DNA of 47,617 nucleotides, from assembly GCA_017881905.1 (NCBI GenBank), contig JADGQI010000015.1:1-47617 (forward strand). Direction: 5' to 3'. Within the stretch, counting starts at the first letter, position 1, and each line of letters begins with the position of its first letter. Source of the stretch: Chloroflexota bacterium. GTDB lineage: Bacteria > Chloroflexota > Limnocylindria > Limnocylindrales > CSP1-4. The position numbers and the translations under genes are program-made. The notes under the pieces are model-generated. The model searched no databases. It worked only from the letters and a program-made list of their open reading frames with translations, and was not told the origin of the DNA. Of the stretch, positions 1 through 47,617 are shown one piece after another.

Positions 1-378
1 ATCGGCGAACTCGATGATCGCGATCAGGTTGCCCTCGCTGTCCTTGAACCATGCCGCTCGGTTCGGACCGACCGGGGCGATCCCGCCGACGGTCTTGAAG
101 CCGGGGAAGTCGTACTCCTCGAACACGATGCCGCGTGCCCGGGCGTCGGCCACCTCGCCTTCCAGGTCGTCGGTCGTGAACGCCATCTGGGTGTGCGTCC
201 CGGTCGATAGAGCCGAGCCCTTCGAGGCGGCGAACAGGGTACCTTCGCCGGCCCGATACAGGACCGCCGTGGGTTGGACGGAGTACGGGGTGAAGCCGAG
301 GGTGTCTTCGTAGAAGGCCCGTGCCCGATCGAGATCGGCGACGGGCAGGGTGACGTGAACGCGTCGCTCAGCGAGCAA
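1..378 (-). CDS. VOC/glyoxalase-family protein; C-terminal end runs off the window; TTG start, so absent from the ORF track
   Basis: Minus-strand frame reads LLAERRVHVTLPVADLDRARAFYEDTLGFTPYS...MAFTTDDLEGEVADARARGIVFEEYDFPG...AWFKDSEGNLIAIIEFAD, a glyoxalase/bleomycin-resistance-like pattern. TTG at 378 has GGAGG 7 nt upstream. Confidence 0.7.
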   Translation of the reverse strand, partial: MLAERRVHVTLPVADLDRARAFYEDTLGFTPYSVQPTAVLYRAGEGTLFAASKGSALSTGTHTQMAFTTDDLEGEVADARARGIVFEEYDFPGFKTVGGIAPVGPNRAAWFKDSEGNLIAIIEFAD

Positions 379-449
379 TCGGAGGCCTCCAGGGTTTGTC
401 GATCCGGCTCACGACATCGACACCCCGCCGGGCGGTGGGGGTCGTCGTC

Positions 450-455
450 TACGAT
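450..455 (+). promoter_or_regulatory. -10-like box TACGAT, 9 nt upstream of the aspS ATG (leaderless candidate)
   Basis: TACGATacgcccgccATG. No Shine-Dalgarno between box and ATG. The same TACGAT box lies 9 nt upstream of the iscS-like ATG at 8091. Confidence 0.45.
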
Positions 456-464
456 ACGCCCGCC

Positions 465-2357
465 ATGAACGACCATCCCGCGCCCCCCTCACTCGCCACG
501 CCGTACCGTTCCCATACGTGCGGGCAGCTTCGCCCGGTCGACGTCGGAGTCACCGCCCGCCTCGCGGGCTGGGTCCACCGCCGGCGTGACCACGGCCAGT
601 TGATCTTCCTCGACCTGCGCGACCGGCACGGGCTGACCCAGGTCGTGATCGATGCGACCGAGTCGCCGGAGGCCCACGAGCGCGCCAGCCTGGTCCGCAA
701 CGAGTTCGTGGTGATGGTCGAAGGCACCGTGGCGAAGCGGATGGCCGGCAAGGAGAACCTGGACCTGCCGACCGGCGAGATCGAGCTGCGGGCGACCTCC
801 GTCGAGATCCTCAGCGAGGCGAAGACTCCGCCGTTCTATATCAACGAGCCCGATGCCCCGGTCGACGAGGCGCTCCGGCTGAAGTACCGCTACCTCGACA
901 TCCGCCGTGAGCCGATGCAGCGCCGCCTGCTCCTCCGGTCGCGCCTCGTCCGGGCGATCCACGAGGTCCATCAGGATCACGGGTTCATCGAGGTCGAGAC
1001 GCCCGACCTGATCAAGTCCACCCCTGAGGGCGCCCGAGACTTCATCGTCCCGAGCCGGCTCCAGCCGGGCACGGTCTACGCCCTACCCCAGAGCCCTCAG
1101 CAACTGAAGCAGCTCCTGATGGTGGCCGGGATCGATCGCTACTACCAGATCGCCCGGTGCTTCCGAGACGAGGACATGCGCGGCGATCGCCAGCCGGAAT
1201 TCACCCAGCTCGACCTTGAGATGAGCTTCGTTGACGAGGCGACGGTGATGGCCTTCGTCGAGACGATGGCGATCGAGGTCTCCCGCTCGACGGTCCCCGA
1301 CCGGCCGATCCTCCAGGTCCCGTTCCCGCGCTTCACCTACGACGAGGCGATCGAGCGGTACGGCACCGACAAGCCCGACCTCAGGTTCGGGATGGAGCTG
1401 GTCGACATCCGATCCGCGTTGGTCGATGTCGCGGACCACCCGATGTCGACGGGGTTCGCCGTCTTCGACACAGCGCTCGCCGAGGGCCTGTCGGTGAAGG
1501 CCATCGTCGCGCCTGGCCTCGCCGGGGCATCCCGGCGTGAGATCGACGAGCTCGTCGAGACGGCTCGACGTTTCGGAGCACGGGGTCTGGTCCACGTCGC
1601 CGTCGACGAGGACGGCGTCCGGTCGCCGATCGGCAAATTCGTCGGCGACCGCCGGTTGAAGATCATCGCCACCGAAGCGGGCGCCGGCCCGGGCGATCTC
1701 GTCCTGATCGTGGCCGACACCGCCGCGATCACCGCCGATGTCCTCGGACGGCTGCGGGTCCACCTCGGTGAGCGGCTCGGTCTGACCGATCCCGACGTGC
1801 TGGCCTACTGCTGGGTCCACCGCTTCCCGATGTACCAGTGGGACGACGAGCACCGCCGCTGGGACGCCACCCACAACCCCTTCAGCGGCGTGCTGCCGGA
1901 GGACCTCGCGCTGCTTGACACAGCGAGCGGGGACCTTGCGGTGCGGTCCCCTGGGGATCCGGCCGGGCGTGCCCGGGCGATGCAGTACGACCTCGCACTG
2001 AACGGCTGGGAGCTCGGCGGCGGGAGCGTCCGGATCCACCGGCGCGACCTGCTCGAGCGGAGCTTCGCCCTCCAGGGCCAGAGCGTCGACGGGATGCGAG
2101 GCAAGTTCGGGGCGGTCCTCGACGCGTTCGAGTACGGCGCCCCGCCGCACGGCGGGATCGCCCTCGGGATCGATCGCTGGGCGATGATCCTCAGTCGGCA
2201 GACGAACATCCGCGAGGTGACGGCCTTCCCGAAGACCCAGTCGGGGACGGACCTCATGCTCGACGCACCGTCCGCGCCGGATCCGGGCCAATACGCCGAG
2301 CTCGGCCTGCGCTACGTGGGCCTGTCCGAGCGCGAGGTCGGCCCCGGATCGCGATGA
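465..2357 (+). CDS. aspS: aspartate--tRNA ligase
   Basis: RSHTCGQLR...GWVHRRRDHGQLIFLDLRDRHG (OB anticodon-binding N-domain), FRDEDMRGDRQPEFTQLD (class II motif 2), GGGSVRIH and GIALGIDR (motif 3). Start taken at the internal ATG 465 of track ORF 396..2357. Confidence 0.95.
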   Translation: MNDHPAPPSLATPYRSHTCGQLRPVDVGVTARLAGWVHRRRDHGQLIFLDLRDRHGLTQVVIDATESPEAHERASLVRNEFVVMVEGTVAKRMAGKENLDLPTGEIELRATSVEILSEAKTPPFYINEPDAPVDEALRLKYRYLDIRREPMQRRLLLRSRLVRAIHEVHQDHGFIEVETPDLIKSTPEGARDFIVPSRLQPGTVYALPQSPQQLKQLLMVAGIDRYYQIARCFRDEDMRGDRQPEFTQLDLEMSFVDEATVMAFVETMAIEVSRSTVPDRPILQVPFPRFTYDEAIERYGTDKPDLRFGMELVDIRSALVDVADHPMSTGFAVFDTALAEGLSVKAIVAPGLAGASRREIDELVETARRFGARGLVHVAVDEDGVRSPIGKFVGDRRLKIIATEAGAGPGDLVLIVADTAAITADVLGRLRVHLGERLGLTDPDVLAYCWVHRFPMYQWDDEHRRWDATHNPFSGVLPEDLALLDTASGDLAVRSPGDPAGRARAMQYDLALNGWELGGGSVRIHRRDLLERSFALQGQSVDGMRGKFGAVLDAFEYGAPPHGGIALGIDRWAMILSRQTNIREVTAFPKTQSGTDLMLDAPSAPDPGQYAELGLRYVGLSEREVGPGSR

Positions 2358-3241
2358 CCGATCCGCACGGGACCGGCGACCCGCCGATGTCCTACGCCGA
2401 GAAGTACCGCGGGACCGAATGGGGACGTCCGGAACCGGCCCCGGCCCCGCCCCGGCCGCCACGCTCCCGCGGCCCGTTCGTGGCGGCCGTCGTCGCCGTC
2501 GTGGCCATCGGCGTGGCCGCGCTCGGCATCGGTGCGTTGGCCCTGTCACCCAGCAAGCCGGTCGCGAACCTCGGGAGCCTTCCGAGTGCCGGAGCCGCAT
2601 CGGTCGATCAGCCGACCGCGGTGCCCACGCCGTCGCCCACCCCGGACCCGGGCAAGGCGGTCATGGACAAGGTCTGGGCTGTCGTCAACGCCCCGGACCT
2701 GAGCTATCACATGACGGCCCGTGGCACCTCCAAGTTCGACCGTCAGAAGAAGGTATCGGTCACCGAATCCGTCGACGTCGTCGGGGACGACTTCTCGGGC
2801 ACCTACAAGATCCCGGCGGGAACGGCCCGGATCGCCCGTAAGGCTGGGGTCGTCTGGGCCAAGGGCGCCGGACCGCGGTTCGGGCTCCAGCTCAGCACGC
2901 GCACGCTCCGCCTGACGCCGTTCCTGTGCATCCAGATGCCGGCCTGGCTGGACTACGTCAAGCCCGTTACCGTCGACGGCCGGCACCTCCACCTGCTTCG
3001 GTCCAACCGGTTCTACCGGCCCGACATCCCACGGATGGGCCTGCTCGTGCGATTCCCGTACGAGCCCGATCGGATGACCCTCGACCTGTATGTCACCGAT
3101 GCCGGTGTACCGGTCTCGGGGACATTCGCAGTGGACCTGACCGGGACGGATTCCGCGGGCAGGCACACGTTCCACGATCGCGTCGACTACACGTTCTCGA
3201 AGGTCGGCGGGAAGTTCAGGATCGTCGTCCCGAAGCGCTGA
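2354..3241 (+). CDS. hypothetical membrane-anchored protein (Pro-rich N-terminus, one TM, about 200-aa outside domain)
   Basis: ATGA overlap with the aspS stop. TM FVAAVVAVVAIGVAALGIGALAL. High GC3. No family recognised. Confidence 0.6.
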   Translation: MTDPHGTGDPPMSYAEKYRGTEWGRPEPAPAPPRPPRSRGPFVAAVVAVVAIGVAALGIGALALSPSKPVANLGSLPSAGAASVDQPTAVPTPSPTPDPGKAVMDKVWAVVNAPDLSYHMTARGTSKFDRQKKVSVTESVDVVGDDFSGTYKIPAGTARIARKAGVVWAKGAGPRFGLQLSTRTLRLTPFLCIQMPAWLDYVKPVTVDGRHLHLLRSNRFYRPDIPRMGLLVRFPYEPDRMTLDLYVTDAGVPVSGTFAVDLTGTDSAGRHTFHDRVDYTFSKVGGKFRIVVPKR

Positions 3242-3247
3242 CGGGTC

Positions 3248-3922
3248 TCACACCTCCGAGGCGGGATCGGGCTCCGGGAGGCCGGCCGCGGCTGCGATGT
3301 CGGCGCCCCATTCGCGGCCGGACCCGGCGGGCGGATCGGGTGGACCCTCGTACGCGGGCAGGTCGACGAACGGTGTATCGACGCCGTGGATAACGCCGGG
3401 ATCGCCGAGCTCGACGAGTCGGGAAGGGATCGCGGCCGCCAGGTCGGCGACGACATCCGGGGGCATCCGATCGGGGGGGATGTCACGGAGCGCATCGAGA
3501 TGACGGATCGGAAGCAGGACCGGCCATCCGGCGTCGCCGTGCCACGCCGGCCGGAGGAGCGTGCCGGGGTCCGTCCCGTGGGCCTCGATCAGCGACGTGA
3601 TCGTCTCGGGCCCGACCCAGGTCATCCGCCCCGGCCAGAGGAGGGCCGCCGACGTCTCGCCGACCTCGGACTCGGCGAGCTCGACGCCACGGACCATCTG
3701 GCCGGCCGGGCCGCCCGCGTCGGGCGCGGGCGAGCCCCACGAGGCCTCGGTCCCGGCGAGGGCGCTCGCGACCCCGCCATCCGGGTCGGGCGACACGACC
3801 ACGATCGGAAGGGCCCCGCCTGACCAGGCGAGATCCACCAGGCGGCGCACCCGGGGCTGGCCGAGCGTGTCGGTCAGGGAACCTTCGGCGGTGGCGGACA
3901 GGATGACGGCGGCGACGGTCAT
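3248..3922 (-). CDS. MobA-like nucleotidyltransferase-fold protein (degenerate N-terminal G-loop)
   Basis: MTVAAVILSA...ALPIVVVSPD... resembles NTP_transf_3/MocA-type proteins, but the usual GxSxRMG loop is not intact. High GC3. Confidence 0.5.
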   Translation of the reverse strand: MTVAAVILSATAEGSLTDTLGQPRVRRLVDLAWSGGALPIVVVSPDPDGGVASALAGTEASWGSPAPDAGGPAGQMVRGVELAESEVGETSAALLWPGRMTWVGPETITSLIEAHGTDPGTLLRPAWHGDAGWPVLLPIRHLDALRDIPPDRMPPDVVADLAAAIPSRLVELGDPGVIHGVDTPFVDLPAYEGPPDPPAGSGREWGADIAAAAGLPEPDPASEV

Positions 3923-3928
3923 GGGCTG

Positions 3929-3934
3929 AATCTA
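3929..3934 (-). promoter_or_regulatory. -10-like box TAGATT, 6 nt upstream of ATG 3922 (leaderless candidate)
   Basis: Minus strand reads TAGATTcagcccATG. Confidence 0.45.
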
Positions 3935-3959
3935 CCAGTCGACATCACCCGCGCAGGTC

Positions 3960-3989
3960 TTGACCGGATGGCCTCCCGGCCGATACGTT
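3960..3989 (+). promoter_or_regulatory. sigma-70/SigA-like promoter TTGACC-18 nt-TACGTT
   Basis: TTGACC at 3960-3965 and TACGTT at 3984-3989. Lies about 185 nt upstream of the S53 peptidase ATG. Confidence 0.45.
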
Positions 3990-4175
3990 GACGGCTACCG
4001 ACGGAGGCTCCTGCGCCGGGACGGCTGGGACCGCGCCGACGAAGGTCGGCGGAGGAGGGAGGGCAAGCTCAGCGTCGCCTCGACCCGCGGTCCGATCGCG
4101 GACCGGCCGGTCGAACCCAAGGCTTCATCGACGTGTTCCACGTTCATCCCCGGTGATCAAGGAGACGCACCTCAC

Positions 4176-5561
4176 ATGCATCTGAACTCGACCCTGCTTC
4201 GGTCGACCGCCTCACGCATCGCCGCGCTCGGTGCCGCGGCGGTCCTCGCCACATCGGGGGTCGCTCCGGCGACCGCCCTCGCCGTCGACGTCGTGCCGCA
4301 CCGGATCCAGGTCCACCCGGACCGAACGCTGGTCCACAAGGCCGCTGCCGCACACTTCGCGTGCCAGGACCGGCCGATCGGCGCCGGGCGCTGCTACGAC
4401 CCGGGCCAGATCCAGCGGGCCTACGGCGTCGACGCCCTGCTCGCCCACGGGATCACGGGCAAGAAGCGGACGATCGTGATCGTCGACGCCTTCTCGAACC
4501 CGTATGTCGCGTCGGACCTCGCGATCTTCGACGCCACCTTCGGCCTGCCCGATCCGGTGCTCAAGGTGATCGCGCCGCAGGGGGTCCCGGACTTCGACTT
4601 CAACAACCCCGACCACACCGGTTGGGCCGGTGAGATCACGCTCGACGTCCAGTGGGCCCACGCCATCGCGCCGCAGGCCAAGATCGTCCTCGTCGAGGCC
4701 AAGTCGTCCGAGGACGCCGACATCCTGGCGGCGACCAAGTACGCCGTCGACCACAACCTCGGCGACGTCATCTCGCAGAGCTTCGGCGAAGGCGAGACGT
4801 GCGTCCTGCCCGATCTCCTCGACGCGCAGCATCGCGTGTTCAAGCGGGCGACCGACAAGGGGATCACCCTGATCGCCGCGACCGGCGATGACGGCGTCGC
4901 CCAGTTCGCCTGCGACGGCAGCGACGCGGTGTTCAAGGACGCCTCCTCGCCGGCGACCGATCCGCTCGTCCTCGGCGTCGGCGGGACGACGCTCGACGCG
5001 GGCGCCAAAGGCCGCTACAAGGGCGAGACCGCCTGGTCGGAAGCCCAGGACATCGGCATCCCGTGCCTGACCGCCGACGGCGATGGCTGCAGCGGCGGCG
5101 GGTTCTCGGACAGCTACCGACGTCCGTCGTACCAGGCCGGCTTCGGGGGCACGCGCCGCTCGGCGCGAGGCATCCCGGACGTCGCCTACTCGGCCGGCGT
5201 CGACGGGGGAGTCCTCCTCCATGACGGCGTGTTCCTCCAGGTCCTCGGGCTGGATCCGCTCGATCCGACGCTCTTCTTCCGCGCCGGGGGAACGAGTGAA
5301 GGGTCGCCCCAGTGGGCCGGCCTGATCGCCCTCGCCGACCAGCTGGCCGGTCATCGGCTCGGCCTGGTCAACGACGACCTCTACGGCTTCGCAAGGTCGT
5401 CGCCTACCTACGCCCGGACGTTCCACGACATCCGCTCGGGTACGAACGACTTCGCCGGGATCGAGGGGTACGAGACGTCGAGGGGCTGGGACCCGGTCAC
5501 GGGCCTCGGCAGCCCGAAGGCGAACGTGCTCGTCCCGCTCCTTGCGGCGACCGCCCACTGA
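4176..5561 (+). CDS. secreted S53 (sedolisin/kumamolisin-like) serine peptidase
   Basis: Signal-like N-terminus [88 protein letters not shown] (GGTS serine motif). AAGGAG-type SD upstream of ATG 4176. Confidence 0.8.
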
Positions 5562-5722
5562 CGGCCAGATGACCGGTCCCTGACCGGTCGCACGAGAACC
5601 GATCCGGACGCCGGCCCTTCACCCGGGCCGGCGTCCGTGCGTCCGGAGCCGTGCCATCCCGCGATCCGGCCGATCCATGCGAGAATGGCGCGGCCCCATC
5701 GACCCAGGAGATCCGCATCACC

Positions 5723-7630
5723 GTGCCCGCCGCCGCTCCATCCGCGATCCGGTCCGACCTTCGGAACATCGCCATCGTCGCGCACGTCGACCACGGCAAG
5801 ACGACCCTGGTCGATGCGATGCTTCGCCAGACCGGGACGTTCCGGGCCAACCAGGCGCTCGTCGACCGGGTCATGGACTCGGGTGACCTCGAGCGTGAGA
5901 AGGGCATCACGATCCTGGCCAAGCAGACCACGGTCGACCACGCCGGGATCCGCCTGAACATCGTCGATACCCCGGGCCATGCCGACTTCGGCGGCGAGGT
6001 CGAGCGCTCGCTCCTGATGGTCGATGCCGTGCTGCTCCTGGTGGATGCCGCGGAGGGCCCGCTGCCGCAGACGCGCTACGTGCTCAAGAAGGCGATGGCT
6101 CGCCACCTGCCCGTCGTCGTCGCCCTCAACAAGATCGATCGTGGTGACGCGCGCCCGGCCGAGGTCCTTGACGCCGTGTACGAGCTGTTCATCGACCTCG
6201 GAGCGGACGAGGATCAGATCGACTTCCCCGTGGTCTATACGAACGCCAAGGCGGGCACCGCCACGCTCGACCCGGGGCAGCCCGGGACGGACCTGACCCC
6301 GCTGCTCGACCTGCTCGTGCGGGTCACGCCTCCGCCGACCTACGAGGAGGGTCACCCGCTCCAGCTCCTGGTCACGAACCTGTCGGCCAACGACTACGTC
6401 GGCCGGATGGCGGTCGGGCGGATCTGGAACGGGCGGATCCGGATGGGTCAGCGCGTGACGGTCGTGCGTGACGAGGCAGGCGACACCGCCGGCCGGGTGG
6501 AGCCCGGGCGGACCGTCCTGCTGGCGGGCACGGTGACCAGCCTCCAGACCGCCCACGGCATCGACCGGGTCGACATCGCCGAGGCCGGACCGGGCGACAT
6601 CGTGTCCGTCGCCGGCTTGCCCGAGGTGACGATCGGGGACACCCTGACCGACCCGGGCGACCCCCGCCCGATGCCGCGCCTCGACGTCGACGCACCGACG
6701 CTCCGGATGACCTTCGGCGTGAACACGTCGCCGCTGTCCGGCCGCGACGGGAAGTACGTCACCAGTCGTCAGATCAAGGCGAGGCTCGAGAAGGAGACCT
6801 TGGGCAACGTCTCGATCGAGGTCTACCCGACCGAGTCGGGCGACACGTACGAGGTCCGCGGCCGCGGCGAGCTCCAGCTGGCGATCCTGATCGAGCAGAT
6901 GCGGCGCGAAGGGTTCGAGCTCACGGTCAGCCGCCCGGAGGTCATCCTGCGGACCGTCGGCGGCCGCGTCGAGGAGCCGTACGAGCGGATCACGATCGAC
7001 ATCCCGCCCGACTACATCGGCGAGGTCCAGACCGCGCTCGCCGGTCGCAAGGGTCGTCTCGAGCAGATGAGCTCCGACGCCGACGGCCGGGTGCGGATGG
7101 AGTTCATCATCCCGGTCCGCGGTCTGATCGGGTACCGCGGCCAGCTCCTGACCGACACCCGCGGCACGGCGCTGCTCCACCAGCTCGGCGAGGGCTACGG
7201 CCCGTGGGCAGGCGACGTCACCCACCGGACGAACGGGGTGCTGGTCGCCGATCGGACCGGTGTCTCGAATGCCTACGGGCTGTTCAACCTCGAGGATCGC
7301 GGCGAGCTGTTCATCGGTGCCGGCGAAGACGTCTACGAGGGGATGATCGTCGGTGAGAACACACGCTCCGGCGACATGAACGTCAACGCGACCAAGGCCA
7401 AGCAGCTGACCAACATCCGGACCCACTCGCACGACGAGTCCCTCCGGCTGACCCCGCCTCGCCAGATCACGCTCGAGTCGGCGATCGAGTTCATCTCGGA
7501 GGATGAGCTGGTCGAGGTGACCCCGACCTCGATCCGGCTGCGCAAGCGCTTCCTGTCGGAGCACGAGCGGCGGCGTGCCCTGGGCCGGGCCGAGCAGGCC
7601 CGGCTCGCCGACGAGCAGGCACCGGTCTAG
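5723..7630 (+). CDS. typA: translational GTPase TypA/BipA
   Basis: [45 protein letters not shown]. Start uncertain: GTG 5723 (AGGAG 12 nt upstream) is preferred over GTG 5651. Confidence 0.92.
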
Positions 7631-7764
7631 CGCGCGCCGAGGCGAACGGGTCGGGACCAGGATGTCGCGCGGACGACAGTCCCGTGGTCGCGCCGCACGG
7701 TTGCTTCGGCATCACGCGTCCGTCACCCTGACCGGAGACCCGTCGTAGCGAAGAGGGATCCCCG

Positions 7765-7998
7765 ATGGCCAAGGACGAGCGCACCGAACCCATCGCCGGC
7801 AGCGATGCACCCGAGACCTCGCCGGTCGGCGACGCCGACGACACCGAAGGCCATTCGATGGGCCTATTGATGGGCGTGAACGTGCTGAGCAACAAGCCGA
7901 GCGCCGAGCCTCGGTCCCGGTCGAAGCAGCCGACCGAGGATGAGCTCCCGCCGCTGTCGAAGACCTGGCCGAGCATGCGCGACGAGAAGAAGGCCTGA
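7765..7998 (+). CDS. small acidic hypothetical protein (77 aa)
   Basis: AGAGGGA SD 6 nt upstream of the ATG. High GC3. No domain recognised. Confidence 0.5.
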   Translation: MAKDERTEPIAGSDAPETSPVGDADDTEGHSMGLLMGVNVLSNKPSAEPRSRSKQPTEDELPPLSKTWPSMRDEKKA

Positions 7999-8075
7999 CG
8001 AAGCTCTGCTGACCGGTCGCCCCGGAGGAGCCGGACGGTCGGGATCGGTCCGGCTCGCCGGCGCCGACGGCGGGC

Positions 8076-8081
8076 TACGAT
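8076..8081 (+). promoter_or_regulatory. -10-like box TACGAT, 9 nt upstream of ATG 8091 (leaderless candidate)
   Basis: TACGATacggctcccATG. Same box and spacing as aspS. Confidence 0.45.
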
Positions 8082-8090
8082 ACGGCTCCC

Positions 8091-9272
8091 ATGACGATCT
8101 ACCTCGACCATGCCGCGACGACCCCGGTCCGCCCCGAGGTCGTCGACGCGATGCTGCCGTATCTCACCGAGGTCTTCGGCAATCCATCGTCGGCCCACGC
8201 CTACGGCCGGCGGGCGCGCGCAGCGCTGGATGAGGCGCACGAGCGACTGGCCACCCGGCTCAACGTCGGACCGCGCGAGGTCGTCTTCACGTCCGGCGGC
8301 ACCGAGTCGAACAATCTGGCCCTGAAGGGCGCGGCCTGGGCCGGCAAGGCTCACGGCCACCGGATCGTGACCAGCTCGATCGAGCACCACGCGGTCGGCC
8401 ACACGCTCAGGTACCTGGAGAAGTTCGGCTTCGAGGTCGTCGAGCTGCCGGTCGACCGATACGGCCGGCTGGACCCCGATGTGGTCGAGGCGGCCCTGAC
8501 CGACCGGACGATCCTGGTGAGCGTCATGCTGGCCAACAACGAGGTCGGGACGATCCAGCCGATCGGCGAGATCGCCGAGCGGATCCGCTCCCGACGCGGG
8601 GTGGTCCTGCACGTCGACGCGGTCCAGGCGGCGCCGTGGGTGGATCTCGACCTCGAGGCGCTCGGGGCGGACCTGGTCAGCCTGGCGGCCCACAAGTTCG
8701 AGGGTCCGAAGGGCGTCGGGGCGTTGTACGTCCGGCACGGCACACACCTCCTCGCCCAGCAGCACGGGGGGTCGCAGGAGCGTCACCGGCGAGCCGGGAC
8801 GGAGAGTCTCGCCCTGGCGGTCGGGATGGCCGCCGCCTACGAACTGTCGTGTGCCGAGCGTCCCGGGACCGTGGCGCGCGTTCGCGGCCTGCGCGATCGG
8901 CTGCGCGACGCCGTCCTGGCGGTCGACGGGGCGGAGCTCACGGGTCATCCGCGCGAGCGTCTCCCGGGACTCCTGTCGGTCGTGGTCACCGGAACGGACG
9001 GGTCCGCGGTCGCGCTGGGCCTCGACCTCGAAGGGATCGCGACGTCCGTCGGGTCGGCCTGCGCGACCGGCTCGGCCGACGTGAGCCACGTCCTGTCGGC
9101 GATGGGCTATCCGGACGATGAGGCGCGCGGCGCCCTGCGGATCTCGCTGGGCCGGACGACGACGTCGGACGAGATCGACACGGCGGTCGCGGTCATCCCG
9201 ACGGTCCTGCGCGCCCATCGCTCGGGCGAGGCCGTCCTTGCCGCGGACCCGCTGGCCGAGCTCCAGGTCTAG
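8091..9272 (+). CDS. iscS: cysteine desulfurase (NifS/IscS family, class V aminotransferase fold)
   Basis: IYLDHAATTP, GNPSSAH, FTSGGTESNN, SSIEHHAV, HKFEGPKGVGALYVR (PLP lysine), GSACATG (catalytic Cys loop). Confidence 0.9.
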   Translation: MTIYLDHAATTPVRPEVVDAMLPYLTEVFGNPSSAHAYGRRARAALDEAHERLATRLNVGPREVVFTSGGTESNNLALKGAAWAGKAHGHRIVTSSIEHHAVGHTLRYLEKFGFEVVELPVDRYGRLDPDVVEAALTDRTILVSVMLANNEVGTIQPIGEIAERIRSRRGVVLHVDAVQAAPWVDLDLEALGADLVSLAAHKFEGPKGVGALYVRHGTHLLAQQHGGSQERHRRAGTESLALAVGMAAAYELSCAERPGTVARVRGLRDRLRDAVLAVDGAELTGHPRERLPGLLSVVVTGTDGSAVALGLDLEGIATSVGSACATGSADVSHVLSAMGYPDDEARGALRISLGRTTTSDEIDTAVAVIPTVLRAHRSGEAVLAADPLAELQV

Positions 9273-10198
9273 GCTCGACCCCGGTCACGGCGGTAGCTGA
9301 CCGGCTTCGCCTGTCGGCGTCCCCAGCCCACACGCACCAGGACCACGGCCCACATCCGGTACGGTCGCCACCCGTCGGTGACGGACGAGTACGCAGCCGC
9401 ATCGGGCGGCCCGTCCAAGCCGTAGAGCTCCGCCACCGCCTCTGGACCCATCGTGTCCGACCTCGGGACCTCGTCGACGATGCCGCAGCCCCGGAGGAGG
9501 ACGGCCTCGGCCGTGAACTCCCCGACTCCGCGCAACGTCCGTAGCTCGGCGAGGGCGGCGTCCGTGGACAGACCCCGCAGGCGCTCCGTGTCGAGACGAC
9601 CCTCGAGCGCCGCCTGTGCGAGGCCGTGGAGGCGAGTCATCTTCTCGGCGTTCAGGCCGGGGACGTCGTGGAGCTCGAGGAGCCGGTCCGGGCGCGGGAA
9701 GGTCGTGAACGACCGACCGTCGAGGTCGATGCGGTCTCCCGCCAGCTCGGCCAGCCGTGCCTTGATCCGCGCCGACTGGGTCCTCGCGATCCGCTGTCCG
9801 ATCACGAACGAGGTCGCAGCCTCGTACGCCGAGTAGAAGCACACGGGTCGGAGGTAGCGGTAGTCGCGCTGGAGTCCGCCGATGATCGGGTCTCGCTCAC
9901 CGACGGCGGTCCAGCCGGTCCCGTCGCGATCGAGCGAGACCGTCCGCAGGGCCTGGGCCAGGGCGACCCCGGGATCGCCCGCCGTCACGAGCCTGACCCG
10001 GACCGGCGCCCCATCGGCCGGCTGGCTGAACTCGGCGACCGCGCCGTGGGCCCAACCGGGCTCCTCGACCGCGAAGGCCATCACCAGGCTCGTCCCGGTC
10101 GCGGCTCCGCCACCGATCCCGGCCGGGAACCCTCCGGCGAAGTCCTGGGCGGCGGCGAGGCTGAACGGTCCGCGCGGCTCGATCTCGGAGATGTCCAT
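9269..10198 (-). CDS. HhH-GPD family DNA glycosylase (AlkA / 3-methyladenine glycosylase II-like)
   Basis: [19 protein letters not shown] (helix-hairpin-helix), followed by the D-containing loop VDEVPRSD, and WRPYRMWAV at the C-terminus. Confidence 0.75.
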
Positions 10199-10288
10199 CC
10201 GCGGATGATGGACCAGTCGGGATCGACCGGGGGTTCGATCGGCCCCTTGAGCGTCCGTGGCCGGGACCGGTCACTCGACCGCTCGGGG

Positions 10289-10294
10289 TAGGAT
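10289..10294 (+). promoter_or_regulatory. -10-like box TAGGAT, 9 nt upstream of the uORF ATG 10304
   Basis: TAGGATgcccacctgATG. Confidence 0.4.
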
Positions 10295-10303
10295 GCCCAC
10301 CTG

Positions 10304-10336
10304 ATGACCTCGACGAACCCGACGACGCTCCCTTGA
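10304..10336 (+). CDS. candidate leaderless 10-codon uORF ([10 protein letters not shown]); its TGA overlaps the mnmA TTG start
   Basis: ATG ACC TCG ACG AAC CCG ACG ACG CTC CCT TGA. TTG 10333-10335 and TGA 10334-10336 form TTGA. No SD precedes the mnmA TTG. Confidence 0.3.
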
Positions 10337-11439
10337 GCCGCATCCTGGTCGCCATGTCCGGCGGCGTCGATTCATCGGTCGCGGCCGCGCTGCTCCACGA
10401 GCAGGGTCACGAGGTGGTCGGCGTCTGGATGCGGCTGCACGACGTCGCGGACACCTATTCGGAGTTCAAGAAGAGCTGCTGCTCGCTCGACGCGGCCGAC
10501 GACGCTCGTCGGGTCGCGGGCCAGCTCGGGATCCCGTTCTTCGTGATGAACCTCGAACGTGAGTTCGACGCCGGGGTGATGCGCCCGTTCCTGGCGGCCT
10601 ACCTCGGCGGCGAGACCCCGTCGCCGTGCGTCGACTGCAACACCTACGTGAAGTTCGGGGCGCTCCTCGGGCGGGCCCGACACCTGTACGAGTGCGAGGC
10701 GGTCGCGACGGGCCACTATGCGCGACGCGACACGGATCCGGCCGGGAACGCGCGCCTCCTCAAGGCGAACGACCCCGACAAGGACCAGACGTACTTCCTG
10801 TACGGCCTTCGCCAGGACCAGCTGGCGCACGCCCGGTTCCCGCTCGGCGAGCTGACCAAGCCCGAGGTCCGCGAGGTCGCCCGATCGCTCGGGCTTGCCA
10901 CGGCCGACAAGCCCGAGAGCCAGGAGATCTGCTTCGTCCCCGGCGGGGACTACCGCGACGCGCTGCGCGAGCGCGCCGGTTGGACCCCGACGCCCGGTGC
11001 GGTGATCGACACCGACGGGACGACGCTCGGTGAGCACGGCGGTTCGGCCGGCTTCACCGTGGGACAGCGGCGCGGATTGGGCGTCGCCGTCGGGGAGCCC
11101 CGCTACGTCAGCCGGATCGACGCCGCGACGAACACGATCGTCCTGGGTCGGCGGGCGGACCTCGAGACGCGCACGGTCCCGCTTCGCGACGTGTCGTTCG
11201 TGGCCGGTGAGCCGCCCGCCGGATCCGCCCAGCCGTTCCGAGCCGAGGTCCGGATCCGCCATCGTGCCCGCCCGGTACCCGCGAATGTCCGTCCGGACGG
11301 ACCGGACACGGCCGATCGTCGGGGCGGCTGGGTCGTCGAGACCGACACGCCGGTGTGGGCCGTGTCGCCGGGCCAGGCGGCCGTGCTCTACCTGGATGAC
11401 CTCGTCCTCGGTGGTGGCAGGATCGCCGCCCGCGCGTAG
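10333..11439 (+). CDS. mnmA: tRNA-specific 2-thiouridylase MnmA
   Basis: [18 protein letters not shown] (PP-loop), [29 protein letters not shown]. An iscS-like gene lies nearby. Confidence 0.92.
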
Positions 11440-11476
11440 ATCCGGCGCCGGGTCGAGGGCCGGAACGACCCGTGCC

Positions 11477-11482
11477 TATACT
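11477..11482 (+). promoter_or_regulatory. -10-like box TATACT, 6 nt upstream of GTG 11489 (leaderless candidate)
   Basis: TATACTggccgcGTG. Confidence 0.45.
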
Positions 11483-11488
11483 GGCCGC

Positions 11489-11764
11489 GTGATCGGCCCG
11501 GCCTTCGTGCTCGCGGTGCTCGTTGGGATCTTCACGACCGCGCTGTACGCCCTGATCCGTGGCTCGGTCGGCGGGCGCCTGCCGCTCCTCCTCCTGGCGG
11601 CCATCCTCGGTGCGTGGGCGGGCGACTCGCTCGGCGAGCGGCTCGGGTTCGACATCATCCGCCTCGGTGACTTCCGGGTCCTGGCCGCGGTGCTGGGTGC
11701 TTCGCTCGGGATCGGGCTGGTGTCGGTCGTCGCCGCGCTGGGACCGCAGGACGGTCGAACGTGA
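11489..11764 (+). CDS. small integral membrane protein (91 aa, about 3 TM)
   Basis: VIGPAFVLAVLVGIFTTALYALI...LLLLAAILGAWAG...VLAAVLGASLGIGLVSVVAAL. High GC3. This is the tail of track ORF 11030..11764, whose N-terminal part is a shadow of mnmA. Confidence 0.55.
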   Translation: MIGPAFVLAVLVGIFTTALYALIRGSVGGRLPLLLLAAILGAWAGDSLGERLGFDIIRLGDFRVLAAVLGASLGIGLVSVVAALGPQDGRT

Positions 11765-11901
11765 CCCGCCGCAACGACGCCGATCCCGGCCGGCGAACGA
11801 CGCCATTCCTGCGCGGTCTCACGATCGGTGCCCTGGTCGGTGCCGCCATCGCCGGGTCGCGGATCTGGCTTCGGTTCATGCGACGGTCGGATCGGGGCTG
11901 A
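11761..11901 (+). CDS. candidate 46-aa single-TM protein (below the track size cut-off)
   Basis: GTGA overlap with the upstream small membrane gene. VTRRNDADPGRRTTPFLRGLTIGALVGAAIAGSRIWLRFMRRSDRG. High GC3. Confidence 0.35.
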   Translation: MTRRNDADPGRRTTPFLRGLTIGALVGAAIAGSRIWLRFMRRSDRG

Positions 11902-11965
11902 CCCAGGGCGTCGCGACGAGCCCCCACCTTCGGTCGGGAGGCCGGGTTTGGTACCGTTACGGCCG

Positions 11966-14758
11966 ATGCCGACCCCTGACGTCACCCTCGACCCCCGGAT
12001 CAAGGCCCTGCCCGCCGCCGAGATCCGGCGGCGCTTCATCGCGTTCTTCGACGAGCGTGGCCACGAGGTCGTCCCGTCGGCCAGCCTCGTCCCCGCGGGC
12101 GACCAGACGCTTCTGTTCACGAACTCGGGGATGGTCCAGTTCAAGGAGGTCTTCACCGGGGCCGAGACGCGAAGCTACAAGCGCGCCGTCGACTACCAGC
12201 GCTGCCTTCGGGTGGCGGGCAAGCACAACGACTTCGAAGAGGTCGGCCGGACGCCGCGCCACCACACGTTCTTCGAGATGCTCGGCAACTGGAGCTTCGG
12301 CGACTACTTCAAGCGTGACGCCATCCACTGGGCATGGACGTTCCTGACCCGGGACCTCGGTATCCCGCCCGACCGGCTGGCCGCGACGACCTACACCCAC
12401 GATCAGGTGGCCTGGGACATCTGGCAGGACGAGATCGGGCTGCCCCCGGAACGGATGGCGCGCTGGGGCGACGTCGACGCCGGCGACGACAAGAACTTCT
12501 GGCGGATGGCCGAGACGGGTCCGTGCGGACCGTGCAGCGAGATCCACTTCGACCGCGGGAGTGAGTTCTCAGAGGGTCCGCACTGCGTGCCCGACCACGA
12601 CGAGCACTGCCCGCGCTGGGTCGAGATCTGGAACCTTGTGTTCATGGAGTTCGACCAGCGACCCGACGGGCGCCACCCGCTCCCGTTCACGAGCGTCGAC
12701 ACGGGCCTCGGGCTGGAGCGTCTCGCGGCGGTCCTCCAGCAGGTCCCGACGAACTACGACACGGACCTGTTCACGCCGATCCACGCTCGGCTCGGTGAGC
12801 TGCTCGGGCACGACCCAGGGACGTTCGAGGCCGAGCGCTTCAGCTACCAGGTGATCGCGGACCATGTCCGAGCCGCGACATTCCTCGCCGCCGACGAAGT
12901 ACGACCGTCCAACGAGGGCCGGGGCTACGTCATGCGCCGCATCATCCGCCGGGCCGTCCGGCACGGGCGCCTGCTCGGCCGGACGGAGCCGTTCCTGGCC
13001 GATCTGTCCGAAACGGTCATCGCGACGATGGGGGAGCCCTATCCCATCCTGCTCGAGCGCCATGACGAGATCCAGCGGGTGATCGCGCTCGAGGAGCGCC
13101 AATTCGCCCGGACGCTGGCCGCCGGCGAGGGCCTGCTGGAGGAGGCGCTCATCCCGCTGACATCGGCCGAGCGGACCGTCGGCCGTCGTCCCGAGGATCT
13201 TCCGCCGGACGCCCCGGTGCTCGGAGGCGACGTCGCCTTCCGGCTGCACGACACGTACGGCTTCCCGATCGACCTGACCGTCGAGCTCGCCGCGGAGTAC
13301 GGCGTTACGGTCGACCGGGCCGGCTTCGACACCGCCCTCGCCGAGCAGCGCGAGCGGAGTCGGAGCGGCCGGAAGGCGGAGCTGTCGCAGCATGCGGAGC
13401 TGACCGCGCTGTACCAGGCCATCCACGCCAGGATCGGCGACACCGAGTTCAAGGGCTACGAGACTACCCGGGCCGACGACGCGACGGTCGTGGCGATCAT
13501 CCGCGACGGGCTCGAGTACCAGGAGCTCGAGGCCGTCGGGGACGTCGACTTCGCGGCGCCGGCCGGGGCCGCGGCCGAGGTCGTCCTCGATCGCACGCCG
13601 TTCTATGCCGAGGGCGGCGGCCAGATCGGGGATCGGGGCATCCTGACGCTCGGTGGCGACGTCGTGTTCGAGGTCGACGACACCCAGCGCCCGCTCGGTG
13701 GACTGATCGTCCATCGTGGCACGCTGCGCGGCGGCCTGCGGGTCGGTCAGCGGGTCGTGGCCGAGGTCGATGCCGAGCGCCGTGCGCGCACGATGCGGAA
13801 CCACACCGGGACGCACCTGCTCCATCGTGCCCTGCGCAACGTCGTCGGGTCGCGCGCCCGGCAGGCCGGGTCGCTGGTCACGCCCGACTACCTGCGCTTC
13901 GACTTCCCGTTCGAGCGCGGCCTGACCGACGACGAGCGTGCCGCGATCGAGGCGGAGGTCCGGGGCGTCATCCGGGACGACCGACCGGTCACGCCGTCGT
14001 CCATGAGCATGCGCCAGGCGATCGAGGCCGGCGCGGACGCGTTCTTCGACGAGAAGTACGGCGAGACCGTGCGGACCGTCCGGGTCGAGGGCTACAGCCA
14101 CGAGCTGTGCGGCGGCACCCATTGCCGCGCCTCGGGCCAGATCGGCGGCTTCGTGATCGTCGGCGAACGGAGCATCGGCAGCGGGATGCGCCGGATCGAG
14201 GCGCTGACCGGTGACGGTGCCGATGCGTTCCTGGCCGGCCGCCTGGCGACCCTCGAGCGGGCGACCGAGACGGCCGGGGCCAACACCGTCGACGCGCTCC
14301 CCGACCGGATCGCGGCACTCCAGGACGAGCTGCGCGAGACGAAGCGGAAGCTCAAGTCGGCGGCCACGGCCGGCGGGCCGCCCCGGCCGGCCGACCTCGC
14401 GAGCCGCGTGGTCGAGGCGGCTCCGGGGGTCCGGCTGGTCGCCTACGCCGGACCGTTCGAATCGATGGACACCCTCAAGAGCACCGCGAAGGACCTCCGC
14501 GGACTGATCCCGTCCGGCGTGCTCGCGCTCGGTCTCGACGCCGAGGAGCCGCAGGTCTTCGTCACCGTCAGCGACGACCTCGTCGGGCGGGGGATCGGGG
14601 CCGGCGACCTGGTCCGGGCCGCGGTCGGCAGCATCGACGGCAAGGGCGGCGGCCGGGCGGAGATGGCCCAGGGCAAGGGCACCCGGCGCGACGGCCTGCC
14701 CGCGGCGCTCGAGGCGATCTCGATCGCCCTGGCGGCCTCGAACGGAGCGTCCGGCTAG
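11966..14758 (+). CDS. alaS: alanine--tRNA ligase
   Basis: IRRRFIAFFDERGHEVVPSASLVP, FTNSGMVQFK, RHHTFFEMLGNWSFGDYFK, WVEIWNLVFMEF, HTGTHLLH and HELCGGTH (editing-domain Zn motifs). Start at internal ATG 11966, preceded by TACCGT 8 nt upstream. Confidence 0.95.
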   Translation: MPTPDVTLDPRIKALPAAEIRRRFIAFFDERGHEVVPSASLVPAGDQTLLFTNSGMVQFKEVFTGAETRSYKRAVDYQRCLRVAGKHNDFEEVGRTPRHHTFFEMLGNWSFGDYFKRDAIHWAWTFLTRDLGIPPDRLAATTYTHDQVAWDIWQDEIGLPPERMARWGDVDAGDDKNFWRMAETGPCGPCSEIHFDRGSEFSEGPHCVPDHDEHCPRWVEIWNLVFMEFDQRPDGRHPLPFTSVDTGLGLERLAAVLQQVPTNYDTDLFTPIHARLGELLGHDPGTFEAERFSYQVIADHVRAATFLAADEVRPSNEGRGYVMRRIIRRAVRHGRLLGRTEPFLADLSETVIATMGEPYPILLERHDEIQRVIALEERQFARTLAAGEGLLEEALIPLTSAERTVGRRPEDLPPDAPVLGGDVAFRLHDTYGFPIDLTVELAAEYGVTVDRAGFDTALAEQRERSRSGRKAELSQHAELTALYQAIHARIGDTEFKGYETTRADDATVVAIIRDGLEYQELEAVGDVDFAAPAGAAAEVVLDRTPFYAEGGGQIGDRGILTLGGDVVFEVDDTQRPLGGLIVHRGTLRGGLRVGQRVVAEVDAERRARTMRNHTGTHLLHRALRNVVGSRARQAGSLVTPDYLRFDFPFERGLTDDERAAIEAEVRGVIRDDRPVTPSSMSMRQAIEAGADAFFDEKYGETVRTVRVEGYSHELCGGTHCRASGQIGGFVIVGERSIGSGMRRIEALTGDGADAFLAGRLATLERATETAGANTVDALPDRIAALQDELRETKRKLKSAATAGGPPRPADLASRVVEAAPGVRLVAYAGPFESMDTLKSTAKDLRGLIPSGVLALGLDAEEPQVFVTVSDDLVGRGIGAGDLVRAAVGSIDGKGGGRAEMAQGKGTRRDGLPAALEAISIALAASNGASG

Positions 14759-16021
14759 ATGGCCTTCTGGCGTCGCCTCTGGCAGCGCGACGACCTGCCC
14801 GCCCTGGCGGCGTGTACGGCGCTCGACATCGGCACGGAGTTCGCAAAAGCGCTCGTGTTCGAGATCGACGACCAGGGACAGGGGACCGTCCGGGGCGTGG
14901 GCCGCAAGCGCCAGGGACTGTCGCACATGCAGTCGGGCACGGTCGCCGACATCGCGGCGGTGGTCGACAACTGCGCCGTCGCCCTCCAGGAAGCGGAGGA
15001 GATGGCCGGCTTCCGTCCGACGCAGGTGGTCATCGGGATCGCGGGTGAGCTGGTCAAGGGGTTCACGACCACGAACAGCCAGGAGCGCCGGAAGCCGGAC
15101 CAGCCGATCTCCGAGGCGGAGCTCCAGAAGCTCATCGACGCGGTCCAGCAGGAGGCGCTCCGCGAGGCCGAGCGATCGATCACCTGGGAGACCGGCCTGC
15201 CGCACGTCGACGTGCGGCTGGTCCACGCCGCGGTCACCTCGGCCAGCATCGACGGCTACGCGGTGACCAACCCGGTCGGGTTCCGCGGGCGCTACGTCAA
15301 GATCGGGATCTTCGACGCGTTCGCCCCGCTCGTCCATCTCGGCGCGCTGGAGAGCGTGGCCAGCCAGCTCGACCTCGAGCTCCTCGAGATCGTCGCCGAG
15401 CCGTATGCCGTGGCCCGGGTCCTCGGCGCGGAGCAGGTCCAGCAGGCCGGGGCGATCTTCATCGACATCGGCGGCGGGACGACCGACGTCGCGCTCGTCC
15501 GGCAGGGCGGGATCGAGGGCACCCGGATGTTCGCCCTGGGCGGCCGGGCCTTCACCAAGTCGATCGCCGATCGGCTCGACCTGCCGTTCCCGCGGGCCGA
15601 GGCGCTCAAGGTCGACTATGCGCGGGGGCTCCCGGTCGACCGCCGCGACGAGATCGAGGCGATCGTGACCGACGACGTCACGGTCTGGTCGGCGGGCGTC
15701 GAGCTGGTCATCGAGGAGCTGTCCGGCGGCGACCTCCTCCCCGGCCGGATCCACCTGTGCGGCGGGGGGTCGCGGCTGCCCGAGATCCTGGCGGCGCTCG
15801 AGGCGGAGCGGTTCTGGAAGCACCTCCCGTTCGCCCGACGGCCCGAGGTCACGATCATGTCGCCCGACCAGGTCGCCTCGATCGTCGACGCGACGAAGCT
15901 CCTGGTCGACCAGCAGGACGTGACGCCGCTCGGTCTCGCCCACCAGGCGATCGAGCTCCAGTCGACCGAGAATCCCCTCGACGCGGCACTCCGGCGCGTC
16001 CTTCGGGCGATGAAGGTCTAG
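14759..16021 (+). CDS. FtsA/PilM-like actin-fold (ASKHA) ATPase
   Basis: ALDIGTEFAKALV (phosphate 1), IFIDIGGGTTDVALV (phosphate 2), HLCGGGSRLPEI (adenosine motif), and AEALKVDY as in FtsA. Amphipathic W/R-rich ends (AFWRRLWQR; LRRVLRAMKV). The ATG directly abuts the alaS TAG. Confidence 0.8.
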   Translation: MAFWRRLWQRDDLPALAACTALDIGTEFAKALVFEIDDQGQGTVRGVGRKRQGLSHMQSGTVADIAAVVDNCAVALQEAEEMAGFRPTQVVIGIAGELVKGFTTTNSQERRKPDQPISEAELQKLIDAVQQEALREAERSITWETGLPHVDVRLVHAAVTSASIDGYAVTNPVGFRGRYVKIGIFDAFAPLVHLGALESVASQLDLELLEIVAEPYAVARVLGAEQVQQAGAIFIDIGGGTTDVALVRQGGIEGTRMFALGGRAFTKSIADRLDLPFPRAEALKVDYARGLPVDRRDEIEAIVTDDVTVWSAGVELVIEELSGGDLLPGRIHLCGGGSRLPEILAALEAERFWKHLPFARRPEVTIMSPDQVASIVDATKLLVDQQDVTPLGLAHQAIELQSTENPLDAALRRVLRAMKV

Positions 16022-16025
16022 CGCG

Positions 16026-17867
16026 ATGGCCTCGATCATCTACCTCGACGTCGACGACGAGATCACGACCGCTGCCGCGCGGATCCGCACGGCCACCGAC
16101 ACCAAGGTCGCCCTCGTCCTGCCGCCAGGCTCGCGACTGGCCACGTCGCGGATCAACTTCCGGCTGCTGTCGCGGGAGGGTCTCGAACGGAACCGCGTGC
16201 TCTCGATCGTCGCGGCCGATCCGGCCGCCCGGGCGATCGCGGCATCGGCGGGTCTGCCGGTCCATGCGACCGTCGCCGAGTTCGAGGAGGCCATCGCCCC
16301 GCCAGCTCCGCCGGCCCCGCCGGTCGAGCCCCCTGCGGCTCCGTCTGTCGATGCCGGTCCGCCGGCGAGCGGGAGCACGCCCAAGCGGTCGCGTAAGAAG
16401 GCAGCCGGAGCCGCGGCTGCCGGGGCTGCGGCGACCGGCGCCGCGGGAGTGGCGGCGACTCCTGAGACCATCGGGCTATTCGACGCGACGCCGGTGTCGA
16501 CGGCTCCCGTTTCGCCACCTTCGACCGCGTCGGTGGCGGTCCCGGTGCCACTGCCCGTCGCTCCGATCGAGGCCGCTACGGCGCCGGCCGATGTGTCGCC
16601 GCGACCGGAGATGCCGCCTGCCGAGACCCGCGCCCGTTCGAGCGCGGCGGCCGGAGCGTCCGTCCCGCCGGTCCGGTCGGGGCGCGGCCTGCCGAGCGGG
16701 CTCGTCGCCGTCGTCGGCTCGTTGGTCGTGGTCCTGGTCATCCTCGCCGTCATCGGATATGTCCTCCTCCCGTCGGCATCGGTGGTGGTGACCCCGGTCG
16801 CGGTGCCGATCGGGCCGGTGGACTTCGTCGTCCGGGCCGACCCCGACGCCACCTCGGTCGACGCCGAAGGCGGTGTCATCCCCGCGACGCGTCTGAGCCA
16901 GGACTTCACCGCCTCGGACGAGTTCAAGACCACGGGTGTGAAGGTGGTCCAGAAGAAGGCGACCGGTCAGGTCACCTTCACCAGCAAGAACACGTTCCTG
17001 CTCGTGACCGTCCCGGCGGGGACCAGCGTCCGGACGGGTTCGGGCATCGCCTTTGTCACCACGCAGTCCGTGACGATCCCGAAAGCGTCGTTCACCACGG
17101 GGCCGTCGCTGAAGGACGTTCCCATCACCGCTGTACGAGCCGGACCTGCGTCCAATGTGGATCCGGGCACCATCATCGTCCTGCCCGCCGACATCAAGGA
17201 CCTGCTGATCACCGTCACGAACCGGGATGCCACGAGCGGTGGCTCTCGCCAGGAGTCGCCAGAGGTATCGCAGAAGGACGTCGACGCCGCGATCGTTCAG
17301 CTGGGCAAGGACCTGGCCGCGCAGTTCGACACGTGGGCCGCGGCTCCGGACGACCTGCCGGACGGGTCGACCGCGTTCCCGGCCACCGGCCATCTCGGCA
17401 CGCCGGTCGCGACGCCCGATCCAGCGACTCTTGTCGGGCTGGAGCAGCCGACGTTCCAGCTGGCGGCGACCGCGACCGGCACGGTCGTCGCCGTGGACAC
17501 GAAGCTCATCGACCAGGTCGCCGCGGGAAGGATCGCGGCCAACGTCCCGTCGGAGCACGCCCTCAAGGACGGCTCGGTGACCTCGAAGCACGACGGCGGC
17601 CAGGCGGACGGCGATCTCATCGACTTCCGGGTGACGGCGAACGCGCAGGCGATCCCGGTCCTCGATGCCGCCGTCCTGCGCGAGCAGATCAAGGGGAAGT
17701 CGGTCGTGGATGCCAAGCGACTGCTCGAGCGCTACGGCTCGGTGACGATCAGCACGTGGCCCGGCTTCGTGTCGTCGATCCCGACCCTCGATGCCCGGCT
17801 CGACCTGACCGTGACCGGGCTCGACGGATCGTCGCCGGGACCGGCACCCTCGGCCAGCGGCCCGTGA
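16026..17867 (+). CDS. uncharacterised bitopic membrane protein: about 95-aa cytoplasmic N-domain, Pro/Ala-rich spacer, one TM, about 360-aa extracytoplasmic beta-rich domain
   Basis: MASIIYLDVDDEITTAAARIR... N-domain. PA-rich region about 16300-16680. TM LVAVVGSLVVVLVILAVIGYVLL. High GC3 throughout. Starts 4 nt after the FtsA-like gene and overlaps ruvX by GTGA. Confidence 0.75.
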   Translation: MASIIYLDVDDEITTAAARIRTATDTKVALVLPPGSRLATSRINFRLLSREGLERNRVLSIVAADPAARAIAASAGLPVHATVAEFEEAIAPPAPPAPPVEPPAAPSVDAGPPASGSTPKRSRKKAAGAAAAGAAATGAAGVAATPETIGLFDATPVSTAPVSPPSTASVAVPVPLPVAPIEAATAPADVSPRPEMPPAETRARSSAAAGASVPPVRSGRGLPSGLVAVVGSLVVVLVILAVIGYVLLPSASVVVTPVAVPIGPVDFVVRADPDATSVDAEGGVIPATRLSQDFTASDEFKTTGVKVVQKKATGQVTFTSKNTFLLVTVPAGTSVRTGSGIAFVTTQSVTIPKASFTTGPSLKDVPITAVRAGPASNVDPGTIIVLPADIKDLLITVTNRDATSGGSRQESPEVSQKDVDAAIVQLGKDLAAQFDTWAAAPDDLPDGSTAFPATGHLGTPVATPDPATLVGLEQPTFQLAATATGTVVAVDTKLIDQVAAGRIAANVPSEHALKDGSVTSKHDGGQADGDLIDFRVTANAQAIPVLDAAVLREQIKGKSVVDAKRLLERYGSVTISTWPGFVSSIPTLDARLDLTVTGLDGSSPGPAPSASGP

Positions 17868-18325
17868 CCCGGATCCTCGGGATCGATCTGGGCGAGAAGC
17901 GGATCGGCGTCGCGGTCGCGGACAGCGACGGGGCCGCGGTCCCGCTGGCCACGCTCCGCCGGGCCCGCGACGTCGCCGCGGACGCCGAGGCGATCGTGCG
18001 CCTCGCCACCCAGCACGATGCCGCCGAGCTCGTGGTCGGGTTGCCGCTCGAGGCGTCGGGGGAGACCGGGACCCAGGCGAACGTCACGCTAGCCTGGGTC
18101 GAGTCCGTCTCACCACTCGTGCGCCTGCCCGTCACGCTCCGCGATGAGCGTCTCTCCAGCCATCTCGCCGAACAACGCCTTGGTCCGATGAAGCGCGGCC
18201 GCTCTGGCGGCCCACCGACGGCATCCCAGCGCGACGCCTATCGGGCCAGGGTGGACCGCGAGGCCGCGGCGATCATCCTCCAGGACGAGCTCGACGCTCG
18301 CGCACGCCAGGATGCCGGTCGATGA
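17864..18325 (+). CDS. ruvX: putative pre-16S rRNA nuclease / Holliday junction resolvase-like RuvX (YqgF)
   Basis: ILGIDLGEKRIGVAVAD, LVVGLPL, LRDERLSS, ASQRDAYRARVDREAAAIILQ. GTG 17864 lies inside track ORF 17333..18325. Confidence 0.88.
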   Translation: MTRILGIDLGEKRIGVAVADSDGAAVPLATLRRARDVAADAEAIVRLATQHDAAELVVGLPLEASGETGTQANVTLAWVESVSPLVRLPVTLRDERLSSHLAEQRLGPMKRGRSGGPPTASQRDAYRARVDREAAAIILQDELDARARQDAGR

Positions 18326-19713
18326 CCGTCCGCGGCGGGGGTGGACCTCGTGACAGCCAGGGCTACGGCCTGGCGGACGTCGAGATCGACGAGGAGCACT
18401 ACGCGCGACCGCCGGATCCCGGCGAGGGATCGCGACGCGGCGGGCGATCCCCGGAGCCGCCCCGCGCCGGCGGTCGCCCGCCGCAGGCGCCGCGGGCGAG
18501 CGGAGGGTTCGGGCTCGGTGGTCTCCTCCGGTTGATCGCCTTCCTGTTCGTCCTGGCCGGGATTGTCCTGATCGTGTCGCTGACGGTCCTCCGTCCGGTC
18601 GTGGCGGGGGCGGTCGTCGGCTGGGCCGCCGACAATCCGAGCGCGCTCCGGTTGCCGTTCGTCGGGGGTCTGGTCAGGGAGGATCTCGGCACGGCCCTCA
18701 CCGATGCGCCCGCCACCGATCCGGCCCAGGTCGAGTTCACCGTGGCCGAGGGCGACACGGCGGCGGTGATCGCGGCGCGGCTGGCCGACCAGGGCTTCCT
18801 GACCGACGCCCGGTCGTTCGTGTTCATCTCGTCCGAGCGCGATCTCGCCAGCAAGCTCCAGGCGGGGACGTACATCCTGCGCCGGAACATGACCCCCGAT
18901 CAGCTGGTCACTGCGCTGCTCGTGTCCCACGACCTAGCCGTCAGCGTGCCGCTGCGCGAGGGACTGCGGCTCGAGCAGGTCACGGCGAAGCTCGAGACGC
19001 TGCCCCTGAAGATGGATGCCAGCGAGTTCTACGCCGAGGCGACGAAGCCCCCGAAGAGCCTGCTCGACGACTATCCCTGGCTGGACCTGCCGAAGGGCGC
19101 CTCGCTCGAGGGTTACCTCGCGCCCGCGACCTACAGCGTCCTGCCCGACATCACGCCGGACGCACTGATCCGCCAGATGCTCGACAAGTTCTACGCCGAT
19201 GTCGGGCCCGACCGGCTCAAGGTTCCCAAGGCGCGCGGCATGACCTTCCACGAAGTCCTCACCCTGGCGTCGCTGGTCGAGCGCGAGGCGTTCCTGGACC
19301 AGGAGCGGGCCCAGATCGCGGGCGTCTACCAGAACCGGCTCCAACCCGGGACCGAGACGGCAGGGTTCCTCGGTTCGGATCCGTCGATCTTCTACCTGAA
19401 CGACTCGCTCCAGCTCGCCAAGCTCCCGATCGACAAGTGGACGGGCTACACGTTCTGGGCACCGCCCAAGGACGGGCTGACCGACGCGACGATCCCGGCC
19501 GACCTCGCGGCCTACAACACGTACACGCACAAGGGCCTGCCCCCGGGTCCGATCGCGACACCGACCGTGGCCTCGATCGACGCGGCGCTCGACCCCGACA
19601 CGAAGGGCGGCTACCTCTACTTCGTGGCCAAGAACGACGGCTCCAACACGACCGCCTTCGCCAAGACGTACAAGGAGCACCAGGCCAACCTCAAGAAGTA
19701 CGGGTACCGCTAA
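18322..19713 (+). CDS. mltG: endolytic murein transglycosylase MltG (YceG-like)
   Basis: N-terminal TM, AGTYILRRNMTPDQLV, LTLASLVEREA, IAGVYQNRL, YNTYTHKGLPPGPIATP, YLYFVA. ATGA overlap with ruvX. Confidence 0.9.
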   Translation: MTVRGGGGPRDSQGYGLADVEIDEEHYARPPDPGEGSRRGGRSPEPPRAGGRPPQAPRASGGFGLGGLLRLIAFLFVLAGIVLIVSLTVLRPVVAGAVVGWAADNPSALRLPFVGGLVREDLGTALTDAPATDPAQVEFTVAEGDTAAVIAARLADQGFLTDARSFVFISSERDLASKLQAGTYILRRNMTPDQLVTALLVSHDLAVSVPLREGLRLEQVTAKLETLPLKMDASEFYAEATKPPKSLLDDYPWLDLPKGASLEGYLAPATYSVLPDITPDALIRQMLDKFYADVGPDRLKVPKARGMTFHEVLTLASLVEREAFLDQERAQIAGVYQNRLQPGTETAGFLGSDPSIFYLNDSLQLAKLPIDKWTGYTFWAPPKDGLTDATIPADLAAYNTYTHKGLPPGPIATPTVASIDAALDPDTKGGYLYFVAKNDGSNTTAFAKTYKEHQANLKKYGYR

Positions 19714-19773
19714 ACCGTGGGTGGTTGGCCGCAGCTCTTCGGGGAGGCCACGAGTCTGGTCGTTCTGCCGGCG

Positions 19774-19998
19774 TCAATGACCGAGAAAGGGTCGTCGCCG
19801 CAGCCGCTCGACGATCCGATCGATCAGGCTGGGTGGCTCAGGCTCCGGCTCGCGATCGTCCGCGGGCTCGGTCGGCTCGTCGTGGTAGTCGTCGCTGAGG
19901 GTGCGCATCGGGACGGGGATCAATCCGCCGCCGCCGACATCCGGCGTGTAGAACGCCCCGGCATTGCGTTCCGCCCGCCTTGGCTTGGTTCGGGCCAT
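19774..19998 (-). CDS. hypothetical 74-aa protein
   Basis: Strong SD AAGGAGAG 4-6 nt upstream of ATG 19998. MARTKPRRAERNAGAFYTPDVGGGGLIPVP...acidic PE-rich middle...LIDRIVERLRRRPFLGH. Reasonable GC3. No family recognised. Confidence 0.4.
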   Translation of the reverse strand: MARTKPRRAERNAGAFYTPDVGGGGLIPVPMRTLSDDYHDEPTEPADDREPEPEPPSLIDRIVERLRRRPFLGH

Positions 19999-20344
19999 GC
20001 CGCTCTCCTTCGTCAGCGCAACGCTGCTCCGGTCAACATGTCGCGTCAAGAGCCGGTGGTCAGCCGCGGGCACCTCGTCCTCGAGGACTCCCGCGGGCCG
20101 CTCGCGGCTCACCGGCTCCAGCGGTCCGGGTTGTCGAAAAGGCTCCGGCGCCGGCAGAAGGCTGCCTCGGCGTATGTCGCACGATCGTCGTTGACCGCGT
20201 TCCGGCTCGCCGGCGGATCGAGCGGTGTCAAGCTCTCGCCACCCATGCCGACCGGCAACTCGTACGGCTACCGGTAACGGCGATCGCCGCGCCGTGGAGG
20301 CGTATCCCGAGGCCCGGCCGCCGTCCCGGCCTGGCATGGACAAG

Positions 20345-20384
20345 AAGAGACCCCGGCCGCCAGAGGCGCGAGCCGGGGTCTCTT
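20345..20384 (-). terminator. intrinsic-terminator-like hairpin downstream of the flp gene
   Basis: 13-bp perfect stem AAGAGACCCCGGC / GCCGGGGTCTCTT with a 14-nt loop. Followed on the minus strand by a T/C-rich tail (CTTGTCC). Begins 12 nt after the flp stop. Confidence 0.6.
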
Positions 20385-20396
20385 CGTCGGCGCTGA

Positions 20397-20600
20397 CTAG
20401 ATGGAATCGCCGACGGTGCTGAGGACCGTGCTGACCTGCCCGCCGAGGAAGAGCAGGGCGACGACGGCGACGATGGCGATAAGAGCAAGGAGGAGCGCGT
20501 ACTCGGCAAGACCCTGACCACGGGCCTGGATCCGCGAGCCGAGGGTCGTGCGGAGCGACTTCATCATCTGGCTCGCGTGGATCTGAGTGCAAAGGACCAT
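20397..20600 (-). CDS. flp: Flp/Fap family type IVb pilin precursor
   Basis: Leader plus G-XXXX-EY processing motif, then a hydrophobic helix: ...IQARGQGLAEYALLLALIAIVAVVALLFLGGQV. GAGGTGA SD 5 nt upstream of ATG 20600 (internal ATGs at 20567/20564 are alternatives). Confidence 0.8.
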   Translation of the reverse strand: MVLCTQIHASQMMKSLRTTLGSRIQARGQGLAEYALLLALIAIVAVVALLFLGGQVSTVLSTVGDSI

Positions 20601-20662
20601 CTGCGATCACCTCGTTCCCGTTGGGATGGCGGTCGATCTCTTGATGAGGTTCAGCGACCGTC

Positions 20663-20674
20663 CTGGTACCAATG
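20663..20674. repeat. copy 1 of the 12-nt direct repeat CTGGTACCAATG, containing the 8-bp palindrome TGGTACCA
   Basis: Exact match to 20787-20798. Lies in the unusually AT-richer flp-pepP intergenic region. Confidence 0.7.
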
Positions 20675-20786
20675 TCCGCCCGATCGGGCTACAACACCTA
20701 TAGGACTATCGGCCCATGCAAGTACTAGGGCTGAGCGTGAAACGACGGGCACGACCCCGGAAGTGGTGCCCCACGACACCGAGCCG

Positions 20787-20798
20787 CTGGTACCAATG
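20787..20798. repeat. copy 2 of the 12-nt direct repeat CTGGTACCAATG
   Basis: Exact match to 20663-20674, with starts 124 nt apart. Confidence 0.7.
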
Positions 20799-20922
20799 GC
20801 GAGATCTCCGTCCATGCGGACCTGAACCGCGCCAGGGCCGACCCATACCGTGACGTGTCTGAGCTCCTGTACGCTTTCGACGTGAGCCACTCGGGACCGA
20901 CTGTCAAGTTGTACGGCTACCC

Positions 20923-22155
20923 GTGACCGAGTCGCGGCTCGACCGACCGCCGCGGCCGGACGACATCGCCCCGGCTCCGACGGCCGCCGACCGGACGGCC
21001 TGGGCGCGGGCGGACCGGATGGCGCGTCCGACCCGGCTGGCCCGTCTCCGCGAGCGCCTCCTCGAGGCCGACGTGGACGCCTACTTCGGGGTCCGGAGCG
21101 AGAACGTCCGGTACCTGACCGGGTTCATCCTCGGAGACGGCGAGGATCGCGTCGCGGGATCGTCCGGTTGGTTCCTCGTCGGCTCGAACGAGGTCGTCCT
21201 GTTCGCCGACAGTCGGTATGCGATCCAGGCCGCGCGCGAGGCGCCCGGCGCTCGGATCGAGCCCGTGTACGGCGACCTCGAGAAGCGCTGGCCGGAGCTG
21301 ATGGCGTCGCTCGGGGCACGTCGGGTCGCGGTCGAGGCGGATCACGTCAGTCACGGGACATGGGAAAAGCTCGCGGCGGCCGCGCCGGATGTCGAGCTCG
21401 TCCCGGCCGCCGGTTGGGTCGAAGCTCAGCGGGCGGTCAAGGAGCCGGCTGAGACGGTCCGGATCGCCGCGGCCTGCTCGGTCGCGGATCTCGCGCTCGC
21501 GGCGCTCCTTCCAGAGATCCGGGTGGGGGTCACCGAGCGAGAGCTCGCCTTCAGGCTCGAGTGGCTGATGCGGACGGGCGGGGCGGACGGGCTCGCTTTC
21601 GATGTGGCCTGCCTGGCCGGCCCCGAGGCGGCATTGCCCCACGGGTCGCCGGGCGATCGCGCCGTGACCCGCGGCCAGGTCCTGCTGTTTGACTTCGGGG
21701 CGCAGATCGACGGCTACCGGAGCGACATGACCCGGACGCTGTTCGTCGGCGAGCCGTCCGCGCGCGACCTGGCGATCTACGAGTTGGTGGCCGAGGCCCA
21801 GGCGTCGACGATCGATGGTATCGCCGCGGCGATCCGGACCGGCGCCGCGTTGCCGAGCGGACGCGCCGCCGACGGTCTGGCCCGGGCCGTTATCAACGCG
21901 GCAGGACACGGCGGACACTTCGGCCACGGGACCGGTCACGGGATCGGGTTGGCCACCCACGAGCTGCCGAGCCTCGGCCGGATGGCGACCGACGAGCCAC
22001 TCCCGAGCCCGACGGTCTTCAGCGTCGAGCCGGGGGTCTACCTCGACGGCGAGATGGGCGTCAGGATCGAGGACCTCGTCGCGATCGACGTGGCTGCCGG
22101 GCGCTGCATCCGCCTCACGAACTTCCCGCGGGAAGTCGTCGTCGTCGACGGTTGA
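20923..22155 (+). CDS. pepP: Xaa-Pro aminopeptidase (M24B family)
   Basis: FDFGAQIDGYRSDMTRT, HGTGHGIGLATHE, VFSVEPGVY, GVRIEDLV (M24 metal ligand set). Start uncertain (GTG 20923 or ATG 21019). Confidence 0.88.
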   Translation: MTESRLDRPPRPDDIAPAPTAADRTAWARADRMARPTRLARLRERLLEADVDAYFGVRSENVRYLTGFILGDGEDRVAGSSGWFLVGSNEVVLFADSRYAIQAAREAPGARIEPVYGDLEKRWPELMASLGARRVAVEADHVSHGTWEKLAAAAPDVELVPAAGWVEAQRAVKEPAETVRIAAACSVADLALAALLPEIRVGVTERELAFRLEWLMRTGGADGLAFDVACLAGPEAALPHGSPGDRAVTRGQVLLFDFGAQIDGYRSDMTRTLFVGEPSARDLAIYELVAEAQASTIDGIAAAIRTGAALPSGRAADGLARAVINAAGHGGHFGHGTGHGIGLATHELPSLGRMATDEPLPSPTVFSVEPGVYLDGEMGVRIEDLVAIDVAAGRCIRLTNFPREVVVVDG

Positions 22156-22241
22156 CCAGCCCGCTCAAGGCCCGCTACGCCCGCGGCGAGATCGAAACGG
22201 CCGAGTTCCAGGTCCGGCTGCGTGAGTTGAGCGGGGAATAG
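22152..22241 (+). CDS. candidate 29-aa SHOCT-like mini-ORF or domain remnant
   Basis: TTG overlaps the pepP TGA (TTGA). MTSPLKARYARGEIETAEFQVRLRELSGE resembles the ARGEIT-EEF SHOCT motif seen at 42600-42690. Confidence 0.25.
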   Translation: MTSPLKARYARGEIETAEFQVRLRELSGE

Positions 22242-22245
22242 CCGC

Positions 22246-22251
22246 TACAAT
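22246..22251 (+). promoter_or_regulatory. -10-like box TACAAT upstream of efp (leadered transcript)
   Basis: TACAAT lies about 90 nt upstream of the efp ATG. AGGAG SD at 22326-22330. Confidence 0.45.
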
Positions 22252-22340
22252 CCGGCGACACACCCCCGGACCCGGTCGTCGACTCGGGACCACCGTCCGC
22301 CGCTCGGCTCGCGCCGAGCCGCCCCAGGAGCCCGCCCAGC

Positions 22341-22898
22341 ATGATCTCGACCGGTGAGCTGAAGAAGGGCGTCGCGATCGAGCTCGATGGCGACCTCTGG
22401 CAGATCCTCGACTACCACCACATCAAGATGGGCCGCGGCTCGGCGCAGGTCCGGATCACTCTCCGGAACATCAAGAAGGGCCAGACGGTCGAGCGCTCGT
22501 TCCAGGCCGGGACGAAATGGCCGCGCGCCTCGATGGAGCGTCGCCCCGTTCAGTTCCTCTACCGCGACGGGGACGATTTCTACTTCATGGACACCGACAC
22601 GTACGACCAGTTCCTCCTGTCGGCCGAGCAGCTTGATACTGCGGTCCACTACCTCACCGACGGGATGACGCTGGAACGGACGAGCTACCAGGGTGAGACC
22701 ATCGGGGTCGAGCTCCCGGTGACCGTCGACCTCGTGGTCACCCAGACCGAGCCCGGCTTCGCCGGGGACACGCAGACCGGCGCCCGCAAGCCGGCGACGA
22801 CCGAGAGCGGCCTCGTCGTCACCGTGCCGATCTTCGTCGAGGAGGGCGACACGATCCGGGTCGATACCCGGACCGGCGAGTACCAGACCCGGGTCTGA
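22341..22898 (+). CDS. efp: elongation factor P
   Basis: ISTGELKKGVAIELDGDLWQILDYHHIKMGRGSAQVRITLRNIKKG...FMDTDTYDQ. Typical length of 185 aa. Confidence 0.95.
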   Translation: MISTGELKKGVAIELDGDLWQILDYHHIKMGRGSAQVRITLRNIKKGQTVERSFQAGTKWPRASMERRPVQFLYRDGDDFYFMDTDTYDQFLLSAEQLDTAVHYLTDGMTLERTSYQGETIGVELPVTVDLVVTQTEPGFAGDTQTGARKPATTESGLVVTVPIFVEEGDTIRVDTRTGEYQTRV

Positions 22899-22908
22899 GA
22901 GGGCCGGG

Positions 22909-24366
22909 TTGACCGACCGCGAACCGCCGGACTGGGCTCTCCCCGCCTGGGACGCGACGGACGCACCGCCGCCGCGGGGGCGCGATGCCGGCGGCTCGGA
23001 GCCCCGCCCGGAGCCCCGCCCTGCGCCCGTCGAGCGGGTCGCGCCGGCGGGGACCTTCGGGCTGACGATCCTCGGGGTGTCGGACGTGACGCGGGCGGTT
23101 CGCGACGCCGTCCGGAGTGACGACCGCCTGCGCGACGTGTGGGTCGAGGGCGAAGTCGGCCGGGTGACCGTCTCGAGTGCCGGCCACGCCTACTTCACGC
23201 TCAAGGACGATCGCAGCCAGCTCCAGTGCGTCTGGTTCCGGGACGATCGGATGGCCTCCCCTTACGAGCCGCAGACGGGCCTCCGGGTGGTGGCCAACGG
23301 CCGGGTCGACGTGTTCGATGCCAACGGCGTCTACCAGCTCTACGTCAGCTCGGTCCAACCGGCCGGGTTCGGCGATCTGGCCCTCCGGTTCGAGGCGCTC
23401 AAGGCCCGACTCAGCGAGGAGGGCCTGTTCGACCCGGGGCGCAAGCGACCGCTCCCGGATCGCCCGGCGGTGATCGCCGTGGTGACCAGCGAGACGGGCG
23501 CCGTCTGGCACGACATCCGGAACGTCCTCGCCCGGCGCTGGCCGTTGGCGCGCGTCGTGCTCTCGCAGTGCCAGGTCCAGGGGGCAGGGGCGCCGCCCAG
23601 CATCGTCCGGGCCCTGGCCTGGGTCGACCGCTACGCCGAGCGATGCGTCCGCAGCGGACGGCCCGGCGACGCTCCATCGGTGACCATCCTCGCCCGCGGC
23701 GGCGGGTCGCTCGAGGATCTCTGGTCGTTCAACGATGAGACCGTCGTTCGGGCCATCGTCGGGCACTCGCTCCCGGTGGTGTGCGGCGTCGGCCACGAGA
23801 CCGACGTCACGCTGGCGGACTTCGCCGCGGATCGACGCGCGCCGACGCCGTCGGCAGCCGCCGAGATCGTCGTGCCCGACCGGGTCGAACTGGCCGGGGT
23901 GCTCGTGGCCGAGACCCGACGGCTGCGCGCCGCGGCCGCCCGGACCGTCGCCGCGGCCGCGCGGGACGCCGCGGCGGAGCGCCGGGCACTCGATGCGCTG
24001 AGCCCGGTGGCCCACCTTGCGGCGAGTCGAGAACGAGCCGGGTTGCTGCTCGATCGGGCGACCCGGGCGGTCGGGGTCCGCCTCGAGGCAGGTCGGGTCG
24101 GGGCCGGGCGGTCGGCGGAGCGGCTCCGGCCCGCGGTCGCGACCCGCCTGGCGACGGCTCAAGCGACCGTCGACGCGGCGGCCGCGTCCCTGGGCGCGCT
24201 CGGTCCCGCCGCTACGCTCGAGCGCGGGTACGCCATCGTACGGCGCTCCGCCGACGGTCGTATCGTGCGCGATCCCGCAGAGGCCCCGGCGGGGGAGGGA
24301 CTGTCGATCCGGGTCGCCCGGGGCGACGTGGCCGCGACGGTCGATCGCCCCGGGGGCCATCGATGA
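22909..24366 (+). CDS. xseA: exodeoxyribonuclease VII large subunit
   Basis: VWVEGEVGRVTVSSAGHAYFTLKDDRSQLQCVWF (OB fold), IAVVTSETGAVWHDI, ILARGGGSLEDLWSFNDE, GHETDVTLADF. TTG start with GAGAGGG SD. Confidence 0.9.
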   Translation: MTDREPPDWALPAWDATDAPPPRGRDAGGSEPRPEPRPAPVERVAPAGTFGLTILGVSDVTRAVRDAVRSDDRLRDVWVEGEVGRVTVSSAGHAYFTLKDDRSQLQCVWFRDDRMASPYEPQTGLRVVANGRVDVFDANGVYQLYVSSVQPAGFGDLALRFEALKARLSEEGLFDPGRKRPLPDRPAVIAVVTSETGAVWHDIRNVLARRWPLARVVLSQCQVQGAGAPPSIVRALAWVDRYAERCVRSGRPGDAPSVTILARGGGSLEDLWSFNDETVVRAIVGHSLPVVCGVGHETDVTLADFAADRRAPTPSAAAEIVVPDRVELAGVLVAETRRLRAAAARTVAAAARDAAAERRALDALSPVAHLAASRERAGLLLDRATRAVGVRLEAGRVGAGRSAERLRPAVATRLATAQATVDAAAASLGALGPAATLERGYAIVRRSADGRIVRDPAEAPAGEGLSIRVARGDVAATVDRPGGHR

Positions 24367-24521
24367 TCGGGGACCTGGTCGTCCTGGTTGGCATCGTCGT
24401 GGTGGCCGGAGCGGCCGGGATCGCCCTTGGTATGCTCCTGGCGCCGCGGATCGGCCGGCTGATGGAGCGCGGCGACGAGACGGTGACCCCCGAGGAGTCC
24501 GGTGACGATCGCCAGCCCTGA
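24363..24521 (+). CDS. candidate 52-aa single-TM protein between xseA and xseB
   Basis: ATGA overlap with the xseA stop. MIGDLVVLVGIVVVAGAAGIALGMLLAPRIGRLMERGDETVTPEESGDDRQP. Overlaps the xseB start by 20 nt. High GC3. Confidence 0.4.
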   Translation: MIGDLVVLVGIVVVAGAAGIALGMLLAPRIGRLMERGDETVTPEESGDDRQP

Positions 24522-24810
24522 TCCGACCGAAGGCGCCGGCGCGACGCCTTCGAGCGGGCCCGATCCGTCCGAGCTCACGTTCGACCAGGCGCTGGCCGAG
24601 CTCCAGCAGGTGGTCGCGGCCCTCGAGGCGGGCGGGACGCCGCTCGAGGCGTCGATCGCCCTCTACGAGCGCGGAGTGGCGCTCCACGAGCGGTGCGCGT
24701 CCCTGCTGGCCGACGCCGAGCTCCGGGTGAGCCGGCTTGTCGAGCGTGCCGGAGGCGCGATCGAGGCGCTCGACCTCAAGCCGGCAGACCAGGGCGCCGA
24801 CCCGCGCTGA
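24502..24810 (+). CDS. xseB: exodeoxyribonuclease VII small subunit
   Basis: LTFDQALAELQQVVAALEAGGTPLEASIALYERGVALHERC is the canonical XseB helical hairpin. Follows xseA. Confidence 0.88.
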   Translation: MTIASPDPTEGAGATPSSGPDPSELTFDQALAELQQVVAALEAGGTPLEASIALYERGVALHERCASLLADAELRVSRLVERAGGAIEALDLKPADQGADPR

Positions 24811-24877
24811 GCGACGGCGGCGCGCCGAGCCCCGCGCCGAGCCCCCGCGCCGAACCCCGCCCGCTCGACCTCCGGGG

Positions 24878-24883
24878 TAGACT
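24878..24883 (+). promoter_or_regulatory. -10-like box TAGACT, 7 nt upstream of the dxs ATG (leaderless candidate)
   Basis: TAGACTccgcccgATG. Confidence 0.5.
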
Positions 24884-24890
24884 CCGCCCG

Positions 24891-26984
24891 ATGACCATCC
24901 TGTCGGAGCTCCATGGTCCGGCCGACCTGCGCGGTCTCGACGACGCGCAGCTCGAACAGCTTGCGGAGGACATCCGCGAGGTCATCATCTCGACGGTCGC
25001 GACGACCGGCGGCCACCTCGGCTCGTCGCTCGGGGTCGTGGAGGTGGCCATCACGCTCCACCGCCTGTTGGAGTCGCCCCGCGATCGGATCGTGTGGGAC
25101 ACGGGACACCAGGCCTACCCGCACAAGCTGCTGACCGGCCGGCTCGCTCGGTTCGGCACGCTCCGCCAGCTCGACGGGGTGGGAGGGTTCCCGCGCCGGA
25201 GCGAGTCGCCCCATGACGTCTTCGACGGCGGTCACGCCGGGACGGGCCTGTCGATCGCCCAGGGGCTGGCCGAAGCCCGCGACCTCCGCCACAGCTTCGA
25301 GCGCATCGCGGTGGTCGTCGGGGACGCCGCCCTGATGAGCGGCCTCAGTCTCGAGGCACTCAACGACATCGGTCACCGCGGCACGCAGATGCTGATCGTC
25401 CTCAACGACAACGAGATGTCGATCAGCCCGACCGTCGGCGCGTTCAGCAAGTACCTCAGCCAGATCAAGCTGTCGCCTGCATGGCAGCAGAGTCGGACCG
25501 CCTACGATCGGGCGATCGAGCGCCTGCCCGTGGTCGGCGAGACGGCCCTCGAGCTGTCCCGCCGCTTCCGCAAGTCGGTCGTCAACTTCGCCCAGCCGGG
25601 TCAGCTGTTCGAGGACCTCGGGATCACCTACATCGGGGTCGTCCCGGGCCACGACCTCCAGGCGCTCGAGCGGACGTTCGCCCAGGCCCTCGAGCTGCGC
25701 GAGCCGGTCATCGTCCATGTGCGGACCCAGAAGGGCCGTGGCTACCGACCGGCCGAGACGGATCAGATCGGGTTCCACGGCGCGGCGCTCCCGCCGATGA
25801 CCGACGCCTACGAGGTCCACGGGTCCGGCTCGAACGGCGCCGGGGTGAACGGGCACGTCGCGAATGGGCAGACGGCAGCCGGAACGAACGGCGCGAACGG
25901 TGCAGGGCGTCCGTCGCACGATCCCGGCATGGCCGACGACGCCACGCCCGCGGCGCCTCGGCCGGATGCGCCCAGGAAGTCGCCCAATTACACCGCCTAC
26001 TTCAGCGCGGAGCTCGTCGAGCTGGCGAGGACCGATCGGCGCATCGTGGCGATCACGGCCGGGATGCCGACCGGGACCGGGCTGAACCGGTTCCAGGCTG
26101 AGTTCCCGGACCGGTTCTTCGATGTCGGCATCGCCGAGCAGCATGCGGTCGCGCTGGCGACCGGCCTGGCCATGGGCGGCGAGCGGCCGGTCGTGGCCAT
26201 CTACTCGACGTTCCTCCAGCGGGCGTTCGACCAGACCGTCCACGACGCCTGCCAGAACGACCAACCCGTCGTCCTGGCGGTCGACCGGTCGGGTCTCGTC
26301 GGCGAGGACGGGACGAGCCACCAGGGGATGTTCACGCTCCCGGCGCAACGCCAGATCCCGCACCTCGTCATCGCCAGCCCGAAGGACGAGCAGGAGCTCC
26401 GATCGCTGCTCCACACCGCGTTCGCCCAGGACCATCCGTTCGCGCTCCACTACCCGCGCGATCCCGGCTTCGACGTCCCGCCGGTCGCCCCCACGATCCT
26501 GCCGGTCGGTCGGGGGGAGACCTTGCGGGCGGGCGCCGACATCCTGTTCGTCGGGTTCGGACCGATCATCGCGCGAGGGATCGAAGCGGCCGACGCGCTG
26601 GCGGCCGAAGGCTGGTCGGTCGGGGCGATCAACGCCCGGTTCGCCAAGCCGCTCGACCGCGAGCTCATCCTCGGGGCGGCCCGCGGGAAGCGGCTGGTGG
26701 TGACGCTCGAGGAGAGCGTGGTGACCGGAGGGTTCGGCTCGGCGGTCCTCGAGGTGCTCGAGGAGGCCAGGCTGGCCGATCCCGCCTACCGGGACGTCGC
26801 GCTGAAGATCGTCGGGATCCCAGGTGACCGGTTCGTCGATCATGGTTCCGTGGCGGACCTGCGCGAGCTCATCCGGCTCGACGCGGACGGGATCGCCGCC
26901 CAGGTGCGCGAGACGTTGGCGACCCTCGGCCTGACCGCGCCCGTGCCGGTCGACCGACCGACCCCGGTCATCCGCGAGGCCTGA
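24891..26984 (+). CDS. dxs: 1-deoxy-D-xylulose-5-phosphate synthase, with an expanded interdomain linker
   Basis: [36 protein letters not shown]...LNDN (ThDP motif), [18 protein letters not shown]. Start at internal ATG 24891 of track ORF 24693..26984. Confidence 0.95.
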
Positions 26985-27070
26985 CCGCTCGATCGTCCGA
27001 TCGGCACCGAGATATGTCGCGGTGCAGCGGGCTGTGCCACGATAGCCCGGTGAGCGCGGAGATCGCCCCG

Positions 27071-27901
27071 ATGACCCGGCAGCCACGCCAGCGGCTCGAT
27101 CTGCTGCTCGTCGAGCGCGGTCTCGCCGAGTCGCGGAGCCGGGCCCAGGCACTGGTCCTGGCGGGCAAGGTCCGGGTCGGCGAGGGCGACGGGGCACGTC
27201 GCGACCTGAAATCCGGGGACCTCGTCGATCCGGCGTCGCCCATCACGGTCGAGGCCCCCGAGCCCTACGTGTCGCGTGGGGGCCACAAGCTGGCCGCGGC
27301 GCTCGATGCCTTCGGGATCGATCCGGCCGGCCTGATCGGCCTCGATGCGGGAGCCTCGACGGGTGGCTTCACCGACGTCCTTCTCCAGCGCGGTGCGCTG
27401 CGGGTGTACGCCGTCGACGTAGGGCGCGGACAGCTGGCGAACGCGCTGCAGCTCGACCCGCGGGTCGTGTCGCTGGAACGCACGAACGCCCGGACCCTCG
27501 GCCCCGGCGTGCTGCCCGAGGTCGTCGGGATCGCGGTGGTCGACGTGTCGTTCATCTCGCTCGGTCTCGTGCTCGGCCCGATCGCCCGCTGCTTCGGCCC
27601 CGCCGGCGGTCCGCTCGTGGCCCTGGTCAAGCCCCAGTTCGAGGCCGGCCGCGGGGCCCTGGACAAGGGCGTCGTCCGCGAACCGTCGGTCCACCTGGAC
27701 GTCCTTCGTCGCACCGTGGCGACGGCGCGCCGGCTCGGTCTCCCGACGAGCGGCGTCATCGCGTCGCCGATCCTCGGTCCCGACGGCAACCGCGAGTTCC
27801 TGCTCCATCTCGAGGTCGTCGATCCGGCCCGGACCGCGGACGCGGGGGCGCCCCATGCGGGGCTGACCGACGAGCGGCTCGTGGAGGTCGCCGAGGGATG
27901 A
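27071..27901 (+). CDS. tlyA: TlyA family rRNA (cytidine-2'-O)-methyltransferase
   Basis: [27 protein letters not shown] (S4-like), [28 protein letters not shown] (SAM motif), FISL, LVKPQFE. Start ATG 27071 (GGAG 9 nt upstream) is preferred over 27014. Confidence 0.88.
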
Positions 27902-28743
27902 CCGTCGTGACGCGGATCGGCTTCGCCTACAACCCCACCAATGACGCCGCCGACGAGCTGCGCGATCGGGCCGAAGGCTGGTGCAGCGTCCGCGGCCTGG
28001 CCCACTGGGCTGCGCCGTCGGGCGAGTTCGAGACGCTGCTGCGGGAGCTTCCGACGACCGACATCCTCGTCGTCCTCGGCGGTGACGGTACGTTCCTCCG
28101 CGCCGCGCGGGCCGTGTCCGAGGTGGACGTCCCGCTCCTGGGGGTCAACCTCGGCAAGGTCGGGTTCTTGTCGAAGGTCGAGGCAGACGGTCTCGAGGGC
28201 GTCCTCGCCCAGATCGCGGCCGGCGAGTACAGCGTTGACGAGCGGATGAGCCTGCGCGGCCTCGTCCGCCCCGCGGGCCGGGCGGCCGGCAGCGCGTTCT
28301 TCGCCCTGAACGACGTGGTCGTCGCCCGCGGCTCGCTGGCGCGGGTCGTCCGGCTCGACGTGTCGATCGGTCCGAGCCACCTGGCGACGTTCATCGCCGA
28401 CGGCCTCATCGTCGCCAGCCCGACGGGATCGACCGGATACTCGTTCTCGGCCGGCGGCCCGATCCTGGATCCCATCAGCCAGAACCTGGTCGTGACCCCG
28501 ATCGCCGGCTACCTGTCGGCCATCCGGTCGGTCGTCGTCAGCCCGACCCAGACCGTCACCGCGCGGGTCGTCGAGGCCGACGAGGCGCTGGTCAGCATCG
28601 ATGGACGCGAGGACATCGCCCTGTCGGTGGGGGACGTGGTCGAGGTTTCTGCCGGTCCCAACGCGATCCGCTTCGTCGAGCCGGCCGGGGCGATCCCGTT
28701 CTGGGATCTCCTCCGACGCAAGGTGGAGCTCCTCCCGTCGTGA
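27898..28743 (+). CDS. nadK: NAD(+) kinase
   Basis: [51 protein letters not shown] overlap with tlyA. Confidence 0.93.
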
Positions 28744-30482
28744 ACGACGACCCGGCCGGGCGCCTGCTCGAGCTGACGGTGGTCGACCTGGCCCTCATCG
28801 ATCGCCTGCGCGTCGAGCTCGGTCCCGGTCTCAACGTCATCACCGGCGAGACCGGCGCGGGCAAGAGCCTCCTGATCGATGCCCTCGGTCTGGCCCTCGG
28901 CGCCCGGGCCGATACCGGTCTCGTGCGCCACGGCGCGGAGATGGCGCGGGTCGAGGCGCTGTTCGACCGCGTCCCGGAGCCGCTCATCGTCGTGCGCGAG
29001 GTCCAGGCGGGCGGTCGATCGACGGCCCGCCTGGACGACGAGGCGGTCACGGCCGCACGCCTGGCGGAGACGGTCGGACCCCTCGTCGAGGTCCACGGCC
29101 AGCACGACCAGCAGCGACTCCTCGACGAGCGCGTCCAGCGCGATCTGCTGGACGCCTACGGCGGCTGCTGGATCGCCCGCGAGGCGGTCGCCGCCGCGGT
29201 CGAGCGCTGGCGAGCCAACCGGGCATCGCTGGCGGACTACGCGATCGATCCTCGTGAGCTCGTCCGGCGGATCGAGCTGGCCGAGCACGAAGCCGGTGAG
29301 ATCGCGGCGGCGCACGTCCGCGTCGGCGAGACGGCGGAGATCCAGGCGAGGCTCGGGGCGGCGCGGAACGGCGCGGCGATCGCTCGCGGTGCCGAGGCGA
29401 TCCACGGCGTCCTTCTCGGCGACGGTACGGTCGGGGAGGGGAGTCCGGCGCGGGAGGCGATCGGCGAGGCGACCCATCAGGCGCGGGACCTGGCGCGATT
29501 CGATCCGCGCTTCACCCCGCTCGTCGAGCGGCTGGGCGGTCTCGAGGCGGAGGTGGCCGATGTCGCGGCCGAGGTGCGAACGCTCGTGGACGGCCTCGAC
29601 CACGACCCGGCGGACGTCGCTCGGCTGGAGGAGCGCCTGTCCCTGATCTTCGCCCTGGAACGGCGCTACGGCGACGACGAAGCGGCCGTCCTGGCGCACG
29701 GCGAGGCGATGACCGCCGAAGCGATCCGGCTGCGCGGGCTCGAGGGCGAGCGGGACCGCCGGCTCGCCGAGGGCGCGGCGCTCCTCGCGGTCGTGGCCGA
29801 GTCGGCAGAGCGGCTCTCGAGCCTGCGCGCCGAGGCCGCCGGTCGCCTCGCAGGGGCGACCGGGGTCGTCCTCGAGGAGCTGGGCTTCGATCGCGTCCGG
29901 TTCGACGTGTCGCTCGGGCGACGACCAGCGGCCCAGGGCGAGCCGGCGGTCGAGGTCGGCGGCGATGCGCTGGCCTTTGACTCGAGCGGGATCGACGAGG
30001 TCGTCTTCCGCTTCGCCCCGAACGTCGGTGAGCCCCCCCGACCCCTTGCCCGGATCGCGTCGGGCGGCGAGCTCAGCCGCGTGGCGCTGGCGCTCAAGGA
30101 GGTGCTGGCCGCGGCCGACGCGACCCCGACCCTCGTCTTCGACGAGGTCGATACGGGGATCGGCGGTCGGAGTGCGGATCCGGTCGGCCGCAGCCTGTGG
30201 TCGCTGGCTCGTCGCCATCAGGTCCTGTGCGTCACGCACCTGCCCCAGATCGCGGCCCACGCGGACGTTCACTTCCGGATCGCCAAGCGGGAACGCGACG
30301 GCCGGACGGTCACCGAGGTCCGCCGACTCGACGAGACCGCCGAGCGCGTCGCTGAGCTGGCCCAGATGCTCGGGGGACCTGATGGCGGTGCTGCGGCGAC
30401 TGCCGGCGCCGAGGAACTCCTGTCACGAGCGGTGACCTGGCGGCGGACCGCGGGCGCGGGCGTCCGGGCCATCCCCGCGTGA
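28740..30482 (+). CDS. recN: DNA repair protein RecN
   Basis: GLNVITGETGAGKSLLIDAL (Walker A), SGGELSRVALAL (signature), LVFDEVDTGIGG (Walker B). GTGA overlap with nadK. Confidence 0.93.
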   Translation: MNDDPAGRLLELTVVDLALIDRLRVELGPGLNVITGETGAGKSLLIDALGLALGARADTGLVRHGAEMARVEALFDRVPEPLIVVREVQAGGRSTARLDDEAVTAARLAETVGPLVEVHGQHDQQRLLDERVQRDLLDAYGGCWIAREAVAAAVERWRANRASLADYAIDPRELVRRIELAEHEAGEIAAAHVRVGETAEIQARLGAARNGAAIARGAEAIHGVLLGDGTVGEGSPAREAIGEATHQARDLARFDPRFTPLVERLGGLEAEVADVAAEVRTLVDGLDHDPADVARLEERLSLIFALERRYGDDEAAVLAHGEAMTAEAIRLRGLEGERDRRLAEGAALLAVVAESAERLSSLRAEAAGRLAGATGVVLEELGFDRVRFDVSLGRRPAAQGEPAVEVGGDALAFDSSGIDEVVFRFAPNVGEPPRPLARIASGGELSRVALALKEVLAAADATPTLVFDEVDTGIGGRSADPVGRSLWSLARRHQVLCVTHLPQIAAHADVHFRIAKRERDGRTVTEVRRLDETAERVAELAQMLGGPDGGAAATAGAEELLSRAVTWRRTAGAGVRAIPA

Positions 30483-31402
30483 CGGGCGGCGGTGACACCA
30501 CGCTCGACCGGGCGATCGCGGCGTACTTCCTCCATCTCCGGGTGGAACGCGGCCTGTCGCCGGCGACCCTGCGGGCCTACAGCGGCGATCTGGCGGGCTT
30601 CGCCGCCGCGCCCGGCGTCGCGGACGGTTGGTCCTCCTCGGCCGAGCCGGCGACGCGCCACCTCGCCCGGTCGGCGGCCACGATCCGGCCCAGCAGCCTC
30701 CGTCGACGCACGGCATCCATCCGCGGGTTCTACCGGTTCGCCTACGGCGACGAGCTGATCGCCACCGACCTGGCGGCGAGGATCGATCTGCCGCGCCAGG
30801 TCCGGCGGCTACCCGAGACCCTCGACGTCGACGAGACCGTCCGACTGCTCGAAGCCGCCAGCGGGGAGGTGCCCGACGAACCGGTCCGGATCCGCGACCG
30901 CGCGCTCCTCGAGCTGCTGTACGCCGCGGGCCTGCGGATCAGCGAGGCGCTCGGTCTCGACCGCGAGGATCTGTCGCTGGACGGCGGCTTCGTGCGGGTG
31001 ATCGGCAAGGGCGACAAGGAGCGTCTCGTGCCGGTCGGCGAGGTCGCCCTCGAGTGGCTGACGCGCTATCTCGACGACGTCCGGCCGGCGTGGCTGGCGC
31101 TCCACCACGTGGAGCCGGTCCGCGGCGGTCCGCTCTTCCTGAGCGGCCACGGGCGACGCCTCGGCCGCCAACAAGCCTGGACCATCGTCAAGCACGCCTC
31201 GACCGACGCCGGCCTTCCCGAGCGGGTCACGCCCCACACCCTCCGTCACTCGTTCGCGACCCATCTCCTCGAGGGCGGCGCCGATCTGCGCGTGGTCCAG
31301 GAGTTGCTCGGACATGCGAGTATCAGTACCACCCAGCTGTACACCCACCTGACCGGGGAGCGCATCCGGGAGGTCTACGCTCGCGCCCACCCGCGAGCCT
31401 GA
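30479..31402 (+). CDS. xerD: site-specific tyrosine recombinase XerD
   Basis: LHLRVERGLSPATLRAYSGDL, LLYAAGLRISEALGL, GKGDKERLVP, HTLRHSFATHLLEGGADLRVVQELLGHASISTTQLYTH. The tlyA-nadK-recN-xerD context resembles mycobacteria. Confidence 0.85.
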   Translation: MTGGGDTTLDRAIAAYFLHLRVERGLSPATLRAYSGDLAGFAAAPGVADGWSSSAEPATRHLARSAATIRPSSLRRRTASIRGFYRFAYGDELIATDLAARIDLPRQVRRLPETLDVDETVRLLEAASGEVPDEPVRIRDRALLELLYAAGLRISEALGLDREDLSLDGGFVRVIGKGDKERLVPVGEVALEWLTRYLDDVRPAWLALHHVEPVRGGPLFLSGHGRRLGRQQAWTIVKHASTDAGLPERVTPHTLRHSFATHLLEGGADLRVVQELLGHASISTTQLYTHLTGERIREVYARAHPRA

Positions 31403-31418
31403 GGAGGGACGACGGTCC

Positions 31419-32168
31419 ATGGCCCGCTACGCGGACGGACTCATCGCCGAAGGCGAGCACATCCTGGTGCGGACGCGCCAGCACTGGTTCTCGATCGTCG
31501 CCTATACGGTCGCCTTTTGGGTGATGGTCGCGATCGCCGTCGGCTTCTTCATCCTCAAGCAGATCATCGACTGGCAGCCGCTCGCCTGGATCGCCTTGAT
31601 CTCGCTGGTCGGGGCGATCGTCTGGATCGTCTGGCGCTATGCCAGCTGGTCGTTCCAGGACTACATCCTCACCAACCGGCGAGTGATGCAGGTCGAAGGC
31701 ATCATCAACAAGGTCTCCAAGGACAGCTCGCTCGAGAAGATCAACGACGCCGTCCTGAGGCAGGGCCTGTTCGGACGGATGCTCCACTTCGGCGATCTCG
31801 AGATCCTGACGGCGTCGGACACGACCGTCGACGACTTCAAGATGCTCAACGAGGCCGCCCAGTTCAAGAAGGCGATGCTCAACGCCAAGTACGCCCTCGA
31901 GCGCGAGGTCTCGGCACCGATGCCCAGCCCGCCCCTGCGGGCCCCGAGCGCCTCCTCGGGCGAGGGCACGTCGTCGGGGGCGGCGGCCGCCTCGGCGGGG
32001 TCCGGTCCGGCGACTTCGGCGGCCGACGCGGTATCCGACGTGCCGGAGGCCATGTCCCCGGAGGAGGTGACCGACACGCTCCACCGGCTCGCCGACCTGC
32101 GCGACCGGGGGGCCATCAGCGCTGCCGAATACGATGCCAAGAAGGCCGAGCTCCTGGAGCGCATCTGA
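31419..32168 (+). CDS. membrane protein with a bacterial PH (bPH_2/YdbS-T-like) domain and a C-terminal SHOCT domain
   Basis: GEHILVRTRQHWFS plus two TM helices, then YILTNRRVMQVEG...FGDLEILT (bPH_2 pattern). A Ser/Ala-rich linker follows. C-terminus LADLRDRGAISAAEYDAKKAELL (SHOCT). GAGGAGGG SD. Confidence 0.7.
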   Translation: MARYADGLIAEGEHILVRTRQHWFSIVAYTVAFWVMVAIAVGFFILKQIIDWQPLAWIALISLVGAIVWIVWRYASWSFQDYILTNRRVMQVEGIINKVSKDSSLEKINDAVLRQGLFGRMLHFGDLEILTASDTTVDDFKMLNEAAQFKKAMLNAKYALEREVSAPMPSPPLRAPSASSGEGTSSGAAAASAGSGPATSAADAVSDVPEAMSPEEVTDTLHRLADLRDRGAISAAEYDAKKAELLERI

Positions 32169-32233
32169 GCCCGACGCTCGCGCGGACGGTACGATACGCC
32201 GGCATCGTCCGCCGCTGATCGGAGCATCCGTCC

Positions 32234-32884
32234 TTGTTCGACCTGTCCCTCCCGACCGGCCAGGAGCTGGTCCAGGACCTGATCCTCATCGTCATCTTCC
32301 TGGGCATCGCCTTCCCGATCCACGAGTTCTTCCACGGCTGGACCGCCTACCAGCTCGGGGACGGGACGGCCAAGATGTACGGACGGCTGACCCTGAACCC
32401 GGTCGTCCATTTCGACCCGTTCGGGGGGTTGATGCTGATCGCCAGCACGCTCCTCGGCGCCGGATTCATCATCGGCTGGGCCAAACCGACACCGGTCGGT
32501 CCGTGGAACCTGCGCGACCGCCGCAACGGGGAAGTCCTGGTCGCCGTGGCCGGCCCGGCCTCGAACCTGGTGATGGCCGTTCTCGGGGCGATCGTCTTCC
32601 GGGTGCTCGCGGTGGTGGCCCCGGACGCCCCGCAGATCGTGTGGCAGATCGTCGGCTCGTTCGTCCTGTTCAACATCAGCCTGGCGATCTTCAACATGAT
32701 CCCCGTGCCGCCGCTGGACGGGTCGGCGGTCCTGCTCCGGCTGCTGCCTCCGCAGACAGCCCGCGAGGTGGCCCCGATGCTGGCGCAATACGGCCTGATG
32801 ATCGTGATCGTTGTCGTGCTCGTCTTCGGGCGGTACATCGGAGGCGCGATCGGTGGCGTCACCGACCTTCTCCTGGGGATCTAA
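32234..32884 (+). CDS. site-2 protease family (M50) membrane metalloprotease
   Basis: HEFFH zinc motif within a TM region. NPVVHFDPFG, GWAKPTPV, FNMIPVPPLDGS. TTG start with GGAG 9 nt upstream. TACGAT box at 32190-32195. Confidence 0.85.
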   Translation: MFDLSLPTGQELVQDLILIVIFLGIAFPIHEFFHGWTAYQLGDGTAKMYGRLTLNPVVHFDPFGGLMLIASTLLGAGFIIGWAKPTPVGPWNLRDRRNGEVLVAVAGPASNLVMAVLGAIVFRVLAVVAPDAPQIVWQIVGSFVLFNISLAIFNMIPVPPLDGSAVLLRLLPPQTAREVAPMLAQYGLMIVIVVVLVFGRYIGGAIGGVTDLLLGI

Positions 32885-33356
32885 GGTCCGCCAGTTCCGA
32901 ACGCATCTCACCGCCCGGGTGGCCCCGGCTGAACGGGCGGCCCTCGTCGGCTGGCTGACCCCGCGGCAGCTGGCCCTGTTCGACGGCATGCACGTCGCGG
33001 ACAAGCGCCACGGACTGGACGTCGTCGCCACGCTGCGGGCGGGCGGGTCGACCGATGAGGACCTGCTCCTGGCCGGCCTCCTCCACGACTGTGCAAAAGG
33101 ACCCAGCGTCGGCGTGCTGCCCCGTGTCGCCTGGTCGCTCGGCGAGGCCTGGGGACCGTGGGTGACTTCCGCCGCTCGTCATCTGCCGGGGTTCGGGCCC
33201 GCACTCGACCGGATCCGCGATCACGCCGAGCAGTCGGCCGGGATGGCGCTCGCGGCAGGGTGCTCGCCGCGGACGGCCGCGCTGATCCGCCACCAGGCCG
33301 ATCCGGCCGACCCCGTCGCCGGCGAGCTCCTGCGGCTCGCGGACGAGGCGAACTGA
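32853..33356 (+). CDS. HD-domain protein
   Basis: LFDGMHVADKRHGLDV...LLAGLLHDCAKG. GTG 32853 has GGAGG 8 nt upstream, so it overlaps the M50 gene by 32 nt (the track ATG 32811 is an alternative). Confidence 0.65.
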   Translation: MASPTFSWGSKVRQFRTHLTARVAPAERAALVGWLTPRQLALFDGMHVADKRHGLDVVATLRAGGSTDEDLLLAGLLHDCAKGPSVGVLPRVAWSLGEAWGPWVTSAARHLPGFGPALDRIRDHAEQSAGMALAAGCSPRTAALIRHQADPADPVAGELLRLADEAN

Positions 33357-33358
33357 CG

Positions 33359-34264
33359 ATGGTCGAGGCGACCCCGCCGACGGTCGTCGTCCCGGGAGCC
33401 GTCGGCGCCTCGGACCCACCCACCGCACCGTCGGTCGTGTTCGGCGAAGGCCGGCGCCCGGAGATCGCGACCCAGGTCCGGATGGACGCCTTCGAGGGAC
33501 CGCTCGGCCTCCTCCTGTCGCTCATCGAGCAGCGGCATCTCGACGTGCTGACGGTCCCGCTGGGAGCTCTCGCCGAGGCCTACCTCGACGCCCTTGCCGG
33601 CCTCGAGTCGGATCGGATCGGCAATGTCAGCGGGTTCGTGGCGATCGCCGGCCAGCTCATCCTCATCAAGAGCCGGGCGATGCTCCCGCGACGGATCGAT
33701 CCGGCCGTGGTGTCGCCCGATGAGGCGCCCGACCCGGAGGCCGAGCTGCGCGCCCGGCTGATCCTGTACCGAGCGCACCGCGACGCCGGGGCGCGGCTCC
33801 AGGCGGCCGCGGTCGAACGGGTCGGGCTGTTCAGGCGTGAGCCCGCGGTTGCGAACGCGTCGGGGCGCGCCGGTGCCGTCGTCGTACCGCGGCCGATGGA
33901 TCCGGGCACGCTGGCGGCCGCCCTCGTCCGGATGCTCCGGATCATCCCGCCGCCGCCGCCGCCGCCCGAAACGGTCGCCCGGACGATCACCATCGCCCAG
34001 CGCGCCGAGATCGTCCGGGCCGCGCTGCGCGGTGCCGACTCGATCGTCCTCCAGGAGCTTCTCGCTGGGGTCCGCGACCGGGTGGTCGTCGCGGTCACCT
34101 TCCTGGCCATGCTCGAGCTGATGAAGCGCCGCGAGATCGTCGTCGAGCAGCACGTGCCCTGGGGTCCGATCATCGCCCGCTCTACGACCCCCAAGGAACG
34201 GGCCGCTGCGGGCGGCATCCTGACCGACGCCCCGATCGACGAGTCCCTCGAGTCGTTCGCATGA
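33359..34264 (+). CDS. scpA: segregation and condensation protein A
   Basis: FEGPLGLLLSLIEQRHLDVLTVPLGALAEAYL, AGQLILIKSRAMLP, VTFLAMLELMKRREI. Start at internal ATG 33359. Confidence 0.9.
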   Translation: MVEATPPTVVVPGAVGASDPPTAPSVVFGEGRRPEIATQVRMDAFEGPLGLLLSLIEQRHLDVLTVPLGALAEAYLDALAGLESDRIGNVSGFVAIAGQLILIKSRAMLPRRIDPAVVSPDEAPDPEAELRARLILYRAHRDAGARLQAAAVERVGLFRREPAVANASGRAGAVVVPRPMDPGTLAAALVRMLRIIPPPPPPPETVARTITIAQRAEIVRAALRGADSIVLQELLAGVRDRVVVAVTFLAMLELMKRREIVVEQHVPWGPIIARSTTPKERAAAGGILTDAPIDESLESFA

Positions 34265-34941
34265 CGGATCCGGCTGGCGCGGCCGAACCGCTCGGGCTGA
34301 CCGAGGCCACCCTCGAGGCACTCCTGTTCGTCGCCGAGCGTCCGCTCGATCGGCGCGAGATCGCGACCCTCGCCGGGGTCGATCGGGCGACCGTCGACGC
34401 CCGGATCGGCGACCTCGAGGTGAGCCTCGCCGGTCGTGGGATCCGGCTCGTGGTGTCGGGCGAGCGGGTCGAGCTGGCGACCGCCCACGAGGCCGGCCAG
34501 CTCATCGGCCGGTACGTCGGGGCCGGCGCGACCCGGCTATCGCCCGCGGCGCTCGAGACGCTCGCGATCGTCGCCTACCGGCAGCCGGTCACCCGCGGCG
34601 GCGTCGAGCGCATCCGCGGGGTCGACTCGGACTACACCATCCGCGCCCTGCTCCACCGACGGCTCATCGTCGAGCTCGGGCGCTCGGACAGCCCGGGTCG
34701 TCCGTTCCTGTACGGGACGGACTTCGAATTCCTCGAGCGATTCGGGATCGCCAGCCTTGATGAGCTGCCGCCGCTCGACGCGGACGTCGCGGCACGACTC
34801 GTCGAGGAAGCCGCCGAACGAGCGGTCCAGGACGACATCGAGGCCGCGGCGGACGACCGACGGCCCGACGCCGGCGTCGCGGCCGGGACCGATGGGTCGT
34901 CGCCCGGTGTCGCCGTCGGTCCGGGCCCCGGTCCAGGTTGA
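34261..34941 (+). CDS. scpB: segregation and condensation protein B
   Basis: LEALLFVAERPL, LSPAALETLAIVAYRQPVTRGGVERIRGV, GRPFLYGTDFEFLERFGI. ATGA overlap with scpA. Confidence 0.92.
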   Translation: MTDPAGAAEPLGLTEATLEALLFVAERPLDRREIATLAGVDRATVDARIGDLEVSLAGRGIRLVVSGERVELATAHEAGQLIGRYVGAGATRLSPAALETLAIVAYRQPVTRGGVERIRGVDSDYTIRALLHRRLIVELGRSDSPGRPFLYGTDFEFLERFGIASLDELPPLDADVAARLVEEAAERAVQDDIEAAADDRRPDAGVAAGTDGSSPGVAVGPGPGPG

Positions 34942-35720
34942 TGGCCCCGGAACGGATCCAGAAGGTCATCGCGGCGGCCGGCGTGGCATCACGGCGCGAG
35001 GCGGAACGGCTGATCTCTGCGGGCCGCGTCACCGTCGATGGGCGCGTCGCGACGCTCGGGGAGTCGGTCGAGCCGACGGTCGCGGTCATCGCGGTCGATG
35101 GGCGCCCAGTCGGCGAGGCGTCGGCCCTCGTCCACCTCGTCATCCACAAGCCGCTCGGGGTCACCTCGACGACGCGCGACCGTCATGCCGAGCGCACCGT
35201 GGTGGACCTCATCCCGCGCGCGCTCGCCGGTGCCGGACGGCTGTACCCGGTCGGTCGGCTCGACCAGGACTCCGAGGGGCTCATCCTGATGACCAACGAC
35301 GGGGCGTGGGCCGACCGCGTCCTTCATCCGCGGTTCGGGGTGGAGCGCGAGTACGCGATCGGGCTCGCGACGCCACTCAGCGGGGATCAGGTCACCGCCC
35401 TCCGCTCAGGGATCCGGCTCGATGAGGGCCATGCGACCCTGGGCCACCTTCGACCGATGACCGGTGTCGAGGTCCGCGCGCTGGTCGAGGTGCTCGACCC
35501 GCCGCCGGCCGACCTCACCTGGTACCGGGCCACGCTCCAGCAGGGCTGGAAGCGCCAGCTCCGACGGATGTTCGCGGCGACCGGGGCTCCGATCGCCCGA
35601 CTCGCACGGGTGCGCATCGGGACGGTACGCCTCGCGTCGCTCCGAGCCGGCGCGGTCCGCCCGCTGAGCGCCGCCGAGGTCCGCTCGCTCGGGGCCGGCC
35701 GCCTCGCGCCACCCCGATGA
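34938..35720 (+). CDS. rluB: pseudouridine synthase (RluB/RsuA family, S4 N-domain)
   Basis: RIQKVIAAAGVASRREAERLISAGRVTVDG, HKPLGV, VGRLDQDSEGLILMTNDG, REY. Confidence 0.88.
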   Translation: MMAPERIQKVIAAAGVASRREAERLISAGRVTVDGRVATLGESVEPTVAVIAVDGRPVGEASALVHLVIHKPLGVTSTTRDRHAERTVVDLIPRALAGAGRLYPVGRLDQDSEGLILMTNDGAWADRVLHPRFGVEREYAIGLATPLSGDQVTALRSGIRLDEGHATLGHLRPMTGVEVRALVEVLDPPPADLTWYRATLQQGWKRQLRRMFAATGAPIARLARVRIGTVRLASLRAGAVRPLSAAEVRSLGAGRLAPPR

Positions 35721-37255
35721 CCGACGCCCGTCCGACGGTCGCGATCGACGGCCCGGCGTCGTCCGGCAAGAGCAGCGTCGGCGCGGCCGCGGCGCGCGAG
35801 CTCGGCTACCGCTTCTGCGACACGGGCCTCCTCTACCGGGCGCTGACCGGGCTCGCCCTGAAGTCGGGCATCGACCTGAGCGATCCGGTCGGCCTCGTCC
35901 CGCTGGTGGCCCAGGTCGAGCTGGCGTCCGACGGCGACGGCCGCTTGTCGCGGGTGATGGTCGACGGTGTCGACGTGACGGCCGAGGTCCGCGGCCCGGC
36001 CGTCGACCGGAGCGTGAGCGAGGTGGCGAGGGTCCCCGAGGTCCGGGCGGCTCTCCTCGAGCGCCAGCGGGCGCTCGCGGCCGACGGCGGGATCGTGATG
36101 GCCGGTCGCGACATCGGGACGGTCGTACTGCCGGACGCGGATCTCAAGGTGTTCCTCGACGCCTCAGCCGAGGAGCGCGCCCGACGTCGCGCCGAGGAGC
36201 GTGGCCTGGAACCGGACTCGTCCGAGGCCGCTCGGATCCTGGCCGATCTCCGCCGGCGAGACGACCTCGATCGCAACCGGCCGGTCGCGCCGCTGCGGGC
36301 AGCCGCGGACGCCACGGTCATCGCCACGGACGGCAATACCTTCGATCAGACCGTCGCTGCGGTCGTCGCGGCGATCCGTGCGGCCGAGACTCGACGGATC
36401 GAGGCCACGGCCTCGGCGCCTGCCGCGGCCCCCGCCTCCGCCGCGGTCCCGGCGCCTGCCGCGGCCCCCGCCTCCGCCGTGGTCCCGATCTCCGCTCCGC
36501 CGCCCGGACCCGGCAAGGGGCGCCCCAAGCCGCTCGGGGACGGGCGGACGTGGTTCATCCGCGCGACCGACGTCTTCGGTCGGATCGTGTGGCGCGTGTT
36601 CGCTCGGGTCCACCTCAGCGGCTTCGAGCATCTGCGCGCCATCGACGGACCCGTGCTCATCGTGGCCAACCACATCTCGAACGCGGACCCGCCGCTCATC
36701 GGGTCGTTCGTGACGCCGGCCCTCGACCGGCGGATCTACTGGTTGGGCAAGCAGGAGGCGCTCGATTGGCCCGTCCTGGGCGCTCTCATCGAGCACAACG
36801 CCGTCATCGGCATCCAGCGGGGTGCCGCCGACGTGGACGCCTTCCGGAGTGCCAAGCGGGTCCTCGACGAGCGCCACGTGCTCATCGTCTTCCCGGAGGG
36901 GACGCGGAGTCCGACCGGCAGGCTCCAGGAGGCCAAGGAAGGGACGACGATCCTGGCGCTCCGGACGGGTGCCCGGCTCGTCCCGATCGGCGTGTCCGGG
37001 ACCCGCGACGTCTGGCCCAGGGGCCAGAAGCTCCCGCATCCGATCCGTGGCCGGGTCAGCCTCACGGTCGGGGAGCCGTTCACCGTCAGCGCGCCGGGTG
37101 CCGGTGCCGAACGGCGCGCCGCCCAGGTGGCCGCCACGACCGAGATCATGCGTCGGATCGCCGAGCTCCTTCCGCCCGAGCAGCGCGGGTTCTATGCCGA
37201 CGCGGTCGCTCGGACCGGCGCCCCAGGCGGGCCGGACGGGGACCCCGTGCGATAA
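35717..37255 (+). CDS. cmk: fusion protein: (d)CMP kinase (N) and PlsC-type 1-acyl-sn-glycerol-3-phosphate acyltransferase (C)
   Basis: N-terminal part: VAIDGPASSGKSSVG (P-loop), CDTGLLYRAL, GRDIGTVVLPDADLKVFL, RRRDDLD. Linker: APAAAPASA repeats. C-terminal part: IVANHISNADPP (HX4D), FPEGTRSPTG. A single uninterrupted ORF of 512 aa. Confidence 0.85.
   Translation: MTDARPTVAIDGPASSGKSSVGAAAARELGYRFCDTGLLYRALTGLALKSGIDLSDPVGLVPLVAQVELASDGDGRLSRVMVDGVDVTAEVRGPAVDRSVSEVARVPEVRAALLERQRALAADGGIVMAGRDIGTVVLPDADLKVFLDASAEERARRRAEERGLEPDSSEAARILADLRRRDDLDRNRPVAPLRAAADATVIATDGNTFDQTVAAVVAAIRAAETRRIEATASAPAAAPASAAVPAPAAAPASAVVPISAPPPGPGKGRPKPLGDGRTWFIRATDVFGRIVWRVFARVHLSGFEHLRAIDGPVLIVANHISNADPPLIGSFVTPALDRRIYWLGKQEALDWPVLGALIEHNAVIGIQRGAADVDAFRSAKRVLDERHVLIVFPEGTRSPTGRLQEAKEGTTILALRTGARLVPIGVSGTRDVWPRGQKLPHPIRGRVSLTVGEPFTVSAPGAGAERRAAQVAATTEIMRRIAELLPPEQRGFYADAVARTGAPGGPDGDPVR
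36415..36486 (+). repeat. 36-nt tandem direct repeat x2 (one mismatch), encoding APAAAPASA(A/V)VP in the Cmk-PlsC linker
   Basis: GGCGCCTGCCGCGGCCCCCGCCTCCGCCG(C/T)GGTCCC at 36415-36450 and 36451-36486. Confidence 0.85.
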
Positions 37256-37256
37256 T
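37251..37256 (+). promoter_or_regulatory. -10-like box GATAAT, 7 nt upstream of the ispH ATG; overlaps the cmk::plsC TAA stop
   Basis: GATAATcgaggcgATG. Confidence 0.4.
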
Positions 37257-37263
37257 CGAGGCG

Positions 37264-38244
37264 ATGGGGACCGTACGAGACGTCAGGATCGCCAAGCGCA
37301 CGGGCTTCTGCTATGGCGTCCGTGAGGCGATCGACAAGGCCAAGGAATCGGCGGCCGCCGGGAAGGCCACGCATACCCTCGGCCAGGTCGTCCACAACGA
37401 AGGAGTGATCCGCGACCTCGAAGAGATCGGCGTCGAGACGGTCGAGACCCTCGACGACGTGGACCACGGGGCGGCGGTCGTCATCCGCGCGCACGGGGTC
37501 CGCCCGGAGGTCATGGAGCGGGCCGAGGCGCGCGGACTCGAAGTCATCGACGGGACGTGCACGTGGGTGATCCAGGAGCAGCGCGAGCTCGTCCGGCTGG
37601 TCGAGGAGGGCTACACCATCGTCCTGCTCGGGACGCCGAAGCACCCGGAGGTCGTCGGGCTGCTCGGCTTCGCCCCGGAGGCGATCGTCGTCGACGAGGA
37701 AGGCGACTGGGCCCTGATCCCACGGCGGAAGAAGATGGCGCTTATCTCCCAGAGCACCCAGCCACCATGGAAGTTCGAGAAGCTCGCCGGCTTCATGGTC
37801 TCGCGTAGCCACGAGCTCAAGATCGTCAACACGGTCTGCCCGGTCACCATCCGTCGCCAGGAGGACACCCTCGAGACGGCCCGTGAGGTGGACCTCATGG
37901 TTGTCGTCGGCGGTCGCTCGTCGGCCAACACCAAGGAGCTCACCCGGCTGTGCGAGATCGCCGGCACGCATGCGATCCAGATCGAGAGCGTGAGTGACCT
38001 CGAGGACGCGTCGGTCTTCGGGTCGGCGGCGATCGTCGGGGTGACCGGCGGCACCTCGACCCCGATCGAGGATCTCCAGGCCGTCGCGGAGCGGATCCTT
38101 CGACTGGCCGGGACCGACCAGGCGGCCGCGGACGCCCATGACCTGGCCACGGCGGCCTTGCTCGCGGCCGCCACCCCGGCGGGCCGCACCACCTCGCTTC
38201 CCGCCCGCGAGCCGGGTTCGACCTCGCCCGCCGGCGCCGCCTGA
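37264..38244 (+). CDS. ispH: 4-hydroxy-3-methylbut-2-enyl diphosphate reductase
   Basis: [10 protein letters not shown] (Cys1), [20 protein letters not shown] (Cys2), NTVCPVT (Cys3), [23 protein letters not shown]. Start at internal ATG 37264 of track ORF 36550..38244. Confidence 0.93.
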
Positions 38245-38252
38245 GCGCCGCG

Positions 38253-39911
38253 ATGAACGCCCTGCCGATCGTCGCCGTCGTCGGCCGTCCCAACGTCGGC
38301 AAGAGCACGCTGTTCAACCGGATCCTCGGGACCCGCCACGCGATCGTGGAAGACCGGGCACGGACGACCCGGGACCGACTCTACGGCGAGAGCGAGTGGA
38401 ACGGCCGTCGCTTCATCATCGTGGACACCGGCGGCCTCGAACAGGATCCGGACGATCCGATCGAGGCCCGCGTCCAGGAGCAGGCACGGCTGGCGATCGC
38501 CGAGGCCGACGTGATCGTGTTCGTGGTCGACGCGATGAGCGGGATCACCCCGCCGGACCTCGAGGCGGCCGAGCTCCTCCGGCGCGCGTCGTCGCCGGTC
38601 CTGGTCGCCGTCAACAAGGCGGACAACGACCGGCGCGAGCTCGAGGCGGCCGAGTTCTACTCGCTCGGCTGGGACGAGACGTACGCGATCAGCGCGGCGC
38701 ACGGGAGGGGCACGGGCGACCTGCTCGACGCGATCGTCTGGGCGCTGCCGCCCGAGACGGCCGAGGAGATCGCCCGGAAGACCCGCGAGGCGGAAGCGGA
38801 CGCCTGGGCGCGCGACGTCGCCGAGGGATTTCTCGAGCCCCAGGTGGTCGGCGACGAGCCGCTCGACGGAGATGCGGAGACCGAGGACGCGGGCGGCAGC
38901 GAGATCGACGGCGGGGACTTCGGCGCCGACCGGGCGCTCGATGCGGAGGCCCGCAAGTGGGATGCGGCGATCGCCGCCGAGTCGGAGGACACCCCGGTGG
39001 CCATCGCCATCGTCGGCCGTCCCAACGTCGGCAAGTCCAGCCTGCTCAATGCCCTCCTCGGCGAGGAGCGCTCGATCGTCAGCGACATCCCGGGAACGAC
39101 CCGGGACGCGATCGACACCACCCTCGCCTACGGTCGGACCGAGGTCGTCCTGATCGACACGGCCGGGATGCGTCGGCGCGGCAAGGTGGCCGGGGGCCTG
39201 GACTCGGAGAAGTACTCGGCTCTCCGGGCGTTGCGGGCCATCGCGCGGTGCGACGTGGCGATCCTTGTCCTCGACGCCGTCGACGGACTCACGGCCCAGG
39301 ACGCCCACGTCGCCGGCTACGTCGCCGAGGAGGGCAAGGGCCTCATCGTCGCGATCAACAAGTGGGACCTCCTCGCCGAGAAGACCGACCGGTCGTTCGA
39401 TGAGTACGTCCGGACGATCCGACGAGACGTGCCGTTCCTTGACTTCGCCCCGGTCGTCTCGATCAGCGCCAAGACCGGTCAACGGGTCGGCCGTGTCCTC
39501 GAGGCAGCCGTCGACGTGTGGGGGGAGCGTCGCAAGCGGATCTCGACCGGCGAGCTCAACCGCCTGCTGGTCGAGGCCGGTCGACGTCAGACCCCGCCCG
39601 TCGTCAAGAACAAACGCCCGAAGATCTTCTACGGCACCCAGGCCGGCGTCGCGCCACCCACGTTCGTGATCTTCGCCCGGGAGGCGGGGAGCGTCCATTT
39701 CAGCTACCGCCGTTACCTCGAGAACCAGCTGCGCGAGGCCTACGGCTTCGACGGCACGCCGATCCGACTCGTCTTCCGCGAGCGCAGTGCCGTCGAGCTG
39801 CCGCGCCGCCGGAAGTCCGGTGGAGCCGGGGCCAAGGCCAACACCAAGGGTGGCGTGAGCACCGGCAAGAAGACCGCTCGCCCCGTCGCGAAGGGGAGCC
39901 GTCGGGCGTGA
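38253..39911 (+). CDS. der: ribosome biogenesis GTPase Der (EngA), with a long acidic inter-GTPase linker and a basic tail
   Basis: Two G domains: [16 protein letters not shown] / DTGG / NKAD, and [16 protein letters not shown] / DTAG / NKWD. KH-like C-domain. K/R-rich C-terminal tail. Confidence 0.93.
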
Positions 39912-40948
39912 CCGCGGGACCGCCGGTCGCGGTCGTCGGGAGCGGAGCCTGGGGCACGACGCTCGCCATCCTGCTCGCCAGGCGCGAGCCGACGCTACTC
40001 ATCGCACGCTCCGACGAGGCCGCCGCCCGACTGTCGGCCGACCGGGCGAACATCCGACGCCTACCCGGTGTCCCGTTCCCACCGTGGCTGACGGTTTCGG
40101 CGGACGCGGCGCTGCTCGGGGCGGCGGAACTGGTCGTATTCGCGGTCCCGTCCGGTCATCTTCGAGCCGAGGTCATGCGCGTCGCCCCGTCCGTGTCGCC
40201 GACCGCCGACCTCGTCTCGGTGGTCAAGGGCCTCGAATCGGAGACCCTCCTGCGGATGAGCCAGGTCGTCGCTGACGCCGGCGCCTTCGATCCGTCGCGG
40301 ATCGCCGCACTGTCCGGCCCGAACCTGGCGCTCGAGATCGCGCGCGGGCTGCCGGCGTCGGCGGTCGTCGCGGCGGAGGATCCCGCGCTCGCCGCCCGCG
40401 TCCAGGCCCGACTCCGCCGGCGCCGGTTCCGGCTCTATGTCAACGAGGACATCGTCGGCGTCGAGTTGTGCGGCGCGCTCAAGAACGTGATCGCCATCGC
40501 AGCCGGGGCGGCCGAGGAGCTTGGCTTCGGCGACAACGGCAAGGCCGGGTTGATGACGCGCGGTCTGGCCGAGATGACCCGGCTCGGGATCGCCGCGGGT
40601 GCGAATCCGCTCACGTTCGCCGGCCTGGCGGGGATCGGTGACGTCATCGCGACGTGCGGCTCCCCGCTGTCGCGCAACCACCGGCTCGGCGTGGAGCTCG
40701 CCCGGGGCCGCAGATGGACGGAGATCGAAGCGAGTCTGCCGGGCGTCGCCGAGGGGGCGTACACCGTCGATGCCGCGATCGCGTTGGCCGATCGCCTGGG
40801 CGTCGAGATGCCGATCGCGCGCGAGGTCCACCGCGCGCTGTTCGAGGGCAAGAGCGCGAAGCGATGCCTGGTCGACCTGCTCGCCCGCGAATCGACCGAT
40901 GAGCTCGCCGACTACCGGACCTGGATGGCCACGCTCGAACGGTCCTGA
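39908..40948 (+). CDS. gpsA: NAD(P)H-dependent glycerol-3-phosphate dehydrogenase
   Basis: [14 protein letters not shown] (Rossmann), [34 protein letters not shown]-like [20 protein letters not shown] overlap with der. Confidence 0.92.
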
Positions 40949-40961
40949 GCCGTCCGTCTGC

Positions 40962-40967
40962 TAGACT
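40962..40967 (+). promoter_or_regulatory. -10-like box TAGACT, 11 nt upstream of the tRNA-Pro 5' end
   Basis: TAGACTcgccctctcgtCGGGGCG... Confidence 0.45.
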
Positions 40968-40978
40968 CGCCCTCTCGT

Positions 40979-41055
40979 CGGGGCGTGGCGCAGTCTGGTA
41001 GCGCACCAGTCTGGGGGACTGGTGGTCGTCGGTTCAAATCCGGCCGCCCCGACCA
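40979..41055 (+). tRNA. tRNA-Pro (anticodon GGG), CCA encoded
   Basis: Cloverleaf folded by hand. Acceptor CGGGGCG/CGCCCCG, D stem GCGC/GCGC, anticodon stem CCAGT/ACTGG, loop CTGGGGG (G37), T arm GTCGG-TTCAAAT-CCGGC, discriminator A, then CCA. Confidence 0.9.
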
Positions 41056-41060
41056 TTTCC

Positions 41061-41075
41061 TGAGGCTCAGCCTCA
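41061..41075. terminator. short hairpin TGAGGC-tca-GCCTCA just after the tRNA
   Basis: 6-bp stem, 3-nt loop, flanked by TTTCC upstream. A weak terminator candidate. Confidence 0.3.
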
Positions 41076-41085
41076 TCCTGACGTC

Positions 41086-41140
41086 CCCAGCCGCGGCTGT
41101 GCCGCGGTCGCATCGGGCCGCGGTCAGTGCCGCGGCTGGG
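41086..41140. repeat. 12-bp inverted repeat CCCAGCCGCGGC / GCCGCGGCTGGG enclosing two more CCGCGG palindromes (4 copies in 55 nt)
   Basis: cagCCGCGGctgtgCCGCGGtcgcatcggGCCGCGGtcagtgCCGCGGctggg. The right arm overlaps the CDF gene stop (41124-41126). Possible terminator structure for the CDF gene. Confidence 0.6.
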
Positions 41141-42026
41141 CCGAGGCAGCCTCCCATCTGACGTGGTCAGGCGTCTCCAGCTGGAAGGTCGAGTGGCTGA
41201 TGTCGAAGTCATCGGTCAGGCAACGGCCGAGCTCGTCGAGGACTTCGCCCGGCTGACCGTCCGGGGTCAGCACGACGTGGGCGGACACGACATTCATGCC
41301 GCTCGTGATCGTCCAGGCGTGGAGGTCATGGACGTCGGCCACGCCCGTAGCCTCGAGGATGTGCCTCCGCACGTGGTCGAGGTCGACGCCCTTCGGGGTG
41401 GCCTCGAGGAGGATGTCGATGCTGTCGCGCAGGAGCGTCAGCGCGCGCGGGACGATCAGGATCCCGATGACGATCGATGCGACGGCATCCGCCTGCGCCC
41501 AGCCGGTCGCGAAGATGACGACACCGGCGACCAGGACGGCAACTGCCCCGAGGAGGTCACCGGCGACCTCGAGATAGGCAGCCCGCACGTTCAGGCTCTT
41601 GTGCCGCCCTTCGGCCAGGAGGCGCAGGGAGACGAGGTTGCCCACCAGGGCGAGCGCGGCCACGACGATGACGATGCCGGACTCGATGTCGGGCGGGGTC
41701 AGGAACCGACGGAAGCCTTCGAGGACCACGACGATCGCGATCCCGAGGAGGAGGATGGCGTTGGCCGTCGCGGCCACGATCTCAAGGCGGTACAACCCGA
41801 ACGTACGAGCTGACGTCCGTGGCCGCGCGGCGACCCAGATGGCAGCCAGCGAGAGTGCCATCCCTGAGACGTCGGCGAAGATGTGGCCGGCGTCGGCGAG
41901 AAGGGCCAGCGAGTTGCTGGCGATCCCGGCGACGACCTCGATCACGAAGATCCCTGCGCCGATTGCCATCGCGGCCGCGATCCGCCGCCATCGCTGCCCT
42001 GCGGCGCTCGCCGAATGGTGCTCCAT
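41124..42026 (-). CDS. cation diffusion facilitator (CDF) family metal efflux transporter
   Basis: SNSLALLADAGHIFADV, LEVAGDLLGAVAVL, six TM segments, C-terminal VHDLHAWTITSG...HSTFQLE cytoplasmic domain. Confidence 0.9.
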   Translation of the reverse strand: MEHHSASAAGQRWRRIAAAMAIGAGIFVIEVVAGIASNSLALLADAGHIFADVSGMALSLAAIWVAARPRTSARTFGLYRLEIVAATANAILLLGIAIVVVLEGFRRFLTPPDIESGIVIVVAALALVGNLVSLRLLAEGRHKSLNVRAAYLEVAGDLLGAVAVLVAGVVIFATGWAQADAVASIVIGILIVPRALTLLRDSIDILLEATPKGVDLDHVRRHILEATGVADVHDLHAWTITSGMNVVSAHVVLTPDGQPGEVLDELGRCLTDDFDISHSTFQLETPDHVRWEAASAQPRH

Positions 42027-42033
42027 CGGGCGG

Positions 42034-42039
42034 AGCCTA
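42034..42039 (-). promoter_or_regulatory. -10-like box TAGGCT, 7 nt upstream of the CDF ATG (leaderless candidate)
   Basis: Minus strand reads TAGGCTccgcccgATG. Spacer and start are identical to the dxs arrangement TAGACTccgcccgATG. Confidence 0.5.
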
Positions 42040-42109
42040 GCGCGTTTCTCATGCGCACCGCGGATGGTGGTCGCGGCATCTCAGTGGTCGCTGTGGATGG
42101 TGGTCGGAT

Positions 42110-42310
42110 GGTCAGCGCATACCCGAAGGCAAACGCGAGGAGGATCGCGAGCAGGACGGATGGCAGGTCATGCCAACCGAGCGCGGTCGAGATGACCAGC
42201 CCGAGGATCTCGCCGATGGCGCAGCCTGTCAGGCAATGCGTCGTCGCCTGGAAGGCGAGGCGGTTGGTCGATCGAGCCGAGGTCTCCGTGGCTTGACCGT
42301 ACGGACGGCG
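42110..42310 (-). pseudogene. DUF4396-like membrane protein remnant (no start codon, upstream in-frame TGA, C-terminal half missing)
   Basis: Minus-strand frame reads ...LAFQATTHCLTGCAIGEILGLVISTALGWHDLPSVLLAILLAFAFGYALT, matching my recollection of the DUF4396 core (ATLHCLTGCAIGEV...FGYALT). In-frame TGA at 42311-42313. Only about 80 nt remain before the CDF gene start. Confidence 0.55.
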
Positions 42311-42461
42311 TCAGACCGACGATGCCGGGTCGACTCGTGCTCTGCGAACCGAGGGCAGCGGCGAGTCGAGGGTCCCGGCCGAGAGCGAGTCTCTTGGCAC
42401 TGTCCAGGACCTCGTCGGACCTCCAGTATCCGAACGAACGATGAAGGAGGTCAGGCTGACG

Positions 42462-42698
42462 ATGATGGACCGCTGGGACATGATGGATGGGTTCAACGGG
42501 ACCGGCTCGCTGTGGATGTTCCTGGCCGTCGTGCTGATCGGTGTGGTCGTCGTGATCAGCGTCTGGTTGATCGTCCGCTCGAACCACGCCGGGTCACCAC
42601 CGGCTTCCACCGCGATGGACATCCTCCGCGAGCGTTTCGCGCGTGGCGAGATCACCCAGGAGGAGTTCGAGGCGGCCAGGAAGGCCCTCGGCGGATAG
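42462..42698 (+). CDS. small membrane protein with a C-terminal SHOCT domain
   Basis: TM LWMFLAVVLIGVVVVISVWLIV, then DILRERFARGEITQEEFEAARKAL. AAGGAGG SD at 42444-42450 favours ATG 42462 over the track start 42441. Confidence 0.8.
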   Translation: MMDRWDMMDGFNGTGSLWMFLAVVLIGVVVVISVWLIVRSNHAGSPPASTAMDILRERFARGEITQEEFEAARKALGG

Positions 42699-42897
42699 GG
42701 CGGGCGCTCCATCGGCCTCAGCGCGGCGCGATCGAGACCTGCCACGCCGCGTGTACGTCGCCACGATGACGGCAGCGACGACGGACCGGGAGGTTCGGAG
42801 CAGCCGACCGCGATCAGGCTCAGTACGAACGCTGGGATCACGGCGGTGATCCGCATCCGCAGAGCCTCTCAGACGCGTGTGCCGTCGGTGTCTCCCG

Positions 42898-43461
42898 TCA
42901 GTCGTGGCCGGTCGCTCCCTGCGGCCAGATCCTCGCGGCGACGAGCGCGGCAAGCCCGAGCGCCAGGAGCGTGACGACCCATCCGACGCCGACGAGCAGG
43001 CCGAGCGACGCGACGCGCTCCTCCACGACCCGGAGCGACCTACCCGCGAGGACCGCGCCGCCCCTCCACGGAACGGTGACGGTGGCGACCCGCAGGCCTT
43101 GGCGTGGCTGCCACGTGACCGCATCCCGGCCGGTGGCTCGCGCGCTGTCGAGGACACCACGTGGGACTCGCGGTGCACCGCCGTCCAGCGCACCATCGGT
43201 CGCGAGGACCGCGCCCGCCGGGTCGTAGACGACGACGAACGGCGTCAGGCTGCGGGCGATGTCCACGGTCGTCGCACCGACGACGGTCAGCGGAGCGGCA
43301 CCGCTGTCGAGCTTCGCGGCGGCGTCCTCGACCATCTGCTGCTGGGGGTCGTTGGCGCCCGTCCTGAGGTCCTGCTGACCGACGACATACACGAGCCCGC
43401 ACAGCGCGGTCGCCAGGACGGCGCTGGGGAGGAAGATCGCGAGCGCGCGCTGGAGCCGCAT
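42898..43461 (-). CDS. hypothetical membrane protein (N- and C-terminal TM helices, about 130-aa outside domain)
   Basis: [27 protein letters not shown] ... [24 protein letters not shown]. High GC3. 39 nt downstream of the C39-like gene. Confidence 0.6.
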
Positions 43462-43500
43462 CGGTCAGGTGACGGGTCCCGGCTCGCGGCTGTTACGGGG

Positions 43501-44532
43501 TCAGGCGCTGGGGGAGGGGGTCGGCGTCGACTCGACGGCTGGGCTGTCGGTCGGTGTGGGTGTCGGGATCGAGCTCGGCGTCTGCGTCGGTGCGGGGGTC
43601 GGCGTGGGAGAAGGGGTCGACGTGGGTGCTGGGGTCGCGGCGGGAGTCGGTGTCGGGACGGGTGTCGGCGTCGGCGTCGACGTGGTCGTGACGCCGCCCT
43701 TCGGTTCCCACGCGCCTGTGGGGATGGCCGCGCCATCGAGGAGCGGGACGATGGCCACGAACAGGCCCTCGATCCGATCGTCCCGCCGGGCATCGTGGTA
43801 CGCGGTGTAGTTCCGGGCGAGCGTGCCGATGTACAGGCGCGTTCCCGGTCGGTAGATCCGGTACCGGTTCACCCGGTAGTAGGGCCACAGCGGATCCGCG
43901 ATCCGGACGGTCACGACCCGGAAGTCGTCGGTCTGCGTGGGGTCGGCGGTCGCCTCGAAGCCGGTCAGGACCCAGGCGTGCGCCCCATGCCAGACGACGA
44001 TGCCGGCCGGGCGCCCCGTGGTCGCCATGCCCTTGGCAGCCGCCTTGACCGCACCGGCCATCGTCGGTGCTGCGATCAGGACGTACCGCCCCTGCCCGGC
44101 GAGCGACGTCGCGGTCGCCCAGCCATACGGGTCGGCCCCGCCGTCGGCGGTATAGCGGCTATTGGCCCGAGCGATCCGCCACAGTCGCCGTTGCAGGTTG
44201 GGGCCACGGTTGTTGTAGCTCCAGATCATGTTCCGCATCGTCTGGAGGGAGGCACCGACGCACTGGAACCGGGTGTACTGCCGGGTGAAGTCGCCGGCGT
44301 GGAGGAGCGACGTCCGATAGGCGATCACGATCGGCGACGGACTGGGGGTCGGGGTCGGGGTGGCGGTCGGGGTCGGGGTGGCGTTCGGATCGCCCCCATC
44401 GGTCGGGGTCGGGTCGGCACCGGCCACGCCTGCGGCCAGCGGCCCACCGAGAAGCGCAGCGGCGAGCACGGCGGCCCAACCGATCGCCAGTAGACTAGCG
44501 CGTCGTTCGCGCGGGGTGGGCGCCGCGATCAT
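43501..44532 (-). CDS. secreted papain-fold (C39-like) cysteine peptidase domain protein flanked by Thr/Pro-rich linkers
   Basis: Signal-like [30 protein letters not shown]. Candidate Cys in [15 protein letters not shown] and His in [18 protein letters not shown]-rich low-complexity regions at both ends. Start set at ATG 44532 (TATGGT 7 nt upstream). Confidence 0.55.
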
Positions 44533-44539
44533 GTGTCCC

Positions 44540-44545
44540 ACCATA
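44540..44545 (-). promoter_or_regulatory. -10-like box TATGGT, 7 nt upstream of ATG 44532 (leaderless candidate)
   Basis: Minus strand reads TATGGTgggacacATG. Confidence 0.4.
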
Positions 44546-44610
44546 GCCGACGCGGGAGGCCGCCCCGTATCGCCCGTTCGTCCCACACACGGCCCGCCGT
44601 CCCACCTATG

Positions 44611-44616
44611 TAGACT
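44611..44616 (+). promoter_or_regulatory. -10-like box TAGACT, 7 nt upstream of the decarboxylase ATG (leaderless candidate)
   Basis: TAGACTcgggcggATG. Confidence 0.5.
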
Positions 44617-44623
44617 CGGGCGG

Positions 44624-46135
44624 ATGAGCACGGACCTCGACCCCGAGCAGGTGTCCGGCGCGCTCGACATGGAACCGGAGGCGTTCCGCGCGGCCGCCCA
44701 TGCGGTGGTCGACGTGATGGCCGACTACCTGGCGGGCGTCGAGGCCTACCCGGTCCTTCCGCCGGTCGAGCCGGGGTCGCTCCGCCCGCGGTTCCCGGCC
44801 GCCCCACCGGACGCGCCGGAAGCGATCGCGTTGATCCTGGCCGACTACCGGACGCTCGTCGAGCCGAACGCGACGCACTGGCAGCATCCGGGGTTCATGG
44901 CCTATTTCGCGACGACGGCCTCCGGACCGGGCATCCTGGGCGAGATGCTGACCGCCGCGCTCGGCCAGAACCCGATGCTCTGGCGGACGTCGCCCGTCGG
45001 GACGGAGCTGGAGGGCGTCGTCGTCGACTGGCTGCGACAGGCGCTCGGCCTGCCGGACGGTTTCGACGGGCTCCTGACGGACACGGCGTCGACCTCGACG
45101 CTCATCGCGCTCGCGGCGGCTCGCGAGGCGGGCGGTGCCGACGTCGCCGCCCGGGGACTCAGCGGTCGGGGCGAGCTCGGTCCGGGTCTCCGGGTGTACG
45201 CCTCGGCCGAGGCGCACTCGTCCGTCGAGCGGGCCTGCATGACGCTGGGCCTCGGCCGGATCGGCCTGCGGCGGATCCCGACCGACGAGCAGTACCGGAT
45301 GCAGGTCGATGCACTGGAGGCCGCGATCGCGGAGGACCGGGCGGCCGGGCTGTGGCCGATCGCGGTGGTCGCCACCGCCGGGACGACGAGCTCGACCTCG
45401 GTCGACCCCGTGTCGGCCATCGCGGAGGTCGCCGAGCGAGCTGGCCTGTGGCTGCACGTCGATGCGGCCTACGCGGGCGCGGTCGCGCTGCTGCCCGATC
45501 GGCGGGGGCCGTTCGCCGGCTGGGAGCGGGCCGACTCCCTCGTCGTCAATCCGCACAAGTGGCTGTATACGCCGCTCGACGCATCGCTCCTGCTCAGTCG
45601 ACGGATGGAGGCGATCCGATCGGCATTCAGCCTCGTGCCGGAGTACCTGCGGACGCTCGATCGGATCGGTCCGGTCCGGGATTACAACGAGTATCAGCCG
45701 CAGCTCGGTCGCCGGTTCCGGGCGCTCAAGCTGTGGTTCCTGATCCGATGGTTCGGGCTCGACGGCCTGCGCCGACGGATCTCGCGACACCTCGAGCTCG
45801 CCGCTGGGTTCGCCGAGATGGTGGATGCCGACCCGGACTGGGAGCGCCTGGCACCGGTCCCGTTCTCGACGGTCTGCTTCCGGTGGCGTCCGGCGAGGCT
45901 CGCGGGCCGGACGGACGAGCTGTCCGTCCGGGCCTTCCTCGACGACCGCAACGCCGAGATCATCGACGCCGTGAATCGCTCGGGCGACGTGTTCCTGTCG
46001 CATACCCGGCTGGCCGATCGGTTCACGATCCGGCTGTCCGTGGGCAACCTGCGCACCGAGGCTCGGCATGTCGACCGGGCGTGGGACCTGCTGCGGCAGG
46101 AGGCCCGCCGCCTCGACGGTCGTCCCGACGGCTAG
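44624..46135 (+). CDS. pyridoxal-dependent (group II, aromatic/other amino-acid) decarboxylase
   Basis: HWQHPGFMAYFATTASGPGILGEML, TDTASTSTLIAL, LHVDAAYAG, VVNPHKWLYTPLDAS (PLP lysine). Start at internal ATG 44624 of track ORF 44360..46135. Confidence 0.88.
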   Translation: MSTDLDPEQVSGALDMEPEAFRAAAHAVVDVMADYLAGVEAYPVLPPVEPGSLRPRFPAAPPDAPEAIALILADYRTLVEPNATHWQHPGFMAYFATTASGPGILGEMLTAALGQNPMLWRTSPVGTELEGVVVDWLRQALGLPDGFDGLLTDTASTSTLIALAAAREAGGADVAARGLSGRGELGPGLRVYASAEAHSSVERACMTLGLGRIGLRRIPTDEQYRMQVDALEAAIAEDRAAGLWPIAVVATAGTTSSTSVDPVSAIAEVAERAGLWLHVDAAYAGAVALLPDRRGPFAGWERADSLVVNPHKWLYTPLDASLLLSRRMEAIRSAFSLVPEYLRTLDRIGPVRDYNEYQPQLGRRFRALKLWFLIRWFGLDGLRRRISRHLELAAGFAEMVDADPDWERLAPVPFSTVCFRWRPARLAGRTDELSVRAFLDDRNAEIIDAVNRSGDVFLSHTRLADRFTIRLSVGNLRTEARHVDRAWDLLRQEARRLDGRPDG

Positions 46136-46138
46136 CAT
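46133..46138 (+). promoter_or_regulatory. -10-like box TAGCAT, 6 nt upstream of ATG 46145; overlaps the decarboxylase TAG stop
   Basis: TAGCATggggacATG. Confidence 0.4.
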
Positions 46139-46144
46139 GGGGAC

Positions 46145-47311
46145 ATGCGCGATGCTCTGTCCGACCGGCTGACCGAGGCAGTTACCCGACTCCGCGAGTT
46201 GCAGCTCGGGGACGTCTTCGCCCCCGAGGCTCCGGCGGCTCTGATCGCGTCCGGGCTCCACCTCGCCCCGGTCCCGGTCGTGGCCGGCGGCCTCGGGATC
46301 GGGATGGTCGAGGCCGTCGACGTCCTTGCCACGCTCGCGGCGATCGACGGCTCGGTCGGGCTCGGTTTCGCGATGCACGTCCACGTCGTCGGGTCGATGC
46401 CGCAGTCGAGCGGGTGGGCGATCGGACGCCGGGAGGCGATCTACGGCGCCATCAGGGACCAGGGTGCGCTGATCAACGCCGCGTCGACCGAGGACCAGGG
46501 TGGCAGTCCGGCTCGGGGCGCCATCCCCGGAACGACCGCGGTGGTCGAGTCCGATGGTGGGTACACGATCACCGGCGAGAAGTCGTGGACCACGTGGCTG
46601 CCCGCCCTTCGCCTGGCGATCGTCAGCGCGAGGATCTCGGATCCGGCGGCGGAGCCGGCCGAGGTCCCCGAGGTCGGGTCGTTCGTGGTGGACCTCGATT
46701 CGGTCGGGATCACCCGGCTACCCGGCTTCGAGGCCCTCGGGATGCGCGGCTCGGCGTCCGGACGGCTGGCTCTCGACGGCGTCCGGGTGCCGTCGGAGGC
46801 GCTCGTCGTGCGTCGACGTGCGGATCAGCCCGATCCCCGGGGGCCGGCACCGGGTGCGTGGTTCCAGATGGTCGTCGCCGCGGTCTACCTAGGGGTGGGG
46901 GAGCACGCCAGGCGCGAGGTCGTTCGGTGGGCGATCGATCGCCGGCCCGGTGACGGCTCGACGGTCGCCGACATCCCGTCGGTGCAGGTCCGCCTTGGGC
47001 GTCTCGATGCGGCCGTCCGGACGGCGCGGATCGTCGTCGGGGACGTGGCCCGCCGGTGGGACGCGGCCACCCCGGATGAGCGCGGCGCGCTCGTCGGTGA
47101 TGTCGCCCTCGCCAAGGCCACCGCGACGAGGGCCGCCGTGGAGGCGACCGACGAGGCGCTCCGGATCGCCGGCGGTCCGGGGTTCCTGGCGGGTCCGCTC
47201 GAACGCGCCTTCCGCGACGCGCGCGCCGGGCTGATCAATCCGCCGCTCGAAGACGTCCTGCTGGCCGGTTTCGCGAAGACGCTGGTGGAAGCAGAGCGCG
47301 CTCGCGACTGA
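46145..47311 (+). CDS. acyl-CoA dehydrogenase-fold flavoprotein (function not assignable; dehydrogenase or oxygenase)
   Basis: YTITGEKSWTTW, GMRGSASGRLALDGVRVPSEAL, LGVGEHA, ATDEALRIAGGPGFLAGPLERAFRDARAG. Layout and length typical of the ACAD family. Confidence 0.75.
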   Translation: MRDALSDRLTEAVTRLRELQLGDVFAPEAPAALIASGLHLAPVPVVAGGLGIGMVEAVDVLATLAAIDGSVGLGFAMHVHVVGSMPQSSGWAIGRREAIYGAIRDQGALINAASTEDQGGSPARGAIPGTTAVVESDGGYTITGEKSWTTWLPALRLAIVSARISDPAAEPAEVPEVGSFVVDLDSVGITRLPGFEALGMRGSASGRLALDGVRVPSEALVVRRRADQPDPRGPAPGAWFQMVVAAVYLGVGEHARREVVRWAIDRRPGDGSTVADIPSVQVRLGRLDAAVRTARIVVGDVARRWDAATPDERGALVGDVALAKATATRAAVEATDEALRIAGGPGFLAGPLERAFRDARAGLINPPLEDVLLAGFAKTLVEAERARD

Positions 47312-47319
47312 GCGTGGGC

Positions 47320-47325
47320 TAGACT
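47320..47325 (+). promoter_or_regulatory. -10-like box TAGACT upstream of the aldehyde dehydrogenase (leadered, with SD)
   Basis: TAGACT lies 64 nt upstream of ATG 47390. GGAG SD at 47378-47381. Confidence 0.4.
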
Positions 47326-47389
47326 CGATCGGATCGTCAGACGCCCACCGCGCCGCTCATCGAGGGCCCGCGCCACGAGGAGATCCGAC

Positions 47390-47617
47390 ATGGCCGTGAA
47401 AGTCGCCACCGACTACCCGATGTTCATCGACGGCGTTGCCGCCACCTCGGTGAGCGGCGCATGGCTGGAGGTCCACAGTCCGGCGACCGGCGACCTCGTC
47501 GGACGGGTCCCGGCCGGGACCGAGGCGGACGTGGACCGTGCGGTGGCGGCCGCCCGGGCGGCGTTCCGGGACGGCCGCTGGTCGCGGATGGGCCTGCCCG
47601 ACCGCGTCGCGGCGATG
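47390..47617 (+). CDS. aldehyde dehydrogenase family protein (N-terminal 76 codons; continues beyond the window)
   Basis: MFIDGVAATSVSGAWLEVHSPATGDLVGRVPAGTEADVDRAVAAARAAFRDGRWSRM is a typical ALDH N-terminus. Confidence 0.75.
   Translation, partial: MAVKVATDYPMFIDGVAATSVSGAWLEVHSPATGDLVGRVPAGTEADVDRAVAAARAAFRDGRWSRMGLPDRVAAM

Follow-up and report, generated by a model that had tools for sequence, protein, structure and literature searches.

The DNA stretch analysed here, a window of 47,617 nucleotides from a Chloroflexota bacterium, carries two genes (further referred to as gene 1 and gene 2) between alaS and the ruvX-mltG pair, which raises the question of what system they encode and whether it is concerned with the cell envelope. 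The order alaS-gene 1-gene 2-ruvX-mltG runs on the forward strand, with neighbouring genes abutting or overlapping. The first gene of the unit, alaS (11828..14758), encodes alanyl-tRNA synthetase (Pfam tRNA-synt_2c, E 7e-184, tRNA_SAD and DHHA1); judging from the sequence, its real start is probably located near 11966, the Pfam domain beginning at residue 65 and the alignments with homologues at residues 33-47. Its TAG is directly abutted by the ATG of gene 1 (14759..16021), encoding a 420-aa FtsA-like actin-fold ATPase, and 4 nt (CGCG) separate the stop of the latter from the ATG of gene 2 (16026..17867), encoding its partner, a 613-aa bitopic membrane protein. A GTGA overlap at 17864 leads into ruvX (17864..18325; YqgF nuclease; Pfam RuvX, E 7e-28, TIGR00250), and an ATGA overlap at 18322 leads into mltG (18322..19713; YceG endolytic transglycosylase; Pfam YceG, E 7e-69, TIGR00247 155 bits at a cut-off of 103). 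The positions of the reading frames and all four junctions are the same as in the original prediction, and both inserted ORFs display coding-type codon bias (GC3 0.95 in gene 1 and 0.87 in gene 2).

The pair was initially regarded as an insertion into an actinobacterial operon. However, the close homologues all originate from Chloroflexota/Limnocylindrales MAGs and the window itself belongs to Chloroflexota (Limnocylindria), so that the argument based on the replacement of FtsA by SepF in Actinomycetota is not applicable. Nor are the two genes lineage-specific: the pair fills the slot between alaS and ruvX in Limnocylindria, Dormibacterota, Saccharibacteria, some other Patescibacteria and cultured Halanaerobiales (such as Natroniella, Orenia, Halonatronum and Halanaerobacter), including Halobacteroidaceae. 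The neighbourhood survey bore out the proposed co-occurrence, gene 2 being located immediately downstream of gene 1 on the same strand in 195 of 210 unique gene 1 loci, 146 of which also carry alaS, ruvX and mltG on that strand; the spacing between the two genes, determined for loci with unambiguous starts, is -4 to +24 nt. The pair was found across all sampled Patescibacteria lineages, and in Gracilibacteria and Peribacteria it is kept without alaS, ruvX or mltG nearby. The median identity to the window is 84% for gene 1, 74% for mnmA, 71% for alaS, 65% for ruvX, 52% for mltG and 41% for gene 2, which makes gene 1 the most conserved gene of the neighbourhood, exceeding AlaRS within Limnocylindria; identity as high as this is usual for proteins constrained on many of their surfaces. 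Taken together, these data characterize the pair as an old, widely conserved two-gene module rather than a local insertion, and we found no published function for it. Among the neighbours of the pair, ireB occurs in Firmicutes loci, while in Peribacteria loci the pair is neighboured by alanine racemase and followed by a PKD-domain surface protein.

Gene 1 matches Pfam FtsA (PF14450, E 2e-15), and the top Foldseek matches of its AF2 model (pLDDT 81, pTM 0.79) are solved FtsA structures (TM 0.75-0.85). Superposition of the model on FtsA of Vibrio, E. coli, S. aureus and T. maritima covered ~400 columns (TM 0.64-0.85) and showed subdomain 1B replaced by an inserted one of the FtsA type (1C/SHS2); at the sequence level Pfam SHS2_FTSA gave no match in gene 1, and sequence methods left unaligned the 2B region, with which canonical FtsA binds the C-terminal peptide of FtsZ. 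Each of the three ASKHA motifs is invariant in the alignment of the family: phosphate-1 LDIGTEF (residues 22-28, 14822..14842) in its D23, G25 and T26, phosphate-2 DIGGGTTD (residues 236-243, 15464..15487), which also served as a search pattern, and the adenosine motif CGGGS (residues 334-338, 15758..15772). The FtsA/PilM-class actin fold with three ASKHA motifs, proposed from the sequence, is thus upheld by Pfam, AF2, Foldseek and the invariant motifs. As for the amphipathic termini, the proposal was substantiated for the C-terminal one, a candidate membrane-targeting sequence at residues 406-420 (LDAALRRVLRAMKV; 15974..16018), where the hydrophobic moment reaches 0.81, the maximum for the protein; AF2 places the terminal helix at 406-417 with low confidence, and the amphipathic pattern is kept family-wide, including Saccharibacteria and divergent representatives. 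The N-terminal MAFWRRLWQR turned out to be only moderately amphipathic (moment about 0.5).

The assumption that gene 1 is not the canonical FtsA also found support. The curated FtsA equivalog model TIGR01174 has a cut-off of 175.85 bits, which gene 1 fails in three phyla (107.4 bits in the window, 117.8 in Saccharibacteria and 127.4 in Natroniella), and the match covers only model positions about 2-260 of 371, leaving the last third unmatched; a control FtsA (L228), adjoining ftsZ, scored 499 bits over the full length. Among ~210 loci, gene 1 was never found to adjoin ftsZ or other dcw genes. The genome of Southlakia epibionticum contains the array mnmA-alaS-'PilM' (SEML1_0656)-'baseplate J' (SEML1_0655)-ruvX-mltG, the two middle genes of which were matched to genes 1 and 2 by gene order, length and annotation, not by sequence; elsewhere it encodes an FtsA with an SHS2 domain (SEML1_0174) beside FtsZ, as well as a separate pilus PilM (SEML1_0104) with a PilN neighbour (PMC10633639 Tables S1/S2). 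As the pair exists there beside both canonical FtsA-FtsZ and the pilus PilM, gene 1 represents a third paralogue family, which is distinct from canonical cell-division FtsA at least in Saccharibacteria; in Limnocylindria the divisome role of FtsA could still fall to gene 1 as well. In the Tn-seq data for Southlakia the FtsA-FtsZ pair and ruvX are essential and mltG is dispensable (PMC10633639), the gene 2 orthologue, scored NE/ES/ES, is called required, and the gene 1 orthologue, scored NE/NE/GD, tolerates insertions with a mild late growth defect (PMC10633639 Tables S1/S2). Insertions in the gene 2 orthologue could score as 'essential' through polarity on ruvX, itself essential and located directly downstream, and the tolerance of the gene 1 orthologue to insertions sits oddly with a strict need of gene 2 for gene 1.

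The predicted organization of gene 2, which has more than 1200 homologues, into an N-domain, a spacer, a transmembrane helix and a beta-rich ectodomain was confirmed by AF2, whose model is folded over residues 1-90, disordered over about 100-223 and beta-rich over 250-600. The cytoplasmic N-domain (residues 1-92, 16026..16301) is a small alpha/beta fold of beta-alpha-beta topology (pLDDT about 96) with the motif IYLDVDDEIT; it gave no Pfam match even at E up to 10, and residues 6-105 of the Southlakia orthologue are assigned to the SpoIIAA-like fold in ECOD (Wang et al. 2023, Table S2). It is followed by a Pro/Ala-rich disordered linker (residues 93-222, 16302..16691; pLDDT below 50), which shows 30% identity and varies in length among homologues, and by a hydrophobic transmembrane segment (residues 223-247, 16692..16766; AF2 helix at 224-247) with basic residues just before it. 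The extracytoplasmic beta-rich multidomain region (residues 248-600, 16767..17825; pLDDT above 90) is baseplate-J/gp47-like, and its core beta-barrel (residues 311-413, 16956..17264) matches Pfam Baseplate_J (PF04865, E 5e-12) with 46.1 bits at a gathering score of 21.1. Foldseek relates the ectodomain to myophage baseplate wedge proteins (8kea, 9euf, 9gb2 and 9ki1, E 2e-8 to 7e-5), the core also matching Mu gp47 in 9ki1, and tblastn revealed ~40% identity over ~105 aa to baseplate J proteins of haloarchaeal myoviruses; the resemblance, tentatively noticed before, is therefore real. The Natroniella orthologue scores 33 bits with Baseplate_J, and the Saccharibacteria orthologue has no Pfam match, yet aligns over its full length. 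The mean identity is 77% in the cytoplasmic N-domain and 54% in the ectodomain, so the N-domain is the best conserved part of the protein, as would be expected if it faces gene 1.

Several explanations of this pair have to be weighed. That gene 1 is an ordinary division FtsA relocated from the dcw cluster, with gene 2 as a lineage-specific FtsN- or FtsQ-like late divisome accessory, seems unlikely to us, even though gene 1 matches FtsA best in structure and sequence, it ends, like FtsA, in an amphipathic helix, JGI and KEGG label family members FtsA/K03590, and the 47.6-kb window contains no ftsZ or dcw genes; the sub-threshold TIGR01174 scores with the unmatched C-terminal third, the missing SHS2_FTSA match (Southlakia FtsA does possess SHS2), the loci free of ftsZ and the coexistence of the pair, with its non-essential gene 1 orthologue, with the essential FtsA-FtsZ of Southlakia all speak against it. 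We assign a still lower probability to the view that the pair belongs to a type IV pilus, a competence system or a secretion-like machine, with gene 1 in the role of PilM and gene 2 in that of a PilN/PilO-type alignment protein. PilM is indeed the second-best fold match of gene 1 (Foldseek TM 0.55-0.64 normalised to query), the Southlakia orthologue is auto-annotated as 'pilus assembly protein PilM', and type IV pili are enriched in Patescibacteria (PMC6744442), but the matches to the pilus models are weak: gene 1 of the window fails both TIGR01175 (29.9 bits, cut-off 133) and Pfam PilM_2 (21.5 bits versus 27), and that of Natroniella weakly passes PilM_2 (31.7 bits) and fails TIGR01175 (43.7 bits). 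Moreover, the window and the other loci examined contain no pilB, pilC, pilN, pilO or pilin genes next to the pair, gene 2 possesses Baseplate_J without a PilN or PilO domain, and Southlakia has its separate bona fide PilM with the PilN neighbour.

The genuine homology of gene 2 to viral baseplate proteins, detected by Pfam, Foldseek and tblastn, could also mean that it is a baseplate wedge protein left by a prophage or tailocin and that its adjacency to gene 1 is meaningless. This we consider extremely improbable, as other phage genes are absent nearby, the composition is native (GC 0.71-0.73, GC3 0.87), the homology is confined to the core barrel while the cytoplasmic domain and the membrane anchor are unlike phage proteins, and the position and pairing are kept across three phyla and hundreds of genomes, contrary to what the conserved-synteny test would give for a remnant; the Southlakia orthologue is, in addition, essential by Tn-seq, subject to the possible polarity on ruvX. 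A real module unrelated to the wall, either a membrane-anchored chaperone/ATPase system or a surface/adhesion structure in which the FtsA-like ATPase energises or regulates an exposed baseplate-like protein, is less improbable, though we still rather doubt it. The wider ASKHA relatives include the chaperones/reactivases EutJ, DnaK and EutA, phages use Baseplate J proteins as hubs for assembly and platforms for receptor binding, the Peribacteria pair precedes the PKD-domain protein, and both families carry, as do many genes of host interaction, a flag for enrichment in Patescibacteria. On the other hand, the pair is also present in free-living, non-epibiont Limnocylindria and Halanaerobiales, its setting in an operon of housekeeping genes is conserved, and the membrane helix together with a domain arrangement of the FtsA type favours a membrane cytoskeletal role over a chaperone one.

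Considering the folds, motifs, topology, pairing and distribution established above, and the distinctness from canonical FtsA demonstrated in Saccharibacteria, we favour, with a confidence slightly above even, a conserved two-gene module composed of a third ATPase of the FtsA/PilM branch and its transmembrane partner, presumably with an envelope role. Gene 1, in which the motifs for nucleotide binding and a domain arrangement of the FtsA type are preserved, would probably be held at the inner face of the membrane by its C-terminal amphipathic helix and may polymerise, and the cytoplasmic alpha/beta domain of gene 2 would probably dock on it. The flexible linker and the single transmembrane helix would then lead to a rigid extracytoplasmic scaffold around the baseplate-J type beta-barrel, so that the assembly or nucleotide state of gene 1 might be conveyed through a bitopic adaptor to the wall compartment, likely by the same principle as in MreB-RodZ, FtsA-FtsN or PilM-PilN, the output being most plausibly peptidoglycan growth or remodelling. 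The neighbours of the pair that point to the wall (mltG, ireB in Firmicutes and alanine racemase in Peribacteria) are weak links, and the wall role is guilt by association: the same operon holds alaS and ruvX, i.e., translation and rRNA genes. In particular, the functional tie to MltG in the original prediction was drawn from synteny alone and did not hold up well, since the pair occurs without mltG in Gracilibacteria and Peribacteria, and in Southlakia mltG is dispensable and the gene 2 orthologue is not, which means that they do not simply form one pathway.

Division, elongation and pilus assembly are organised by actin-like proteins together with bitopic partners, and another such family would fill a gap in the envelope biology of lineages forming a large share of bacterial diversity; gene 2 stands out here as a phage baseplate fold reused outside the membrane. 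The pair is now amenable to testing, having orthologues in the genetically tractable S. epibionticum, with Tn-seq on record, and in the cultured Halanaerobiales, and the gene order alaS-gene 1-gene 2-ruvX-mltG may, as a rare genomic character, be of use in tracing deep relationships among Terrabacteria. More boldly, and only as a tentative possibility, the module could be an ancient actin-like system at the membrane of Terrabacteria, the third beside FtsA and MreB, in which a gene 1 paralogue of FtsA that forms polymers is wired to the wall via a domesticated phage-baseplate scaffold. Its origin would lie in the ancestor shared by Chloroflexota, Patescibacteria and Bacillota, and every major lineage of Patescibacteria would have retained it. 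In Patescibacteria, where MreB is often absent, it would then possibly take the leading part in organising wall growth outside the septum, budding or the architecture of the cell surface.

Among the known systems, FtsA (TIGR01174, K03590) shares with gene 1 the ASKHA motifs, the inserted domain replacing actin subdomain 1B and the C-terminal amphipathic helix, and is its best structural match. In contrast to FtsA, gene 1 (~20% identity) is not located beside ftsZ, is far more conserved than its own neighbours, is paired with gene 2 (195/210 loci) and has a non-essential orthologue in Southlakia alongside the true FtsA. The Baseplate J/gp47/T4 gp6 family (PF04865), comprising wedge proteins of phages and contractile injection systems, has the same core barrel as gene 2, and further ectodomain domains superpose on its members; unlike these soluble proteins, gene 2 is cellular and membrane-anchored, has a cytoplasmic domain and belongs to a housekeeping operon, with housekeeping neighbours and without other tail or baseplate genes at every locus. 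The layout of PilM-PilN is similar, as the gene of an FtsA-like ATPase directly precedes that of a bitopic protein presumed to bind the ATPase with its cytoplasmic N-terminus; PilN, however, binds via a short peptide, whereas gene 2 has a folded domain of ~90 aa, and the ectodomain of PilN/PilO is a ferredoxin-like fold, that of gene 2 being baseplate-J-like. MreB, the membrane-binding actin of the elongasome, works with the bitopic adaptor RodZ, which consists of a folded cytoplasmic N-domain, a disordered linker, one transmembrane helix and an extracytoplasmic beta-rich domain. This is the closest analogy for gene 2, in architecture only: genes 1 and 2 showed no relationship to MreB-RodZ in sequence or fold, gene 1 scoring 28 bits with TIGR00904 (cut-off 366), a Foldseek TM of about 0.47-0.49 to MreB, and 34.7 bits with PF06723 over only 75 residues of the common nucleotide-binding core, and RodZ has a helix-turn-helix N-domain, binding MreB, and a C-terminal DUF4115, while the N-domain of gene 2 is alpha/beta. 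Southlakia lacks MreB entirely. FtsN is a proteobacterial protein with a short tail and a SPOR domain, neither of which is present in gene 2; what FtsA-FtsN shares with the pair is the idea of a bitopic protein whose cytoplasmic tail reads the oligomeric state of an actin-like protein and acts on peptidoglycan synthesis outside, and the FtsA-FtsN complex (7q6i) is the best Foldseek match of gene 1.

The array occupies the forward strand of the window, where alaS (11828-14758) is followed by gene 1 (14759-16021, an ORF of 420 aa), gene 2 (16026-17867, an ORF of 613 aa), ruvX (17864-18325) and mltG (18322-19713). The products of alaS, ruvX and mltG were recognized by both Pfam and NCBIfam models (AlaRS, RuvX and MltG/YceG, respectively). 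The GGC-TAG end of alaS is followed by the ATG-GCC start of gene 1 with zero spacer, a 4-nt gap separates gene 1 from gene 2 (TAG-CGCG-ATG), gene 2 overlaps ruvX by GTGA, and ruvX overlaps mltG by ATGA. The five-gene array, coordinates and junctions of the original prediction were thus all borne out by the ORFs and junction reads. The GC3 values of genes 1 and 2 (0.95 and 0.87, respectively, in a genome of 71% GC) conform to the codon-position GC pattern of genuine genes. The promoter and terminator scan of positions 10200-21000 revealed no site exceeding chance, which, as regards the array, is consistent with a single transcription unit, and no Rfam match was found at positions 10000-23000. 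The remaining part of the window contains housekeeping genes (aspS, typA, iscS, mnmA, pepP, efp, xseAB, dxs, tlyA, nadK, recN, xerD, scpAB, rluB, cmk, der), while dcw genes and ftsZ are absent from the whole 47.6 kb.

The alaS ORF as given includes an N-terminal extension of ~46-60 aa; the Pfam domain begins at residue 65, homologues align from residues 33-47; translation probably starts at the ATG near 11966 instead. In the mnmA-alaS interval, a strongly hydrophobic small ORF (~11480-11764), being the C-terminal part of the ORF 11030-11764, could represent a gene of a small membrane protein. The mltG-pepP spacer (19714-20922) is variable, ~1.2 kb long, with a lower GC of ~0.67; in several relatives pepP lies directly 3' of mltG without this spacer, and the closest MAGs have in common just its first ~400 nt. 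Almost no match to positions 20106-20900 was present in the fetched sequences, the sole one being a 74-nt stretch in the locus L007. A piece of ~125 nt (~19793-19918), found again elsewhere in the loci L119 and L125, may be a small repeat or mobile element; the spacer gave no Rfam match, and its minus-strand ORF (19774-20610) gave no Pfam match. Inside the otherwise housekeeping recN...scpAB stretch, the gene of a XerD-like tyrosine recombinase (30479-31402) precedes that of a protein with bPH_2 and SHOCT domains (31419-32168).

The presumed actinobacterial origin of the DNA was not upheld: all source-named close homologues of gene 1 and gene 2 derive from Chloroflexota, Candidatus Limnocylindrales and 'uncultured Chloroflexia' MAGs, which places the window in Chloroflexota, class Limnocylindria. 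Gene 1 is 100% identical in two MAGs (loci L001 and L007). Genome scans revealed the order mnmA-alaS-gene1-gene2-ruvX-mltG(-pepP) in all Limnocylindria-type loci, in Dormibacterota and in one Thermomicrobiales-labelled MAG; the array order in Saccharibacteria and Berkelbacteria is identical to that of Limnocylindria, and in Howlettbacteria mnmA-alaS-gene1-gene2 is followed by the contig end. The gene1-gene2 pair by itself was found in loci of Gracilibacteria, Peribacteria, Parcubacteria, Moranbacteria and Dojkabacteria. Among cultured bacteria, the pair is present in Halobacteroidaceae (Firmicutes), namely in three Natroniella species, Orenia metallireducens, Halonatronum saccharophilum and Halanaerobacter jeridensis, with the array alaS-ireB-(719-aa membrane protein)-gene1-gene2-ruvX-DUF1292-DUF4258-mltG. 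Consequently, a local insertion into alaS-ruvX-mltG, as proposed originally, has to be abandoned, since the same slot is filled in three phyla; this is most simply explained by a common ancestor and many losses, independent insertion at this site being less likely. At least 489 species-level genomes contained the gene 2 motif, at least 600 matches came from the gene 1 pattern search, and the gene 1 family proved large, with 372 clusters (50% identity) at E <1e-30 in the exhaustive representative search.

The Halobacteroidaceae 719-aa polytopic membrane protein, encoded directly upstream of gene 1 (Natroniella locus L200, 4788-6947; L220-L226), displays 44-88% identity and, towards the N-terminus, a weak resemblance to alkaline phosphatases (Metalloenzyme); in these bacteria it could act as a third component. 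In a Peribacteria locus (L145, 5654-11386) the pair is placed between an upstream alanine racemase and a downstream PKD-domain protein, which replace alaS, ruvX and mltG.

The assumption that genes 1 and 2 form a module agrees with the survey: gene 2 lies directly downstream on the same strand in 195 of the 210 unique loci that encode a relative of gene 1, and alaS, ruvX and mltG are on that strand too in 146 of the 195 paired loci. Among the unpaired loci, five have a contig end or little downstream sequence, four are from oral Saccharibacteria with gene 2 3-6 kb off or with an inversion or interruption of the surrounding array, and a further locus shows no gene 2. The pairing counts as obligate, and translational coupling is probable. 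As to the disrupted Saccharibacteria arrays, a distance of 3-6 kb separates gene 2 from the gene 1-like gene in L208 and L186, L213 (Nanosyncoccus) has its flanking genes on the opposite strand, and gene 2 was not detected at the locus L212.

Sequence analysis put gene 1 into the FtsA family of Pfam (PF14450, E 2e-15), with weaker Pfam matches to MreB, PilM and EutA, all of them on the common nucleotide-binding core; its closest solved relative by sequence is FtsA 7q6f (E 2e-14, residues 20-291). The AlphaFold2 model, built with 36 family members as input (pLDDT 81, pTM 0.79), was compared with the PDB, TM-scores being normalized to the query unless stated. The highest similarity was displayed to Vibrio and E. 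coli FtsA (TM 0.71-0.75, target-normalized 0.77-0.85, ~400 columns), followed by S. aureus and T. maritima FtsA (0.62-0.69), PilM (0.55-0.64) and EutJ, DnaK and MreB (≤0.5). This ranking indicates an FtsA-type domain arrangement. The ATP-binding motifs LDIGTEF, DIGGGTTD and CGGGS are invariant among Limnocylindria and Saccharibacteria. The FtsA/PilM-like character and the three ASKHA motifs noticed in gene 1 at the outset are supported. The final 15 residues (...LDAALRRVLRAMKV) constitute its most amphipathic segment (hydrophobic moment 0.81), and a C-terminus of the L..R.LR.MKV type also occurs in Saccharibacteria and most sampled representatives, down to ~30% identity; the short, basic and aromatic N-terminus is a family feature as well. 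Gene 1 is thus predicted to encode an ATP-competent FtsA-like protein, the C-terminal helix of which is probably a membrane anchor.

Several matched proteins carry gene 1-like sequence in other contexts: a TIR domain is fused to it in P0386 (808 aa), and N-terminal 560 aa of no assigned family precede it in P0380 (969 aa). Two more join parts of neighboring genes, P0444 combining the C-terminal half of gene 1 with Baseplate_J and P0434 the AlaRS C-terminus with the gene 1 N-terminus. These two were rejected as evidence of interaction, since abutting genes joined by erroneous merging or a frameshift are the simplest, and probable, explanation.

The alternative that gene 1 is merely a canonical FtsA was weighed against the curated FtsA equivalog model TIGR01174 (cut-off 175.85 bits). 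The gene 1 proteins of the window, Saccharibacteria and Natroniella scored 107, 118 and 127 bits, respectively, all under the cut-off and covering only the first ~70% of the model, and a control FtsA adjoining ftsZ (locus L228) reached 499 bits over the full length. In the representative search with gene 1, the best 150 matches all belonged to the gene 1 family, full length and down to ~30% identity, and canonical FtsA was not among them. Decisive evidence came from the supplementary tables on the complete genome of the saccharibacterium Southlakia epibionticum ML1 (Wang et al., 2023, Cell 186:4803, PMC10633639), which list the array mnmA (SEML1_0658), alaS (SEML1_0657), SEML1_0656, SEML1_0655, ruvX (SEML1_0654) and mltG (SEML1_0653), with the gene order of the window and of the Saccharibacteria loci examined here. 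SEML1_0656 (1284 bp, KO K03590, ECOD FtsA-like) is named 'pilus assembly protein PilM' and SEML1_0655 (1671 bp) 'baseplate J/gp47 family protein' (PMC10633639); from gene order, length and annotation we infer that they are orthologues of genes 1 and 2. The same genome encodes FtsA SEML1_0174 (SHS2 domain PF02491) adjoining FtsZ SEML1_0175, both essential, as well as the pilus PilM SEML1_0104, and lacks MreB (PMC10633639). Given this separate FtsA-FtsZ and pilus PilM, with the Southlakia orthology taken from order, length and annotation, gene 1 belongs to a third paralogue family in the FtsA/PilM branch, distinct, at least in Saccharibacteria, from canonical FtsA. Nothing was found in the literature on canonical ftsA/ftsZ in Limnocylindria.

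The AlphaFold2 model of gene 2 (50 homologues as input, mean pLDDT 82) reproduced the layout proposed earlier: a compact N-domain of beta-alpha-beta topology (residues 1-90, pLDDT ~96), a disordered Pro/Ala-rich linker (residues ~100-223), one TM helix (residues 224-247) and a rigid, beta-rich ectodomain (residues 250-600, pLDDT >90). Basic residues precede the TM helix, which indicates a cytoplasmic N-terminus. The faint resemblance to baseplate J proteins was corroborated in four ways: residues 311-413 matched Pfam Baseplate_J (E 5e-12), the sole PDB match by sequence was Mu gp47, Foldseek aligned ~340 columns with wedge proteins of cyanophage A-1(L), phi812, phiCD508, Mu and others (E 2e-8 to 6e-4), and tblastn revealed a stretch of ~105 residues with ~40% identity to haloarchaeal myovirus baseplate J proteins. 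The N-domain alone, taken from three phyla, matched no Pfam family at E up to 10, and in the Foldseek search with the whole model it gained weak Rossmann-like matches only. Wang et al. (2023, PMC10633639) placed the corresponding residues 6-105 of SEML1_0655 in the ECOD SpoIIAA-like (STAS) fold and its ectodomain in the beta-barrel, G3P-like and gp6 domain III folds. In Limnocylindria the N-domain is the best conserved part of gene 2 (mean identity 77%; ectodomain 54%, linker 30%), and the motif IYLDVDDEIT is common to Limnocylindria and Patescibacteria.

Across Limnocylindria-type loci, the median identity to the window proteins was highest for gene 1 (84%), followed by mnmA (74%), alaS (71%), pepP (69%), ruvX (65%), mltG (52%) and gene 2 (41%). 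It is unusual for an FtsA-like protein to exceed an aminoacyl-tRNA synthetase in conservation, and constraint this strong is typically seen where the whole protein surface is constrained, as in polymers or hubs.

Published Southlakia Tn-seq data give successively 373, 34 and 24 normalized reads (NE/ES/ES) for the gene 2 orthologue and 2427, 660 and 221 (NE/NE/GD) for that of gene 1, ruvX being essential and mltG dispensable (PMC10633639). The essential call for the gene 2 orthologue may reflect polarity on ruvX, and a strict requirement for gene 1 would be difficult to reconcile with the mild phenotype of its orthologue. The supposed coupling to MltG is syntenic only, and a functional tie is not supported. 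Any link to the wall would run solely through neighboring genes, namely mltG, the ireB of Firmicutes and the alr of Peribacteria.

Both families were flagged by Wang et al. (2023) as 'core, Patescibacteria-enriched' families of Meheust et al. (2019) (PMC10633639), and neither of these papers discusses them. No paper discussing the pair, baseplate J with FtsA or CPR, or the Southlakia locus tags was found in the searched literature. The proteins are already known under generic names in databases and from two supplementary tables; their function, name or analysis was not found in the searched literature.

By analogy, genes 1 and 2 may belong to a known type of system in which an actin-like ATPase is combined with a bitopic adaptor. 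Gene 1 would assemble on the membrane, the gene 2 N-domain would dock onto it, and the ectodomain would act in the wall compartment. Such a logic would resemble that of MreB-RodZ, FtsA-FtsN or PilM-PilN, RodZ appearing to be the nearest architectural analogue of gene 2.
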